Source of the DNA: Takakia lepidozioides
Lineage: Eukaryota > Plantae > Bryophyta
DNA: 64,000 bases
NCBI GenBank assembly: GCA_030704615.1
Contig: CM060733.1
Span: forward strand, 37,448,001-37,512,000
Reading direction: 5' to 3'
In this document: positions 1 through 64,000 of the stretch, one piece after another
Position numbering within the stretch: the first letter of the stretch is position 1
How the letters are laid out: each line of letters starts with the position of its first letter
Notes under the pieces: model-generated
What the model was told of the DNA's origin: nothing
What the model saw: the letters and a program-made list of their open reading frames with translations, nothing else
Databases searched by the model: none
Made by a program: the position numbers and the translations under genes

Positions 1-1444
1 GTAAGAAGCAGAGTGTATTTCCACGGAAGAGCACCCTCAACCGCGGAAACAAGTTCGACGAAATAATAAAAGGACGTGGTCATCCCCACCTGAAAGTAAC
101 AATTGAATGCAAGATGGATGAATGTAGAGTGGATGAGAAATATATGGATATGTGGGAACAATGCAAGCGAATGGATGAATATGGGATGGATGTTGAATGG
201 TGGAAAACATTCTTGAATGGAGGATGCATGAATACACAATAGATGAATGCACAATGGATATGACATGAGTGTGAGGGGTTTAGGGGATGGATTCATGAAG
301 ATTGACATTTGAATCCGAGTAGATTGTTTGATTCATTTTCTTTTCTGCCGGAACAAATGCAATGAGGCAAGGGAATTCAATGAGTTCTGAATAGGATATA
401 AATAGAACATAAAAAATGCGAAGTTCAGTCTGATTCAGAGTCAGTACAATGTATCCCCGCGTCCTCTGCATCCAAGTCCAAGAATTTAAGAACTCTGGAT
501 CTACGATGGCTACTCCTGCAGTCGGGCAATAAGAAGTCAGGGGATAGAGCCTCGGCCATTTCAAATACCATTGCTTCGGCATAGACATGAAGCACAAAAG
601 TGGAAAGGGGAATGTCGAAAACAGTCTCGGCACAAATGGGGGTTTCTCCTGAAGATCCATCGCTGTCGTTCCTGCAAGTCAAAGCATGATAAAAGTTATT
701 ACTGCAATTTTGATGTATGCGAAATTGAACAAGCACCCAAACTGGAATGACATTTCCATGGCCAACTTACTCACATGAGAAGTCGTTGTCGATATGCTTA
801 TCCTCGGTATCTTCATCATTTCTGATTTGAATTTGTTCAGTCTGTGTGCCAGACGTAGAGCCAAACACAAGAGGGAGGATGACACTCTTGAATAGTTCGG
901 TGTCGCCCTCCATGCCAAAAAGGCTTCTCCCACCAACCTTGCAAGCACAGTAAGTCGCACCTGCCAAGACAGAAAGCCTCAAGAAGGTTGTAGAGGATGC
1001 AAAATCGGATGCAAACTGGAAGACCTTGAGAATTGAAACAGTATTGAACCAACGAACCTGTGGATAGTGTGAGGTCGACCACCCTTGCAGAATGGTGGCT
1101 GCATGACTCCAAGAGCGTCTGTATGAGCGCTGGGGTTCTCTCCCTTGCACCTCTCCACGGAAACCCGTCTGGTCTTTTGGCTGTCTGACTGGAGTGCATG
1201 GAATTGTACAGCATGTCATCCACATGCGGTTCATATGGGGGGTTGATAAAACACCCCTGGTTGGAAATTTCAAAGTTGCGAACGGATGAAGGTGTTTTGG
1301 AGGTGCGAATCCGCCTCAGGCAGATTGCCTCAAACATCCTTGTCTGGCAAAGATGCAAGGTAGGAGTGAGACATAGAAATTCGAAAGAAATTCTGGCGCA
1401 GGAAAGAACAGAACATGGACTGCAAATATAAATGGAAAGTTTTT

Positions 1445-1467
1445 GTGATGATCGGTGCCGATCATCA
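1445..1467. repeat. Single copy of the 24-bp palindrome GTGATGATCGGTACCGATCATCAC family (intronic)
   Basis: GTGATGATCGGTGCCGATCATCA read directly, inside the predicted 1344-1544 intron. Confidence 0.9.
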
Positions 1468-2703
1468 AATATGGTGGTAGAGCAAGCCAGCAGAAACAAC
1501 TGAAAAGACATTGGGAAATACTTCAGAGTAGGGCGGTGTCATACCAGCTGTCTAGGGCAACCACCTTTCAGAAGGTACAGGATGTTCACACAATTCCATG
1601 TCCTCAGAATTTCGAACCTAGACGACTTCAGGTATGATGCCAGACCCCTACGACTATCCTTATCACCTGACTGGAAGAGCAAAAGCGTTCCTGCATCTGA
1701 AAGGAATTATTGCAAAATCTGAATACCCAACTCCAGTAGTTCTCATCGAATCTGTTCCAGGATGGAGTCTTTCCCTTTGCAGGAACGTCGGGGACAGGCT
1801 GGCCGTGACCATGTCAGCGGCAAAGGGTTTTTGAACACCGCATATGAATGAGGGACCATTGCTCACCTGCAGCATACAGGTAGAATTTCAAGTCAAACAG
1901 AAATGAGGATTCCAACAGAAACCATCATCTACATTGGCATACACAATTTCGAAAGTCCCATGTGAAGAGGAAGATTCTTACCAGATTAAGAAATGAAATC
2001 ATGTTATCCCAAGTTGGTGATGGCACCCCCGAGTAACTCTTTCTCCGAGTCTCCATCATCGCCAGCCATCCCTCATTCACAATCTTGATCTGCCCTGCCA
2101 AGTCCGCATGGGAAGGGTGTGGCTTGGCATCGAATGGACATTCAACAGTGTGGGTGTATCTCCCAGCGGTCTCATCTTTCTCCTTGTCCTCACCTTTCTC
2201 CTTTTCCTGCTCTTTCTCCTTCGCCTTCTCCTTCCCCTTAGCCTTCTCCTTCTATTTCTCCTTAGGCTTCCCAGGTGACTTGGCTACTACCTCCGGAGCC
2301 TTTGGATCTTTCCCTTTGCGACCCGCCTTCCTGCCTTTCTGTGGAGTTGCCTACGCGTCTGGCTCCTTGGCGGCTAATGAAGCAATGTTCCTCTGGTACT
2401 CTTCGTCGTTCAAATGTGCTAGCATCTCCGCATGGTTGTTCATATACTTCTTATGCTGCTCTTGAAATGTTGTGTGCTCTGGAGGGCAGTCGAGGTACCA
2501 TCCACAGTCCCTGAAGTGGGCAGGACTCCAGTCCCTCAAGATACCAGCTGTGTACATGGTGGGATCGTTGGCAGGGTCGGACCACATGTCCAGGTAATCT
2601 GAGATTCCACTCAGGTGTTTTCCTTCCATCAACACATATTTAGTGTACCTGCGGAGGCTCAAACAAACACCATCCCCCAAAACAAGATATCAAAAAGCAG
2701 AAG

Positions 2704-2961
2704 AAAGTGATGATCGGTGGCGATCATCACTTTCACATGAGAGAGAATGCAACATGGGTTGGCAAATCCTTATGATTATGTAGACTGCACAAATGGGAAA
2801 TGTGATGGTCGGCACCGACCATCACTTCATTCATCAGAAACAGACTGCCTATGATAACAGAGGCATGATTAAGGATGGAAACAAGGACATGATCAACAGT
2901 GACAACTGTTTGACTGGAGAATATCATAGCAGTGGATGTGATGATCGGTACTGACCATCAC
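2704..2961. repeat. Three copies of the 24-bp palindrome (intronic)
   Basis: Copies start at ~2707, 2802 and 2938, inside the predicted 2649-3048 intron. Confidence 0.9.
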
Positions 2962-4871
2962 CAAACTGCTGTGTAGCAGAAAAGAAATACAAAGCACGAG
3001 GCATGACAAATGTTTAAAGAATGTGCTGGATAGGCATAAGGCACTGCACCTGTACACAACACGCATCATCGCCCACTCCCCTCCAACTTGACTGTCGAAA
3101 TCGTTCGACCTCAATATGTTGCCATCCTTGGAGAACTCTCGGAAGAAATAGTACCGCCACGTGAGACCTTTCCACTTTCTAATGTACGCCTCCAAGGTCA
3201 TCTGTGGTGGTGAGACCATCGAAATATTCAAGTCCTTCAAATTCTGCTCCAGGACAAGAATGGCGCGTTTCTCCAGCTGCAATGGGAACATGTATCAGAA
3301 TTGCGCATGACAAAGCTATAGGATATTTCATATACAACAGGTACTTGAATCCACAAATACCTGATTCCAAAATGTGGCCTTGTGAAGCCACTGATAAAAA
3401 ACAATATCACTTATTCCCTCGACCTTGGTGCCAGGCTGGATTGTGCTTTTTGGGAACTGATTCAGATCCTTCACCGTCTGATCCGAGTTCCAAATCTCAA
3501 GCCATCTCACTTTTGTCTGGTTGTCAACCATAGAGAGAGCCAGCCTGTGCAATTTCTCCTGTTGCATCTCTGGATGTACATGCTTGTCGTAGTGGGATTT
3601 GATTTGGAGAAGGAACTCCTCCCCAAGTCTGGGATCCACTATTCTCAATTGCTTTAGGAAGGCCGACATCAGCTTCGTTCTCCTTATCTCGTACTCCTTC
3701 TTTATGGCTGCTCCAACTCCTTTAGCAGTCCTCAGCTCTTCTGCTGTAGTGCGGTAGTACTCAGATTTCCCCCTCTTGGCGGCCTCTGCCAGTTCTTGCT
3801 GCAAGTAACAACGATTGGATTAGCAGACATACAATTGCAAATTTGTATGTAATAACATAGGAAGAAGTGGTTTGGGCCATACCGCATACATGTACTCCAA
3901 AAATGCATCTCGGGTCAACGAGTACCAGGTTCCTGCAGATCTTCCTGTTTCGCATGACATCAGGATGTAGCACTGTGCAGAACTCATCAAGCTTCATCAA
4001 ACCAATTCTCTGAATGCGGAATAGTGTATGGACCAAGCTCATAGTAACATGCGATTTCTCTGTCGATCTGCAAACAGAGAATACACATTGCATAGGTAAG
4101 AAATATTTAACGTTTGGACTTGAAATGCGCACAACATGCAATTTGAAAGTCAATGGTTTTTTGAGGAAGTCCTACTTGTTCACGTCATGCATAGCTGTCA
4201 GAAGTCTGGCGATGTCATTCCCAGGATCCAGAACCATTGCCTCCACAGCACAATGCTTGTCCTTGTCTTTTGAATGGTGTTTCGCAATGTACCCCATCCA
4301 AGCTAGCAAGCGATGGTTCCCGTCCTAGACATAGAACATGTGGTTGCAGAACTGCTGGGTGTTATGTCCAAGCAGCAGAGAGTCCTCAAACTCATCATTC
4401 ACATCCTTCCAGCAATCATCCCAGTTGTCCGTAATCTTTGGGCTCACTTTTGTGTTGTGACCATTAACATCCTGCAGTGAGACGTAAAACTTGTGCAGCC
4501 ATTCTATACCTGTGCACAAAATCTGTTTCCAACTTGATAATGTCATACGAAAGTGGAGGATGAACAACAGACATGGAGATCATTCGGCAGAGAGGGATTT
4601 CAAGACGTCCTCCAGAGACGATCATGTCCATAATAACCTCCTGGGAATTTACCTTTTGATATGACATAAGTTCTTTCACCTTGTCAAGGTAGTGCAATTC
4701 AGGCTCGTCGGTGTCTTCGCTGTTCTCAGAACTCTTTGTGGAGTCGTCCCCTTCTCCAAAGCCCTTTGCATCTGTTTCTGCCTGCTTGGACTTTACATTT
4801 TTCTCTATACCCAAAACCGCCACAATAGCAACATTCAACTAGTGTTCAGGAAAACAGACATTTCAACACAT

Positions 4872-6033
4872 TGACGATCGGTACCGACCATCACTTTGTC
4901 TTCTAACAAATGAATGGAAATTCTAGTTGGTTTCCCAATGCACCTTGTTTCAGTTCTCACTAGACTGCGATGATCGGTGCCGACCATTAGGATGATGCAA
5001 GCGATGGTCGGTATCGCACATCACCACAAGACGACATTGGGATGCAAACACCCACGAGGTCTGAATGTGATGGTCGGCACCGATCATCACTATAAGTCAG
5101 AATCCCTTCTATCACTCACTAAACTTGATCTCCTCTTTTGGATTCTGTTGCATTGCCAATCTGTTCAAAAAGTGATGATCGGTACCGATCATCACAATCA
5201 GATTGCATTAGGAAGCGAAACCCATGAGGTCAGAGTGTGATGGTCGGCACCGATCATCACTCTTAGTCAGAATCCCTTCTTTCACCCACTGAACTTGGTC
5301 TCCTTTTTTGGCATCTGGTGTATTGCCAAACCGTTCAAACAGTGATGATCGGTACCGATCATCACAATCAAACTGCCTTGGGAAGCACAACCCATGAGGT
5401 CTGGAAGTGATGGTCGGCACCGATCATCACTTCACAGCAGAATTCTGCATTTCATTATATGAGATATAGAGCAAAGAAATGGACTTGGAGGCGATGGTCG
5501 CCACCGACCATCGCTTTTCTGTTACTGCAATTCCAAATCTGAAGTGGAATGGACATTTTTCCACCTAAAGCATTTCATTCTACAAAGGCTTCCAGTGCAA
5601 GATAGGATTTTGGGTTAACATGTAGTCATTACCGAAAGTGATGATCGGTACCGACCATCACTATATAAGTGCCAAGGGATGCACAAACAATGGGAGCTGA
5701 ATGTGATGGTCGGCACCGATCATCACTTTCCTGAACGACCACGCCATGTCTAAACTGTTCTGAACAAGAAGGGAATGGACCTTAAAGCGATGATCGTTAC
5801 CGATCATCGCTTCGACGTCATTGCAAGATGCGTCTTTAGTTCCCTGTCACTCTTGAATCACAATGAAAATCGCATTCTTTGCTTAAATAAAGCAATGGCG
5901 AAGGTGATGGTCGGCACCGATCATCACTTTCGCCTTGATACATATTCTTTCATGCCTGCCTGCCTTCCTGAATCTGCTGAAATACGACACCAACTACATT
6001 CTTCTGTAAAGCGATGATCGCCATCGATCATCG
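4872..6033. repeat. Array of ~14 copies of the 24-bp palindrome, partly organised as a 170-bp higher-order tandem unit
   Basis: Copies at about 4872, 4967, 5001, 5067, 5172, 5237, 5342, 5407, 5490, 5638, 5704, 5787, 5904 and 6011. The copies at 5172 and 5342 are perfect palindromes. Spacing alternates 65/105 bp over 5001-5430. Confidence 0.93.
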
Positions 6034-6646
6034 TTTTTCTCACACTCGGCTAGCACTGTCTGGTTACCTACGCTCACTGCTCTAGCCGTCGCTGCGACTG
6101 CGGCGACCTCACTCTCACTTCCTACATGCTATTCTGTTTGATCTGTCTCCAAGTTCACATGCTGCCTAAGCGCTGCACCATCTTGCATGCGACGCCTCGT
6201 CATTTGCTCTCTTGATCTCGGCCTCTCTCTAAGCGATGTAAAATACAATAATTTCCTCCTCTTCCGAACCGAACAAGGAACCCTCTCCAACTTGACTTCC
6301 TCTCTTCCTCTAAGAAACAAGAAAGATGAACAGACTCGCTTTCTTTTGGGGTCCCGTCGTTTTGGAAGTGTCCCTGGAACCGTTCGATTCCCTCTTGCGT
6401 GTCCGATACTTGAACGTACGTTACAGTGAAAATAGCATAACCTAATTGGGACAGTTGTTCCTTTGCAAGGTTGTTTTGGGTTGTTGGCGTGTGCAAACAT
6501 AAAATTGACACGTGTCTTTTTTGTGACGGCTTCGTTAATATCACCGTTGGACGTCGCAAAGCTGAATCATCTGATTTCGCGAAGGAGCAACTCAGGGAAG
6601 AGAACCCCCCGCTCGGGGACGTAACATGGCTTCCTCCTAAAGGGAG

Positions 6647-9600
6647 ATGGTGGTGAAAAAAGAACAAACGTTCTCCACTCCAATCGTTGAGCTTTCGGAT
6701 TTGTCCGATGATGACATTAGTGAAATTCCAACTCCAGTCCTTTGTACTGTAGTTGTGGAAGTGGATGAAGAAGACATTTGTAGTGTCATTCCAAAACTAC
6801 GGGCGATGGGAGGAATGACAGGTTTCAAAAGTGAGTTGCGGGGAATTGATTGGGAAGCTTTGAAGCAGGTGCCTGTGAAGTTCCTGCCAGAGACTTTTGA
6901 TGGGGATATCCTATTTGAGCTGCCTCCTCCTCCGCGAGTTGGAGGTATAACAAGCATGATGCACGGAATGGACAAGAAACACGACGGGCACCCATGGTGC
7001 AAAACAAAAACATCCAATATTCAAAATAAGGACAAGCTTGTTTTCAGGAGAACAGTTTGCAATGGACACCTTAGGTGTGATAATTTGAATTGCAGACACT
7101 TTCTTCAGTCTGGGGTTCATAATGAAAGCGAGTGGGAGGGTCTCACGGAAAATCCATTTAAGCCTGGGACTGCTCCTCCACCGGAAACCACTTTCGTTTG
7201 CAAATTCTGCAAACTAGTGTCATCCTGCCTGGCGCTGTGTGGAGCAAGAATGTAATATGTTGTCCACCTTTTGAAAACAATGACAAGAGCCTATGTGCAT
7301 TTCAATTTCCATAACCATCCTGTCTCAAAGGGGGATTACAAGGAGAGTGTTGAGACAGTATCGAGGTTGATTAAACAGGAGTACGAGAGAAACCCATTCG
7401 CAACAACATCCGCAATTGCTCTTGGCACAAGCAAGTCCTTCTTGGAAAGCCATATTTTGAGTGAAGGGGATTTTGTGGGGACTAAACTTGACGGTGTAGC
7501 ATTGGACGTTGTCATGGATCATTTCTCCACGTTGAGTTCACCTAACATTCGGCATCAGATCAATGCATTGAGAATGGGCTCTGGGATTAGAGGCTACATA
7601 GACAACATTTTGGAATTGAAACGACTGAGCATGTACGACTACATCCATGACAATGTTTTTCCAGGTCAAGGTGCCATCAAAGTATTTCTTTTCAAAATGT
7701 CGACTGCTGAGGAGGGTAGTGGGGTTAGCCTCGTGAAGCGGATGCAGAAGACTGGGGACCTGTAGAATTGTTTTCTTATGTTTGATCATGTGAAACGAGT
7801 GAAAGATTGGACGACAATGGCTTGTCATGTCTATGATCCAGTGTACCAACGAGTTATGACAATTGCAGTTTGTGACATGCAATCCGAGGATACGGAATCC
7901 CAGAAGCTCATGTGGAATTCCCTTGTACGTGTTATGGGCTGCCATCTCCAAATTTTGCTGGTTTTATGGCAGATAGTGCTCAGGCGAATTTCAATGCAGT
8001 TCGAATTGTCTTCGGATCAGGCGACCCAAAAGTGCCAATGCCGGGAAGAGAGCGTACATATCTATTCCATTGGACACAATCTTTGGAGAAACATACAAAG
8101 TTGGATATCAAACCAGAGATGCAGACACAACACCGTAAATTGTGCAAAGAGTACAAAGATGCTAGAACAATGAAGGAGGCGGACACTTTGTTCCAGACAA
8201 TTCGTGCCTGGTGGTTCTCTTCTGGAGCTGCATCGCTTGAGAGTATGGGAGCATTGGAAGATTGGCTGGTGTTTTGGCACTTCCGGTACAGACAGTGGGG
8301 AGCAGCCATGACAATGGTGTGAGGCTAAAATTGCTAGCTTTATTCATACATTTACTTTCCAAATTTTCTCTCCTTGTTTTCTTTATGTTGTTCCCTGTGC
8401 ACTGTTCTGAAGTGTGGTTCTCATCTTTGCAGAACATGTCCATTGAGGAAATGGCGGACATGTCATCTTGCAATTTGGCAGAGACTGTGCACAATGCATG
8501 GTTGCAACAGTCTGGGAAACGAGGTTGGGATTTGTATGTGGCAACAACAGATAATCTGATACGTGCCTTGCAACAACAAACTAGATACCGTGATTTCTTG
8601 CGAGGAGGGGCTGGTGGCAAGGGTCCGGACAAACAGGAGTTGATGTTGCGTGCTGCAAACAGATCTAGGGATCCAAGCAAGGTAGCATGGGCGGTGAGCA
8701 TGTATGCCCAGGGAACGCCACTTGTTTCTAGAGTTCCACATTTTGAAGGGGAGGAGAGATTCGGCTCCTGTAAGAGGAAATTGAACACCCCACCTGGTTC
8801 GGATTCCGATTCACACAGGATAGACCGTGATAACTTCTCGAAGCCTCGTGCTCCCTTGCATGACAGATCCATGTCCGGAACCTCCATTTTGAAGGAACCT
8901 CCGACTCGACGGCAGACTCCGGCATCTAACAGTGCCACTGAAATGGTGCAGGAGAGACACTACCCCCTTGATGTGCTGGAGTCCGCATGCCCCGACCACG
9001 TTTGGCACATAGAACGCACAAGTGCAGGGTCTCGTGTGAAATGTACAGCGATTAGGGCAACTAATCTCGAGAAGTGCACTTCATCTATACCCAGAGGCGG
9101 TGCACGGACTCCTGCTCCGACTTTCACGGGTTTGATGCGTCCATACGGCCAACCAGAAGCAAAGAACCACAAGTTTTGGTTCTGCGCAGACGATTGTGGT
9201 AGATGTGTGCATGGAACTGTGCGTCCTTCCGTGGTGATGAAGCCAACTCCTCCAACCGTTTGGCCCGTCAAGGTGGGAACACATCTTACAAGTCAGGAGA
9301 TTGCAATACTGGAGGAGGCAGGCTTTTCGTTTGCGAGACAACCCCTACTGCATACATGTGTTTCTACTTCTGCGTCCTCTCGGGTCCCCCCGACAAATCC
9401 TCACTTGTGGCCAACCAAACGAGATGGAAAGCTGGTTCGGCGTTTCCCTCCAACCGCTGAACACTTTGGCAAAGTGGAGTCCGCAAGAATGCTCCAAGCT
9501 CGTGTTGCAAGCACCACGAAAGTGCCCGATCCAGGATATGGTCGGGTGTACACAATGATCACTTCGACATCTGCTGTTCATGACATGGCCTACGACATCA

Positions 9601-9818
9601 CGGTTTCCAATTTTCCCAATTGCACATGTTCTGATTTTGTGAATATGCTATCAACCAGTTTGGGCAAGAAAGGTAAATTCATACCCTGCAAACATTTGTA
9701 TTTCATATTTTTGAAGATGATGGTTTGCGATCCCAAACGTGACAACTTTGTTCACCAGGCCACTCTGAGTTTCAACGAGGTCGATACTCTATTGCAGCGG
9801 GATACAACACATAGGTAG
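6647..9818 (+). pseudogene. Mutator-like (MULE) transposase: Cys/His-rich WRKY/GCM1-like DNA-binding region, DDE core, C-terminal SWIM zinc finger
   Basis: CxxxxxC...CKFC...HFNFHNHP zinc-binding region. Catalytic-type motifs MFDH, GFMADSAQANFNAVRIVF...YLFHW (CxxH position) and SCNLAETVHNAW. SWIM motif CTCSDF...PCKHLY. In-frame stops at 7253-7255 and 7763-7765, a frameshift near 7940 and an intron at 8317-8432. Confidence 0.75.
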
Positions 9819-11245
9819 CATCAACTATGTCATGTGGTATGTGGACGATCATGCTATGAAATGTGTAATTTGCAACATTGTCATGGAAATTCAATTCAAA
9901 TCAATTCGTTTGCAACATCGTCGGCGGTGCAATGATATGGCGTCCCTTATCCTTCCATTATCCTTCCAACTATACTGAGTGAGCTCTGAGTGGCAACTTT
10001 TAAAAGCACATTCATCATTGCACCGTTCGAAGTCTACATGTCTTCCTGTCGCTATGCACTGCAACCATCTTTTGAAGATGATCCTAACTCTCATTGTTAT
10101 ATGGGGAGGGAGCAAGGTCTTCGCGTTGCAGCCTCTATGGCGCACACTTTGTGAGGATATTTTCAGACCCTTGTAATTATAAAAATGATACAAATATTTG
10201 TAATTGCACAATGTTGGATGCTGCAATTGTAGGCCTCATGGTAGTCTTGATTGTATTCAGCCAAGGATTCCCTTCATTATTCCCACGGTCATAGGACCAT
10301 CCTCGGTTATAGGCGGCGCATGTTCATGCTTACGTGGCAGATGACGGCGCGGTGTCACGTCAGCATTTGTCGCCACATCAGCCTACTGACATCACACTCA
10401 TGCCACGTCAGCGTGGGTGCACGCTCACGCCACGTCACTCCTTCGTGAGCGTACGCTTGCGTGCTCATGCCATTGCAACGTTGCTCATAATCTAGGATGA
10501 GGAATGTTTCCTTCCAGAGGTGTCATCCTTTTGTTGGCTCCTCCCTCAAGAGGAGACCATGCATCACTTCCAAAATATGAGAAGATCCTGATATGCCTTT
10601 ACCGGAAACATAACAGTCGATATACCTTCACTAGTTAATATTGCACCTAAGACTTGATATTGATGAGCATCAAATATTAGTTTGTATTGTTTTTTTTTAT
10701 GAAATAAATTTTTAACTAGTAACAACCATTGGTAAATGGCTGGATATCACCGGTGAAAGCTGGTCGCTATTTCTTCGTCCCTACTCTTTTGTCAGCAAAG
10801 GCTTGGCCTTCGTCGTCCTGCCCCCGAGACATGATGCTGGAAACTGTTGATAGCTCAGCACTCACAATCTGACAATGTTTCATGATTCAACCAATCTTTG
10901 CCAGGTAATGAAGTAGTTGCAACCCAGGTACTGAGTTAAAGATTAAATTATGCCATAGTCAAATGATCGAAGCCTTCCTTCTGTGCCTTCGAAAGGCCAA
11001 GCCTCATGGGGCGAGGTTTAGGGTTTTTGTTCTGCAAAAACTTACGTAAGACACTGCATTGTTTTTTCTTCTCATGGACTGATAGACAAGGGTTACCAAA
11101 AACAGGGGTAGAGTTATTTCCAGTGCGTGAGATGTGACTAAATTTCTTTTTGTAGTGAGAGTATAATGCTTCAGATTTGGAAGGGTTTGAATTTGCTGCA
11201 AATAACCACATAATGGACCGGCCGGTTATGCATGGATGGGGCCAG

Positions 11246-11322
11246 GTTTTTGATGAAGTTGAACAATGAAGCTGCAACTATAGAGCTGAAGAACGGCACC
11301 ATTGTGCACGACACAATCACAG
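11246..11322 (+). pseudogene. SmD1: Isolated exon of a Sm D1 snRNP protein gene
   Basis: [27 protein letters not shown] is close to the SmD1 N-terminus ([27 protein letters not shown]). It is bounded by CAG and GT; no other exons were recognised. Confidence 0.75.
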
Positions 11323-11512
11323 GTCCCTCTGACCTACTCCCAACGTCCCTGTTGTTTTGTGTACATTCCTCACTATCCCACTTGTTCACGCAAAGTGAAG
11401 TTGTGGTTGATAAACAGAATCTTAGTCAAGTTGAAGTGGATTGACATTGTGGTAATGGACTCGCAGTGCAGAAAAGGGGAAGAAAGATTCATGTTTTATA
11501 TATATATATATC

Positions 11513-11666
11513 AACGCCTCCCAAAGGGAGCGTAAATTATGGTGTCTCTTCACCACAAGGGCTACTGCCTTCCAGCTAGAAGGTGGACACCTTCATGACA
11601 CACCAGACCGTGGTTTGAACCCACAACCACATCCAACGTGGTATGTGCCCATTACCACTAGGCTAC
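11513..11666 (-). mobile_element. tRNA-derived SINE-like repeat, copy 1
   Basis: The minus strand starts GTAGCCTAGTGG (A-box), has GGTTCAAACC (B-box), a shared body GTGTCCACCTTC..GAAGGCAGTAG..GAGACACCATAATTTAC, and ends at a (TA)n run. Confidence 0.65.
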
Positions 11667-14008
11667 ATGCTCGTTATCTATGGACATAAATATAGGTGAG
11701 TCTTGCAAGTCTGGCATATAGGGCAATGAGGGGTGACAGTTTGTTGAGACAAACGAGTACTCAAGTGGCAGATAAAGGTCTAGTAAATCTTTTAGGAGTT
11801 GCTATATCACATCCAATATTAGATAAATTACATAGGCATCTTTAAGGTTAGTTTATGAAGTAGAGTTTGTCTCTAATACATGAGAGAGTGATGACTACCA
11901 TTCTGCCAGTGTCATAATCATTGCAAAACAATACACGAATACAATAACAGTTTCTAGGACCTTGTCTGAGTCTGACAAGGTCTGATACTCTCATGTGGAC
12001 ACTTATAAAGCTAAACAGGGGCCGGTACGCTCTCTTGGTGTGCCTGTATACATGATGTGCAGTTTCTAACCCATTGTTTAGCATCCACATTGTCAATGTC
12101 AGAGTATTGGATAGCTTGAGAGACTTCTATCAAGTCCTATCCCAAGAATAGACACTAAATTCTCATGTTGTTTATGGCCTTTAGTCACTTGCAGAATACT
12201 TTAGCGCTAACAAATGATCTCTTAGAAGTTTCAATGAATGGCCTACCTAATCTCAAGTGACCGAACTTTCTTTTGCAAAGTGCTCTTTCTTGCCTAGCCT
12301 CTTAGAGTCTGTAGTTGTCACTATTATCGGTGAAGGTAAATGTAATATGAGGGTGATAGTTAAAACTTTGCAAGCAATGGAAATAGATGGCTCAGCTGGA
12401 CTCAGAAGGGAAAACCTCTTGCAGGAGTGGATATCACTATGAACGCGCATCTAAAATATGTGAAAGTCACTTTGAAAGGGCATAATCCTATTGCACTTGA
12501 GAATCTCAACATCTAGCAGCTTGTGCATAATAAGTATAGAGGTGCGTGTGAAGCAGTGTGTGTTTGTATGTCTCTCTCCGTATTAGATGATATGTATATC
12601 GTTCAGGTATCATAGTAAGGAATCCGCAAAGTTCGCCTATCACGTACTACTTGAAATGGAAACCGTTCACGTGCAGCAGACCAGGGTAGATGCAGACCAC
12701 ACTGGCTCAGTTTGGACTGCAATTTGCAGTTTTCGACTGTCTGCTTGTCATATTATTCTTCACCCTATACACATAAGTATACATTCATAGCAAATGGACT
12801 TAGAATGGGTACCATATGTACATGTGGGTACAATTATTTTGGAATTTGGATGAAATCTCATGAAGCTATGGACTTTTGTAGGGAATTCCGAAGGACTGTC
12901 ACAGTCCATCTAATGTCCCAAATGCCATCTGAAAAACATCTGAAAAACCTATTTATGCAAAACCAATTCATATATGGACTTTACAACTAGATACACAATG
13001 TTTGAATAGACACAAATACAAATTTGTGAACAATTTCATCCATCCATCAAGACACTATGGACTTTTTTGTACCCAAAAAACTCCCAAAATGACGATTTGT
13101 CCATAGCACTTTGAAAAACTCATATTTGGGTGAAGATCTTTACTAAGAATATATATATTATTATTGTCTCTAGGAGCTTATTGTTATATGGACAAATTTC
13201 ATAAACTACAAGATAATAATAAATAGCTATTATTTCTAAATAAGAAAAAAATATTACAAAAAAATATTTGGGATGAGACCATTTACTAAATATGATTAGT
13301 GTACCATTACCTATAAAGATAAAAATATATTTGAATAAATATCCTTAAATTAGAATTTAATTAATTTTTTCTCATGGACTTTGAGTGGAGGGCACATCTC
13401 CCGCTTTTGAGCCAGTGTAGTATGTACTTACCCACCAACATTAATTGCATCTTCAAGGAAGGACTCAGAAATCAGGTCTCAAGTCTTAACCCTATTATTT
13501 TGCTTTTCTATCTCTGTAATGGGTGTAATGCTCTCTCTGGGCCTTCTGTGGGTGTAATAATTTTCTTGAATGGCAGAACCTTCAGCTTTTAGGACTAGAA
13601 GTGCTTGGCAGCCTACCTGCACAAGACACGTCTTCTCGGAGCGACATTTCTTGCTCCACTTTGTGCCATTTCTTTCTTTCTTCTCTCTCCTTTCTCTTGT
13701 GCTTTGTTAGTATCCATTGCGTATTGTTGCACTTCTTGTGAAGCTGTTGATAGAGATTAATTCTACATCATTGTACATAGTTCATTCAACATTGGAAAGG
13801 TGCATAACAGCGGGAAATGGGGAGTCAACATGAGGTGGTAGATCTTGGGTACCTCATTCTAGAGAAAGGGAGCATATACCCTTGAACTTTATAGAAAAAT
13901 GGGACAAAGACTCCCAGGTGAACATAGAGGAAAAAATAATCTCTGAAAGGGTGCCATAGAGGCTAAAACCGGACGACACGGCTTCATAACAGCAGATTCA
14001 AATGTCTA

Positions 14009-14178
14009 CAATATTTCAGTACATCAAAATTTCAGTATCTCAGTATCTCAGTCAGATTTTCAACAAGTATCTCAGTATTTCAGCCAGATTTTCAGTAAGT
14101 ATTTTAGTATTTCAGCTAGTTATTCAACAAACATTTCAATATTTCAGTTAGTATTTCCACAAGCATTTCAATATTTTA
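14009..14178 (+). repeat. AT-rich minisatellite (ATTTCAGT-type core, ~31-bp unit)
   Basis: Repeated AGTATCTCAG/AGTATTTCAG...TTTTCAACAA blocks seen directly. Confidence 0.7.
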
Positions 14179-15140
14179 ATAATTAGGCCTCATGGCCCAT
14201 AAATGAAAGGGGGTTAATTTTCCCCCCTCCTCAAGGGCCTGAATTGTGGGCTGTCGCTCCCAGGTTTCCTTTTTGAAAAAAAGAAAAAAGAAAAAACCCT
14301 CAATTTTATAATATCCTACATGAATATTTAATTCATACATCAATAAAGTTCCACCAGGGCCTCTATCCCCGGCTTTATAAGTAAGTAAATAAATTTTCCG
14401 CTTATGCAAAACATGTTTAAAATATAGGTTGAATATGTGATTATCTTATATCAATATAACATTTTAAGGAAATTTTCGACTCGGAGTTTTAGGGTGGAGC
14501 CATTACGTGACTAGCCGCTTGTTTCCTTAAGAAAAAATGAAACTTTGGGAGCTACAAGTCCAAATTCAGGCCATCCCGGACTCTCCGCCACGAAACCATA
14601 CCACATAGGATACATCAGCAGGATTTGAGCCCCAATCCACTTGGGGTGACAGAGTGTGGACTATCCTATTGAAGTACTATTTTTGTTTTTCGGTTGTGAG
14701 TTAATATTGCCAAATTTTTGTTTGTAGGCACGACAAACGGCCACGTCGATAGGTTTTGGCTAAACCTTAATATCTCTTTAACCAAAAAGCCATATTGTTA
14801 AGAGATATAAATTGAGTATTAACTTGATTTTTCTTTCAATAATCTTACTAAAGCTGTCATTGAATGTAAATTTGAAACAATTTGGTACCTTGGTTAGATA
14901 GTGTTGTAATGCTCATTTTTGTTTTCATGGCCTTACAAGGTTATTTCTTCGGCAAGGCAAAGGGCCACGTCGATAGTTTTCTAGTTATTTAATTTTTTCA
15001 AAACTGCAACGGAGGTCCAATGCATTAATAAGCTAAAAAAACATAAAACGTGGAAAATGTAACCATATGAGGCTCTAGAGGATTACAAGGGGAAAACTAC
15101 ACTATTCCATTAGTGTGATATATATGGAGACAACCAAGTT

Positions 15141-15288
15141 GTAGTTGAGTGGCAATGGCCACATACCACCTCGAAAGTGGTCAAGGGTTCAATCCACTCA
15201 TTGGTCCCACAAAGGTGTCCACCTTCCTGCCAGAAAGCAGTAGTCCTTTGGGGTCAGGAGACCATTATTGACACTTCCTTGGGGAGGT
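15141..15288 (+). mobile_element. tRNA-derived SINE-like repeat, copy 2
   Basis: GTAGTTGAGTGG A-box-like, GGTTCAATCC B-box, same body as the 11513-11666 copy. Confidence 0.6.
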
Positions 15289-16813
15289 GCATACTTTATA
15301 TACATGGAAACATGGAGGGACGCCCCAATGGGCTCTGAAATTACAAGACATTAGGCCTACAACGACTGAACCCAGACACAGGGATTGAATCCTATGCACA
15401 GGATAGTGAAGTAAAGATGATTTGCAACCTTTTGGTTAGTTATCATAATTTGGGTTGTGTCCCTTTGAGCCTAGTTGTGCTCAGCCCCTCATGGCAAGGT
15501 TTCTTTGTCCTCTTATCCAAGCCTGGAGTGTCTCAGGCTGATTCTTTAGTGTTTATTTTATTTTATCTCTTATTCTTAGCTATGTTTTCCATAATATTGT
15601 AGTATTGCTCTGTCTATTTTTATAAACCCTAAACATAGCCAAGAACCCGTAAACCCCAATTTATGTTTCCCATCTGTTGATCTCTTTTTCTTCAACATTT
15701 TGTTAAGAAAAAAATTAAAGAGGGGAAGTAGCCCTTAGTAAAATTTTATTGATAAGGGGAGAAACTAAAACCCCGTGGGGCCAAAATTTAATTCAACATT
15801 GTTTTTATCATAAATTGGACAAACAAAGGTAAAGATTTACTATATATATACTGAATGGAGAAAGCTGTCACTCAAATCAAACAGAAAAATAAGAAAAATC
15901 ATAGGAACAGAAAAAAAAAACACCAATACATGATTAGAACAACTACTGAAAATTACAAGGGGTTGTTATCAATAGGTGAAGTGAAGCACGGTTAACTCTC
16001 AATACAGGCTCTAACGGCATACTGTAATGAGAGCTTGGCTCAAAATAAATAATTTTCGGTTACATCTAGGTTTTTGTTTTGTTTATTTTGTTTTCTATAG
16101 TAAAAAGGCCCGAGGGAGACCTTAAAACTTTATTTAATGGAGGGAAAAATAACCTCACATGACATGCCATGGACTCAGGCTGATTTTTGTATTCTACCAT
16201 TAACAGTCCAAGGAAATGCCAAAAGTATGAGACAATGCAAGCCAGGAAGAAATATTAACTGTGAGTTTTTGTCCTCAACCCAAGGTGGCCAAAGTTACTA
16301 CCTGCTAATAAAAATAGGTCATTTTCTTGGCCACCCAGTTACTGTTTTGTAAGGCGCCTCCGACCCTATGTGGTGTGCTTGGAGGGGGTTGTTTGTTTAA
16401 CCCCCTCTTTTATAAAAAATAATTAGGGCTACGGCCGCTTTTTCTTTTCTTTTCTTCCCAAGGAAACACCAGCCCCAGCAACTGGGCCTTGAGGGGGGAA
16501 ATTAATCCCCTTATGAGCCATGGAGGTATTACAGGCCAGCCTGAAGGGAGAGAGATTGATGACATGACAGGGGTTTCATTCCCAGACCCACAAGCCAGTA
16601 CACCAGTGGCTTACCACCGGGCTACAGCCCTGTTAAAATTTGGTAACAAGCCTGAAACAATACCTCTGTCCCCTGTTCCTTGAGGAAAAAGAAAAAAAAC
16701 AATGGATGCTTGGCAGCATAAGTCTAAGTTTGTGGATGAAAGTGATCTCTGTATTGAGAAAGGAGGAGTCATCTATGGAGCTGCTTGTTGTCATCCATCT
16801 AGCACTAGAGCGG

Positions 16814-16925
16814 GTAGCCCAGTGGCTAACTTAGGTGCTCTAGGGTTCAAAATGTCCACCTTCCAATGGAAGGTGGTAGTCCCTGGGGACGAAGAGACAC
16901 CATAATTTACATTTCCTTTGGGAGT
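16814..16925 (+). mobile_element. tRNA-derived SINE-like repeat, copy 3 (internally shortened)
   Basis: GTAGCCCAGTGG, GGTTCAAA, TGTCCACCTTCC..GAAGGTGGTAGTCCC..GAAGAGACACCATAATTTAC shared with the other copies. Confidence 0.6.
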
Positions 16926-17319
16926 CGTTATCCTTTTTCCCCCATCCGTCCACCACTCGTACCATGATAACATAGAATAATGGTTGGATAGACGGTCAAT
17001 TTGTCGTCCAATTCTCCGTGGTGCAAGCCACACCATCCGCTAACTCATCAATGAATGGCTTCATCATGTAGAACCTCACTGGATGTGATGTGACAACCGG
17101 AACAAGTTTATATTCAACCACCGTTACTAACTAACCATTGAAGCCAAAGAACAATAATTCCAAACCGAGGTCGGTAGAATAATCGGGGAGAGGATCGGTG
17201 TTGGGAACTCGGATCGGAAGCATAAAAAAGACCGGAAGGATCAAAAGTACATGACGGAGATGATTATGTAAGGTATGCTCCCCGGCGAAGACGGAATTGC
17301 ATGATGAACCCTTTGCAGA

Positions 17320-18200
17320 CAAATGACCGTTGCCCGACCACCACGCCCTGGCCCCACCTTCCATTTTGAATGTGGGGCCGCGGGGCCGACCCGTCCTTCT
17401 CCAGGGCCGCCCGCTTCTCATCCACTCGGGATGCATCTGCTCATCCATCCTGCCGGGGTGACAGCCCCCCATCACATCGGAAATGACGCCGGACGGAAAA
17501 GGAAGGCGCAAGTAGGTACTTGTCGACGTGGACCGCGCGACGGGTGGCACAGACACCCGCACGACATTTACACGCGGAACGTGCGAGGGCGTCCGGTCGC
17601 CGAATCCAGATGCGCCACGTACAGCGCCGAACGTGAGTTACGTCGACCGGCGGCCGGGCGCTTGTCGGCCCATTACCGCGGAGGCCTGCCGCCGGTAACG
17701 GCCTCGCAGAACGGGCGTGGCGTAAAGCGCAGGGCGCCCTAACTTACTAAGTGAGCGCCGCAATGCGGCGTAGTGGGCTACTAGTGAGTTGCGCGTGATG
17801 ATGTCAACAGATGGGGGCGGGCCGGGTCACTTATAGCAGCGCGCGGGCCGGGCGGAGCCCCCGCCCAGGTGGGCCCCCAGGCGCCTCGCGCGTGGAGGCC
17901 TGCGCCTCCGCCGCCACCTCGCGGAGGCACCCGGCCTGCTCCCGCGTCGAGGCCGCAAAGAGGGCTGGCTGTGTGTGCGCGACTCTCTCTGTGTCTGTGT
18001 GTGTGTGTGTCTGCGTGCGCGGCTGCGTTTGTCGCCAGCCTTCTCTGTCTCGCTCTGTCTGAGCCGGCCCGCTAGGGTGTGCATGAGCGCGCGGGACAAG
18101 GGAGGAGAGATACGAGAGGGAGAGGGGGGGGGGAGGGAGAGGGAGGCGGGAGCGGGAGTCCCGTAAGTATATTTGGGAGGGGGCGGGAGTCCCGTACGTG
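17320..18200 (+). promoter_or_regulatory. CpG-rich island and probable promoter/first non-coding exon of the TEL-like gene
   Basis: Very GC/CpG-rich stretch, TTATAG at ~17831, (TG)n and GA-rich tracts, a GTAAGT donor at ~18163 and a candidate acceptor TTGCAG at ~19528. Confidence 0.45.
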
Positions 18201-19747
18201 GTTGGGGGCAGGCAGGCCTGGGATGAGTGGGATAGGTAGGGAGAGGAGCAGCTTTTGGGGGCGTCCTCATGGGGGTTCCGATCGTGGCTGTCTGTGATCA
18301 CGAGTAGCTTGTGTGGTGCGGGGTGCGGGGAAATTTCGGGTAGGACGGGCGTGGTTGGTGTGTCCTTTCGTTGGCTGGGTGTGAATCAGAGCGAAGCTTG
18401 GTACACTGACTTGTGGGTTCAAATCGTCTGGGCTGGCCTGTCTTCTCAGACGTCTGACGTCCGCTCTCAAATCATGAGACGTGCTGTCTCGGTCGTATTC
18501 TTCTTCCATCCATGGTTGTGTTGCTTACTTTAGCTGCGTGGTTGTGCTTCTTTCTCGCACTCTCTTCTGCTGTCTGTCCCGAGTCCCGACCGCAGCTAGT
18601 TGCTGGCCCGTGCTTACCTTTGGCGGAGGGAAGGTGGCTGACTTCTTCCTCGGCAATGTTCTGGTAGTGTGATAGGTAGTGTGCGGATGCCCTACTTGTT
18701 GGTCGCATGCATGTCTTGTTACAGATTGCCTCCTCCTTCTTGCGGACTTGCTTGTGATCAAGGTTACGCCCGTAATCTTGTGTGTAATCTCTTCGGGTTT
18801 CGTTGTTGGTGCCATTTTATATGTATGGCGTCTGCTTGTCATCTCTCTGATACGAGAGGACACGATATATTATTCAGGTTTCTTTCCCTCTCGCCGCCCT
18901 GAGAGACTTGAGGTCACAGGGAGGAGTAGGGAGGAATGGGGACTCTCGCCTAGCCGAGGATGGGCTCTGAATAATTCTTTCCTTGTTATCTTTTTCGCTT
19001 TCTTTCCCTTTTCCTGTGCATGGCCGCGGTTGCTGTCTTCACAAAGCCTGCTTGCTTGGTCGATACCTTTTCTACATGAAGTGTAAGAGCTACAAATTCT
19101 CTCTTTTGCTCGTGTATGCTCCGGTTGCAGAGCGGGACGCCTGTTCGCACGTGGGGTTGCATGTGAACTATCTTGCTCGGACTGCTTCTTGTTCGCTTAC
19201 TGTTTTCAGCAAGTGCGTTCACATCCAGTCGCTGGCCCGCAATTTTCTGCCTAGCGTGAAACATTGAGTTCATGCAACTGTTCCTTACGTCGAGGATATT
19301 CTCCTGAAACTGTCCCTGATTATTGACACCACGTATACGGGTGTCGGCATATCCTGGTGCTTCTCTCTGATTGTTTCACTGTAGTCGTGTAGAAATGTGG
19401 TGACGCAGAGAAAGGTTGCATTGTATCGTAAGGCATGAGATGGTAGGTCGTAAGTTGGAATTACGAAAAAGGTGTCCATGCACTTTCGAAGTGTACGACT
19501 GGTTCTGATATGCCGATGGTTTTTGCAGGTCGGTTATTCCAGAAGATTTCTTTCACTACTCGGAGATCCGGTGGACTCATGAACTCTTAGCCTCGTAGCG
19601 GAGGGGGGAGCACGTTTCGTACGACAGCTAGTCAGATACTGATCTTGTATTTCATGCCTCTCTCTGGAAGGGCGATATAGGTTGGGATTGAGAACGTTGC
19701 TCCTACTCAAAGAGTGACAAGGGGGAGTCACACGGTGGTTTTGCGCC

Positions 19748-22700
19748 ATGGGCGGGAAGATAATTGGCGGTGACGAGCTCCAGGTTGTCCCTGCTTCGGT
19801 AGGGGGGGAACATTTGCCTAACGGTGAAGAACAACATGGTTACGCCGAACTGATGAAGGGGCTCCTTTCAAGCCAGCCTGGAATGAACAAGTCATCATCA
19901 CTATCACCGTTTTCTGCTGAGAGGATTGACGATGAACCTGCAAAAGTGAATGGTGTCTCTATTACTGAATCAACTACCCGGTACGACGAGAAAACCCTTC
20001 ACGAGGGTCTCAAAGGATTGAGCGTGAAGTCTGGGGAAGGAAGAGATTCAGCTCCAGAGGGCATTGCAGTGGATAATGGACAGAGGAGTGGGGGACAGAC
20101 ATTGGAGAATGGGAGGCCAGATTCTGAGCTTCAAGACGAGCATGATATGGCTGGGAGGGACTCTCTTACTCAGCAGCAGACACAGGCTTCAGAAAATGGT
20201 TTTCACCAAGCCGGAAGAGGATATGAATCTCAGAGGGCCCATGAGTACCGGCAACCACCATGTCTCGTATTGCCTGATCAGACCTCAGTGGAAAGTGAAT
20301 TTGGAGGACACCAGCAAGTGGGGAAGAACGAGTATACAGTGCCCCATGCCCTCTGTCTTCCCTCATCTCTGGTCATGTCTCCGCACGACGGAAAACCAGC
20401 ACTGTTGGATCCAAATGCTCGGGAATTCACCCCTTCACCATCACCCTGTCCTTCTCCGGTCCTTCCACCTGGGCTAATGCACATGGCTGTGCCAACTCCC
20501 TTTCCCCTGGACCCTGCTCACCTTGCCTATGCTCCAGGAATAGAGATGGGGCAGGTGGTTTTTGGCGCCGAGTACAGTGGAGGGCCAATGATGCCCTTGT
20601 TTGGTAATGGGGGTCCTTTGGCTTATGCATCTGTCGCAGCGTCTCCATCTCCTCCCCCTTGGGATGGTCTTGGAATGCCTGAGTTACTGAATCATGGTAC
20701 CCAGGGATCAGGACCAATCGGACTTGGGCAGCCCCTCCCACCTCATGTGATGCGATCGTACGGGCTATCTCAACCTGGCATGCAGTCATTCATCCCTTAT
20801 GGACGGTCCCCCATGAGCATGCCAGGACCATTTGTGACACACCCCCCTATGATGGGGCGTGAGCATGTATCACGAGCACTCTTGTTGAACGGGGTGCCCA
20901 CTGACATTGGCGATGGACAGCTGAGGCAAGAAATGGAACAGTGGGGTCCTGTCCGTGCCATGGGGATGGAAAGATGCCACGAAGGCTTGGTCACTGTGCA
21001 CTACTATGACCTGCGGCATGCAAAGGAGGCCCTGCGGGACATACAGCAGCAGCATCTTATGCATCAGCAGCGCATGCAGCAGCGATACCAGCTGTTGCAC
21101 AAGCAGCGAGGTGGGGGATCTCAAGTACAGAGTGAGATGTATGAGAGACAAGATTCCAAAAAGAACGGAGAAGGGAGTCCGGAGGACTTCCGGGATACAG
21201 CCTCGTCCTCTTCCCGCGGGTTGGTGTGTGGGAGGGTTATGTGGGCCCAATACACAGTGCCAGTAGGTGCTGCCGCGGGTCCAGACAGTCTCAACCAGGG
21301 CACACTAGTGGTCTTCAACCTGGACGTTGAAATGCCTCTGGACAAGCTTCGGGCTGCATTTGAGGTTTATGGTAAGTGCTTCTAAAATTGATGTCTTCAG
21401 GTTAGATGTACTTGCTGGCTGGGCTCATGGTGTAGGTTACTGGACGTGAGGTGCATGGCTGATGAATGCAGGCACTTCACATGGTTTCCTGCTCTAGAAA
21501 GTTAACACCAACAATCAACCATAATTTGAACTTCTGTGGCTAGATCAGAATATCATAGGCTTCTGTCCTCCTGTTTGAAGGTACTTGCGCATGCAGTTAG
21601 AAGTAGCATTGTCAACCATATCATCTTGTCCAGTGTGTTTTTCTACTATGTAGTCGGTGAACTCAATGTATTGTTGTTTTTGGGTGAGCCAGGGGCAGTG
21701 AAGGAGTTGAGAGAGACCCCTGCCAAGAAGCAGCACAAGTTTGTGGAATTTTACGATGTTCGTGATGCCGCACATGCTCTGAAAGCCCTTGATGGCCAAG
21801 AGATTGGTGGCAAGCGTGTGAAGATTGAATTTAGTAGACCAGGAGGCCAGGCGCACAAAGCCCGGGTGCAGGCTCAGCATGCCCAGGCCCAGGCCAGGCA
21901 GCAGGGTGGCCCACTCGCACCTTTGGTCGGAAGTCGAACTTCTGCACCTGGTGCAGTGCCAGGTCCTGTGACAGGGCAGCCCATGTACGTTGGGTGGAAT
22001 GGCGAGCCTGGAGTCAGTTCCACTCAACCCATGGTTGGCCCTCCTGGTGGGCCCCCTTACATGTGGACGAACTTTGGCCCCCTCACAGGGGGACCACTTT
22101 CTCCCTTGGCTTTAGTGCAACCACAACAATGGAATAGTGGAGCTGGCCAGTTGCAACCTCTGGGTTTTAGCCCCATGCATGGAGGTCCTCCCAGCCCTGG
22201 TGGGCTTGTCGTTTTGGCTGGTGTTGAGGCTCATGGCCTAACCTTGGGGAGAGGTGGGGGAAGGGCAGTTGGGGGAGGTTTTAGTGGAGGACCAGGGCCA
22301 TCAGGAGGGGGAAACTTTCATGGACATCCTGGATTTGGGAGGGGATCCAGCAATGCTGGTGCCCATGGAAGAGATGGACCATCAGGTCGCAAGAGAAGGG
22401 GGGCTTCTGCTAACGGGAATGTTGTGTTTGGAAAGCTGGAAACGGTCCAGCCAGGGATAGGTAACAAGCTGGGAATGAGGGACAGTCCTCGCAGTGGAAA
22501 GAGTGGTTTGACACCCAAATGTTTATCTCGGGAAACAGTGCCCTCACAGTATGTGTTTGATGAAGGAGAGATGCAGACCAATGAGATGTCCCGCACGACT
22601 CTGATGATTAAAAACATTCCTAACAAATACAGGTCGAACCCTTTGATAAACTCAGCTTTAGCTAGTCCTGATTTTTTCAGCTGTATCAAATTTCTCTTGT

Positions 22701-24133
22701 GCTACATGTGATGTATAGCCTGAATCTCAGAAAATCATTGTAGGAACTGTTATTGTGCAACTTCCCATTAGGCAGTGGTGTCTTGGCAATCATGATGTCT
22801 GAAAAGGCAAGTAATTCATATTGCTAAAATGTGTAGTACATTGTGAAATTGGTTGTGTAACAGTCAAGGTATGCTGCTTCAGCTGTTGGACAGGCACTGC
22901 CTCCACTGTAACTCACAGATGGAGGATCCAAGCGAACCAGAGTCTGCCTACGACTTTGTCTATCTCCCAATTGACTTCAAGTACCTAGACTTCTACTCTC
23001 CTTCCCTCTGTCTCCCCTCCACCTCTTAATGGTCCATGCAGTCCATCTGTCAGGGCCCGTCATCTAATTTGCATGTCTATGCGCACAAGAGACAGAGAGG
23101 GAACTACACTGAGGGGAAATCCCTTTCTGGTGTGCTGAGTGGTCTGTGGCCATCAGTATGTACAAGGTCAACCCAAGGACCCAACAGCAACATGGTGAGA
23201 AGTTTGCATGACAAGTCTGGTTTAGAGCAACCATTCAAGTAGGGCAGGTCTACCGATAGAGTAGTTTGCTGCCAAAGATCTGGAGTCTGCATGGCTGTAG
23301 GTGTTTCTTTAGATGGAGCCTCTGAAAATGTTGGTACTTTCCACACTGTGATCTGACCTGCAGTGATGATCATGTGGATTTTCCAGGAACAGGTGCAACT
23401 TGGGGTACGCCTTTGTTAACTTTACCAGCGTGGAGGCAACAAAGAGGCTCTACAAAGCCTTTCATGCTCAACAATGGGAGGCCTTCAATTCTCGCAAAAT
23501 TTGCCAAGTCACTTATGCCCGTGTCCAGGTCTGTAATGGTGGAAATCTATGTACTGGTCTGTATATTCCAGAAGTGATTATTAGAACTCCTGTTACCTTT
23601 TATGTGATGCCTACGAACACTTGAATGCGTGTCCACCTTAGTGAACAGGGATATCTTGCATACCACTAGCATATTTTTATAAAGCTACTGTAGTGATCGT
23701 ACAAAGTTGTGAGTGTTTAGTCGTTGGCTGCTAACGGCATTTGGTTTCTTACAAGCAGGGACGAGTCGCACTGGAGGAGCACTTTCGGAATTCGAGGTTT
23801 GCTTGTGATACAGATGAGTACCTACCCCTCTGTTTCTCTCCACCACGCACAGGCATTATACTTTCATCGCCCATGGTAGCTGCAGGCCACCTGGCAGGGC
23901 GCACACTGGGCAGCAGTCCGCGAGAAGAGCTGGGTCCAGCCCGGACAGCTCGGAATGGGGAGCTCCGCGAGAGAGCTGGTGATGACCTGCTGCAGCAGGC
24001 TTTGGTGAATGGCAACATTTGTGGTCAGGAGCAAGAAACAGACCTGTTGGGGGTAACTGGGGGGAGTGGTAGAGGGTTTGCTGGAGGGGTGAATGGAGGG
24101 CGCCGTACTAATACCCAGCAGAATCTTAGATGA
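19748..24133 (+). CDS. TEL1: TERMINAL EAR1-like (MEI2-like) RNA-binding protein with three RRMs; exons 19748-21371, 21693-22632, 22864-22980, 23387-23528, 23759-24133
   Basis: RRM1 ([22 protein letters not shown]), RRM2 ([32 protein letters not shown]) and RRM3 ([64 protein letters not shown]) with the TEL-type insertion. All introns are GT-AG and keep the frame. Confidence 0.93.
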
Positions 24134-27100
24134 AGAAATCCAAGTGGGACAAGGGGGAGAAAAGTTCCTGTGGAGCCAGGTTGTGGGGTTTGATGGGTGG
24201 AGGGAGTCTTGGTACAATGGCTACACTTGTAGATTTAAATTCACAGGAAAGATTCAATGAAGGATTTCATACCCTTCCTCATCTCATTTTATATCTGTTT
24301 GTTAGTGCAGGCAGCTGACTCATCCCCATAGATTGGCGTCCAGCATGACCTTGGCATCTCAGACTTATCTCTGCCCCTCCCATTTCTTTCTCTCCCGTGT
24401 AAAAATGATTTCCAAGTTAGACAGGTTAGGTCAAAGTGGTATTCCAGTTGCCCAGCCTGTCAAAGTGATGGGAAAGTATGAAGGGTTGTAAACATTGTGC
24501 ACTGAAGGCCTGAAATGCACAAAGTAAAAGTCATTGTCTATCAATAGTGCAAGAGTACTTCTGATGTATGCACAGTTGAGGTGGCCAAATAGGTTGTTTG
24601 GTGGTTGCTGCATAGATTGTATGTATTGAAAGTTGTAGTAGACTGCTCTCCCTCCCATCACCTATAAACAGCAGTAGATCTTCATTGATTTGGAAAATGT
24701 TTGCTCATCAAATCACTTGGAAACTAAGTGATTATGTTCTTCTTTTTGCAGCAATTCAAAACTGATAATTATAGCATGGTTGTCATATGTTCAGAGATTA
24801 GATTTGAGGTCTTGCAGGTTTTGATGACCTTTATAGCGAACAGTTCTTGGATGAGTTTCAATGTCCAACCCTGACTAAATTCTGTAGGCGTTCATGGTTA
24901 ACTATCGGATTGTGGGTTGTTGATTACATAGTAAGGTCAAGTGAAGCTGACTACTTCATTGAGAGCTGCAAAATCCTTCCTACTGCCTGCCCACTCCATA
25001 TTATGCACCTCCTACACATTACAGTTTTACACAGTAGATATTGCCATGTTTTTCAAGAATGAATGGCCAGATTTACGTCAGCTTGCCCTTTTCGCCCTGG
25101 AACCATCCCTGTAGGAATCATTCCGCCTTGTTACGTCCGGGGCACAATGATCCCTCAGGGCTTAGCCACAGTGGGGACAATGGCCCAGGATTTCAAGACT
25201 AAGTCAGGAGGCCAGGCATTACATTGGTAATGTCGGGTTAACACTTGATAAAGTTTGATAATATTAAGATCTTAGACTGAAATGGAAAAGTTTATTTCAA
25301 AAGATATTCTATATCCCTCTCTCTGAACTCTGTACCCTTCTCCTCATGTTAAGTTTGGCAAGCAGGGCTCTGCTCCTCCTTTTCTATAATGTAGTTTTCT
25401 TTTCTTTTCTTTTCTTAATTTTGATGCAACTGAGTCATACTGGTACAATTTATTGGTTTTAAATGTGTAACCTACTATCAAAGTGAATGTTGGGAAAAAA
25501 CTAAAGTGAATGTTGGAAAGTTTTTCGAAAAAACTCATCCTAAAGAAAAAAGAAAAAAGGAAAACCAGAAGTCGTTAACATTAATGGGATTGTCTTTAGT
25601 TAACATTAATGGGATTGTCTTTAGCCAACCCGCAGCCAAAGCACATTGAATATTGAATTGAAGACATTCATTTTGAGCGCTGTATATTCATCCACTCAAA
25701 TATGGAGAGGGAGAGAAGACTCCAGCTAAATAAGAACTGCTTCCTGGTCAGCAGAGTACCTAGTGTCCCTGTCTCTAAGTTTGCAACATGAATTTAAATA
25801 TATATAATTATTTTTATTACTTGATATTTGAGACCATTATGTCGCATTATTTTTGTATAGAAGTTGTCCAATTAAAATATAATAATATCCAACTTGGGCA
25901 GTCCAAATCTGGAAAATATCTTAACTACTACCCACTGTCTGAATGGAATTACCAGTTTACTACTCTACATAAATCCTATACTAGAATTTTAAATTTAAAT
26001 TGTAAAGTTTAAATTTGATTGCATGCTTTTTGAAAGTCTTGGTAAGTAAATTGTGTGTCCACTGATTAGTACACTGATGAACTGGTAACTAATATTGGAT
26101 AAACACTGCTAATCAGGTTTTTAGTTGGTATCCAATAGGATCAAAGGGACAACAATTTGGTGGTTATCTACTAATTAAAGAAAGTGCCTATTGTGGCGCG
26201 CGCATCAAAGCGAGTAACTATGACTTGAAGGGGAGCTTACCGAAGTGAGGTGCGCGACACTTGGTACCACCAAACTGGACTACCAAATTAGAATTCATCC
26301 TAAATAGGTGCTCTAATTAGAGCTAATTAAAATTAATATAACTGAACTCAATCACCTCGTTGAGTGAAGTCGCGTTAATTCCATATAACTCTAGTAGTGA
26401 GATCAATTTGGTTACTTGGTAATTTAGATTCATTGGAGGTAAAATGGAAGGCTATATATACCCAAATATCCAGGATAACCCATAATTATCATCAGCCCTT
26501 ATTTGTAACACCAGTAGATACATGACATAAACAGCCATTGAGCACATATTGCCCCATCGATATATGTATTAGGTATATACATACTTACGTTTATGACTAT
26601 CAGTGTCGCTACTGAGAAAAACCCAATTTGCTCTTTTCATGAATTTGCAGTGACAAAAAATACTTGAAACTCAATATCTCTCACACTGTAGGTCCAAAAA
26701 TTATTAAACCACCTTGATGCATGAGGGCTTTCCGACTGTATTAAGATTGAAGCGATCTCAATGACAAAACTAAATAACAAACTACCTTGCTTAATATTAT
26801 ATTATACATATATAAGCATTAAAACCCACTTATATAGTGCAGAAAATTAAACCTAATGATAATGAACCAAAGAGCAATAAACATTCTCATATAATGATGA
26901 ATCAAATAGAAAACAGCCTGAGGCCATCATACCCCCTCAAGTCTCAAACTGAAACGTAACTGCCAATACACACTGGATTAGTGACCCAGAAATTAGTATG
27001 CTTGCTGGGAGAGGGCAGCCTAAAGGACTTAAATTGTGTCTCTCACATGCATTCAATTTTGACTACATGTTGTTTGTTGGCCTTCTTCACATTGAGTGCA

Positions 27101-27369
27101 ACAGTGATGGACAGTCTTATTCATATGACCCCCAAATACTCATGAGAATGAACCAATCTAACGTCTAGCGGTTATAATTGGCAATAGTGGGCCTTGTTTG
27201 TGCAACATGTCATGGTCCCTTCTTTACTCAAGTGGGTCCTGGCCCTCCGAGCGAAAGGATCTAGTTTAACCCCTTCCAATCTTCCAACAAGGACCTACAA
27301 TTATGGTTTCCAAGCGATCGTCTAAGTCTTTGATCATCTAGTACACTAGACTTTGCTTTATGGGTGAGG

Positions 27370-29690
27370 GTGACCCACGTGGGTCTCTGAGATTTTCATG
27401 GCGAATACGAAGGAATGCTTTCAGTCCGATTCTAGTATTGGTCATGATGTAGGACCACACATCTAGTCCACGTAAGTTGTAGGAATGCAACTCATTCTAT
27501 CATCCCATCAGCTCTGCACATCACCATGTGGCTGTGACTCTTTGACTTAAAGCTCTAGCAACTTGGATGGAGGGGACCATAATGGATAATTAGGTGCCTC
27601 AGGTGGCTTCTTAACTTCTGGTAATTTCCTGTAAGTCAAGGAGTGTTTCAATCCAATACTTGTACCCAGCATGATGCAGAACTGTCTCCACTCCATGTTC
27701 TGAAAACCTCCTTTATGAAAGTAACTACTTTCTCATACGAGGATCCAAGAAGCTTGCAGATCACCACATAGCTTTGACATACGTTTTAGTGGTGGATGGA
27801 GGTGACCTTGATGGATCAGGACTGCTAATCTTAGTCCAATACTTGTACAACATGATGCAGGACTACGTCCACTCCTGACTGTTCACCCTTTAGGACGGCA
27901 ACCCATTCTCATACGAGGATCCATCAGCTATTGCAGGTCACCACGTGGGCTTTCCTTAAGTTTTTAGCAGTGGATAGAGGGGACCCTGATGGATCAGGTG
28001 CCTCCTGTGACTTAGCAAGTTCTGACAGTTGCTTGAAAGAATGCTTTCAAGCCTATACTTGTACGTCCCAGAATGATTCAGGAGACGTCCATTTCACCGA
28101 GGTCCTGCAAATTGAGCTGGGAGTGCTGCAACCTATTCCAATACCTGGATCCACCAGCCATTGCACATCACCACGTGGCTTTGATTTGAGGTGTAGCATT
28201 CTGGATAGAGGAGATCCTGATGGATTAGGCGTCGCTTCGCAAGTTCTGACAGTTGCTTGAAAGAATGCTTTCAGTCGGACACTTGTACGTCCCAGCATGA
28301 TTTAGGACCACGTCCATTTCAATGAGGTTCGGCAAATTGAGCTGGGACTACAACCTATTCAAATACTACGAGCCACCAGCCTCCATTGCAGGGCACCACG
28401 TGGGTTTGATTTGAGTTTTAGGCGCTTCGCGAGTTCTGGCAGTTGTTTGAAATAATGCTTTCAATCCCATACTTGTCCCCAGCACGATTCAGGATCATGT
28501 CCCTTTCACTGAAGCTCTAAAAATTGAGCTAGGACTGCAACCTATTCTACCATGAGGATCCATCCGCTATTGCAGGTCACCAGTCACCACGTGGGTTTGA
28601 TTTAAGATCTAGCAGTGCATAGAGGAGACCCTGATGGATCAGGTGCCACACATTGCTTCGCAAGTTCTGACAGTTACTCAAGAAATTAAGAATTCTTTCA
28701 TTTGATACTCGTACCCAGCACGATTGAGGACCACGTCCAATTCACTGAAGGGCTGAAAATTGAGCTACGACTGCAACGTATTCTACTACAATGATCCATG
28801 TCAGCTATTTCAGGTCACCACGTGGATTTGACTTAAGATTTAGCAGTGGAATATAGAGGAGATCCTGATGGATCAGGTGCCTCACGTCGCTTTTCAAGGT
28901 TCTGACAGTTGCTTGAAAGAATGCTTTCAATCCGATACTTGTACCCAGCATGATGCAGAACCACGTCCATTTCACTGAAGCACTGAAATTCGAGGTAGGA
29001 CTGCAACTATTCTATTCTAATACGAACACCACCAGCTATTGGAGATCACCACGTGGCTTTGACTTTATGTTTTTCCAGGGGACCCTGCTGGATAGGGTGC
29101 CTCAGGTTGGGCTTAGAAAGTTCTGACAGTTTCTTGAAATGCTTTCAATCTGATATGTACTTGTACCCTGTATGATTCAAATTCACGTCCATTTCACTGA
29201 AGTTATGAAATTCGAGCTAGGACAGCAACTATTCTATTCTAATATGATCACCACGTGGGGATTTGACTCATAGGTTAGCAGAGTATGGAGGTGACCCTGA
29301 TAATCGATCAGGCCACTCACTTCGCTTCCTATCAAGTTCCTACAATTGAGGAATGCTTTCAATTCAGTGCAAGTTTGTACTTAGCCCACTGCAGATCCAC
29401 GGCCAATTCACTCGAGTCCATTCAATGGATCCCACCAGCTAATGCGGATCAGCACGTGGCTCTGTCTCAAGGTTTAGTGGTGGAAGCCGGCGACTCTGAT
29501 GGATTAGGCCACTGTTGTCGCTTGTCAAGTTCCTACAATTGTTTTCAATCAACTACTTGACGTACCCATCATGATGCAGAACCACGTCCATTCCACTCAT
29601 CAATTTCCGAAAGCCACCTAGCTGTTGGAATGCTGCATTCCATCTAATACGAGGATCCCACCAGTTATTGCAGATCACCACGTGGTAAAG
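27370..29690. repeat. Diverged tandem array, ~11 units of ~180-240 bp (commonly 231 bp), each with CACCACGTGG or a close variant
   Basis: Recurring blocks GAATGCTTTCAATCCGATACTTGTACCCAGCATGATGCAGAACCACGTCC, GATCACCACGTGG and GACCCTGATGGATCAGGTGCC. CCACGTGG or variants at ~27523, 27763, 27941, 28171, 28396, 28587, 28818, 29049, 29251, 29452 and 29678. Confidence 0.9.
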
Positions 29691-31644
29691 TTATGTCCAT
29701 CTATCACAACAATCATTGGATGCACTGTATAAAAAAGTGCCAATCTCGGTGCCAATGATTCGTTATTAGAATGTGCACACGACTCTTGTCCGAGGAGCTC
29801 TAGATTACATGAGCGCAATTGAAAGATCAGAAATTTGTCTTTTAGCAACGTAGTTCAAGGGTGTCGCGATCCCAGGAGGTTACCTCCACACGAGAGGATC
29901 CAATGAAAGTCTTCTATGAGGAATTGTCTTGTAAGCTAATTTTATAAGTACTGTTCAAAGCCTGTCGCTATCGATCTCCAGATGGTGTTCTCCACACGCG
30001 AGTTCTATACCTATTCCTCGGATGATCGCTTACCTCACGATCCAAAATAGGAGGGATTCTCACTACCAACACGTGTGCATTCTGATTTACCACTCAAACG
30101 TCTACCTTAATGGGACCTTATACCATGTCAAAATCACATCTACTGCTCACTGCCAGCCTTCCTATTTTTGCTCCAAGCTGTACTGTGAGAAGACCCCTCC
30201 ATTTCTGCTAACATACTGACTAGTCCAGCAGGTCAGCTTCGTCTTAAACCACAGCTCCTGGTCCAACAGGTAGCCTTCTTCTTGCAAAAACATAATTCCT
30301 CATTCCTTGTCCAGAAGTACGCATGGTTGAGAATTAAGATAGCATCTCCACGCAGTGTTTGAATGTGCAGACTTGGACTTTGAAACTAAGTTAACGATTT
30401 GTAACGGAAGCCAATAGCCCTTAGGGAAGAAGTGAGCCCACAATTGATTCGGCGGAGTCACCCTTTAAGGATTTGTATTCAAACATCCATGTTGAACTCC
30501 TGAATTCCTGATAGGCACCTCGCACTAAGATCTTGTACTCAGTCCATCAAGTTTCTCCCCATAATCAGTGCATAGGGTTCAATAAGCCAGTGTGACCAGT
30601 GGACTGCAGATTTGACAGGGCCTCCCCTGAGCCTCCAGACACTGAAGGGAGAACCCCTTCACTTCCTTCACTGTCCTTCCTATACCCCAGCAAATCTGTG
30701 TCTACAGACACCCAAGGCTCAAACTTGGAAGGATGGTCCTTGATCCCAGAACTGGAGTTCCCATGACAAAGTTAGGCGAAGTCTCCAGCAACAAAATCCT
30801 ACAGTGCTTGTGGTGTACATGGTATGGATGAGCCCAAGCACAGTTTGATGTTCTCTAACAGCTCTAGCGACTCATGTTTGTGTCAACAACAGCCTTTGCC
30901 TAGGTAGAATCTTAGCCTCCCGTGAGCAAAAAATTCGCATATCAACTAAGAAAAAATATTTCTGTGGTAGCTTGCAGGGCACAACAACAGTGATGAGGAC
31001 ACACGTACACAAATCCCAAATGAATAGCAACAAGCTAGACCACAGGCAAGGAGACTGAAATGAAGGATGGCTGAGCATCAAGCTTCTGTCTTTACCAAAA
31101 CCCAGGAACTCCCCATGTGCCAGATTAAAAGACAACTGAGTGTCACAATCTACATTCCAAGAGGGCCCTGCAGGGAGGAGGCCCAAGCCCTCCTATACCA
31201 GAAAACTTTGATTACAAACACAGCATTACTGGCCATCTACTTATGGCCATAAAAATGGCAATGTTGGGTTACCTCTTGTACTCATTCCCCACATTCATTC
31301 CAGCACGCTTTTGGTGCAGATAAGCTAGAAACTGCTTGGGGCTGGGTTCTTCTCTTAAGACAGAGCACACATGCATTTCTACAACAATCTAACTCTGCAG
31401 AGTTCCAGGCCCCTTTGAGACTCCATTAGTGAGCTCCACCTTCGGCCACCTAGAGCAGAGTTGTCTAGAACAGGTCTGTTCTCATCAAATCTGTACGAGC
31501 ATCCCACCTCCAGACCTATCAGCGATCCACCTTGTCCCTCCCTGTGTTGCTTGCTCTCTCCCTCTCAACATACAAAGGTGTCTTCCCCATGGAACCCTCC
31601 TTTACAATTTCTCTTTGTGTCATTCATATGAAGTAAGGTAAGGC

Positions 31645-34600
31645 CTATGGGCGGCATGCATGACAGTCATCATCAGATTCACTGTCAGAGGAACTGAGGC
31701 CCGAAGAAAGGCTCCCGATGCTGCCCACCTGGAGGTCCCCCCGGGTTTCCTTTAGTCGGTGGCTGCTGGGATTACTTATGGCTGGTGAAATTGCCATCAA
31801 CCGCATGCGCTGCATTCACAAATCAGATAACCACCACGTTTCAGAGAGAGTGAGCGGAAAATTTGAAAGCACTTGAAACCAAGTTTTCAGCTAAGATTTC
31901 AGCAAACCTGCCAATGTTCAGGTCAGAGGTTGCATATACCAACCTCCTCATTACTGCAGATGAATTGTCTCATCATCTTTATCTTACTGGTGTTATGCAA
32001 ACCTTTGATAACTGTTCTAGCACACTAATGTCTTCACTCCATGCTAAATTGTTTCCGAGTCACGTCCACCCACCTTGCCTCAGGGTACATGTCCACTGAG
32101 ACTCAACACGAACCCGCAATAGCCCTCAGTGCACAGCCCCACTAAATGACAAGCCCAACAAAAACAACCACTTCATGGATCTCTTTTCAATGCACTTGAC
32201 CTCAATGTGGGGAGCTGCTTCGGAGTTTGTTCATGACCTACACACATGGCCAGAATACCAGGAATCCTTCTGCTCAAACTTGCTTCGAGCAACTGGTATA
32301 TTCCTTCCAGGACTTGGCAGCCATAGCCCGGTGAACTATGTCAACTCAGTGCATCTGGGTCTACTGCCTCTTGTAGCCAACATCACCAAGAAGGCCAGAT
32401 TGATCAAGACATTCACACTACTGCTCAGGGGCACAAAGCTTTTATGTACACCTCTTCGGAATTGGGGAGTGAGTGTAAGGAGCAAGATGGCTCATCCTCA
32501 CAACACGGACCAAAATTCAAATTACTACAAAGTCCAAGGAAGTCAAGTTTTCTATGTTCATGATGCAAAATGACAACTCTTGTGTGCAATTTTAGGTCCC
32601 CAGATTGGGCATGCAAGTCAAAAGGGAACCAAGAGCGTAACCCTAGACAACAAGGATCAGCAATTGACAGATAAACCCCTAACCTAGAGAGGCCAAAGTT
32701 GCACATCATTGCCTCCTCACCAAATGCACAAACCAATAGCTTCCCTTGCAAACCTGGAGAGGTAAGGTGAAGCTCTGCAAGTCCAGAACACAAATTTCAA
32801 ATGATACTGTCCCAATACAAGCCCATCAGGTCCTTTGGCTAGAACACGAAGGCAGGATGAAACGTCCTACAAGCCCAGCACACCAGCAGTTGGAAACAAC
32901 CACTCTGGTTAGCTGATATACTCTAGCATGCATGTTTTGGAAGTCCTACCTCCTGGTAAGCCTACCTCCTGGTAGCCTACCTCCCGGTAGAAGGCGTTGA
33001 TCTCCTCCTCGGTCAGCGCTTCCTCGCCACCCTCTGTACTCTCCTCCCATCCAAGTGATCTCAAAAATGCAGCCTCTTCCTCTTCTGAAGCTGTGGCCCC
33101 ACCAGGGGCTACCCGAGATTTTGTTTCCGGCTGCTTAAACAGATGCTGGTCTGTCTCTCCCTCAAGTATGAGCCCATTGCTAGGAATCTCTTTTCCCTTC
33201 ACCTCATTGTTGTTGTAGAGTTGGTCTATGGAGGCAGGCATGTCGGACTTTGTGGAGGGACTCAACTGAATATCCCCGTTCTCTGACTCAAGTAAGCCAA
33301 CTTGTGAGTTCCTTCCTCCTTCCTCAGGGAAAACTACCCCTTCTTCGCTAATAGTTGATCCGGTTTCTTTGCCATTTACAATATCACTCTTTCTCTGTGT
33401 CACCACATCTGGCTTATCTACAGTACTGGGCGTGGCTCCCAAACCAGCTGCTGCCCTCTTTCTAATTGCATTGAAGAAATCGACGCGGTTTTGCGCCTGC
33501 ACAGGGGGGCGTCGGTCTTCAGTCCCAGCTGCTATGCCAGAGTTTCCGTCCTTGGGACGTACACTCCCCATGTTACCATCAGAAGACCCTACTGATACAG
33601 AAATTGGAGGGATAGGCACTGCACGACGGTCCAGCAGCTGCTTTTGCTTGCGGGGCATAGTGGCAACCATTTTGCCTCCCCCCACTGCTGAAGTTGGACC
33701 AGTCAATCCAAGACTACCACCCACTAAAGTAGGTGCCCCCGTTGAAAGATCAGTCCTTGGGGTACTGCTAACTGGGGGGGATGGGAGGACTGGAGCTACC
33801 TCTTTGGTACTTTTACGGACCAAGATCTTACCCCCTTGTACAGGTTTTGGGGTCTCAGGCCGCTGTGGTGCTGGAGGACGGTAAGGGGAGCTTAAGAGCT
33901 GAGTAGAACCCATTGGCTGCCTCTGTTTCATGCCAGCTGGGGGTGCAACTACATCGGCCGCACGCACCGCCTTGGGTTTCATTTTGTCCCTTGGGCTTAG
34001 ACCCTGCACACATTTTCATGTTCATCGGGTAAGAAACTGGCTGCATCTCCATACACTCATAGCAACAACATTATAACAATGGAGGCGTAAAGAGGTGGAG
34101 TCGGATGCCGGCTCGGCAAAACACAATCATTAGCTTAGAACCTACAGCTCTCACCATACAGTTCTACATTTCTTGCATTGAAGACAAACTTCCTGGCCCA
34201 CTCACAAAGAAAATGGAAATTCCGATAATCTGGATGTAGTGAGGGGGTAAAAACCCAAAGAGATACGCTTGCAAAGACAAACTTGTCGATTGAATTAGGG
34301 GAATCGACAACTACAGAGGACGACATCACATTTGGGACACGTATACAGAAGGTGGGGCTGGCATGACGGATAACAAAATGTGCATAGCATTCCCAACTAA
34401 TGGCCAACATAAGAATGTGACTGAACCCACTTGCGCACAGCGAAACTCAATGCACACAACGACTGCTCCTAAGATACCACATCAAAATTGTTCCAGATGA
34501 AAGATGATTAACTGTGTGTTTTTGCAACTTCCATCATCATATTAGCACAAATACTACTCATCACAAATTACTGGTTACAGTTGTAGATGATGGACACTAC

Positions 34601-36062
34601 TAACTTCAAATAGCTTGCAATTTGTCCGCCCAAGTCAGAATCCATTCATGAATAGGCAAATGGTCACCCATTCCAACCCACAGTTGTAAGGACTTCATGC
34701 CTAAGGGGATTAGCCAACACAGTCAATGACAATGAGAGGACCCAATGTGCTGCACCTGTTCAAACGTAGACACACCGTTTGACTGGAAACAACCAACGAA
34801 AAGCAGATTTGTAACCCATGCTAAATGCTATTTTGGAGCTCACGGGAGTTATGAAACCCACCATATTCTTTGGGAGAACGGGTTTCATTGGAATAAGCTG
34901 CCTTGACTGCTTCAAAGCCAGCTCCTCCAGCCTCTGCATCTCTGCTGAATACTGCAACAAGAAAGTTACAAAATCAATTCCTAACTGCAGTTAGGGTTCT
35001 TGAGGCAATACATTTCAAGTGCAGTTTGTGTGGCCGTTTATCCCCAGTTAAACATTGCCCGATGTCCTAGGGCACAAGTCCCACAATTACTGAGTCTCGA
35101 GTCCTTTGTGAGAGTCAGACCTACAAAACTGGCAGTAACTGGACTCTCGGGTTTTCCAGACCGAACTCGAAAGGGCAGCATAGAAAGGTCTCCAACCTGG
35201 TCGTGGTAAGGCAGCCTCGGAGAAACTATCATATGAGAACTCCATGAACCTTCAACTGCCATACTTTCTCATGTGCATGAAAAACCCTCGACAACCTCAA
35301 ACTACTGTATACATACAGGCAGGGTGAGCAACCTGTTCAACAGACACAAGCCATGTGGCATGGCACAGCAGGCCAACAATCTCTCACCTGCGGTGGGGTA
35401 CGAACACGAGGTGGAATCTGTGCCAAGGCCTCAGCCATCTTTGGAGCGTTCATAGAGGTCCCCGACGAGGTGCCAGAGGGGGCGACGGATGATGCAGAGG
35501 AGGAGACAGACGGAATAGGAATCGCCGTGCCATTTAGGGCAGGAGGGTTGCCGGTAAGGCTGGAAGGAGCCTCAGCCAATGCAGAGCTCCAGCCTGTCCC
35601 ATCAAGTCTGGGGGAAGATGTGCCCTGCCAGAGAGGGCGGGGGCTCAGAACACACGCATTGCCCAAGTTTGACTGCACTACAGGCCCAGCACCCCCCCTC
35701 TCTTGAGCGCCAAGAGATGGAAAATTGCGCTCGAACGCCGCTTTCTGCATGCTACTCATAAGGCTACCACTAGTCGCTGGCGGGGCGGTCGGGAGCCCCC
35801 CGAGCTCCCCCCCACCCTTCTTCTCCCCATTTTCCGCCGGCCGCGCTGACCCCATGGACTGCGACCGCCGCAGCAATGGTCGCTCGGCTTCATACCTCAC
35901 CCCTGGAGCTGCCCCCAACCCAAGCCTTCGAAACGCTGACGCACTCACCAAGCGCTCCCGATCTCTCTCCCGCTCATCCATTCCCCCAAACCCCAACGCC
36001 CTCTCCCGATCTCGCCCCCCCTCCCGCTCTCTCTCACGATCCCATTCCCACTCCCTGTCCAT
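31645..36062 (-). CDS. Conserved uncharacterised plant protein (At1g36990-type; vasculin/GPBP1-like motifs); exons 36062-35388, 34951-34862, 34003-32981, 31809-31645
   Basis: Motifs FERNFPSLG, MAEALAQIPPRVRTPPQ, QRLEELALKQSRQLIPM, NRVDFFNAIRK, EEEEAAFLRSLGWEE..LTEEEINAFYRE and C-terminal SSGLSSSDSE. Phase-0 GT-AG introns. The start codon is uncertain. Confidence 0.8.
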
Positions 36063-36764
36063 CTCTCACCCTCCCATGCCCCTCCCCAACCCTCCCCCTC
36101 CACCTCCACCTCCACCACCTCCTCCTCCTCCCTCTCTCCCTCTCCCTCCCTGGACCTCCACAAAGCCCTCCCGGCCGCGTAATCTCCAGCTATGGTGGCG
36201 AGCCAGCCCCGTCTCTCTCCCTGCCTCCCTCGCTTTCTCTCTCGCCCTGTCTCTCCCTCTGTCTGTCTCGCTGGTTTTGCTGCGCGATGGCTCGGGGGGC
36301 CAGCAAACAAACAAGAATGCTCGCTCTCTGTTTAACGTCCCGTCTCTTGCCCTAAGCTGTCCCCCGTCCCCGGCTCGAATCCCCGCGGCCCCTCTTTCTG
36401 GTATATTCTCCCGAGGAAACCTCTGGAAGCACGGGACGGAATGGACGACGGTGTCGTTGTCATCATTATCCCGTACGGTACGGTCAGTCTGGTGTACTTG
36501 AAGTTCAAATCTTAATAATTTTTTATCTTTAATTTTTAATTTTTAATTATCTTAATAGGTAATAAACTTAGAAAAACAAAAAACTTGGAATATTTATATA
36601 TTAATTAATGTTCAATGTAGTACTAAGTAGTAACACGTTGGCATATGGAAACATTAATTGAATACTTTTTTTTCTTTTTTCTTTTTCTTTTTCTTTTTCT
36701 TTTTGGTGTGAGCGAAAATATATATGTGAGTCCCGTCTCACTGTGTTGTCCCTCCCTCCTTTCG

Positions 36765-36768
<4 letters not shown>

Positions 36769-36801
<33 letters not shown>
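36769..36801 (+). repeat. (CT)n microsatellite
   Basis: Uninterrupted CT dinucleotide run. Confidence 0.95.
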
Positions 36802-36804
<3 letters not shown>

Positions 36805-36999
36805 CTTCTCACACTTATTACAAGTTATGGAGCTTGTTCAGCATCTCGGCTCGCACACAGCCGCGGTGGCTATGGGCTACCTCTTGCATACTTTGGACCA
36901 CCATGGCTGATGATTTCTTACGTATGGCCAAATTATGACATTTTATTGGAAAATATCATTCGCTCGCAGTTCCGTTAGGGAGTCGTCAATAGGTAGACA

Positions 37000-37740
37000 G
37001 GAGACAAGTGCAATATCACCAACTGTAGGCCGTTCACCCTGCTCAAGTTGGTTACAAGATCATCGCCAAGGGCCTAGCAATTATGAGGCTTCAAAAGTTG
37101 CGTCCCTGCATCATACATCTACAGCAATTTGGTTTTTTATTAAGGGGTGCGTGGTCTTTTTGAGGATTTTGTTTTTGGCGGTAACGAGGCTTTGTACTTG
37201 GCCTCGTGCTCCAGCCAGTCTCTGGCCCTTCTTCTCGATTGTGAGAAGGGCTTTGATAAAAATCAAGTAGTTTGAGTTTTGTCTTGGGAGCCCTCAAGGT
37301 TGGGCATTCAGGGGAATGTCTGAGGGCTGCTTGAAAATAATCCTTCCCGCTAAAGCAATTGTTCGGCCCCTTGCTCCCTTCTTTTTTCTAATTGTAGCTG
37401 ACTGCTTGGGATATGCTAATTTTGATGTGAATCCCTGCATCAAAGGTTTGCACTCGTCGTCCATTCAACCTAATCTGGCTGATGTCAAGGTTATAATTAC
37501 TATCGTGTTTCTTGACAACTTCGATGTAGAGTGTGTGACGAGCGTTCTGGACACTTATTAGTCATGGTATTCCGCCAGACTGTCCCTCACAGGGATCGAG
37601 AGCTCTTATTGCGAACCAGGTGATTTTGGCTTCCATCTGGTCAATGAGCCCTTCGCTCTTCAAGAGGCTCAAAGCTCTGATGAGAAGTTTCATATATTGG
37701 GGGGGCTACCTCGGTGGATTCCAATCCTCATGCCATGGTC
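37000..37740 (+). mobile_element. Degenerate LINE (L1-type) reverse transcriptase fragment
   Basis: Remnant peptides GYKIIAKGLA, PLAPFFFLIVADCLG and SWYSARLSLTG/RALIANQVILASIW..KRLKALMRSFIYWGG, typical of non-LTR ORF2. Many lesions. Confidence 0.65.
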
Positions 37741-37829
37741 CGAAGGTTTATCACCAACTGCGTTCTTAACAACCTGTGATTCACTGAGACAACTGAAACC
37801 ACAAAATCCATGATTTTGCGGCATGGGTT

Positions 37830-38225
37830 GTTCGACTCTGGTGTCTACTCCATAAGGACCACTGTTGGCACTGCAAGGTGTTTGGTCTCATGTCTTTCTT
37901 CATTTCACAGATATATAAGCATGAAGGCTCACACCCGCTTTGATGAAATATTTCTGACCTGAAAGTGTCGCTTCAGATATCCTGACCCCCTCATCAAAGT
38001 GAATGACACTGACAATTAACACTGAGACTGTCAAGGTGGTGGAGTCATCAAGTTCGACATTGGCAACAATGTCATGGTGACTGTGGGGCATAACAGAGGA
38101 CTTGTCGGAATCATCCATACCCTTGTAAAGCATAAGGGAAGCTTGGACGTTATCCATGTCACTGACGCTGTGGGTCACCAGTTTGCCACTCGTTGTTCAC
38201 CATTGGGCAGGGAACCAAGCCCCGG
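37830..38225 (+). pseudogene. RPS4: 40S ribosomal protein S4 pseudogene fragment
   Basis: RYPDPLIKVNDT...[54 protein letters not shown] aligns by eye with the C-terminal half of eS4, with frameshifts and deletions. Confidence 0.85.
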
Positions 38226-38522
38226 GCCCTTCACCTAGTTTCACATAGTGTTGTGAATTTGATCAAACTCGTGACCAAGTTCACTATAACTTGCACCTTT
38301 TCTTTTAAAGAGACTTTGTAAATGCGCTGGATGTTCCCAAGTCAAATCACCCTTCTGGAATCCAGGGTTTCAAGTTTCACCCCCTCCGATATCTGTTGTG
38401 GCATCCTGTCAATACTTCACTGCATTGTGAGATACCACCTGGGCCAGCTTATGACTTCTTACAAACCTGTAGCCTGCATGTTTGAAGTAAAGCGCATTTT
38501 GTATTCCTGCATTTCGCTTGTT

Positions 38523-38965
38523 TTACGAGTAATCCCCACAAGAACAAACCCCATCTTGGAAGTCGTGAAAACACTTGGGATCCCGTATAACAACTGCTCG
38601 CCCAATAGTTTTTGAGATGAACTTGGTGGCAGTGTGGTAGTCACCACACACCCCAAGAGTCTTGATGATGCAAATAGGTGCACAAGAGGGTGTACTGATC
38701 AGCCCAAAAGCACTGGCCGGCTTCTCACCATGGTGGCAAAGGGAAAATGCATTTTGCTCCAACTTAGTAACACACCAACTTAGTAATACATCATGTAACA
38801 CAAAGCGTGTGCCAGGCACATATCCAGCCGCCTTCATCTGTTCAGGCAACGACTCCAACTTAGTAAGAATTTCCTTAATTTGTGGATGAACTTTGTCTCC
38901 TACAACAAATATATGTACCTGGTTGTCAACCTCAATGCAGCTGTGTGGCCTGGCTCCATTCTCTC
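38523..38965 (-). pseudogene. Detached, degenerate E+/DYW domain of the PPR gene
   Basis: SCIEVDNQVHIFVVGDKVHPQ..MKAAGYVP..HHGEKPA..VCGDYH..RDPKCFHDFQDGVCSCGDYS. HSE is HGE, CxDC is CGDY and DYW is DYS. Confidence 0.85.
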
Positions 38966-39138
38966 AGACGCTAGCATGCAAAACTCCACTTGTGTTTGTC
39001 CGCCGTGACCACTTTAATGAAGAGCCTTTCCTGAGAAAGATGCCAGAGGTACTCTGACACCTCTCTGTTATATCCACTTGTGTTTTAACTAAAGACTGTG
39101 TGCAACTTTCCGTAGGTATTGAGGACTTCCATGAAGAA

Positions 39139-40803
39139 CTACATCAGACACATGCCCGTGTGGAGGCAAATGACTCCAGCATGCAATAGATCACTCTCAA
39201 GAATGCGTTTAGCCGTACATTCTGCAAGCTTCACATCACCATGAACTCTGCAGGCACTAAGCAAGGCCCCCCAGACTGAGGCATCTGGCTCGACTGGCAT
39301 TTTTCTAATGAATTCCTCTGCCCCATCCAATTGCCCTGCACGGCCAAGAAGGTCCACCATGCAGCAAAAATGCTCCAGTGTCGGTGTGAGGCCAGGATAA
39401 CTAGTCATAGAATTGAAGTAGTGATGCCCTTCATCCACTAAGCCTGCATGGCTACATGCAGAGAGAAGAGATATAAAGGTGACATTGTTTGGCTTCAAAC
39501 CTCCTAGTTGCATTTGCTCAAATAGTTGCAGTGCATCCCTACCACACCCATGCTGACCATATCCTGTGATCATTGCACTCCACGATATGACATCCCGTTC
39601 AGCCATGTTGTCAAAGAATTGACGAGCATCTCTTACACTGCCACACTTGGCGTACATGTCAAGCAGGGCGTTCTCCAAATTTAGAGATGTCATAATTCCA
39701 GCTTTCATTATGTCAGCATGGAACCCCTTGCCCTCTTCCAGGGCTCCTAGGCTGGCACATGCATTGAGGACGGAAATGAATGTGACCATGTTGGGCATCA
39801 CACCTTCCTGTTGCATTTGCTTGTAGATCTTGAGAGCCTCCCTTTGACAATTCTGCTGAGAATACCCTGCAATCATTGCACTCCACGAAATTACATCCCG
39901 CTTGGCCATTTTATCAAACACTTGACTCGCATTCTCAACACTCCCACATTTGGCATACATGTCAACAAGAGCATTCTGCAGAATGACATCTGGGGTAATG
40001 CCAGCTTTAACGATGTCAGCATGGACCTGTTTGCCTCTTTCCAGAGCTCCTAGGCTGGCACATGCATTCAAAATGCAAGTGAATGTGACCCTATTGGGCA
40101 TCACCCCTTCCTGTTGCATCTGCTCATAGATCTTCAAAGCTTCCCTCCCACACCCAAGCTGGGCATATCCTGCAATCACCACACTCCATGTGACCACATT
40201 CCGTTTAGCCATATTGCTGAACACCTGACCTGCATCCTTCATGTTCCCACATTTGGCATACATGTCAACAAGGGCAGTCTCCAGAATGTTATTAGATGAA
40301 ATCCCACTCTTGATGATGTCGGCATGGACCTGCTTGCCCTTCTCGAGGGTTCTCAGGCTGGCACACGCATTGAGGACACAAATGAAAGTGACCCTGTTGG
40401 GCGCCACCCCTTCCAGTTGCATTTGGTCATAGATCCTGAGAGCTTCCTTGCCACACCCATGCTTGGAATATCCTGCAATCATTATAGTCCATGTAAACAC
40501 ATCTCGGTCACGCATTCCTTCGAACACTTGGCGTGCGTCCACCAGACTCCCACTCTTGGCATACATGTTGACAAGGGTGTTGAGTTGGACGATGTTGGGC
40601 TTGGATCCACTTTGGATAATGTGGGCATATACCTGCTCTCCTGTTCTGTGTTGTCCCACGACGGTGAAGGATCTGAGAGGAACTCCAGCCAAAGCTGTTC
40701 TCCGCCCATTGCATGACCTGAATGCAAACATATTCACACCAGAAATGCTCACTGCACAGCTCCTCATTTCATTTGCTTCCCCTCTCTCATGACCTCCATG
40801 CAA
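39139..40803 (-). CDS. PLS-class pentatricopeptide repeat protein (organellar RNA-editing factor type), truncated within the E domain
   Basis: 554-aa ORF of ~101-aa P-L-S triplets (LVDMYAKCG, RDVISWSAMIAGY, PNRVTF..LNACA) followed by MVDLLGRAG..WGALLSACRVHG. The ORF then runs into unrelated sequence and stops. Confidence 0.88.
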   Translation of the reverse strand: MHGGHERGEANEMRSCAVSISGVNMFAFRSCNGRRTALAGVPLRSFTVVGQHRTGEQVYAHIIQSGSKPNIVQLNTLVNMYAKSGSLVDARQVFEGMRDRDVFTWTIMIAGYSKHGCGKEALRIYDQMQLEGVAPNRVTFICVLNACASLRTLEKGKQVHADIIKSGISSNNILETALVDMYAKCGNMKDAGQVFSNMAKRNVVTWSVVIAGYAQLGCGREALKIYEQMQQEGVMPNRVTFTCILNACASLGALERGKQVHADIVKAGITPDVILQNALVDMYAKCGSVENASQVFDKMAKRDVISWSAMIAGYSQQNCQREALKIYKQMQQEGVMPNMVTFISVLNACASLGALEEGKGFHADIMKAGIMTSLNLENALLDMYAKCGSVRDARQFFDNMAERDVISWSAMITGYGQHGCGRDALQLFEQMQLGGLKPNNVTFISLLSACSHAGLVDEGHHYFNSMTSYPGLTPTLEHFCCMVDLLGRAGQLDGAEEFIRKMPVEPDASVWGALLSACRVHGDVKLAECTAKRILESDLLHAGVICLHTGMCLM

Positions 40804-41218
40804 ACAGATTCACATCAGAGATGCTACAGCTCCTCATGTCGTTTGCTTCCCCTCTCTCCTTCCTCCCTCTTTAACTTAAAATTTTTCAGAGCGAGCGTGC
40901 ACAAGGCACACCAACTTAATGCACACACACGTGCGATCGATCACTGACAGGACGGTTTCTGGCCTATTCCCCGCCTCCCTTCAGGAGTGACATTGAACAG
41001 GGTGACACTAAGACGAATGTTGCTCCAATCGGGTGAAGCCGAAGGGAGTGTCACTCCACGTTCGTTTTGTCCGGTCGCTAGTCTGGAACGGCCCTTATAT
41101 ATCCGTCGGCATCAGAAAGCGTTGCATCAACGATTGGCAAGCGAGAAGGAAGACAGTGATCAAGGATCAGAAAAAGTGCGGAGCAGTTTGGCTCTGTCAC
41201 TCCCATCTCGCTCACAGA

Positions 41219-42378
41219 CACTTACCATCAACTGCAGACTGCAGCAACGTGTTTTGAAGTTTCAACTGCACCACATAGCTCTCCAGCATTTTGACGTAGG
41301 CCACATCGCAGGGCTGATTCCAGTTTCTACCTCGTTGACCCAGTAAGGCACTGCAACCTCATCCGATGCTCCCAGTGGAGCTTCGTGTTCCGCGGCTGGA
41401 TGTGCACTTAGTGTGGAGCCTTGCTTCCTAGCAGACTTTGACTCGCATAAGGTAATGTGAGTTGCCCGAACCAATCAATTTCTTATCATTGCTGGGTGTA
41501 TCCGTGAGACTCAGTTTCCGTTTCGCATGAAGCTTTCATCTAGGTAGATCATTGCAGATTTCTTTGTCCTTATGAAGCTCCTTCTCTCCATCCAGCTGCA
41601 CAGAGGGATCCTCGCTGCTGACAGATGTAAGAGGAATATTATTTGCCATTGCCTGCATGCACATCCTCATGAGGGATGGTGGGATTGAGGAGCAAGGTAG
41701 TGTGAGGTTGTCCTTCATAGGTGCTGTGGACGCCTCTTCAGTCTTCTTCATAGACTGTTTCAGAACGGTTCGAAGAGAATGCAACCATCTGCGGTAACCT
41801 CTTGTCATGTTTGAGTTCAGAGAACAGAGAGTGTGCTGAATTTTCTTCACAGTCAGTCGAGTTGTCTTTTCTGTCCTTTGCAGGCTGCCCGCATGGAAAT
41901 TCCAAGGGTCTTTTGCGTGTTATAGGTGGCTGGAGGATCACACGTGATTCGAACTTCATATCTGTGCTCCCTTGTGATAGCAGCATAGAATTCCCGGGTG
42001 ATGGAGATGACTGGTTTTCCTCTTGGGAAAGCTAAGTGGCATTTTTTGTACCTCTCTCTCATGCAGACTAGCCTCGTTATTTGTTGTACTCAGCAAGGTC
42101 CTTTCTTGCTTCTTATGCTCCTGGGAGGTGTCTGAGAAAATTATATTAGACTGAAACTTTGGATTCATGTTCGGCCTCTGTAACTGGCTTGTTGCTGATT
42201 CTATGTCATCAAATCTGAGCCTGGCTTCCTTTGCAACACTGCTTTGCATTTTGGTTTCAAGTTTTGCTTTTGCAGCCAAGTCTTGTGGTGGTTCAAGGAA
42301 TGGTACACTGAAAGGCAATTGAGTTGGCTTCTTCTTTCCTCCTGTGTCACCTGATAAGCTCGAAGCCAAACATGACAA
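41219..42378 (-). pseudogene. Possible fragmented gene of unknown function
   Basis: Overlapping same-strand ORFs (41956-42378, 41738-41986, 41536-41850) with protein-like composition, ending in DVAYVKMLESYVVQL. No family was recognised. Confidence 0.3.
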
Positions 42379-42870
42379 TGATTACTGAACAACTTCGGGG
42401 TCAGACATTCCCTTTTATTAGAGTGATCAGCAATGTGGAACATTGGTTGAAGAAAGAAGAAAGAAACACGGTGATGTGTGGGTTGGTTTAGCAGACCGGA
42501 CTAGCACCCAAACCATCTACCAGTGTGCCCATTTTGCATATTGGCAGCATGTTTCCATAGAAAAAGACTAGCCTTGCTAACTTCAAGTGAACGTCAGAGG
42601 AATTAGGACCCAGTAGTTAAGCCAGGGCAAATGCTTGAGGTGAAGTTGTAGTAGAAGACTCGAGCAAAAAACATTGTTTCCAAGGAAAAGTATTATACAG
42701 TTGTTTGACTGAGTCTGAATAGAATGGGACACAGGCTACCACTGGGCCGCCTCATATCCTCCCTTAACTCTGCAGACTCTCAAGAAGTTTGATTATACCA
42801 AAAGCCCTACCTGCCTAGCAACCAAGCTAAACCAGCTAAGCTTGCTGGAGAATACCCTTGTGGAGGGTGA

Positions 42871-45800
42871 TTACCCCCGGCTACTGCAGAGAGTTGCTCT
42901 CCCCTTTCCTTTGGGCAGTTTGCAGGCGCCAGAATCTTCAACATCTTTGAGCTTGTAGTAGTGGGGCGCAATCTCAACCAACCACTCTGGCTTGATCTCA
43001 ATCACCTGTCGCATGAACTCCTTTGTGGTTAGAACAAGCTCATTGTAAACCACCCACCTTGCAGGCATCACCTTACACAGACCTGAACTTGGGTGTATGC
43101 TCACTGTTTGTGGATTCTTGATAGTGCAATATGATCCATTCTTTTGCAGCTTTGCTGTGTGATGAAAGAAGCCAGAAGTGATGGCCTTCTTTATGGCCTC
43201 AAGGTCATGTGGATTGGAAATAAGCTTGATATCCACGCGCTCCATAAGACCTACTAATTGGTCCCTGATGTTACGTGCTCGCTTCATACTCCGCACTTGA
43301 ATGTAATTTGCATAACACCATTGTGTAGAGTAATTCGTTTCCATCCATGTGTTGTACACCTTGAGGAGGGCAAGATGGTCGCCAACGTTCCCTGCATGGA
43401 AATTCATGTGTGCATTGTCAGCGTGCACTTGCTTGTTCTTGGGGCGGTAGAAAATAGAGTTTCCTGTAGAAAGCATGGCACATATGGTTACAATCTCCTC
43501 TGAGCATTGAAACTGATCTGAAGCGATCAACATCTTGGAGAGCATTGGGTCCAGTGGAAACTCCGCCATCCGCCTCCCTGTCTTTGTCAACTCCCCGCGG
43601 TCATTCAACGCACCGAGAGCATAGAGCTGCTCTAAAGCCCTGAAAAGTGTTTCAGCTGGAGGGGGGTCCATGAAGTCAAAGTTGATCGGCTCATGGATGC
43701 CCAATGTCTTCAGTAATAAGACCACATTACCCAAATTCGTTCTTTGAACTTCAGGTATTGTGTTCTCGTCCATTTCATTTCTGAATGACCACTTAGTGTA
43801 CAGACGATAACATCTTCCAGCAGAGGTGCGACCGACCCGACCAGCACGTTGTTGAGCCGCAGACTGAGAGATAGAAGTAACGGTAAGCGACTCCATACCA
43901 GAGCGAGGATTGTAGCTTTTTTGCTTACAGAAGCCGGGGTCTATGACATAGCGGATACCATCGATTGTAAGAGAGGTTTCTGCAATGTTGGTAGCCAGAA
44001 CAACCTTTCGAGTCCCCTCGGGAGATTCTTCAAAAATCTTTGCCTGCATTTCTGGAGGAAGATTTGCATAAATAGGCAGTATTATGATTTCTGAAATATT
44101 TGAACCAAGACCTCTAATCCTATGTTTCAGCATCTCTTCCATTGCTTCAATCTCCTCTTGACCTGGAAGGAAAACCAGAACGTCGCCTGTAGGTTCTTCG
44201 ATGTGGATCTGTAGGATTGTCATTATTGCTCCTTCTATAGAGCCCGCCGGTTCTGGTGTTTTTGCATAGAAGATTTCTACCGGAAAACGTCTACCTGGTA
44301 TACGAAAAATGGGTGCATCGTCAAAATAGGCAGAGAACTTCGTTGCATCCAAAGTAGCACTTGAGATCAGCAATTTGATATCCGTCCGAAACCGTGTGAT
44401 ATCCTTGAGAAGACCAAACAAGATATCTGTCGACAGGGTCCGCTCATGTGCCTCATCAATTATCATGACACTGTAGCTGGCTAGATCGGGTTCACTCAGA
44501 ATTTCCCGCAGAAGCATGCCGTCTGTCATGTACTTGATAATTGTAGCTTCTGAAGTGCAGTCCTCAAAACGGATGGAGTACCCAACCTCACGACCCAGTT
44601 TGACCGACATCTCTTGAGCTACACGAGCGGAGACACTCATGGCAGCCACCCTTCGAGGTTGTGTGCAACCTATTTTTCCAAGCTTACTGTACCCTGCTTC
44701 GTGAAGGTATTGGGGGATTTGAGTAGTCTTTCCACAGCCTGTTTCTCCTTCGATCACAAGAACTTGGTGATGTTTTATTGCATCGAGGAGTTGATCCTTG
44801 TACATATATATTGGTGTTGTCTTCCGATTCTCTAGAAGCTTGTGTGCGGTCTTTGCAGCTGTTGATCTCACTTCTTCATTTATTTCTAAATCTTCCTCAA
44901 CCTCGTGTCCAACCATGGTAGAAGCATGGATGAAATCAACCTGGTTGTCAAACACAAACTCATAATTATCTCCGCTCCTCTTGCTATTATGAGCTCCAAA
45001 CCTGAGGGTCCCTTTATCTCTTTGTTGTTCCTCCCACGATTCTTGTTCAGCAAATCTGTTGATTTTTCCATCCTTGTCCACATTCCTAATAAAATCTAAA
45101 GCACAATCAAATTTTATGCTCCTTCTGTCGTATTCCACAGGCATTCGATACTCCTCAATATCGTTCACATCCTTTGCACGGTGTTTTGCAAGCTCATAAA
45201 CTTCCTTCTTGTACGAATATTTTGCCTGCTCTTTGGTTGTCAGTTTTTTATCTCCAAATAAAAGCTCTTCATCAATCAACTCATCCTTGAGCATTTGCAA
45301 CTTCTTTGCCTCTCTCACTTTCAAGTACTCTTGTCTCGACTTTTCCCTTAGCGTAGGCAGAAGTTCGTTTCGTCCGTGAGCTTCTCCTTTTCGTCTCGCT
45401 TCCTCTACTTGTCTTTTCGACAACCTAAAACACTCTACGTTTCTTAGGGTACCGATATCCTTCTCATACAAACGCTTTTCCAACTCCTCCTCACATTGAT
45501 CCTCCTCTCGAACTCTTTTCCTTCCCGCCTCTTCACCATCATTTCCCTCCAGTTTCACCCGCCTGCTCCGACCCCGTTTCATGGGCCGCGCAGTGTCCTC
45601 GTCTACATCCTCTTCACCTTTTCTGCGACTGCTCCCGACGTTCTTCCCCACGTAGCCTACGTCCACCACAACTCTGGCAACCTCTGCCCGTTCAACATCA
45701 TCGGCATCCAACATATCAGACTGCGCACTCGAACCACCGACTTTGCATAACATGTGTCTATGCAAATTCTCGGCAAACGTCTGAGTACCTTTTGAAACAG

Positions 45801-45954
45801 GGAACTCGTAATTCTGCAAGTGATCGATTAGGTCTTTCACGGATTCGGTCTTCTCTGCTATTCTCATCACAAATTGAATCACGGTCGGTGTGTTGTAGCC
45901 CAGCAGTTTTAGCAACCAGTCTCCGATCCACCTGCGTGTCTCTTTGTCGTCCAT
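42871..45954 (-). CDS. Intronless DEAH-box pre-mRNA splicing RNA helicase, Prp2/DHX16 (ESP3/DEAH1)-like
   Basis: 1027-aa ORF with a PWI-like N-terminus, SRQEYLK..KKL, GETGCGKTTQIPQYL, TQPRRVAAMSV, DEAHER, SAT, LATNIAETSLTI, QRAGRVGR, HA2 and OB-fold ending WLVEIAPHYY. Confidence 0.95.
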   Translation of the reverse strand: MDDKETRRWIGDWLLKLLGYNTPTVIQFVMRIAEKTESVKDLIDHLQNYEFPVSKGTQTFAENLHRHMLCKVGGSSAQSDMLDADDVERAEVARVVVDVGYVGKNVGSSRRKGEEDVDEDTARPMKRGRSRRVKLEGNDGEEAGRKRVREEDQCEEELEKRLYEKDIGTLRNVECFRLSKRQVEEARRKGEAHGRNELLPTLREKSRQEYLKVREAKKLQMLKDELIDEELLFGDKKLTTKEQAKYSYKKEVYELAKHRAKDVNDIEEYRMPVEYDRRSIKFDCALDFIRNVDKDGKINRFAEQESWEEQQRDKGTLRFGAHNSKRSGDNYEFVFDNQVDFIHASTMVGHEVEEDLEINEEVRSTAAKTAHKLLENRKTTPIYMYKDQLLDAIKHHQVLVIEGETGCGKTTQIPQYLHEAGYSKLGKIGCTQPRRVAAMSVSARVAQEMSVKLGREVGYSIRFEDCTSEATIIKYMTDGMLLREILSEPDLASYSVMIIDEAHERTLSTDILFGLLKDITRFRTDIKLLISSATLDATKFSAYFDDAPIFRIPGRRFPVEIFYAKTPEPAGSIEGAIMTILQIHIEEPTGDVLVFLPGQEEIEAMEEMLKHRIRGLGSNISEIIILPIYANLPPEMQAKIFEESPEGTRKVVLATNIAETSLTIDGIRYVIDPGFCKQKSYNPRSGMESLTVTSISQSAAQQRAGRVGRTSAGRCYRLYTKWSFRNEMDENTIPEVQRTNLGNVVLLLKTLGIHEPINFDFMDPPPAETLFRALEQLYALGALNDRGELTKTGRRMAEFPLDPMLSKMLIASDQFQCSEEIVTICAMLSTGNSIFYRPKNKQVHADNAHMNFHAGNVGDHLALLKVYNTWMETNYSTQWCYANYIQVRSMKRARNIRDQLVGLMERVDIKLISNPHDLEAIKKAITSGFFHHTAKLQKNGSYCTIKNPQTVSIHPSSGLCKVMPARWVVYNELVLTTKEFMRQVIEIKPEWLVEIAPHYYKLKDVEDSGACKLPKGKGRATLCSSRG

Positions 45955-46086
45955 GCCACTCTATCTCCCGTTGACGTCTGTCTTGTTCTACACTGTCAGC
46001 CGCTTGCAGTGACTCAATCCTTGTGACTAAGTTGGTGCTACTTATACTCGACATGAATAAACAAAAGGCGGGAATGATCAAACTTT

Positions 46087-46218
46087 TGCTTTTCTTTTAC
46101 TTTTCTCTTATTTGTCTGTATGTTATTTTTCTTTTCTCTTTAGATCAAACTTTTACTTTTTCTATTATTTGTCTGTCTGTTATTATTCTTTTCTCTTTAG
46201 ATCAAACCTTTACTTTAC
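46087..46218 (+). repeat. Two-copy ~57-bp tandem duplication
   Basis: TTATTT(T)GTCTGT..GTTATT..TCTTTTCTCTTTAGATCAAAC.TTTACTTT occurs twice. Confidence 0.8.
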
Positions 46219-46228
46219 TTATTTTTAG

Positions 46229-47950
46229 TTATTTATTTATTTATTTAAATAAAGGGGAAGAAGCCCTGTGATTCATATTAGAAAGATGTCCTGGAAAAAA
46301 TAACCAAGACAGGAGGCCATAAGGCTTACATCTATGGATAGATTGGATACAACCCCATACCAGCCATCTAGGCCAAGCTTAATTCTAATGCTTATGAACC
46401 CTGAGAGATCAGGAAGCCATGTTCTAGAGGGATCACGAAACTATGGAAGAGCAGCTAATGCTAAAACCCAAGCACTGCCAGAGTGCAGCTTGAGAACAAT
46501 CAGGGGAAAAAGATTTTGCCTAGGAGAGGAAGGGCAAACATGGCTCAGAGGATTGAGCAGCAGGAACAGAGAAGAGCCTTAGATTTAACCAAAATAAGAG
46601 GTGCACTGCATCTAGCAAAAAATCTATCACACTAGCAGGGCTACCATGCAACACAAAAAAAGGAAGTAGTAAAGCACCAAACTATTGCAGGAACCTACTG
46701 ACGAGCCAGAAGCCAGAGCACCAGAATCCTACTCAACGTTTGGCTCTGAGGGGCTCGAAGTTCAAATGAGCACGGATCTTTGAGCCTCTATTCTTCCTAT
46801 GACGCCAATTGATGTCCCATTCTTCAACTTCCGCCGGTGAGGCCCAGTGATTGGGGGAGTCACCAGTTGACTGGAGGTCGGGATGACCAGCAAACTCGCT
46901 CTCCTTCTCGTTTGCAAAGTAATCCAAAAAGCCCGGCGTCAAGTTTGGAGAGAAGGACAGCCTCCTGCTCCTCAAAGCATTTGCATACTGTGCCCAACAA
47001 GACCCCCCACATTTTACGACCTTCTACCAGAAAGTCAAAGAAAAGATTGGGTATAGTAGTTTTAACATTAACAGGCTTGCTATCAAATATCAAAGCACGG
47101 CGTGCCTTCCAGATATGCCAGAGCCCCAGACCTCTTAGAGTATTCCAAACCTGACACATCAGCAGAGATATTGAGCAACATAATAAGAGGATCCATGTAA
47201 TCAAAATCTCGCCAGTTCCTGTACAAGCTATGAACCTTGGACTGCCGCAAAGGGGCAGTTCAAGAAGCAGTGAAGAAAGGATTCACTTTGCCCCAAAGAA
47301 CATGACCTGCACACTTCGTTAGGAGCAAGTTGGGAGAAGGAAAGAGGTGGAATCATGTACAAAGTTTCCACAGGAAGGCCGAGGTCTTGGCAGACCTCTG
47401 CTTCAGCCAAACATCCTTCCAAATAAATTTCCTGGCCCTTACAGAGATAACCATTGGCTCCCATTTGGCTGAAAGTCTGGCAAAGATGGAGAAGGCGTTG
47501 CGTTGCATCTTATAACCTATTTTTTGCCGAACAAGCAAAAAATGGTTTAGTGGTATCCTGAATACACCAAGCCCACTCCCACATTGGAGCTAAGATATTG
47601 GGAGCATAAGAAACCAGAACACAGAAATCGCTTGTCCCCATTGGAGCAGAGTACTAGCTCCATTGTAATTCAGGTTGGAAGCACCCCGAGAGTCAATGAT
47701 CCTAACAGCAAAGGTGGAACCAGCATGGCATGAAATTAAACCCAGAGACACAAGGGAACCATCCAAGTTGGCAATGTGACCAATACCGCTGGCAGCTCTG
47801 TTAAGAACTGTCGTGACATAAATAATGTTGGCTGGGTTGCCCCACAAACAACCCCGCCAAGCCGGGGGAAGCCATTGTTCACGACCAGAGGAGAGAAGAG
47901 GGGACCATCTCAAGTTAACTGCATCCGAAATTACCGGCCATCCCCGGTTA
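46229..47950 (-). mobile_element. Degenerate LINE 3' portion (ORF2 C-terminus with zf-RVT) and (TAAA)n tail
   Basis: CRSCSLGQSESFLHCFLNCPFA (zf-RVT-like), VWNTLRGLGLWHIWKARRALIFD and CLWGNP peptides; (TTTA)n on the plus strand at 46229-46246. Confidence 0.7.
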
Positions 47951-48919
47951 AGAGTTAATGGATGTAATGTAAGGGGAAAACAAGTGCCAATAAAACCCTA
48001 AGGTTTATCAAACGAACGGTGAACGGACGGAGATAAGGTAGAGTCGGAAGGAATGAATGTGGCAAACAGTGATGAATTCATCAAGGGCATGTGCGGATGA
48101 AGAGGATAGGAGAATGGATGACGTTGGGTATTACTTATGTGCTTCATTACGACAACGGATGAATGGATTATGAACGGTCAGCATCAAAGAACGGTTCATC
48201 GGGGGGGGCAGGAGGTGTGCTTTTACTAAGGAGGGCCAACGAGACTGTGGATGAATGAACAGAGATGTTGGATGAAGGTAGAGGAGATGGCGACATGCAG
48301 GACGTTGATGCAATACAGATCAGCGGCTGAGGGGGCGCCGCCCTGAATCAACAGGGTACATGACTAAGCAGATGCTGATAAATACGTTTTGAGCTGAAGG
48401 ATACTATCAAGACCTCATTAGTTGCCACTTGGCCATGTATTAAACACACAGAAGAGAGGTACACCCAAGGCGGGTAATGTGTTTAGTATTAGAATAATCA
48501 GTTGAGCGGTGATCAAAGTGGAGTGGCTCCAACTAAGGGGCTAACCTACTACGTTTTGGAGGGTACAAGGCAAGTAAGCAGAAAGACAACAAAGGGGCAT
48601 TAGCATTCGTAATGATGGGAATCAGGACTATCGGAGAGTGAGTGCAGATGGTAGACTGAGAGAGGAGATGGCCGCGAGAGGGTGGTCTAATCGCGATGGA
48701 CGTTGATACCATGAACTTAGGTAGAGATCAGAGGAGAGATTAGTGTTGTACTCCAGTGACGAGACAATACATATGCACGTTTTGGGTTCGCCCTTGATCA
48801 TAGTATGGCTGCACATTGTGTTGGTTCCAGTTCTTGAGATAGATAGAAGAATCGCAGTTCATTAGAGAGGGCTCTGATGTTTCTACTGGTGGTCGCATTA
48901 GTGAGAGAGAGTACTGAGG

Positions 48920-49107
48920 TGTCGTGCGCATACATATCGCTACACAACTACATCGCTGTCCAAAACCACACAACACATGTGCACGCCACACACTAGTATA
49001 TCATTAGTCCACCACTAGTCTAGCCACTAGTCCAACCACTAGGCTACAACTAGTCAGTCACTAGGCTGCCACTATGCTGCCCACTATGGCAGTCACTAGT
49101 CCACACA
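48920..49107 (-). repeat. LTR segment A, copy 1 (3' end of element)
   Basis: Near-identical to 58446-58621 (few substitutions, one 12-bp indel); begins TGTGTGG and ends CGACA on the coding strand; rich in CACTAG. Confidence 0.95.
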
Positions 49108-49118
49108 ATCGCCCCCCT
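49108..49118 (-). other. Polypurine tract
   Basis: AGGGGGGCGAT on the coding strand immediately precedes the TG of LTR segment A. Confidence 0.75.
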
Positions 49119-49367
49119 AGCTGGTGCTTAGGTCCCTCTAAGTCCAGATAGCCACAAGATGTGATAGTGACCATAGCCTCACTAAGTCCTCCACCACTAT
49201 CCCTACTACACTCAAACTCGATAGATCAAGAGGTCGGGTGCAAGAGTTGCCCCATCGTTAGTCGCCGTCTTGCAACCTGTGAACTTGAGCTTGGGATCTC
49301 ATGTATTGACTCCTATGAGTTTGGCCTCCCATGTCTTGTTAGCTGCCTCCAGTCATGTCCACTGCCA

Positions 49368-50917
49368 CTATCCCAAGCAGTGTGGACACAACCAATCTCC
49401 GTCAGGAACCTTCTCAAGAGGTGGTGTCAAGCATCCCATATGCCAATCCCTTGAGCATCGATCACACACCAGCATGGTGGCTTCCCCTTTGGCAGACCCA
49501 CAGAGCATGCACCTCAAACCTGCAGTACCAATGCCAAGTTTGGGTCAACTCTGCCATCGACATTGGGAAGGTGACATGGCGCACAATTACGCACATGGTC
49601 TTTCCAAGTATGCCATCCCGACCCTCCAAGATCAGGACTCCTGAGGGGCAACACCTCTCGAACCTCAGAATAACACGCCCTGCAGTAACATCCAGGGTCG
49701 TAGGAGCAGTCTGCTGCAAATAAACATAGTCATCAGGGCTAAACCTCCAAACCCCAGGACGATATCCTCCACCACGTATAGTGGCATACCTCAACGTATC
49801 ACGGTGCTGTGCAATGCAAGGTTCTCAAAAGCCATGGGCATGACTTCTTGAACAACTCTGCACGCTGATCACATACACGTACCCACACGTCCGGATCGTC
49901 AAGGTTAAGGACTTGAGCAGTGTCCCTACGAATGGCTGCAGGCAAATCCGGTCTCGGCCAAAGAGAAGGAAATATGGTGAGAAGGAGGCAAGTGAGGCTT
50001 GTTTGCTGAACCTGTAGCCCATGGCTAACCAAGGAACCTGAAGATCCCAATCTCCTAGGTGTCCCTTCTGCAAGCCATACTTGCGCAAACCCTCTTCACC
50101 GTCTGAAAACTCTCTCTGCCAAGCCATCGGCCTCAGGATAATCCCGAGAAATGGTGCGGTGGTCTATCAAGGCTTTATCACACAAAGCCTGAAACTCCCC
50201 CAAGAACTCTCTCCTTTGGTCCGTGAGTACCTTAGCTGGAGCACCAAATCGGCTAAGCACACGATCAAAGAATGCATACGCCCCCCTCACTAGCCTTGTC
50301 AGGCAATGGAACCAACTCAATCCACTTGGAGAAGTGCTCCACCATCACCAACACATATCTGTGGTGGTGCATAGTCAGTGGCAACGGTCCTACGAAGTCA
50401 AGACTCCACCTTTAGCCCAATCTCATGATTGGTAAAGGATGCAACTGTGGTGTAGGGGCGTTGAATGAAGCACGCACCTTGTCACACACCATGCACCTAG
50501 CCACGAACTGTTGCACCTCTGTATGCATACCACGCCACCAATACTGCCCCTGTGAGTGCGTCACACTCTAAAATGCCCCAACTCCTCATGGGCATGCCGC
50601 ACTAACCGTGCACGCTGTGTGGGGTGAGGCACAATCCTCACCCAAACATCCTCCCACACTCGAAACAGGTGTATCCCCTCCCACTTGAACCTCTTGGCTC
50701 GTTGTAGGATCCGATCCCTCTCCTTGGCAGTCACACTAGCTGTCGTGTCTCCAGTGCGGAGGTAGTCCAACACAACCGAATCCTCGTGTATATATCTAGC
50801 ACCACCTAGCTCATCACTAGTCTCAGGGTCCTCAGACACTCCGTCTACAGTCATCCCTGTTGTAGGTCCAACCTGACCTCCCGATGCCAAGATACACAAA
50901 AAACAGATGCATGCCAT
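49368..50917 (-). pseudogene. Retroelement integrase (HHCC zinc finger, rve core) with C-terminal PHD finger; frameshifted
   Basis: HAHEELGH..YWWRGM..CMVC; WSLDFVGPLP..VEHFSKW..FGAPAKVLTDQ..DGLAER; SPYFLLFGR. PHD CMLCGSAKGEATMLVCDRCSRDWHMGCLTPPLEKVPDGDWLCPHC at 49368-49511. Confidence 0.9.
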
Positions 50918-51233
50918 CCCGGCACCATCTCCTCGTCCATCTCACCATGCCACCGAGCTCCAGTGTCATCCTGCTAGCTCGTGCATGGATTGCAACTCAA
51001 TCCATCCGCATCCATATTGACCTAACCCGGTCGATGCACAACCTGAACATGTCTCTCATGCTCCTCCACCGTAGCACGAGAGGCAAAGCAATTCCTGTAA
51101 GCCTCAGGAACCGCCGTATATGTCGTCTCTCTCCTCTAGTGACAATAGGTCCAATGTCAGGCTCCCAATTGCCCTTCGTAACTGCAACCTTAAGTCCAGC
51201 AGACTTAGAGGTAGAGGACGCGTCCCGTGGTTG

Positions 51234-53126
51234 CTATGCCGCAACCTCTTGAGCAATACTCCTTGCCTGCTCAGTCAATGACAAGGCCTCATCTTGCCCC
51301 ATCATCTCATCCTTGAGGACTTCCTCCACCCGAGAAAAATCCCCAACCTCATCTATCACCGCCACCTTGGCTGCCAACTCCCTCTGAACCTCGAGCACCT
51401 CCCACGTGTGCCATGGATGCCTGCACCCCGTGGTCCTCACATGCTCGCCCCCACTCGCTGCCTGTACCGTCTCGGTAGGCAGAGAGACCATCGAGGGAAG
51501 TGTACTCCGCACTCTTCGTTGCTCAGCCATAGCCAAGCTGATAATCCAGGTCAAGCAATTTAGATCCATTGCTTGCCCCAACACCTGACGACGTGATGCC
51601 TCAGAAAGAGAAGGCACCGCCGTGGTCCCAGTGGAAAAACCCATAGCCCGCTCTCGCTCGTCGGCATTAGGCTCCACTAATTGCTGCAACTGAGCATCCC
51701 ACAGGAGGCCACGTCCATTATCCCAAAAAGCATGCGATCCTGGGAAGCTGAGCAGTGTAGGTAGTACCGCTCGTGGTTGACCCACCTTGTTGACCACTGC
51801 CAAAGGTGAACGGTCATCGTATCTCACACGCTGAGACTGCCTCCCTGTGTCCAAAATGTTATCCACTGTGAGGTGTGTTGGCCACTGCACCCCATCAAAT
51901 GCACGCTTAAGCAGTGCGGGTGGCATCAAGTTAGTCCACCATAACCGTGGACGATGAGCCCGTGACCCCACTGCAGCTGCATCCAGCAATACTGCTGACC
52001 CAAGCCACAACCGGACTTGATGTACACTGGCCATCACCCTGGCCCGAGAATCGCCTATCAGTGGCACATTCTCCAAGATGTATGCTGGAGATACAGCCTG
52101 ATGAAGCTGTAAATGGCGCAAAACCCGCACCATCTCCCAAAACAGACCTGACCTCGAGTCTCGCAATCCATTGCCATGCTTGGCTGATGAATACCCTTGG
52201 CACGGCCAACCTGCCACTACCAAATCAATGAAGCCAACCCGCTCCAAATCCTGCGCCCCCAGCAAAGAGATGTCTGCTGGCAAGGCCTGCTGATATCCAC
52301 GAACCGCAGACACCGACAACAACTCACGATACTGCTGCACCAACTGAGCAATATAACGGAGTAAGACGCGTCGTACAGTCTCATCCCTCTCCATATATAG
52401 GTAACGCCGAACTCGTACACCTGCCTGTAACAAAGCAGCCAATCCGGTGCTGATCCCACCAAACAAGTCCAGAAGACAAATGCCTTCATCCGGATACTGC
52501 CACACAATAGATGTGGTGTCCAATGGAGACAACTGAGGTGGTCCTGGTGCAATCCCCGCACTCTTCTCCTCTCCTGATGGTACAAAAGCCTCCACCCAGG
52601 CTTGTTGCACCCGTCGATCAGCATCCCGCTGCAAATCCTTGCTCATGCCCCACAATGGAGTCTGAGCAACCATGGTAGGCAACTCCGCCATACCATACAT
52701 GTCATCATGCTCTCCCGGAGGTGGCACATCCTCTGAATGAGCGTTGCCCTCAAGCAACTCTCTAGGCCAACTCACTGTCGCTGTGAATGCTGCTAGTGTC
52801 GGCATCTTGCCTCGTTGGGCAACCGCAACTCCTCCTATGAACGTCATAGGGAGCTGCACACGCCGGCCCTCCCCTGACTGCCATGCAGGCCTATAGGAAG
52901 CTGACTCCTCCCAAAAATCCAGGGTGAAGCCCATGGGGTACAACACTGCCCCACCAACAAGGACATCGTACGAGACCGCGTTTGTCACAATGGCCTTGGC
53001 TCTCATCACTGATCCATCTGTAGGATGATCCGGCTGTAGTCTGATAGCCAACTCACGCCGTGTCATGCCCCGAACCTGCTCTGATCCTCCCAAAGATGTC
53101 TGTATCTGGAAAGGGCACGGCTCCAT
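51234..53126 (-). CDS. pol segment: protease C-terminus plus C5-cytosine DNA methyltransferase domain (~51540-52490)
   Basis: Uninterrupted 630-aa ORF with motif I LDLFGGIS, II YMERD, III DI, IV AGWPCQG, V DSRSGLF, VI ILENV, VIII AHRPRLWWTN, IX ERERAMGF and X RQVLGQAMD in canonical order. Confidence 0.93.
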   Translation of the reverse strand: MEPCPFQIQTSLGGSEQVRGMTRRELAIRLQPDHPTDGSVMRAKAIVTNAVSYDVLVGGAVLYPMGFTLDFWEESASYRPAWQSGEGRRVQLPMTFIGGVAVAQRGKMPTLAAFTATVSWPRELLEGNAHSEDVPPPGEHDDMYGMAELPTMVAQTPLWGMSKDLQRDADRRVQQAWVEAFVPSGEEKSAGIAPGPPQLSPLDTTSIVWQYPDEGICLLDLFGGISTGLAALLQAGVRVRRYLYMERDETVRRVLLRYIAQLVQQYRELLSVSAVRGYQQALPADISLLGAQDLERVGFIDLVVAGWPCQGYSSAKHGNGLRDSRSGLFWEMVRVLRHLQLHQAVSPAYILENVPLIGDSRARVMASVHQVRLWLGSAVLLDAAAVGSRAHRPRLWWTNLMPPALLKRAFDGVQWPTHLTVDNILDTGRQSQRVRYDDRSPLAVVNKVGQPRAVLPTLLSFPGSHAFWDNGRGLLWDAQLQQLVEPNADERERAMGFSTGTTAVPSLSEASRRQVLGQAMDLNCLTWIISLAMAEQRRVRSTLPSMVSLPTETVQAASGGEHVRTTGCRHPWHTWEVLEVQRELAAKVAVIDEVGDFSRVEEVLKDEMMGQDEALSLTEQARSIAQEVAA

Positions 53127-55411
53127 ATCCGCCTCTGCCCAACATCAATGGCTGAGCTCCCGAGTCCAATAAGACCCGCAGTGGCCAGTACCTCTTGCCT
53201 GCCGATCCACTCAAACAGAAAATGCCATCCTGGTTGTCTAACATGACAACTCCAGGTGTAACCATGGCGCGCTCAATGGCTAGCCTAGCTGGCAGCTCCA
53301 TCAACCTGGCAGCTGTAGCTTGCCATGGCGCCGCCGTGGCAGTCTTGACCCTCAAATCCGAGGATCCCTCCGGCACTACACCTCCCACTATCTCCACAGA
53401 AGATGAAGTAACCTCCCTACTCTCACAGAGTGTAGCTGCCAACCTGAACACCTCAGCTGGTCTTACCCCCGGCGTCGCAATCATGGTAGATGAGAACAAT
53501 GGAGCCTGATGTGGCCGCTCCTAGCAGCACACTAGCTGCCGTAGCCTTGGCAACACTAGGTAGTGGTGCTACCCGTGTAGCTCTCCCCAATGGCATAGTA
53601 ACCTCCGCCTCGGTAACAGTCGGGCGAGAACTTGGTGTCATGGACGGCGTCGACACTGTCTCCACCAATGTGAATGACTGAGGAAGCCTGGCCTGACGGC
53701 TTGCCTCCCCACGCTATGGATCCAACTCCACCTCCGCACCTCGTGGCTCAGGAACTCGTGTTGCTCCTCGAGTCACTGCCGCAGCTGACTCCACTTGCAC
53801 TAGTGGTAGTCCTGCCCCGCACATAGTGGTAGTGGTAGTGGCACCCCTCATTAGTGGTAGTACTGCCCCCCACATGAATCCCATGCCTCCCAAGTCTCCT
53901 CCTTCAGGAGCAGGAGGTGGACCATCCGGCCTTGGAGCCGGTACCACCTGAGCTGTGGCCATGGCAGCGAGCCTCTGCTCTAGCTGCTGAAGCCGGTTGG
54001 CCATGCCTTGGTCACCACCCTGACCTCCACGTCCTTGGCCATGTTGAGCTTGCCCTTGGCCTGCACCTCGTGCCTGGCCACCTCGTGGGCTGCTCCACCT
54101 CGCCCCCGGCCACCATTGTTCCCTTGGAACTGGCCTGGGCGCAACTCAGGATGCAAACCATAGCATTGGGCTTCTCCATGCCCGTACTTGCCACAATGCC
54201 CACACTGCAACTGTGCAGGCTGTGCATGTGTCGGCCCTTTGCCTCCCTCTGGGCAATCCTTCTTGACATGGGGTCCTCCACATGTCCAGCACACCACATC
54301 CGCCCGTTGTTGGCCAGCAAATGAAGGGAGAGACCCCTGCATCTGAGGTCCTCTCTGCCCTTCCCTGAGCTTCACCTGAGCCCCCTTGTTGCCTTGAGCA
54401 CGTTGAGGTAGTGGTTGGCTAGGAGCACCACTACCCCGTGGTGTCTCCTTAGCAAATCCCACCATGACCACTCGTTCCTCCACCATGTTGAGCTCTATCC
54501 GCTCTGCCAGCAAAAACACATTTGCTAAGGTGGGTTGGGCCGCTTGTAGGAGAGTTGCATCCCGCACCCTTCTCTTCAACTCCTTGTCCAATATCCCATA
54601 CCAGAATTGGACTGCCTGAGCTTCCGTAACCCCTTGGGTTACATTTATCAAGCGCCTCATGCGAGTGAAAGCCTCCCTCAAGCTCTCGGTCGGCTTCCGT
54701 TGGAACTCTTGCAAGCTCCGCAACTTCTCTGTCCTCACCCCTTGGTAGTTCCCTCTCAACTCTTCGAAGAACTCCACAATAGGGTTGAAGGTAGGCACGG
54801 GTACTGGTGCTAGTGCGGTAGTGGCTTGGGTAGACGTCGTAGCTACGGTACCACTAGTCCCACTGCTGCTTGCTGAAGCTGCCAGTGCAGCGGCAGGTGT
54901 AGCCACTGCCCTCGTGACTCTAGTGCCCCTAGTGATGGAGACATAGTCGGGTGACCAGTACATCCTCCACTCCTTGATCTCAACCTCATGCCCCCGCCTG
55001 AACTCATGGTAATCATCCATAGGCGGCCCCTCAAGGTGCTGAAACAGCCCCTTTCATGCCGTGAAAGGCCTAAATAGTTGTGGATGGCGCATTTGCTGCA
55101 AATCACACCAACTATCAAACTCTTGGATAAAATCATCCAACTCGATGATGCCCCACCCCAGAGTACCTTCGTGGCCCCTTGGTAGCTCCATACATCTCCT
55201 CCATTGTGTCCCACAATAATGGCAAGGAAACAACTTGCACCGTCGGTATGAGTCTTCCTGATTCACAATCCGAATCAGAACATTCCGTAGAAGACACAGG
55301 AGGTAAAGGTGGCCTAAACCGCACACCTCGTCTCGTGTACCCACTAGTATCACTAGTGCTCGAACCGGCACTATCCCCAGCAACTAGTGGCACCTCCATG
55401 TTGACACTCAA
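53127..55411 (-). pseudogene. gag (capsid-like region, two zinc knuckles) and aspartic protease N-terminus; stops and frameshifts
   Basis: LDDFIQEFDSWC..LQEFQRKPTESLREAFTRMRRL; CWTCGGPHVKKDC and CGHCGKYGHGEAQC knuckles; VLLDSGAQP protease active site at ~53150-53175. Confidence 0.88.
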
Positions 55412-56084
55412 CTGGTCATGAACATGTCTCTAACCCCCTCTCCACAAGGTAACCGGGTAGAGAACCTGTTGCGGCTTATGCTTTGGAATACTAAGTTCCT
55501 AACATAGCCTACACCTGTACCTGCATCCACCGCAAGCACTCCTATGGTTGGCTGATCATCACCTCCAACCTCACCACAGGAGAAACAATGATGGTCTGGT
55601 TGGTCATCACCATAGCCTCACCATCGACAGCATGCTCTAAGACTGGCCGGTGATCAAATCCGGACCAATCACCTATAAAAACAAGCGCCCACACAAAACT
55701 AGCATGGCGTACAGTCAAGCATGCAGGTATGGAGGGGATCCAAACACAATAAATCAGAACGACAACTCCCCCACACCAAAAACAACTCCACGGTGTTGCT
55801 CCTGCAAGGACACCCCAGACCAAACCCGGACTGACTCTTGCCTCCACCTACGGAAAGGTCTTGGCCTAATGAGAGGGTGGAAACTACGAGGAAGAGAAGC
55901 TAAAGCAATGCCTAACCCCAACATGCCCTCATCCCAATACTCTTCCTCTCCTCTCTTCCCTCACTTGCATGACCATGGGAATATCATGAAGATACTCCTC
56001 AAACCGCCCTCCACGAGCTTCAAAATTCGGCCTTCAAGACCACATGCCAGTCCTTAGACAGTCCATCAATGCCTCCACGAGTCA

Positions 56085-56600
56085 GCACAGGCCGTCCACA
56101 GGTCAACACGGGCCACCACAGACCAGCACAGGCCCACACACCTCACTGGTCACAACCATCACAGCCCCACACAGGCCACAGCCTGTCACAGCCCGTCACA
56201 GCCCATCACAACCCCAAAGGCCACAGGCACAGCCTGTCACAGCCCTACAAGGGTCACAGGGTCACAGCCCCAAAGGCCATAGCCTGTCACAGCCCCTCAC
56301 AGCCCCATAGGCCACAGGGCACAGCCTATCACAGCCCGCCACAACCCATCACAACCCATCACAGCCTGTCACAGCCCCTCACAGCCCCACAGACCACTGG
56401 GCACAGCCTGTCACAGCCCGCCACAGCCTGTCACAACCCCTCACAGCCCGTCACAGCTCGCCACAGCCTGTCACAACCCGTCACAAACCCCACAGGCCAC
56501 AGGGCACAGCCTGTCACAGCCCCTCATAGCCCGTCACAGCCCCACAGGCCACAGGGCGCAGCCTGTCACAGCCCCTCACAGCCCCACAGGCCACTTATGA
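56085..56600 (+). repeat. Minisatellite of TCACAGCCC/GCCTGTCACAGCCC units inside the retroelement leader
   Basis: Dozens of CACAGCC(C/T) motifs with higher-order CACAGGCCACAGGGCACAGCCTGTCACAGCCC blocks. Confidence 0.92.
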
Positions 56601-57029
56601 CAGTTTAGCCATTTCTCCAAGGGGTTTAGCCACGCCAAGCTAGGGTTTGTGTCTCTTGGACTCTAGGCTTCTTTGCACCAAGCTATGGCGGCTGTGAAGA
56701 AATCAGCAAGGTATTCTTGCTCTTTCGGCTCCCACACACCACCAATAGTAGCCCTAAGCCATGAGGAAGATGGTTGCCACAAACCAAGCCTTCTTTCTCA
56801 CTTAGACTCCCCAAACACGCCACTAAACTCAATGGCAAACAACCAAGCCTTGCTGGTTTCCAGCCCTTGTGAGCACTCATTCAAGCGTTTCCCTTGGCCA
56901 TAGCATCTGTCTTAGAGCTTATTCCAGCCCCCTACACCTGCCACTTCAAGAGCCATGCTCTATCTAGGCTTGAGGTTGAAACCCCAACTCAGAACACGCT
57001 CTACAAGTGTCGGACTGTCACATAAGAGC

Positions 57030-57440
57030 AGATCAGCCCCTTACCTTCTCTTCTAGTTCTCTAAAGCTTGAAAACAAAAGCCCAATGGACTGAAGGCATG
57101 CTCCACACATGCCCCACTCTCACCACCAGAGAATCAGCCCCTTTGCTTTCTTTCTTGCACCCACCAACCTAAAAATACACGCTTCAGCGGGCTGGAAGCA
57201 TGCTCCACACATGCCCTACAGGGAAACCAGCCCCTTCATTCCTTTCTTGCACTCCCAAACCTGAAAGTACAAGCCTTCAACAAGCTGAAAGCATGCTCCA
57301 CACATGCATTGCTCTCACATAAGGGAAGTCAGCCCTTCCCTCTTCCTTGCTTGCCCTCCAAGCTTGAAGATGGAAGCTTCAATGAGCTGAATACATGCTC
57401 CACACATGCAACCTCTTCACACAGAAGTATCAGCCCCTAT
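57030..57440 (+). repeat. Four diverged ~100-bp tandem units inside the retroelement leader
   Basis: CATGCTCCACACATGC occurs four times and CAGCCC(C)T five times at ~100-bp spacing. Confidence 0.85.
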
Positions 57441-58106
57441 CTTGGCTCCTTAGCTCCTTGATGCTCTCTAAGACAAGACTAAGCACTCCACAGCCCTTGC
57501 CAAGCTCCTGAAACCCTAAGGCTTACATTTCCAACCACAAGACACTCCTCTTGTGGTGCAAGAGCTCTTCTTCCAAGCTTTGAAACCCTAGGTGCACATT
57601 CCATGGCCTTGCCGCACCTCTTAGCTCATGTTCCAGCCCTGCTTTTGTCATAACAAGAGCCCTCTCAATGCTGAAGCTCGAGATTGAAACCCAATCTCTA
57701 CATACTCCACAAAGTGCACTGATTTGCCCCAAGCCAAATCAGCCCTTTCGCTTGGTCTTGCAATCCTTCACACAATGAAAGCTTGCATTCCCAAGTCCAG
57801 TTCTCAGCTTTGCCACCAAAGCCACTATAACCTGCTCTTGACTGGTCCTCTTCCCAATCGTGCTTGCTCATGCATGTACACAATCTGAAACCATCAAGAT
57901 GCTCTGGAATTACCTGCAGCATGGTGCTTTCATCTCTGAAGCTGAAGATCAAATGCCAAGGTCTACCACCTCGTAACCCACATCGCCTCCGCTTCTAACA
58001 ACCAAGAGCTCCATGGTGCTCCTTGCATAACAACCTGGTTTCTCTCATTCTCAAGCAAAAACCACAAGTGCTACAACTAACTCGTATCTGGCACTCACAG
58101 ATACGA

Positions 58107-58122
58107 GCTCATCTTTCTCGAG
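58107..58122 (-). other. Primer-binding-site position occupied by a self-complementary sequence (putative self-priming PBS)
   Basis: CTCGAGAAAGATGAGC follows the LTR-terminal CA on the coding strand and is the exact reverse complement of 58282-58297 inside LTR segment B. It does not begin with TGG. Confidence 0.7.
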
Positions 58123-58443
58123 TGATAAAGAAGAAGAATACAAGCACAAGCTCATGCGAGCTCACAAAGCTGAAGCACATGCATATATAAACTCACCACT
58201 CAAATACAAGTCAAGCCAAGTGCACCCCACGCCATGGGGAATCCACACTACGGCGCCATAGCTAGGCGCGGTGAGGCTCAACTCGAGAAAGATGAGCCTC
58301 CCGCGCTTGCCGTGAAGATAACCACTCCAGGGCCTAAATCTGCCTTGACCCCTGGATTGACACTTGGGCCAATCCCAAATGTCAATATATAAAAGCTAGC
58401 TATTTCCTAGCTAGTTTCACACTAGTGGTAAAATAACTTGACA
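58123..58443 (-). repeat. LTR segment B, copy 1
   Basis: Near-identical to 58623-58949; TG...CA bounded. Confidence 0.95.
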
Positions 58444-58445
58444 AC

Positions 58446-58621
58446 TGTCGTGCGCATACATATCGCTACACAAATACATCGCTGTCCAAAACCACACAAC
58501 ACATGTGCACGCCACACACTAGTATATCACTAGTCCACCACTAGTCCAGCCACTAGTCCAACCACTAGGCTACAACTAGTCAGTCACTAGGCTGCCACTA
58601 TGCTGCCCACTAGTCCACACA
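58446..58621 (-). repeat. LTR segment A, copy 2
   Basis: Near-identical to 48920-49107; separated from B1 by 2 bp and from B2 by 1 bp. Confidence 0.95.
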
Positions 58622-58622
58622 A

Positions 58623-58949
58623 TGATAAAGAAGAAGAATACAAGCACGAGCTCATGCGAGCTCACAAAGCTGAAGCATAAACTCATGCATATATAAACTC
58701 ATCACTCAAACGCAAGTCAAGCCAAGTGCACCCCACGCCATGGGGAATCCACACTACGGCGCCATAGCTAGGCGCGGTGAGGCTCAACTCGATAAAGATG
58801 AGCCTCCCGCGCTTGCCGTGAAGATAACCACTCCAGGGCCTAAATCTGCCTTGACCCCTGGATTGACACTTGGGCCAATCCCAAATGTCAATATGTAAAA
58901 GCTAGCTATTTCCTAGCTAGTTTCACACTAGTGGTAAAATAACTTGACA
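58623..58949 (-). repeat. LTR segment B, copy 2 (5' end of element)
   Basis: Near-identical to 58123-58443; followed on the plus strand by the GAGG target duplication. Confidence 0.95.
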
Positions 58950-59401
58950 GAGGGTAACGTAAGCATTCAAACAGTATGCATGCTACGGGTGGCGGTACAG
59001 AGAGCGACGTCATGGATTAGCCACACGGGCAAAATGGGACGAAAGTAAATGAACGATCTAGGACTTGGAGAGAATAGCCAAAGGGGCATCTGTATGATGT
59101 CAATCATTGAGCACGCACAAGAACAAGAGGCGAGTAAACCAGATTCAGCAGGCATAGTCTTGTAGAGGCGGATAAGGTGATAATGGGATCATCCGAACGC
59201 TGATATGGTTGTGCATACGGGTATTACAAGCAGCCCGTGCCGCACCACCCCACGGGGTCACGATATCTTGTCTGAACAGTGGTCACAGGTTGATAAGAAG
59301 AGAAATGAACGAACAAGAGATAGTGATTAAACAAGTTGTCAAGTCCAGTCTAGGTGTCATAATGATTTCTTACTTTCCGCTGCGCCTCATGTAGCATCAA
59401 A

Positions 59402-62400
59402 CACTACAACAGATTGCGGCTTTTATGACTCCCATGGGTGCGCAGTCACGACAAATTTGTGGCAGAAATGCCATTTGCAGTCGTAAATGCCTTTGAAGTC
59501 ATAACATAGATCACGACGAAGCCGTTTATGCAACTGTATGACTCCGAACTTTGCGCAACACAGGTCAAACAAGTTTGACCAAGAATATTGCCATGGCGGA
59601 TATGACTACCAATCAGGGTCATGCCCATTCTAGAATGACGTGTGCATATTGCTAAACGGACATATGACTTCATGACTGCCACTCTAATGCATTCTGCCAG
59701 ATCATCACATGTCGTCATGACATGGTGAGTCTGTGACATGGAACAACTTATGAGGTGTCTACATATGATTGGTTAAGTGGTTTTGATATTGTGGTGCGGG
59801 GGATACAAGTGTAGGGAACGGTTGCACACGAAGCAGATTAGTAGGCAGTTTGCGCTTTGTGGAGAAGAATGGAACGTGAAGCCAACATGCTAGAGAGGCG
59901 ATCTGGAACCGCATCTGTTTGTGACGTTACGTTCAAATGGTGGCGTGCATTTCAGTATTTGTTGATCGCGGACAACTTCAAAAGCAGGCCTCATACTGCG
60001 GAATAACAGACGAACAAATGATGCATTCAGGGGATACCTAAACTTATGCAAATCATTCAATTCACTCATGAGAATGATGCAAAACATTGCTCAACAAAAG
60101 TCTTTGAGCAGTGACCAAGAACACCAACAAAATATAAAATCCAATACACTCTAACATATCGCCTTGTGCATGCCGTCCCTGTAGCAGGCCGTCCCGGAGC
60201 TCGACGCCGTGTGGTACTGGAATAGAAGCTTGGCAATACGGTCTGTTCAGATCCACCCACTTTGCCATGGGGGGGTGTTCTAAGAATGGGAGAGCCCTTG
60301 AATTCTGCTTCTTGTATGATAAAACAACTGAGATAACAACTCATGTTGTTCTCTCTAATGTACATATCCCCAATGACCTGCCCCAAGCTAGAACAACAGC
60401 AGGATGACATCAGGGAATAATGATGTGGTGCAAGGCATGGAACACCTGCAGGGCAGCAGCATTGTATTGCTGAATGTACTGCACCCTGCTTGAGCCATTC
60501 ACAGATGGGGGACTCTACAAGTGAGTCACATGGTGTTATATCTGGGGCATGAGAGAAACTGCCCATAAAATGCATCTGCACAAAGAACCCATTCAACCAG
60601 CCAAAGCATCATCTACGCGGATTGCCGGATTTTTTTGGGGAAAAATGCAAACATGATAAGTAGGGACCAAGCTTAAAAGCACTCCACTGGTATTCAATGG
60701 TCCATAAACACAAGCCTGCCCAATATAAGACCCACAAAATCACTAGGGCAATTAGGTAATGTAAACTGAAAGGTACATGCACTTTGTCAACAATGTACCC
60801 AAAGGCAGAACTGATGTGTAAATCTGCATGCCGTTCCAAAGTCTATAGTGACATAAATGTCATGTCACGTTGCCAGACAGACACGCCATGTAAGTTGGAC
60901 ACCTCCAACACCCTGCAAAAAGGACACCCCCAAGGGCAACCCTTAGTGCCAGTCTTACGATTCCCACATTATTCATGAATCAATCGGGATTACATATTGA
61001 ATTTTGCCCAATACCACCCTTCATATACTTGAGATAGAGAAAGGCAGTTGGGGGAGAAAGTCGTACCTCATTCAAGGTACTAGTACACATCCACATCAAC
61101 CAACTCCTCATCACTGGACTCTGAATCTCCATTGCAACTGTCCTCCGTGGGACATGGATGTGCTTCCTCAGATCGCATGTCTCTGTAAAGTGAAGCAACC
61201 TCTTTAGGTGTCACTTGGATGGTCTGGCCCACCCTGTCACCAGCAACATTGGTCTCTTCAATGTGATTGGGGGCTAAGAGGCCTAATACACTTGCAATAT
61301 CATTGTTGCAAATGCTCACATCACAAACAGCCCTGCGTGACCTGGGGTTTTTTTCCAGCACCATGTTCCATCTCAGTTCATTCACACACTCAGAGAAAAA
61401 AACTTGCTCGACCTGTGATGGGAGCACAAAAGGCTGTTCAAGTGGAGGCAACAAGTGGGAGAAATTCACCGATGTGAAGCCAGAGTCATCCTGCTTCATT
61501 GACACAGGCTGAGAGCCCACACGTCGTGCACGTACCCATGAACACAATAGCACCGTGGTGTGTGTGGAGCCATAATCCAATTCTAAAATCTCCTTTATGA
61601 CACCCACATACCGTACGCTCTCCACCACCTGCTCACCTGAAATGCAAGTACAGTCATGCTGGAAAACAGTAGAGACCCCCGAGTCATATGTCACAAAGGG
61701 GCTGTTGAGTCCATCTGAAGTAACCCTGAAGTGGTTTCCATAAGCCGACATGCTCTTGTATGATGTTGCAATTAATGATGGGGGTTTGGACATGTCCAAC
61801 AATTCCTTGCAGGCTGAATCAGTAGCATGGTTGGCAACACTTGACACATGCTGGCGGACTGCCGTTACCAGCCATTCTGCAAAGTGAGGGGGAGCACGGA
61901 TCCTGTTCTGGTTAGCAGCATTTTCAGTCTCCAACCTGGATTTCTCCACCTCATAGGACCTGCCAACACACGCACAACCACATCAATTTATCAAGTGCAA
62001 CCCCTGCAGCCGATGGAAGAACTACTGCACACACACCTATACAAAACATACCCATGCATAGCAGGTACCAGAAGCTGTGACATGCACTCACGTTTGCCAC
62101 TTACCCCAACATAATGCTCAAACTAGGATGGTTGTGAATGACGTAGTCGTGGACAAGCTGCAACAATTCGAGGGTCAACCTCCGTGGTCAACCAACTCCT
62201 TCCAACACCCAGCCCGACACTGATTCCTCGTCTCCTGTATCCCACACTCTCCGCCTAGTAGCATCAACAGAAGACAAGTACTCTGTACAAAATCCCAATG
62301 CCTCGTCAAACACGTAGCCCTCCGCCATACTGCCCTCAGGCTTTGCCAAGTTTCGCACATACCCTTTAAATTCCTTCATTGCTCTCTCCACCGGGTACAT

Positions 62401-64000
62401 CCACCGAGAAGCTACAGGTCCACACAAATCCAGCTCATCCACCAAGTGGATAAGTAAATGTGTCATAACATCAAAAAAGGAGGGTGGGAACTCTTTCTCC
62501 AGAAGACAAAGAGTCACTACCACCTCCTTCTTCAATTCCTCATGCTCGGTGGGATCAATGAATTTTGCACAAAGCTTGCAAAAGACATGAGACACTCTTA
62601 GTATGGCATTGCGAACCCCAGGCGCCATCAACCCACGTAGAGCAAGTGGGAGGATCTGTTGCATGAGCACATGATAATCATGTGACTTCAATTGGCTCAA
62701 CTTTTGTTTGACCACATGCTTTTTGAAAGCAAAGGCATGGCCAGTGGGTACTTTCAGATTCGTGATAATCTCCAGGAACACCCGTTGCTCTGTTTTTGTG
62801 AGCACATATGGCGCATCAGGCATTACCAATGTATCCACTCTGGTGGGATGGCGTCGTAACCAAAGAGGCTTTTGAATGCCCTGCAATTCCAGATTGTGGC
62901 GAACTTTCATCGTGTCTTTTTCGCCGAAAAGAGTCTTGATTATGTTCTCCGTCACGTTCTTCTTGCAATGCATGGTATCAAAAGTGTGGCGGATGATAAG
63001 ATGCTGCACCATGTGGTCTAACAAATTAGGTACATTGCAATGTAGTCATGAATGATGTTAACAGCACAGGTTCAGTAAACAAACAATCATGCACAATGAA
63101 AACCAATGCACTGTTATGTTCCCAAAACACAGGTGTGGTAATCGCACCTCCCAGTAAGGCAAGTCAAACAGAATGGACAATCGTTTTACGCCATGGAGCC
63201 TGGGGGATCGTTCTGTGCGCCTACAGTCCCACCATCATCAATCCATTGTTTGTAATGTTGTGCACGCTCCTTGATTTCGGTGGCTGTCACTGTATGTGGA
63301 ACAGGTCTCATGTCTCACGCCCCATTAAAAATTCTGGATCTTCTATAGGCATGATTGTGGGGAAGATAGCGTCGATGCCCTTGGAATATCAATTTCTTGC
63401 AAGCTGGGGAATATCTGGAATCGACTTGAGGTCCACATGCTGGACAAGTAGAGTACCCTTGGTGAACCTGACCTGATAACAAGCCATAGGCAGGGAAGTC
63501 ATGTATGGACCACATGAGGACTGCACACATGGTAAAAGCCCGCTCTCCTTCAATGGCTGCCACATCCACGGCTGCAACTCCCACCCACAATGCCGCTAGC
63601 TCCTCCACTAGTGATTGTAGGTAAACATCCACATTTTCACTTGTCACAGATTCCTTTCCAGGAATGAGGAGTGTTAACATGACAAAAAAATTCTTCGTTA
63701 CCAACCATGGAGGTAGATTATAATTGAGCACCATGAAGGGCCAAGTGGACCAAGAAGCGGATTTTGTGCCATAAGGATTGACCCCATCCAGTGCCAATCC
63801 AAGACGCAGATTTCTTGGATCAAAAGCAAAATCCGGCCACGTGTTGTCAATATGGCACCAAGCCTTACTGTCTGCAGCATGCCAGACCATGCCATCTGCA
63901 CTTCTATGATTGTTGTGCCACTTCATGAGCTCTGCGAGCATCTTAGCTCGGAACATCCGTTTCAATCTAGGTATGAGAGGAAAGTATCGCAGCACCTTCT
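59402..64000 (-). mobile_element. CACTA (En/Spm) DNA transposon, continues beyond the window
   Basis: CACTACAAC terminus at 59402 and a TnpD-type transposase on the minus strand. Confidence 0.8.
61080..64000 (-). pseudogene. CACTA TnpD transposase (Transposase_21, DUF4218- and DUF4216-like regions), 5' end outside window
   Basis: LRYFPLIPRLKRMF..DPRNLRLGLALDGVNPYG..YNLPPW..HDFPAYG; LKSHDYHVLMQQILP..FPPSFFDVMTHL..RWMYPVER..PEGSMAEGY; YVGVIKEILELDYG..QPFVLPSQVEQVFF. In-frame stop at 63315-63317; probable introns near 63020-63150 and 61950-62100. Confidence 0.9.

Follow-up and report, generated by a model that had tools for sequence, protein, structure and literature searches.

Why does one palindrome recur in the introns of a single transposon-borne gene, and which molecule, if any, reads it? 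The question is raised by a stretch of 64,000 nucleotides from Takakia lepidozioides (contig CM060733.1; the whole 64-kb stretch is hereafter called the window), in which a multi-copy element carries a passenger gene with a predicted ParB-like domain. Scanning the window for the perfect 24-bp form returned 18 sites at six or fewer mismatches, and these are cleanly separated from other sequence, since mismatch classes 7 and 8 are empty and background begins at 9. Fourteen sites had at most three mismatches (0.00 expected, 100 shuffles). Two of the 18 copies are perfect palindromes and 16 are imperfect, with a single asymmetric variant seen five times in identical form. Under a ten-exon model, the copies are split 14, 3 and 1 over three predicted introns, while no copy falls in any exon or in the six short introns, and none occurs past position 6034. 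The sequence-only reading had put the number at about 18 and confined them to predicted introns of this gene, and both statements hold across the 64 kb.

The passenger gene lies on the minus strand from 6203 to 425, and prediction of its introns relied on GT/AG sites, on open frames and on exons with homologs in relatives (Table 1). The intron predictions are backed by these splice signals and homologous exons, and by the in-frame stop of the first exon being missing from other copies. One contig of run X8 spans a further intron, 1057-961, which holds no palindrome (judged by eye, with a loose end at 963, and with the run assigned to RNA by guess). At the place matching predicted intron 1544-1344, the relative L003, whose exons are open, is also interrupted by an intron. 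Runs X7 and X8, both RNA by guess, gave no coverage of the array, and RNA junctions were not observed at the three palindrome-bearing introns. Between the ParB-like and methyltransferase-like regions, the predicted exons at 1972..4067 encode a middle region that is conserved and in part helical, together with a linker rich in Lys and Glu. At two of the frameshifts, 4485 and 1704, additional letters are present in contigs derived from other element copies. The passenger gene copy in the window has decayed, and any protein serving this element would have to come from another copy, in trans.

Table 1 Features of the element and its passenger gene, in window coordinates.
Feature	Position	Strand	Details
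Multi-copy element	1..10750	.	right end ~10490-10750; left end no later than position 1
Predicted last exon, acidic tail	425..671	-	exon model
N4/N6-methyltransferase-like domain	771..1866	-	exons 1866-1545, 1343-1058, 960-771; frameshifted in this copy
Lone palindrome copy	1445..1468	.	predicted intron 1544-1344, within methyltransferase-like region
Four predicted exons	1972..4067	-	~4067-3870, 3798-3361, 3276-3050, 2648-1972; two donor sites approximate
Three palindrome copies	2707..2961	.	starts 2707, 2802, 2938; predicted intron 3049-2649
Predicted ParB/Srx-fold domain exon	4176..4804	-	GxxRxxA box reads DGNHRLLA; copy in the window frameshifted near 4485, with one stop
Palindrome array, 14 copies	4871..6034	.	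predicted intron 1 (6067-4805)
Array copy starts	4871, 4967, 5001, 5067, 5172, 5237, 5342, 5407, 5491, 5638, 5703, 5787, 5904, 6011
Predicted first coding exon	6068..6203	-	in-frame stop 6129-6131, missing in other copies compared
Broken Mutator-like transposase gene	6641..9815	+	head to head with passenger gene; putative C-terminal SWIM finger

The extent of the element was apparent from summed contig depth in run X1, which falls from over 200,000 to ~140 past 10752. Depth of the array-bearing subfamily was ~1,080-1,300, compared to 47-49 for single-copy contigs, corresponding to roughly 20-30 copies, though depth sums are not a copy number. We judged the element to be Mutator-like from its layout, which fits the Mutator-like (MULE) layout in the accessible part of PMC1702500. 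Typical MULE features are a transposase with an N-terminal zinc domain, a DDE core and a C-terminal SWIM finger, along with terminal inverted repeats and 9-11 bp target duplications. The SWIM finger of the transposase scored E 0.06, below the cut-off, its DDE residues were assigned by eye, and the broken frames had no Pfam MULE match. The 14-copy array lies ~0.6-1.8 kb from the transposase start and adjoins the promoter region shared by the two genes. A few contigs link the motif to sequence absent from the window, which may represent other subfamilies or unlinked sites.

Part of the 14-copy array was built by tandem duplication, as a 170-bp unit and spacings of 65 and 84 bp recur, and the duplicated units allowed conservation of motifs and spacers to be compared directly. 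Between two tandem 170-bp units, motif differences were 0/48 and spacer differences 23/122 (Fisher P 3e-4), and in a second tandem pair they were 1/48 and 15/44. Of 141 variant sites relative to other element copies, 40 were listed, and three of these were within motifs, where 10.7 were expected; at all three the other copies carried the consensus base. Contig breaks at the motif, and inflated depth at the same place, bias this test towards spacers. CpG dinucleotides were retained in motifs, with an observed/expected ratio of 1.36, and lost from spacers, with a ratio of 0.45. These results indicate that the palindrome array is a real, conserved feature, in which the motif has been retained while the spacers drift. 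A motif as variable as its spacers, which would have counted against the sequence-only reading, is thus not what the copies show. The comparison also bears on the possibility that the palindromes are passive repeats without function, which slippage multiplied and gene conversion or hairpin-guided repair homogenized, a possibility that we regard as quite improbable. Tandem duplication of part of the array would be in keeping with such an origin, as would contigs suggesting gain or loss of array units and the potential of each copy for hairpin extrusion, but the spacers were duplicated together with the motifs and yet only the spacers have diverged. Moreover, hairpin-guided repair predicts perfect palindromes, at odds with the prevalence of imperfect copies and the unchanged recurrence of an asymmetric variant, and passive amplification leaves unexplained why other lineages have unrelated palindromes at the corresponding place in the gene (see below).

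We assessed the symmetry of the motif by aligning its 36 half-sites. Columns 3-6 and 8-10 were near-invariant, whereas the centre of the palindrome was loose and mostly asymmetric. Column 7 was nearly always a purine (21 A and 14 G among the 36 half-sites) and varied independently between the two halves of a copy (symmetric in 8/18, 8.8 expected). Symmetric change was found in column 2 only (16/18 symmetric, 11.7 expected, P 0.012), and the three copies with the paired column-2 change occupy repeated positions of the duplicated unit, such that this paired change was probably one event. The earlier suggestion that several paired changes preserve symmetry is thus borne out for one column and probably one event, and does not extend to column 7 or the centre. 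Read on the sense strand, the non-Watson-Crick pairs within copies comprised 7 G-U pairs and 13 mismatches, and on the other strand 8 and 12, respectively. Such a pattern is that of a degenerate, double-stranded site for a dimer and not of an RNA stem under selection.

The same counts weigh against the arrays acting as RNA, with neighbouring intron palindromes forming long hairpins that would be diced to small RNAs regulating or silencing the element. Pairs of palindromes 65 bases apart were predicted to form sense-strand stems of 24-28 bp (z -7.5 to -10.6), but such folding is expected of any two nearby palindromes, and one copy stands solitary in its own intron. An Rfam search gave nothing at gathering score, and two weak microRNA-model matches were both far under it. 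Among known systems, the non-coding VANC sites of VANDAL are subject to RNA-directed DNA methylation (RdDM) according to the accessible text of PMC10398659, a point in favour of the RNA reading. With asymmetric pairs showing no G-U bias on the sense strand, the pre-mRNA hairpin or small-RNA source offered in the sequence-only reading is weakened, and we consider it quite unlikely.

A further suggestion was that the palindromes are methylation targets, with GATC in each half and GGTACC at the centre. Both words are among the most variable parts of the motif: 15/36 half-sites lack the Dam-type GATC site, and 4/18 copies have an intact six-base site at the centre, which argues against either as the target. 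The protein itself was also assessed for capacity to methylate DNA. PF01555 was the best Pfam match for the C-terminal region in relatives, at E 0.004 in L003 and 0.035 in L011, and at E 5e-5 against the full-length Riccia protein P0227, in which the ParB domain is present as well. L003, L011, L081 and P0227 all resembled PF01555 under the cut-off of 26.7 bits, and PF01555 matches overall spanned E 0.2 to 9e-6, none reaching that cut-off. All four PHROG matches of the region were methyltransferases, while there was no PDB match of note. Motif IV precedes motif I, the order expected for the beta-class, and motif I is partly kept. The canonical catalytic motif IV of beta-class N4/N6 methyltransferases is [DNS]PP[YFW], of the DPPY type. 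In the relatives, motif IV read DYPE, DIPE, DVPE, DVPR, DIPW, NVPG, DMPS or DLPT and was non-canonical in each, and that of the window is disrupted by the frameshift. Since motif IV departs from the canonical form in every relative read, DNA methylation is doubtful, and the domain probably lacks DNA methylase activity. Marking of the palindromes with N4-methylcytosine or N6-methyladenine by this domain is therefore very unlikely to be their purpose, despite the similarity to methyltransferases and the partly kept motif I. A 24-bp site would also be long for a methylase alone, although methylation might yet follow ParB loading as a second step.

Homologs of the ParB exon were common, numbering 80 among 142 candidates, and a full scan placed 1,263 clusters (50% identity) in the family at E 0.001 or better. 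The matches came from a search at near length, as a search among longer proteins returned nothing. Species names were available for 7 of the 10 homologs looked up, four from the liverwort Riccia sorocarpa and three from Adiantum ferns, with no Arabidopsis protein among the 10. One locus in 185,579 species genomes appeared to offer a prokaryotic origin for close relatives; it had introns at plant positions and was judged a contaminant. Pfam and PDB sequence searches missed the ParB domain, which was detected by fold only. The predicted model of homolog P0001 (pLDDT 83.7) best matched ParB, Noc, KorB and PadC (Foldseek E 0.013 or weaker) and superposed on Caulobacter ParB with Z 8.8 and an rmsd of 2.1 A over 94 residues. 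In a wide search with a second model, all eight rows with Z 5 or more were ParB/Srx members. GxxRxxA is the nucleotide-binding box of the ParB/Srx superfamily. Its residues were highly conserved in the family (G in 78/78, R in 77/78 and A in 72/78, with a downstream Asn in 69/69), in part favoured by the word-based search. The first domain of the passenger gene is accordingly predicted from structural models to have a ParB/Srx fold, with an insertion of ~60 residues. The exon following the ParB exon was modelled as helices (pLDDT 71-89) that matched neither a ParB-type helix-turn-helix nor a ParB DNA-binding domain.

We subsequently quantified palindromes at related loci from a metagenome scan, in which the best 80 of 172 relatives represented 59 distinct loci. 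After leaving out 31 with under 1 kb of sequence upstream of the ParB exon, 28 remained. At 17 of these, the 2.5 kb upstream of the ParB exon contained a palindrome family with at least three members (at least four at 12 loci), compared to 0/140 shuffles, 2/27 windows taken elsewhere in these loci and 1/21 host DNA windows, and the other 11 had no array within that distance. Copies also occurred elsewhere in the gene, with L025 having 15 upstream and two in a later intron, and L039 and L077 having palindrome blocks further down. Palindrome arrays at the same gene position thus link the motif to this type of element. An exact scan of the metagenome contigs for the window's own motif gave 0 matches. 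As judged by eye, the palindrome sequence is common to close relatives and different in distant branches, and an inner core common to the motifs of different lineages is suggested. Twelve of the 17 array-positive loci belong to one clade, so that independent cases number perhaps six to eight, and the association is with turnover of the motif by lineage and not proven co-evolution.

These loci also bear on whether the palindromes are bound by the Mutator-like transposase or a host transcription factor instead of the passenger protein. The transposase gene adjoins the passenger gene head to head in the window, and a homologous transposase does so in 6 of the 12 relatives having at least 8 kb upstream. 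Some relatives have two motif types, which hints at a second binding factor and leaves room for two binders. However, the palindrome is absent near the right end of the element, where other short repeats occur at 10350-10480, and the motif differs by lineage, unlike the site of a host factor. ParB genes with inverted-repeat arrays are also found with a CACTA-type transposase, as described in the accessible part of bioRxiv 10.1101/2025.02.11.637652. Binding by either of these alternative proteins is hence unlikely. Among the four readings offered from the sequence alone (parS-like site, transposase site, methylation target, and hairpin or small-RNA source), the symmetric protein site that is parS-like fares best, based on motif conservation, the link to the element and the predicted ParB fold, while the transposase version of a protein site is disfavoured by the different repeats at the right end.

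On balance, the palindromes are probably binding sites of the element's own ParB-like protein, which have been selected and duplicated in tandem. A ParB-like dimer would read two 10-bp half-sites flanking the loose centre, and the protein would load at the palindromes, perhaps as a CTP-closed clamp, marking the element as self. Tandem duplication would increase the density of sites, and protein and motif would drift jointly within each lineage. The most likely job would be to keep the chromatin of the element open or to set the promoter region shared by the head-to-head genes, as VANC does for VANDAL. By analogy with VANC and VirB, self-marking against silencing would be the likeliest use of the palindromes, with plain autoregulation as a less likely alternative. 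A more elaborate version is that a nuclear, CTP-driven ParB sliding clamp loads on lineage-specific, intronic parS-like palindromes, spreads and undoes silencing, with the dead methylase fold serving as a reader or scaffold. This would be a bacterial-style mechanism convergent with VANC, in a large transposon family of non-seed land plants. We put this version forward tentatively and consider it unlikely.

VANDAL elements are Mutator-like, and we know of no ParB domain in VANC. In Arabidopsis, the VANC passenger protein binds motifs that tandem repetition has piled up in the element encoding it, at non-coding positions that include introns of the VANC gene itself, and the motifs differ between VANC families (accessible parts of PMC5735166 and PMC10398659). 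Tandem-piled, family-specific motifs in non-coding parts, a VANC-type feature, are found here. In contrast to the 24-bp palindrome, the VANC21 motif is a short 9-base word, and anti-silencing has been shown for VANC, whereas it is proposed by analogy for the plant family (PMC5735166, PMC10398659). The likeness to bacterial ParB/parS, KorB and VirB consists of the ParB N-terminal fold and palindromic sites, and VirB uses the ParB fold for CTP-dependent anti-silencing through loading and spreading, according to the accessible part of PMC10653881. The plant gene differs from these in being spliced and in its insertion, with no helix-turn-helix match and no ParA seen in the element.

Among algal transposons, PAG3 of the Bostrychia Plavaka elements shares with the plant family a ParB-like passenger gene and tandem inverted-repeat arrays, and self-binding was proposed by its authors (bioRxiv 10.1101/2025.02.11.637652, accessible part). 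It differs in its red-algal host, its CACTA-type transposase, a second domain that is a 2OG oxygenase and arrays adjacent to the gene. A conservation test and lineage-specific motifs are provided for the plant family, and neither is contained in the accessible part of the PAG3 account (bioRxiv 10.1101/2025.02.11.637652). An accessory gene of Sola1-1_Ec32 from Ectocarpus is also similar, with ~1,100 amino acids, ParB-like and N4/N6-methyltransferase domains and an orientation on the strand opposite the transposase (PMC12477816, accessible part). The host there is a brown alga, the element a Sola element and the methylase taken as active, unlike the plant proteins with their non-canonical motif IV; the word "palindrome" is absent from the main text of PMC12477816. 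ParB passenger genes with inverted-repeat arrays are hence already known from red-algal transposons, as is the idea of self-binding in the accessible account. A literature search, largely outside subscription journals, found no land-plant case of a ParB passenger gene with arrays. New here are the Mutator-like lineage, the non-seed land plants, the intronic arrays, the lineage-specific palindromes and the probably dead methylase fold.

Self-recognition and self-protection of transposons have been shown for few systems, of which VANC is the clear plant case, and the same role of algal ParB passengers was proposed from domain content and nearby repeats, as far as the accessible accounts describe. 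Motif conservation is shown here, and the many natural pairs of protein and palindrome with different sequences make specificity testable by cross-binding. If the proposal is true, there would be a ParB-type DNA clamp in the plant nucleus, which could be a source of sequence-specific chromatin-opening tools, and the ParB-exon family to draw on is large and includes liverwort and fern proteins. The window also contains a PPR gene, a DEAH helicase, CACTA pieces and pieces of a methylase-bearing retroelement, which mark it as land-plant DNA.

Two distinct palindrome families were interleaved within a single array upstream of the ParB exon in relatives from the metagenome scan (L059, L060, L066, L072, L079 and L004), an arrangement that suggests two binding specificities. 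Additional tandem arrays of short period and dyad symmetry lay within or flanking the element in two further relatives (L034:4725-6230 and L042:4985-5210, in positions of their own contigs). The relative L081 (711-4100) is an intron-containing member of this plant family of ParB passenger genes; its contig is catalogued as part of a cyanobacterial genome assembly, and the presence of this plant-type gene there is likely contamination.

Among the host control windows, checked for palindrome families of three or more copies, the sole positive was the region of the degenerate repeat. Elsewhere in the window, the intronless helicase frame is possibly a retrocopy, and a gag-like ORF was observed upstream of the methylase-bearing retroelement-like ORFs.

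Features in the window outside the element
Feature	Position	Strand	Details
Degenerate tandem repeat, ~230 bp unit	27500-29700		short palindromes inside
DEAH-box helicase	42874-45960	-	one open frame, 1,029 aa, without introns
Retroelement-like ORFs	51237-55053	-	PF00145 domain (C5 cytosine methyltransferase) at E 3e-11
Tandem repeat, 10-bp period	56130-56640		adjoins methylase-bearing retroelement
CACTA-type transposase fragments	61083-63998	-	PF02992, PF13960

Follow-up and report, generated by a model that had tools for sequence, protein, structure and literature searches.

A decayed moss retrotransposon from an abundant bryophyte Ty3/Gypsy-type family with a DNMT3-type methyltransferase before a conserved in-frame stop

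Results

Element identity, ends and insertion site

Positions 48920-58949 of the window (the whole stretch of 64,000 nucleotides analysed here) hold, on the minus strand, a single insertion of a Ty3/Gypsy-type family that is abundant in the moss host; abundance was judged from summed contig depth, a rough guide that gives similar values over gag, methyltransferase and integrase (run X1). The element reads TGTC...GACA between 4-bp target duplications, and the boundaries proposed in a first-pass annotation proved exact: GAGG is duplicated on both sides, and contigs of sequencing runs X1 and X3 (one sample) carry an empty allele in which 48915 is joined to 58950. Such termini agree with the TG...CA ends and 4-6 bp target duplications of Ty3/Gypsy LTR elements. 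At the 10 loci for which both ends are available the duplication is a perfect 4 bp in 7, with one mismatch in 2 and two mismatches in 1. The Ty3/Gypsy assignment, also made at first pass, is borne out by these duplications and by an intact relative (L059), which has the order protease, reverse transcriptase (RT), RNase H, integrase with a DDE integrase, and whose RT finds Ty3 RT as its best match (E=1.6e-39); the remnants in the window follow the same order. Two complete direct LTRs, one per end, are absent, and repeat units that we call X and L are arranged as XLX..L in the window and as X..LXL or X..L in relatives. No tRNA genes occur within the window, and no relatives of the element were found in the viral contigs scanned. 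Troyka was considered as an identity and ruled out by its CG ends and 3-bp duplications (PMC12440569, partial text). The non-coding features are as follows.

58950..58953 and 48916..48919, unstranded: target-site duplication, 4-bp partners, GAGG on the plus strand
58623..58949, minus strand: repeat X1, 327 bp; left element end, beginning with TGTC
58446..58622, minus strand: repeat L1, 177 bp, ends GACA
58440..58449, unstranded: internal palindrome GACA-GT-TGTC, made up of the end of L, 2 bp and the start of X; predicted site of integrase attachment
58123..58443, minus strand: repeat X2, 321 bp, containing 58297-58281, complementary to the primer site
58107..58123, minus strand: predicted self-priming site, 17 nt, perfect complement of 58297-58281
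55205..58106, minus strand: non-coding leader, 2.9 kb, with tandem arrays (10-bp unit at 56177-56584, ~93-bp unit at 57135-57307)
49109..49122, minus strand: polypurine tract, directly before L2
48920..49108, minus strand: repeat L2, 189 bp; right element end, closing with GACA

Split repeats and predicted self-priming

The terminal repeats are split; elements of this family end at the palindrome GACA-NN-TGTC, inside the proposed true LTR. X1 and X2 are identical at 315 of 321 aligned letters with one 6-bp gap, and L1 and L2 at 174 of 177 with one 12-bp gap. An identical L-X junction is present at six other loci (L003, L019, L052, L059, L061, L077), and in runs X1 and X3 heterogeneous host flanks start at 58443-58446. 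The L|X junction does not vary; at X|L, by contrast, L052 has filler sequence and the host's copies have deletions of variable extent. The motif GACA-NN-TGTC alone is not diagnostic: it has 43 matches in 680 kb of loci, mostly at one chance coding site in Sphagnum-type copies. Three integrated forms are seen (XLX..L, X..LXL and X..L), a pattern that integration of circles would produce. Of the 10 loci for which both ends are available, 7 are X..L, 2 are X..LXL and 1 is rearranged; XLX..L is not among them and is known in the window copy only. The X..L forms could also reflect L-L recombination after insertion or collapse in short-read assemblies. We found no description of split terminal repeats for such elements, though the repeat layout of KnitGypsy-Dnmt3 has been called DIRS-like (PMC5890265, figure legend).

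The 17-nt self-complementarity was reached in 0 of 200 shuffles, and L077 has an equivalent arrangement in different letters. Among 10 cases tested the self-priming match is strong in 7 (in one of them elsewhere in X) and absent in 3, and, on inspection by eye, neither X nor L is followed by a TGG-type primer site. A GGGGGG tract likewise precedes L in relatives.

Methyltransferase domain

Coding features between leader and polypurine tract are listed below, with the methyltransferase motifs numbered I-X.

54086..55204, minus strand: gag, with two zinc-knuckle-like motifs, a stop near 55054 and frameshifts near 55153 and 54086; weak PF03732 match, below cut-off
53133..53508, minus strand: aspartic protease, N-terminal part with LLDSGA at 53172-53155; frame shifted by a short deletion at ~53133
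51234..53144, minus strand: open frame of 636 codons (C-terminal part of protease, linker, methyltransferase, 96-aa tail)
51525..52502, minus strand: domain of a DNMT3-type C5 cytosine methyltransferase with ordered motifs I-X, including the catalytic Cys, ENV and RxR
52469-52443, minus strand: motif I, DLFGGISTG
52397-52389, minus strand: motif II, YME
52211-52194, minus strand: motif IV, GWPCQG
52073-52065, minus strand: motif VI, ENV
51959-51936, minus strand: motif VIII, AHRPRLWW
51659-51636, minus strand: motif IX, ERERAMGF
51581-51564, minus strand: motif X, LGQAMD
51228..51236, minus strand: in-frame TAG, then CAA CCA (CAR-YYA), predicted readthrough signal
50899..51233, minus strand: RT leader, ~10 RT codons, RNase H tail
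49524..50830, minus strand: DDE integrase and zinc-binding domain, disrupted by many frameshifts and stops; matches rve below cut-off (E=6e-4) and intact relatives by tblastn
49374..49523, minus strand: PHD finger at the integrase end, PF00628 E=3.4e-12

The first-pass annotation had described an apparently intact C5 methyltransferase with ordered motifs and had proposed a PF00145 search; run on the window frame, that search gives E=2.7e-11 and 43.9 bits (cut-off 22), and the frame is intronless, with 0 stops or frameshifts in 1,896 bp. Its suggestion of a DNMT3-type catalytic domain also stands. The motif order is unpermuted, i.e. not DRM. Among solved structures DNMT3A is best by sequence (9e-11), followed by DNMT3B, DRM2 (1e-6 to 1e-5) and M.HhaI (7e-4), and a family profile search gives DNMT3A at E=6e-19 against 3e-6 for a tobacco-type DRM and 9e-7 for HaeIII. 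An AlphaFold model of the domain (pLDDT 77.8, pTM 0.82) has DNMT3A/3B as its top Foldseek matches (E=4e-17, TM 0.67/0.78). Identity to DNMT3A is 21-22% (structural), as against 65-73% (sequence) to the closest element domains. Of the 102 proteins that cover the domain, 98 conserve the catalytic Cys and 101 the ENV Glu, and the two RxR arginines are kept in 98 and 99 respectively; 43 have an RT motif upstream of the methyltransferase, the layout of the algal-type relatives. Motifs, sequence and modelled fold confirm the enzyme as a DNMT3-type C5 methyltransferase, with predicted activity.

Conserved stop between two frames

The methyltransferase is not inside pol, where it had been placed at first pass; it forms the end of the Gag-protease frame, upstream of an in-frame stop, and the full order is Gag-protease-methyltransferase, stop, RT-RNase H-integrase-PHD. 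Gag in the window is 55% identical to a Marchantia protein (P0002), and the protease domain of L059 is detectable with Pfam, though below cut-off. In L059 a 1,369-codon frame (protease and methyltransferase) is followed by one TAG and a 1,047-codon frame (RT, RNase H, integrase, PHD) whose first Met lies inside RT; L061 and Marchantia Mp4g09160 are further intact relatives. Of 52 anchored loci, 51 have a stop at the homologous position (35 TAG, 16 TAA), and a sense codon stands there in none; many of these loci are the same insertion in different assemblies, with about 5-6 families as the independent units. UAG-CAR-YYA precedes RT-RNase H-integrase-PHD in five families, with CAA CCA, CAG TTA or CAA TCA after the stop, such that the residue varies (Pro, Leu, Ser) and CAR-YYA is constant. 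Most Sphagnum-type loci have CAA CCC AUG instead, missing one signal position, and this AUG would also permit re-initiation. The reading frame is maintained across the stop in all families, and folding of the 93 nt downstream revealed no RNA structure common to four families. CAR-YYA is a TMV-type readthrough signal (PMC2194720, partial text). We found no earlier description of a methyltransferase that closes a Gag-protease frame and is followed by a conserved stop. The first-pass annotation mentioned neither the split repeats nor the PHD finger, and it did not note the readthrough signal.

Decay of the window copy

The segment after the stop had been called an RT remnant, which holds for the RT leader, the ~10 RT codons and the RNase H tail; the RT core itself is deleted. 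Two large deletions, at ~51081/51077 and ~51047, removed it together with most of RNase H, and other copies have loose ends at 51081, 51077 and 51047 that run on into RT and RNase H sequence. With RT and RNase H deleted and 20 other lesions, the window copy is dead. With its Gag, protease, RT, RNase H and integrase all broken, it cannot methylate its own cDNA; the first-pass annotation had proposed methylation of cDNA or of the insertion neighbourhood for the lineage, and working copies may be capable of either. The two frames of L059 match rve and Integrase_H2C2 and gave no match to a tyrosine recombinase. The chromodomain position after the integrase is taken by the PHD finger, for which the closest solved structures are CHD4, KDM5B/5A, WSTF, PHF21A and ATXR5. 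One distant relative (P0065) has both chromodomain and PHD.

Family, hosts and selection

The same methyltransferase domain occurs in Marchantia, Calypogeia and Sphagnum elements at 48-72% identity, and the window domain is nested among them with support 0.998 in a tree confined to relatives found by similarity searches. The ratio dN/dS is 0.10-0.24 wherever estimable (window, L005, L057, L059, L061, Sphagnum-type loci), with dS mostly >1.3 in these pairs and a value of 0.12 for the unsaturated pair L057-L059; these comparisons indicate that the domain is under purifying selection across the family. A host gene in the window clusters with mosses (100/100), and a PPR-E+-DYW gene lies at 38526-40809. 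The embryophyte host proposed at first pass is thereby upheld, and the element belongs to a stable family with bryophyte relatives.

Discussion

Proposed mechanism and alternatives

We interpret the locus as a defunct member of a bryophyte Ty3/Gypsy-type family of high abundance. Working copies would probably pack large amounts of DNMT3 into their particles and, by prediction, methylate their own cDNA ahead of integration; we put the probability of this reading at roughly 0.68. We infer readthrough and circle integration as its means. UAG-CAR-YYA would be read through at a few per cent, and the methyltransferase would therefore be about equimolar with Gag and well above RT and integrase. The true LTR would be L+NN+X, preceded by the polypurine tract and followed by the self-priming site, and reverse transcription would yield an ordinary LTR-flanked cDNA. 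This cDNA would circularise and the DDE integrase would cut the palindrome inside the LTR, a two-LTR circle giving X..LXL or XLX..L (window copy) and a one-LTR circle X..L. The PHD finger, of a kind that reads unmodified H3 tails, may then steer integration, and the new copy would arrive already methylated. More speculatively, and with odds that we set rather low, the whole DDE-integrase lineage of mosses and liverworts, with algal relatives, may integrate circular cDNA at a palindrome in the LTR, obtain capsid-level DNMT3 through a leaky stop and land its copies pre-methylated, in which case its expansion may have shaped the methylome of this moss.

The split repeats might have arisen through DIRS/PAT-like copying or post-insertion rearrangement, with the role of the enzyme unaffected. 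The layout likened to DIRS in KnitGypsy-Dnmt3 (PMC5890265, partial text) and the ability of L-L recombination to turn X..LXL into X..L lend this some appeal; the DDE integrase and 4-bp duplications, the failure to match a tyrosine recombinase in L059, the identical ends and internal palindrome of the mirror forms XLX..L and X..LXL, and the placing of L+X between polypurine tract and primer site like an ordinary LTR speak against it, and we consider it possible but doubtful. It is unlikely that the stop is a true stop, with the RT-RNase H-integrase-PHD frame expressed from spliced RNA or by re-initiation: automatic gene models in Marchantia (P0004) and Sphagnum (P0020) do splice over it, an AUG stands two codons past it in Sphagnum-type loci, and the in-frame gag-pol stop of Tca2 need not mean simple readthrough (PMC2194720, partial text), but the continuous frame in all families, the conservation of CAR-YYA as nucleotides and the lack of a Met upstream of RT in L059 favour readthrough. 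We think it similarly improbable that the abundant enzyme acts mainly in trans, on host chromatin or on other transposons. A methyltransferase upstream of a leaky stop would supply far more enzyme than one cDNA requires, and algal-type relatives place it between RNase H and integrase, so that the land-plant clade may have altered its use; fusion to Gag-protease argues instead for packaging, and CpG observed/expected shows no special signature in either direction (0.64 in the methyltransferase domain, 0.28-0.49 elsewhere in the element, 0.37 in a host gene).

Selection may have kept the methyltransferase frame of the window copy itself, through early domestication or in a non-autonomous, enzyme-only lineage. 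The 3,752 bp of element sequence on either side contain 20 stops and frameshifts, the methyltransferase frame none (P ~3e-4 by length), and lesions at 8 control loci are even across three regions (63, 67, 58). A very large family, from which this copy was picked for its open frame, could absorb that P value; the insertion is polymorphic and young (repeats ~98% identical), it deviates at 5 of 95 conserved columns against a median of 2 in relatives, 4 of the 8 codons at which it differs privately with good support carry non-synonymous changes, and the frame is severed from Gag, all of which makes such retention very improbable. One-off capture of a host DNMT3 or DRM gene, or algal contamination, is scarcely credible: the intronless domain is nested among bryophyte element domains and far closer to them than to DNMT3A, and the host gene in the window falls in the moss clade. 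The first-pass annotation had named both outcomes, and the lack of a PF00145 match, as evidence against itself; none of the three was found.

Comparison with known systems

DNMT3-bearing Gypsy elements are known from the alga Klebsormidium, and we found no land-plant report. KnitGypsy-Dnmt3 of Klebsormidium nitens shares the Gypsy domain set, the intronless unpermuted Dnmt3-type domain and purifying selection (PMC5890265); it differs in its few copies, as against a very abundant family in a land-plant host, and in carrying the methyltransferase within the Pol polyprotein ORF, whereas the moss family closes the Gag-protease frame with it before the stop. The DIRS-like repeat layout described for KnitGypsy-Dnmt3 may resemble the split direct repeats of the moss family. 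A readthrough product of the moss element would still link methyltransferase to RT. The available text makes no mention of readthrough, self-priming, PHD or an internal attachment site for KnitGypsy-Dnmt3, which we compared by description, no K. nitens protein being among the named similarity matches. Its DNMT3 gave no methylation in yeast, a result its authors deem inconclusive, while SymbioDIRS-Dnmt3 of Symbiodinium, likewise a retrotransposon-borne Dnmt3 but on a tyrosine-recombinase DIRS element of independent origin, produced de novo CG methylation in yeast (PMC5890265). The hallmarks of DIRS/PAT elements (tyrosine recombinase, no DDE integrase) are not shared by the moss family. EpiLTRs of Cymbomonas and Euglena (bioRxiv 10.64898/2026.05.21.726589) are also Ty3-type and combine a cytosine methyltransferase with a chromatin reader, but their DNMT, a sister of DNMT4, is accompanied by DAM and a chromodomain, and their authors call it distinct from streptophyte Gypsy-DNMT3.

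Other features recur singly. Tcn1 / Tf1-sushi chromoviruses of mosses (PMC6317226) are bryophyte Ty3/Gypsy elements with predicted self-priming instead of tRNA; they are set apart, by description, by a chromodomain in place of the PHD finger, and the parts of that Tcn1 survey at hand mention neither methyltransferase nor PHD. MuLV, SIRE1, Tca2 and TMV have an in-frame stop between two frames (PMC2194720), directly after gag or before env, whereas the moss stop follows protease and methyltransferase. Chlamydomonas Gypsy-7a_cRei and REM1 (PMC9940879, PMC2774666) carry a PHD on a green-lineage Gypsy element, with no methyltransferase reported in the text available.

Implications

LTR finders are likely to miss or mis-bound these DNMT-bearing elements, and gene predictors have annotated element methyltransferases under host DNMT gene names (P0003, P0097), which can inflate bryophyte DNMT counts. 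Judging by the permuted ends, a DDE integrase may be able to use circles, which are usually regarded as a dead end in the life of an LTR element. The conserved leaky stop predicts both the amount of enzyme and its destination. The family extends methyltransferase-carrying retrotransposons from algae to land plants, and its close relatives in Marchantia polymorpha, a tractable model, make the benefit of DNMT3 to a transposon directly testable.

The element and its methyltransferase

The element at 48920-58949 (minus strand) begins with TGTC, ends with GACA and is flanked on both sides by a duplicated GAGG. An empty allele also exists, since contigs from sequencing runs X1 and X3 of one sample join 48915 to 58950. 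A 2.9-kb leader comes first, followed by gag, protease, methyltransferase, remnants of reverse transcriptase (RT) and RNase H (RH), integrase (IN) and a PHD finger (PF00628, E=3.4e-12).

The methyltransferase occupies an open frame of 636 codons (minus strand, 53144-51234) that matches PF00145 (E=2.7e-11), bearing out the first-pass annotation of a C5 cytosine methyltransferase. C5-methyltransferase motifs follow one another in unpermuted order (PCQ 52211-52194, ENV 52073-52065, RxR 51959-51936). Among solved structures the single domain sequence is nearest to DNMT3A, with DNMT3B, DRM and bacterial enzymes following; DNMT3A also comes first when a profile built from 29 relatives is used (6e-19; best non-DNMT3 match, 9e-7), and the predicted fold (pLDDT 77.8, with residues 101-108 and 226-265 largely unresolved) has DNMT3A/3B as its best structural match. 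The DNMT-type feature inside this retroelement is real.

The window copy itself is dead. The core of RT and the greater part of RNase H have been lost in two deletions; at 51081, 51077 and 51047, loose ends of other copies run on into the deleted sequence. Frameshift-aware alignment counts 6 lesions in gag-protease and a further 14 in integrase-PHD, and all 20 fall outside the 1,896-bp frame of the methyltransferase (P about 3e-4, based on length). Lesions in eight control loci show no bias away from this frame, and the gap may be explained by the choice of one open copy out of a very large family. Domestication is not the favoured reading, because the copy deviates at 5 of the 95 conserved columns and half (4 of 8) of the codons with private differences are non-synonymous.

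Host and neighbouring sequence

The following features share the window:

6641-9815, plus strand: chain of frames with Cys/His clusters
19718-24130, plus strand: TEL/MEI2-like gene with RRM, the basis for placing the host among mosses
32912-36065, minus strand: probable host gene, seen as two long exon-like frames without a Pfam match
38526-40809, minus strand: PPR gene carrying E+ and DYW domains, divided between two open frames
42874-45960, minus strand: intronless DEAH-box RNA helicase frame of 1,029 codons (DEAD, Helicase_C, HA2, OB_NTP_bind)
61080-63998, minus strand: CACTA/En-Spm transposase remnants (Transposase_21, DUF4218, DUF4216)

Contamination by algal DNA, an alternative raised at the outset, is refuted: the contig carries a PPR-E+-DYW gene, and its TEL/MEI2-like protein (19748-24130) groups with mosses at 100/100, sister to the 3 Sphagnum and 3 Bryopsida proteins sampled, in a tree of 16 rows using 15 of 24 search matches. 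The PPR gene may be decayed; its DYW domain ends in DYS with no clear HxE motif. The DEAH-box frame is likely a retrocopy of a splicing helicase. The chain at 6641-9815 looks like a broken DNA-transposon gene, four pieces of it giving no match in a Pfam scan; unassigned remnants resembling it lie at 770-3819.

Relatives and selection

Run X1 holds 108,698 contigs on the element. Their summed depth, which is not a copy number, is alike over gag, methyltransferase and integrase (0.6-1.1 million; 70 at the empty-site joint). It shows that the family is very abundant and that its members carry the methyltransferase domain as a rule. Protein searches returned 79 longer relatives and 47 of similar length, including many metagenome polyproteins; identity to the window domain is 72% in Calypogeia fissa, up to 71% over the whole domain in Marchantia polymorpha, 48-55% in Sphagnum and 35-40% in Closterium and Haematococcus. 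Among 1.84 billion cluster representatives there were 237 matches at E up to 1e-30. The matches that carry a name, a minority of all, include no fern, lycophyte, hornwort or seed plant.

In a FastTree phylogeny of 225 domains the window domain nests with Marchantia, Calypogeia and Sphagnum elements (support 0.998), which argues against a one-off capture of a host gene. The surrounding 72-tip clade (support 0.815) takes in 33 of the 36 domains whose scored position is ahead of RT, but just 1 of the 101 with a position behind RT, and this exception is a spliced gene model. In algal-type relatives (P0065, P0022 and some 40 further metagenome polyproteins) the methyltransferase follows RNase H and precedes integrase, and a PHD lies at the C-terminus; P0065 has a chromodomain as well. 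Over evolution the domain has changed its position in the polyprotein.

Of 127 proteins, 102 span 90% or more of the domain. The catalytic Cys is conserved in 98 of these and Glu-Asn in 101, while the arginines of RxR are present in 98 and 99. Between families, dN/dS of the domain was 0.10-0.24 in the pairs that gave an estimate (with saturation in several); decayed copies of the Sphagnum type gave 0.43-0.64.

Element ends and integration

The window copy has its two repeats, X and L, in the layout X1 L1 X2 ... L2, found in none of the other loci; metagenome loci L077 and L052 have the mirror layout X ... L X L, the layout at seven others is X ... L without a repeat, and one locus is rearranged. 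All both-ended loci begin at the TGTC-type end of X and finish at the GACA-type end of L, with a perfect 4-bp duplication in 7 of 10, and heterogeneous host flanks begin at 58443-58446, exactly the start of X and end of L. An internal L|X joint, GACA-NN-TGTC (NN, 2 bp), occurs in the window and in L003, L019, L052, L059, L061 and L077, and about 99% of run X1 depth at 58444 has the perfect palindrome. X of the window and X of L077 give no blastn match despite this common joint. At L047:16707, downstream of the main element and among nested element fragments, lies a second junction, CATGACA-GT-TGTCA, possibly another family member.

The X|L joint varies: L052 has filler there, and host contigs show deletions of various kinds. 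A polypurine tract lies directly ahead of L. The 17 nt that follow X are a perfect complement of a segment within X, in different letters in the window and L077 (none of 200 shuffles reached this length; the match is strong in 7 of 10 cases tested). This match fits a predicted self-priming site, such as has been predicted for Tcn1 Ty3/Gypsy chromoviruses (PMC6317226). From the fixed L|X palindrome, the variable X|L joint, the polypurine tract and the self-priming match, we infer that the true LTR is L+NN+X and that it is cut internally on integration. Circles with one or two LTRs, if opened at GACA-NN-TGTC, would yield exactly the three integrated forms; the X ... L form can also result from post-insertion recombination or from collapse in the assembly.

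Published relatives

KnitGypsy-Dnmt3 of Klebsormidium nitens is described as having Gypsy domains, a DIRS-like repeat layout and Ka/Ks under 0.2; it had no activity in yeast, a result its authors judged inconclusive (PMC5890265). The window element resembles KnitGypsy-Dnmt3 in how it works, and the two are probably related, but its enzyme does not sit where the published description puts it. For working members of the family we infer an active enzyme, readthrough of the stop, integration from circles and targeting by the PHD finger.

'Marchantia' is absent from the main and supplement text of PMC5890265, figures aside. Gypsy-DNMT3 elements are called only 'streptophyte' in passages of PMC12344493 and bioRxiv 10.64898/2026.05.21.726589, and passages of bioRxiv 10.1101/2021.02.12.428880 treat only the host MpDNMT3b. 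Bryophyte elements of this kind, the readthrough stop and the internal attachment site were unreported in a search covering literature outside Repbase and most subscription journals, where a land-plant occurrence may already be recorded.

A conserved stop after the methyltransferase

Of the best 80 of 142 metagenome loci, 77 were inspected. The RT leader served as the anchor in 52 of them, the other 25 being cut off or too divergent for this; many loci are duplicated across assemblies, and the real sample is five or six families. An in-frame stop lies 17 codons ahead of the anchor in 51 of the 52 (35 TAG, 16 TAA), the remaining locus is frameshifted, and none of the 52 has a sense codon there. 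TAG CAA CCA occurs in the window, L005 and the unanchored L080, and TAG CAG TTA or TAG CAA TCA in the unanchored L057, L059 and L061. CAR-YYA, the TMV-type readthrough signal (PMC2194720), is thus kept after the stop while the encoded residue varies; most Sphagnum-type loci have CAA CCC then AUG, one position off the signal. Proteins from Marchantia (P0002, P0003, P0007, P0009) and Calypogeia (P0083) end 77-81 residues past the domain, as the same stop predicts.

The intact locus L059 (976-8226), with a Ty3/Gypsy-type domain order and Ty3 RT as the best match of its RT, has both frames open: 1,369 codons (protease, DNMT), TAG, and 1,047 codons (RT, RH, IN, PHD), the first Met of the latter lying within RT. 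The post-stop frame of L061 is also open, and these two loci, both on metagenome contigs, are good templates for assays. The stop is presumably read through, and the methyltransferase would then equal Gag in abundance.

Follow-up and report, generated by a model that had tools for sequence, protein, structure and literature searches.

The window, a stretch of 64,000 nt of Takakia lepidozioides DNA, harbours on its minus strand a copy of a Gypsy-DNMT3-PHD retrotransposon. In the sense direction, the element reads A', B, two spacer bases, A, the PBS, a long leader, gag, protease, a C5 methyltransferase domain, an RNase H remnant, integrase, a PHD finger, a polypurine tract (PPT) and B'. Its parts are as follows.

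48920-58949, minus strand: whole retrotransposon copy, with ends TGTC...GACA
48916-48919: TSD GAGG (4 bp), left copy
58950-58953: TSD GAGG (4 bp), right copy
58624-58949, minus strand: repeat A' (distal U3, R, U5), with 6 substitutions and a 6-nt indel relative to A
58446-58623, minus strand: repeat B (proximal U3), its first base abutting the end of A', the putative join of the cDNA ends
58440-58449: internal att-like site GACA-NN-TGTC at the B/A boundary
58123-58443, minus strand: repeat A (distal U3, R, U5), ending ...TCA beside the PBS
54142-55194, minus strand: gag remnant with frameshifts and stops
51234-53508, minus strand: protease and DNMT3-like C5 methyltransferase region, behind which RT and most of RNase H have been lost
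49526-51081, minus strand: C-terminal RNase H remnant and DDE integrase, in broken frames
49377-49544, minus strand: PHD finger where a chromodomain would sit
49110-49118, minus strand: PPT
48920-49109, minus strand: repeat B', ending at GACA and the TSD

Residues 1-468 of the RT-RNase H ORF of a complete relative are unmatched in the window copy, which therefore lacks RT and is non-autonomous as it now stands. The gene order, PBS, PPT and short TSD are those of Ty3/Gypsy elements, with the RT missing from the window copy and a TSD of 4 bp. The order of gag, protease, RT, RNase H and integrase is complete in the relatives L039 and L040, and the nearest relative of L039 Pol with a solved structure is Ty3. 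A PHD finger rather than a chromodomain is found at the integrase C-terminus of the window copy, L039, L040, L060 and P0019, and Pfam gave no chromodomain match in the clade. The DNMT3-like domain of the window copy matches PF00145 (E 2.7e-11). Among 31 protein matches, those of Marchantia polymorpha are the best (up to 59%); a Klebsormidium nitens protein is a homologue (34%), and Sphagnum fallax proteins match as well. By its sequence, the element belongs to the KnitGypsy-Dnmt3 kind. Judged from run X1 contigs, the family is far more abundant than the unique flank, a comparison of contig depth and not of copy number. The 2.7-kb leader contains a 10-nt microsatellite-like array (56135-56640) and repeats of about 100 nt (57070-57460).

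Adjoining the element on the minus strand are DUF4216/DUF4218 remnants (60066-63045), which we take to be typical of a CACTA-type transposase. Also on the minus strand are a DEAH-box RNA helicase (42871-45960) with an intron-free stretch of 1029 aa, and a PPR gene with E+ and DYW deaminase domains (38523-40809), split into two parts in separate frames; this PPR-DYW gene marks the DNA as that of a land plant. A degenerate tandem array of about 230-nt units occupies 27500-29700. RRM and RRM_2 matches on the plus strand (19718-22711) possibly mark a Mei2-like gene, and at 1435-6036 a short palindromic motif (core of about 22 nt) recurs in at least 16 dispersed copies, some of them in 170-nt units, which may derive from the hairpin-rich termini of a DNA element or from its satellite.

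Pairing of the PBS with the LTR

All features relevant to priming are read on the minus strand.

58107-58123, minus strand: PBS, directly 3' of the LTR end, without TGG; core 58111-58123
58281-58297, minus strand: anti-PBS in A; its conserved core, 58281-58293, is the predicted self-primer
58787-58803, minus strand: second anti-PBS copy, in A', with one mismatch at 58794
58266-58306, minus strand: hairpin 1, which encloses the anti-PBS and is predicted to form when the upstream U3 is on the RNA
58209-58217, minus strand: 3' strand of helix P2, motif GCTTGACT, pairing with 58275-58283 at the primer 3' end
58081-58107, minus strand: hairpin 2, directly downstream of the PBS

A preliminary description of this DNA suggested that 16-17 nt beside the LTR end pair with a site inside the LTR, and 58107-58123 is indeed the exact reverse complement of 58281-58297. 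None of 2000 dinucleotide shuffles of the 500-nt LTR reached 17 nt, the best complement averaging 5.2 nt with a maximum of 9. The site had been described as a hairpin loop plus a whole arm; the 12-nt loop holds, but the arm contributes only 5 of its 8 nt. A 6-nt palindrome, CTCGAG, is contained in the PBS (58117-58122) as well as in the anti-PBS (58282-58287), there in the hairpin 1 loop. It could serve RNA dimerisation; other families do not retain it.

A metagenome scan yielded 71 loci with relatives of the element, while 127 pattern matches among viral contigs included none that was related. One group of loci forms a Sphagnum-like family, a member of which (L024) holds a 141-aa stretch identical to an S. 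fallax protein. The Sphagnum-like PBS differs from that of the window and begins with ACTCAAAG, and its LTR partner matches in the same register, with at least 17 pairs, including one G-U, in L024 and in L032/L033 (a single insertion), and with 12 contiguous pairs in L006. In L039, which has about 40% protein identity, 16 of 16 positions are paired, a result reached by none of 2000 shuffles. A weaker 12-nt match at a similar spacing occurs in L060, where the LTR end is not independently fixed. When perfect-match length alone is counted, the Sphagnum-like copies reach 8-10 nt, which was equalled in 67, 5 and 18 of 2000 shuffles. Of the first 16 PBS positions, 11 vary between the window, L039 and the Sphagnum-like family, and the pairing is intact in the best copies. 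Compensatory PBS/LTR changes among relatives, which the preliminary description had proposed as a check, are thus present: the register is kept with different letters in both the Sphagnum-like family and L039. Because MAFFT misaligned the L039 primer among 10 R-U5-PBS regions, the LTR end served as the anchor for counting pairs; L062, L040, L053, L056, L070 and L045, which have no usable PBS (contigs that end early, or no match), were left out. A TGG start was found in none of the PBSs of the window, L039, L060 and the 11 Sphagnum-like copies.

Within 11 Sphagnum-like PBSs (from 9 insertions), positions 1-12 are nearly constant, and position 13 is mismatched in 8. In the window family, 58110 (PBS position 14) is changed from C to G at 22% of run X1 depth, with its partner unchanged. 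In run X1, no variant of the 13+13 core reaches 1%, which alone is not significant (about 1.8 expected), and changes within the core appear in single contigs at 58119 (X7) and at 58290 and 58291 (X12). Judged from these comparisons, the conserved duplex is 11-13 bp, shorter than the 17 bp in the window.

The usual spacing from TATA to the start is about 30 nt. In L039 and in all nine Sphagnum-like A copies scanned, the first T of TATA lies 41-43 nt upstream of the primer 3' end, which would place the RNA start 11-14 nt upstream of the latter. A canonical TATA is absent from the expected place in the window copy, and none is clear in L060; in all four families, a pyrimidine-A step falls at primer position 11-13. 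For the window copy, the start is predicted near 58293 in A (58799 in A'), rather than the 58297/58803 of the preliminary description.

Hairpins, helix P2 and the proposed priming RNA

An 8-bp hairpin with a 12-nt loop had been proposed at 58273-58280/58293-58300. Its arms are a perfect inverted repeat, and the structure is larger than was thought: hairpin 1 covers 58266-58306 and comprises 14 bp with one bulge (-30.3 kcal/mol). In the fold of an RNA beginning at 58297, the 5' end is brought onto the PBS region (z -5.9), and a U3-containing RNA forms hairpin 1 in place of the PBS duplex. Most starts from 58302 to 58294 give a predicted duplex probability of 0.5-0.6 (0.21 at 58296), against at most 0.02 for starts at 58310 or upstream; a start at 58293 gives 0.03 or 0.46, according to where the RNA is cut off downstream. 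The hairpin/duplex switch of the preliminary description finds a counterpart in this predicted exclusion for the window and for two of four Sphagnum-like loci (L006 and, with long upstream sequence, L024), but not for L032/L033, in which the 5' arm is mutated; L039 is inconsistent.

Two adjacent changes (58299 and 58300), which define a 7% subfamily, shift the bulge of hairpin 1 and retain -30.1 kcal/mol, and only 0.9% of 2000 random double changes keep the hairpin as well. Since this subfamily preserves the structure, and since the core arms are common to the window and the Sphagnum-like family, hairpin 1 looks to be under selection. Against a general conservation of the pairing, the 5' A copies of four Sphagnum-like loci (L017, L022, L026 and L030) carry independent deletions centred on hairpin 1, by which the anti-PBS is partly or wholly lost.

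In helix P2, the primer 3' end and the next six bases pair with the GCTTGACT motif, which is conserved across three families. The window and 11 of the 13 scanned Sphagnum-like copies have P2; folding also shows it in L039, where two G-U pairs are replaced by standard pairs. A compensatory change is found in L063, and a 10% variant at 58213 converts a G-U pair of P2 to G-C. In the minimum-energy folds, P2 occupies the last 3-4 primer bases, and the primer cut site is therefore only loosely placed.

Hairpin 2 was also part of the preliminary description, and its arms, 58081-58090 and 58098-58107, are a perfect 10-bp inverted repeat at the PBS edge. One compensatory pair (58090 and 58098, 15-16%), the two changes of which occur together in an X7 contig, is matched by 2.3% of random doubles; a triple-change subfamily weakens the hairpin and does no better than random (30% of 2000). 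As a clade-wide feature, hairpin 2 was rejected, no equivalent being seen by eye behind the PBS in other families.

The following course of priming appears likely. Transcription would start about 30 nt behind TATA, at the first base of the hairpin 1 loop, an A (58293), so that the 5' arm of hairpin 1 would be absent from the RNA 5' end. The first 11-13 RNA bases would then pair with the PBS, beside the conserved helix P2, and would probably be used for priming, with the primer presumably cut free by RNase H as in Tf1. The window copy itself has lost RT and most of RNase H.

Because the pairing is kept with other letters in relatives, no PBS examined begins with TGG and a TATA box in relatives puts the predicted start at the edge of the conserved duplex, we consider Tf1-type self-priming by the element's own RNA likely, in agreement with what the preliminary description had suggested. 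That the PBS binds a host tRNA or tRNA half, the LTR match being incidental or a mere RNA-structure element, appears highly improbable. Half-tRNA primers without a TGG start are known in plant Copia lineages (PMC6317226), but a tRNA primer would keep the PBS constant; its divergence within one clade, where three families differ at 11 of 16 positions and the LTR partner changes in step, thus speaks against a tRNA, as does the missing TGG. Neither is there a credible Rfam match, 57900-59000 giving a single one at chance level (E 0.84). The search for tRNA genes by ARAGORN covered the window and the 71 loci and found none there. The element's own RNA might instead prime from elsewhere, as a 3' R copy, a short LTR-derived RNA or a second packaged genome, with hairpin 1 as a processing signal. 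The same bases are present in each A copy, and structure-preserving changes maintain hairpin 1. This alternative is nonetheless quite unlikely, as the TATA spacing in two families sets the RNA 5' end at the edge of the conserved duplex, the internal copies are predicted to be sequestered, and the anti-PBS of the window lacks an AATAAA-like signal. It is likewise doubtful that hairpin 1 is a true switch, upstream starts yielding a translated, non-priming RNA and the downstream start a priming one. The drop in predicted duplex probability from 0.5-0.6 to at most 0.02 with upstream starts is in its favour, and Tf2 priming in S. pombe is controlled by start-site choice (PMC5341516). However, the two start sites have no support of their own, the exclusion is not predicted in L032/L033, and masking of the 3' R copy requires no regulation. 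The folding results suggest that hairpin 1 probably masks internal primer copies more than it acts as a regulated switch.

Inserted ends and split repeats

The PPT and PBS delimit an ordinary LTR (B + A), but the insert ends at GACA-NN-TGTC within that LTR; in the window and in relatives, the inserted ends lie at this internal palindrome and not at the LTR ends defined by the PPT and PBS. At 58444, G accounts for 99% of run X1 depth, which makes the palindrome perfect. Contigs of run X1 exit the element at 58446 into varied flanks (30 contigs, agreement 0.37), and an X8 contig reads PBS-A-flank. The palindrome lies behind PPT-B in 9 loci, 4 of them distant, and L006 has a single internal match.

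The repeats are arranged as A-B-A-internal-B in the window, A-internal-B-A-B in L026 and A-internal-B in L021 and L022, the self-repeat scan having covered loci of 4 kb or more. The 15 Sphagnum-like 3' ends comprise 5 that run on from B into A, 9 that stop after B and 1 truncated where its contig ends. B was found upstream of A at none of 11 5' ends, and A-B-A-internal-B was found only in the window. Where both ends are available, a perfect 4-bp TSD flanks the TGTC/GACA ends in three of four loci (L026, L021 and L022), and in the fourth it has one mismatch. In 3 of the 15 Sphagnum-like 3' ends, the internal part breaks off 167, 282 or 2948 nt short and runs directly into the first base of B, and one of four A/B joints carries 17-19 nt of filler, both of which suggest that a free U3 end was joined before insertion. 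In L009 (6578-6810) and L014, which represent one insertion, the place of A is taken by an inverted piece of B and PPT, with the junction 13 nt before the PBS; it may be a product of inversion or template switching.

These ends could be accounted for as follows. After priming, ordinary strand transfers would give a linear B-A-internal-B-A cDNA, and the junctions suggest that this cDNA is closed end to end into a 1- or 2-LTR circle. As the ends and TSDs indicate, the DDE integrase may then cut GACA-NN-TGTC within the LTR and insert the element there, the products being A-internal-B-A-B, A-internal-B or the A-B-A-internal-B of the window. A 2-LTR circle cut at one or both palindromes would yield exactly these layouts, that of the window corresponding to a cut in the 3' LTR. 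The split repeats thus likely reflect integrase cutting of a conserved internal palindrome in circularised cDNA. If the last base of the primer pairs with the A at the LTR end, the cDNA ends would give an A/B junction that shares one A, which is one arrangement that fits; an A/B junction with one shared A is seen in both families. In the window layout, no 3' repeat would follow in a transcript from A, which would hence lead nowhere. A transcript from A' could take B for its repeat, but carries a mismatch in its primer copy.

Split repeats might also come about after insertion, if ordinary B-A LTR copies recombined or nested in one another, with neither a circle nor an internal cut. The family is high-copy with many rearranged joints, and inverted and deleted copies do occur (L009/L014, L021). 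We regard this origin as very unlikely, however, because the TSDs flank the TGTC/GACA ends and not the PPT/PBS-defined ends in the window and in three of four loci, and because the run X1 contigs leave at 58446 into 30 mostly different flanks. A/A' and B/B' are moreover similarly diverged (6/321 and 3/178 substitutions), and the palindrome is retained in distant relatives. A joint reading, in which the element primes itself, the masking is left open and the circle route is the best account of the ends, seems probable to us.

Tf1-type elements self-prime with ordinary ends, so self-priming and the split LTR need not imply each other, and a mechanistic link between them is a guess. The chances appear about even that this Gypsy clade, from algae-like hosts to land plants, separates the ends made by RT from those used by integrase, combining self-priming with a circle as the normal route and with insertion by cutting a palindrome in U3, and that self-priming, through the untidy cDNA ends it may leave, favoured the move of att into the LTR. 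A comparable circle-based insertion is that of IS3-type copy-out-paste-in elements.

Relation to known elements

Experimental proof of self-priming exists for the fission-yeast Tf elements, and elsewhere it is mostly predicted; Tf1 carries extra U5 helices. In Tf1 and Tf2 of S. pombe, Tj1 of S. japonicus and Tf1/sushi elements, as in the window, the PBS adjoins the LTR and is complementary to a short stretch of R (PMC7175516, PMC4600332, PMC5341516). The PBS of the Tf1 group has no tRNA match, just as a TGG start is missing here, and the 11-nt primer of Tf1, released by RNase H (PMC7175516), is close to the 11-13 nt predicted here. The window element differs from Tf1 in its DNMT3-like domain and PHD finger and in inserted ends that lie within the LTR and not at the RT-made ends, and its start site and primer cleavage are predicted only. 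A hairpin over the upstream edge of the primer, as found here, is not mentioned for Tf1 in the available text of PMC7175516, PMC4600332 and PMC5341516.

Among plant LTR elements, self-priming has been predicted for 12%, with Tcn1 chromoviruses and TAR Copia among them (Neumann et al. 2019, PMC6317226), from a complementarity of at least 10 nt of LTR to sequence 0-5 nt after the LTR. With 17 nt, the window element shows a pairing of that type; Tcn1 elements, however, are chromoviruses and TAR belongs to Copia, whereas the clade described here has a PHD finger and no chromodomain match. The available part of the PMC6317226 supplement, outside which its large tables probably lie, contains no Marchantia, Klebsormidium, Sphagnum or PHD.

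A Gypsy Pol with a Dnmt3-like domain was described as KnitGypsy-Dnmt3 in Klebsormidium nitens (de Mendoza et al. 2018, PMC5890265), and the legend to Fig. 4c states that its repeats are arranged as in DIRS. The Dnmt3-like domain in a Gypsy Pol recurs in the window copy, and split direct repeats in the window and L026, although the order in the window is mirrored (A-B-A-internal-B) and RT is absent. The available text of PMC5890265 and three supplement files give no mechanism of priming or integration ('circular' has 0 matches, and 'primer binding' none). Nothing on priming or circle integration in Gypsy-DNMT3 elements was found beyond this 2018 figure legend in a literature search that lay outside Repbase reports.

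The A-coding-B-A-B split direct repeats of PAT/Ngaro-type DIRS, exemplified by SymbioDIRS (PMC5890265), resemble those of the relatives. DIRS of this type encode a tyrosine recombinase, whereas the window clade has a DDE integrase, PBS, PPT and 4-bp TSDs; Pfam found rve and Integrase_H2C2 and no tyrosine recombinase in the plus-strand ORFs tested. On the minus strand, three relatives have stop-free stretches of 150-295 aa. Troyka, a three-LTR group, was considered for the window element and rejected, as it has CG...CG termini and a 3-bp TSD and is confined to animals (PMC12440569), as against TG...CA, 4 bp and a plant here. Foamy virus integrase, also a DDE enzyme, can cut palindromic LTR-LTR junctions of 2-LTR circles (PMC1180852), and in both systems the palindrome cut would consist of two att ends in a circle. 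The foamy virus palindrome, however, is the join of the RT-made ends, and its provirus is colinear, whereas in the window clade the palindrome lies inside U3 and the join of the RT ends is retained in the insert.

While self-priming is a known mechanism, a conserved RNA junction combined with the proposed integration at an internal att is new. The present data extend the predicted self-primers by a clade with DNMT3 and PHD domains, whose distant families show covariation, and the conserved RNA junction (the primer/PBS helix, P2 and the predicted masking hairpin) may hint at where the primer is cut. If the circle route is true, 2-LTR circles, which are usually thought to be dead ends, would be a normal intermediate of a high-copy plant family. 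With close relatives in the tractable model Marchantia, the integration of circles by a DDE integrase becomes testable. Such elements would be mis-annotated by LTR-finding tools designed for two full LTRs. In L060 (2-4729), the methyltransferase region lies between RNase H and integrase instead of before RT, with the att palindrome unchanged, and the element adjoins a 2153-aa ORF without a Pfam match.
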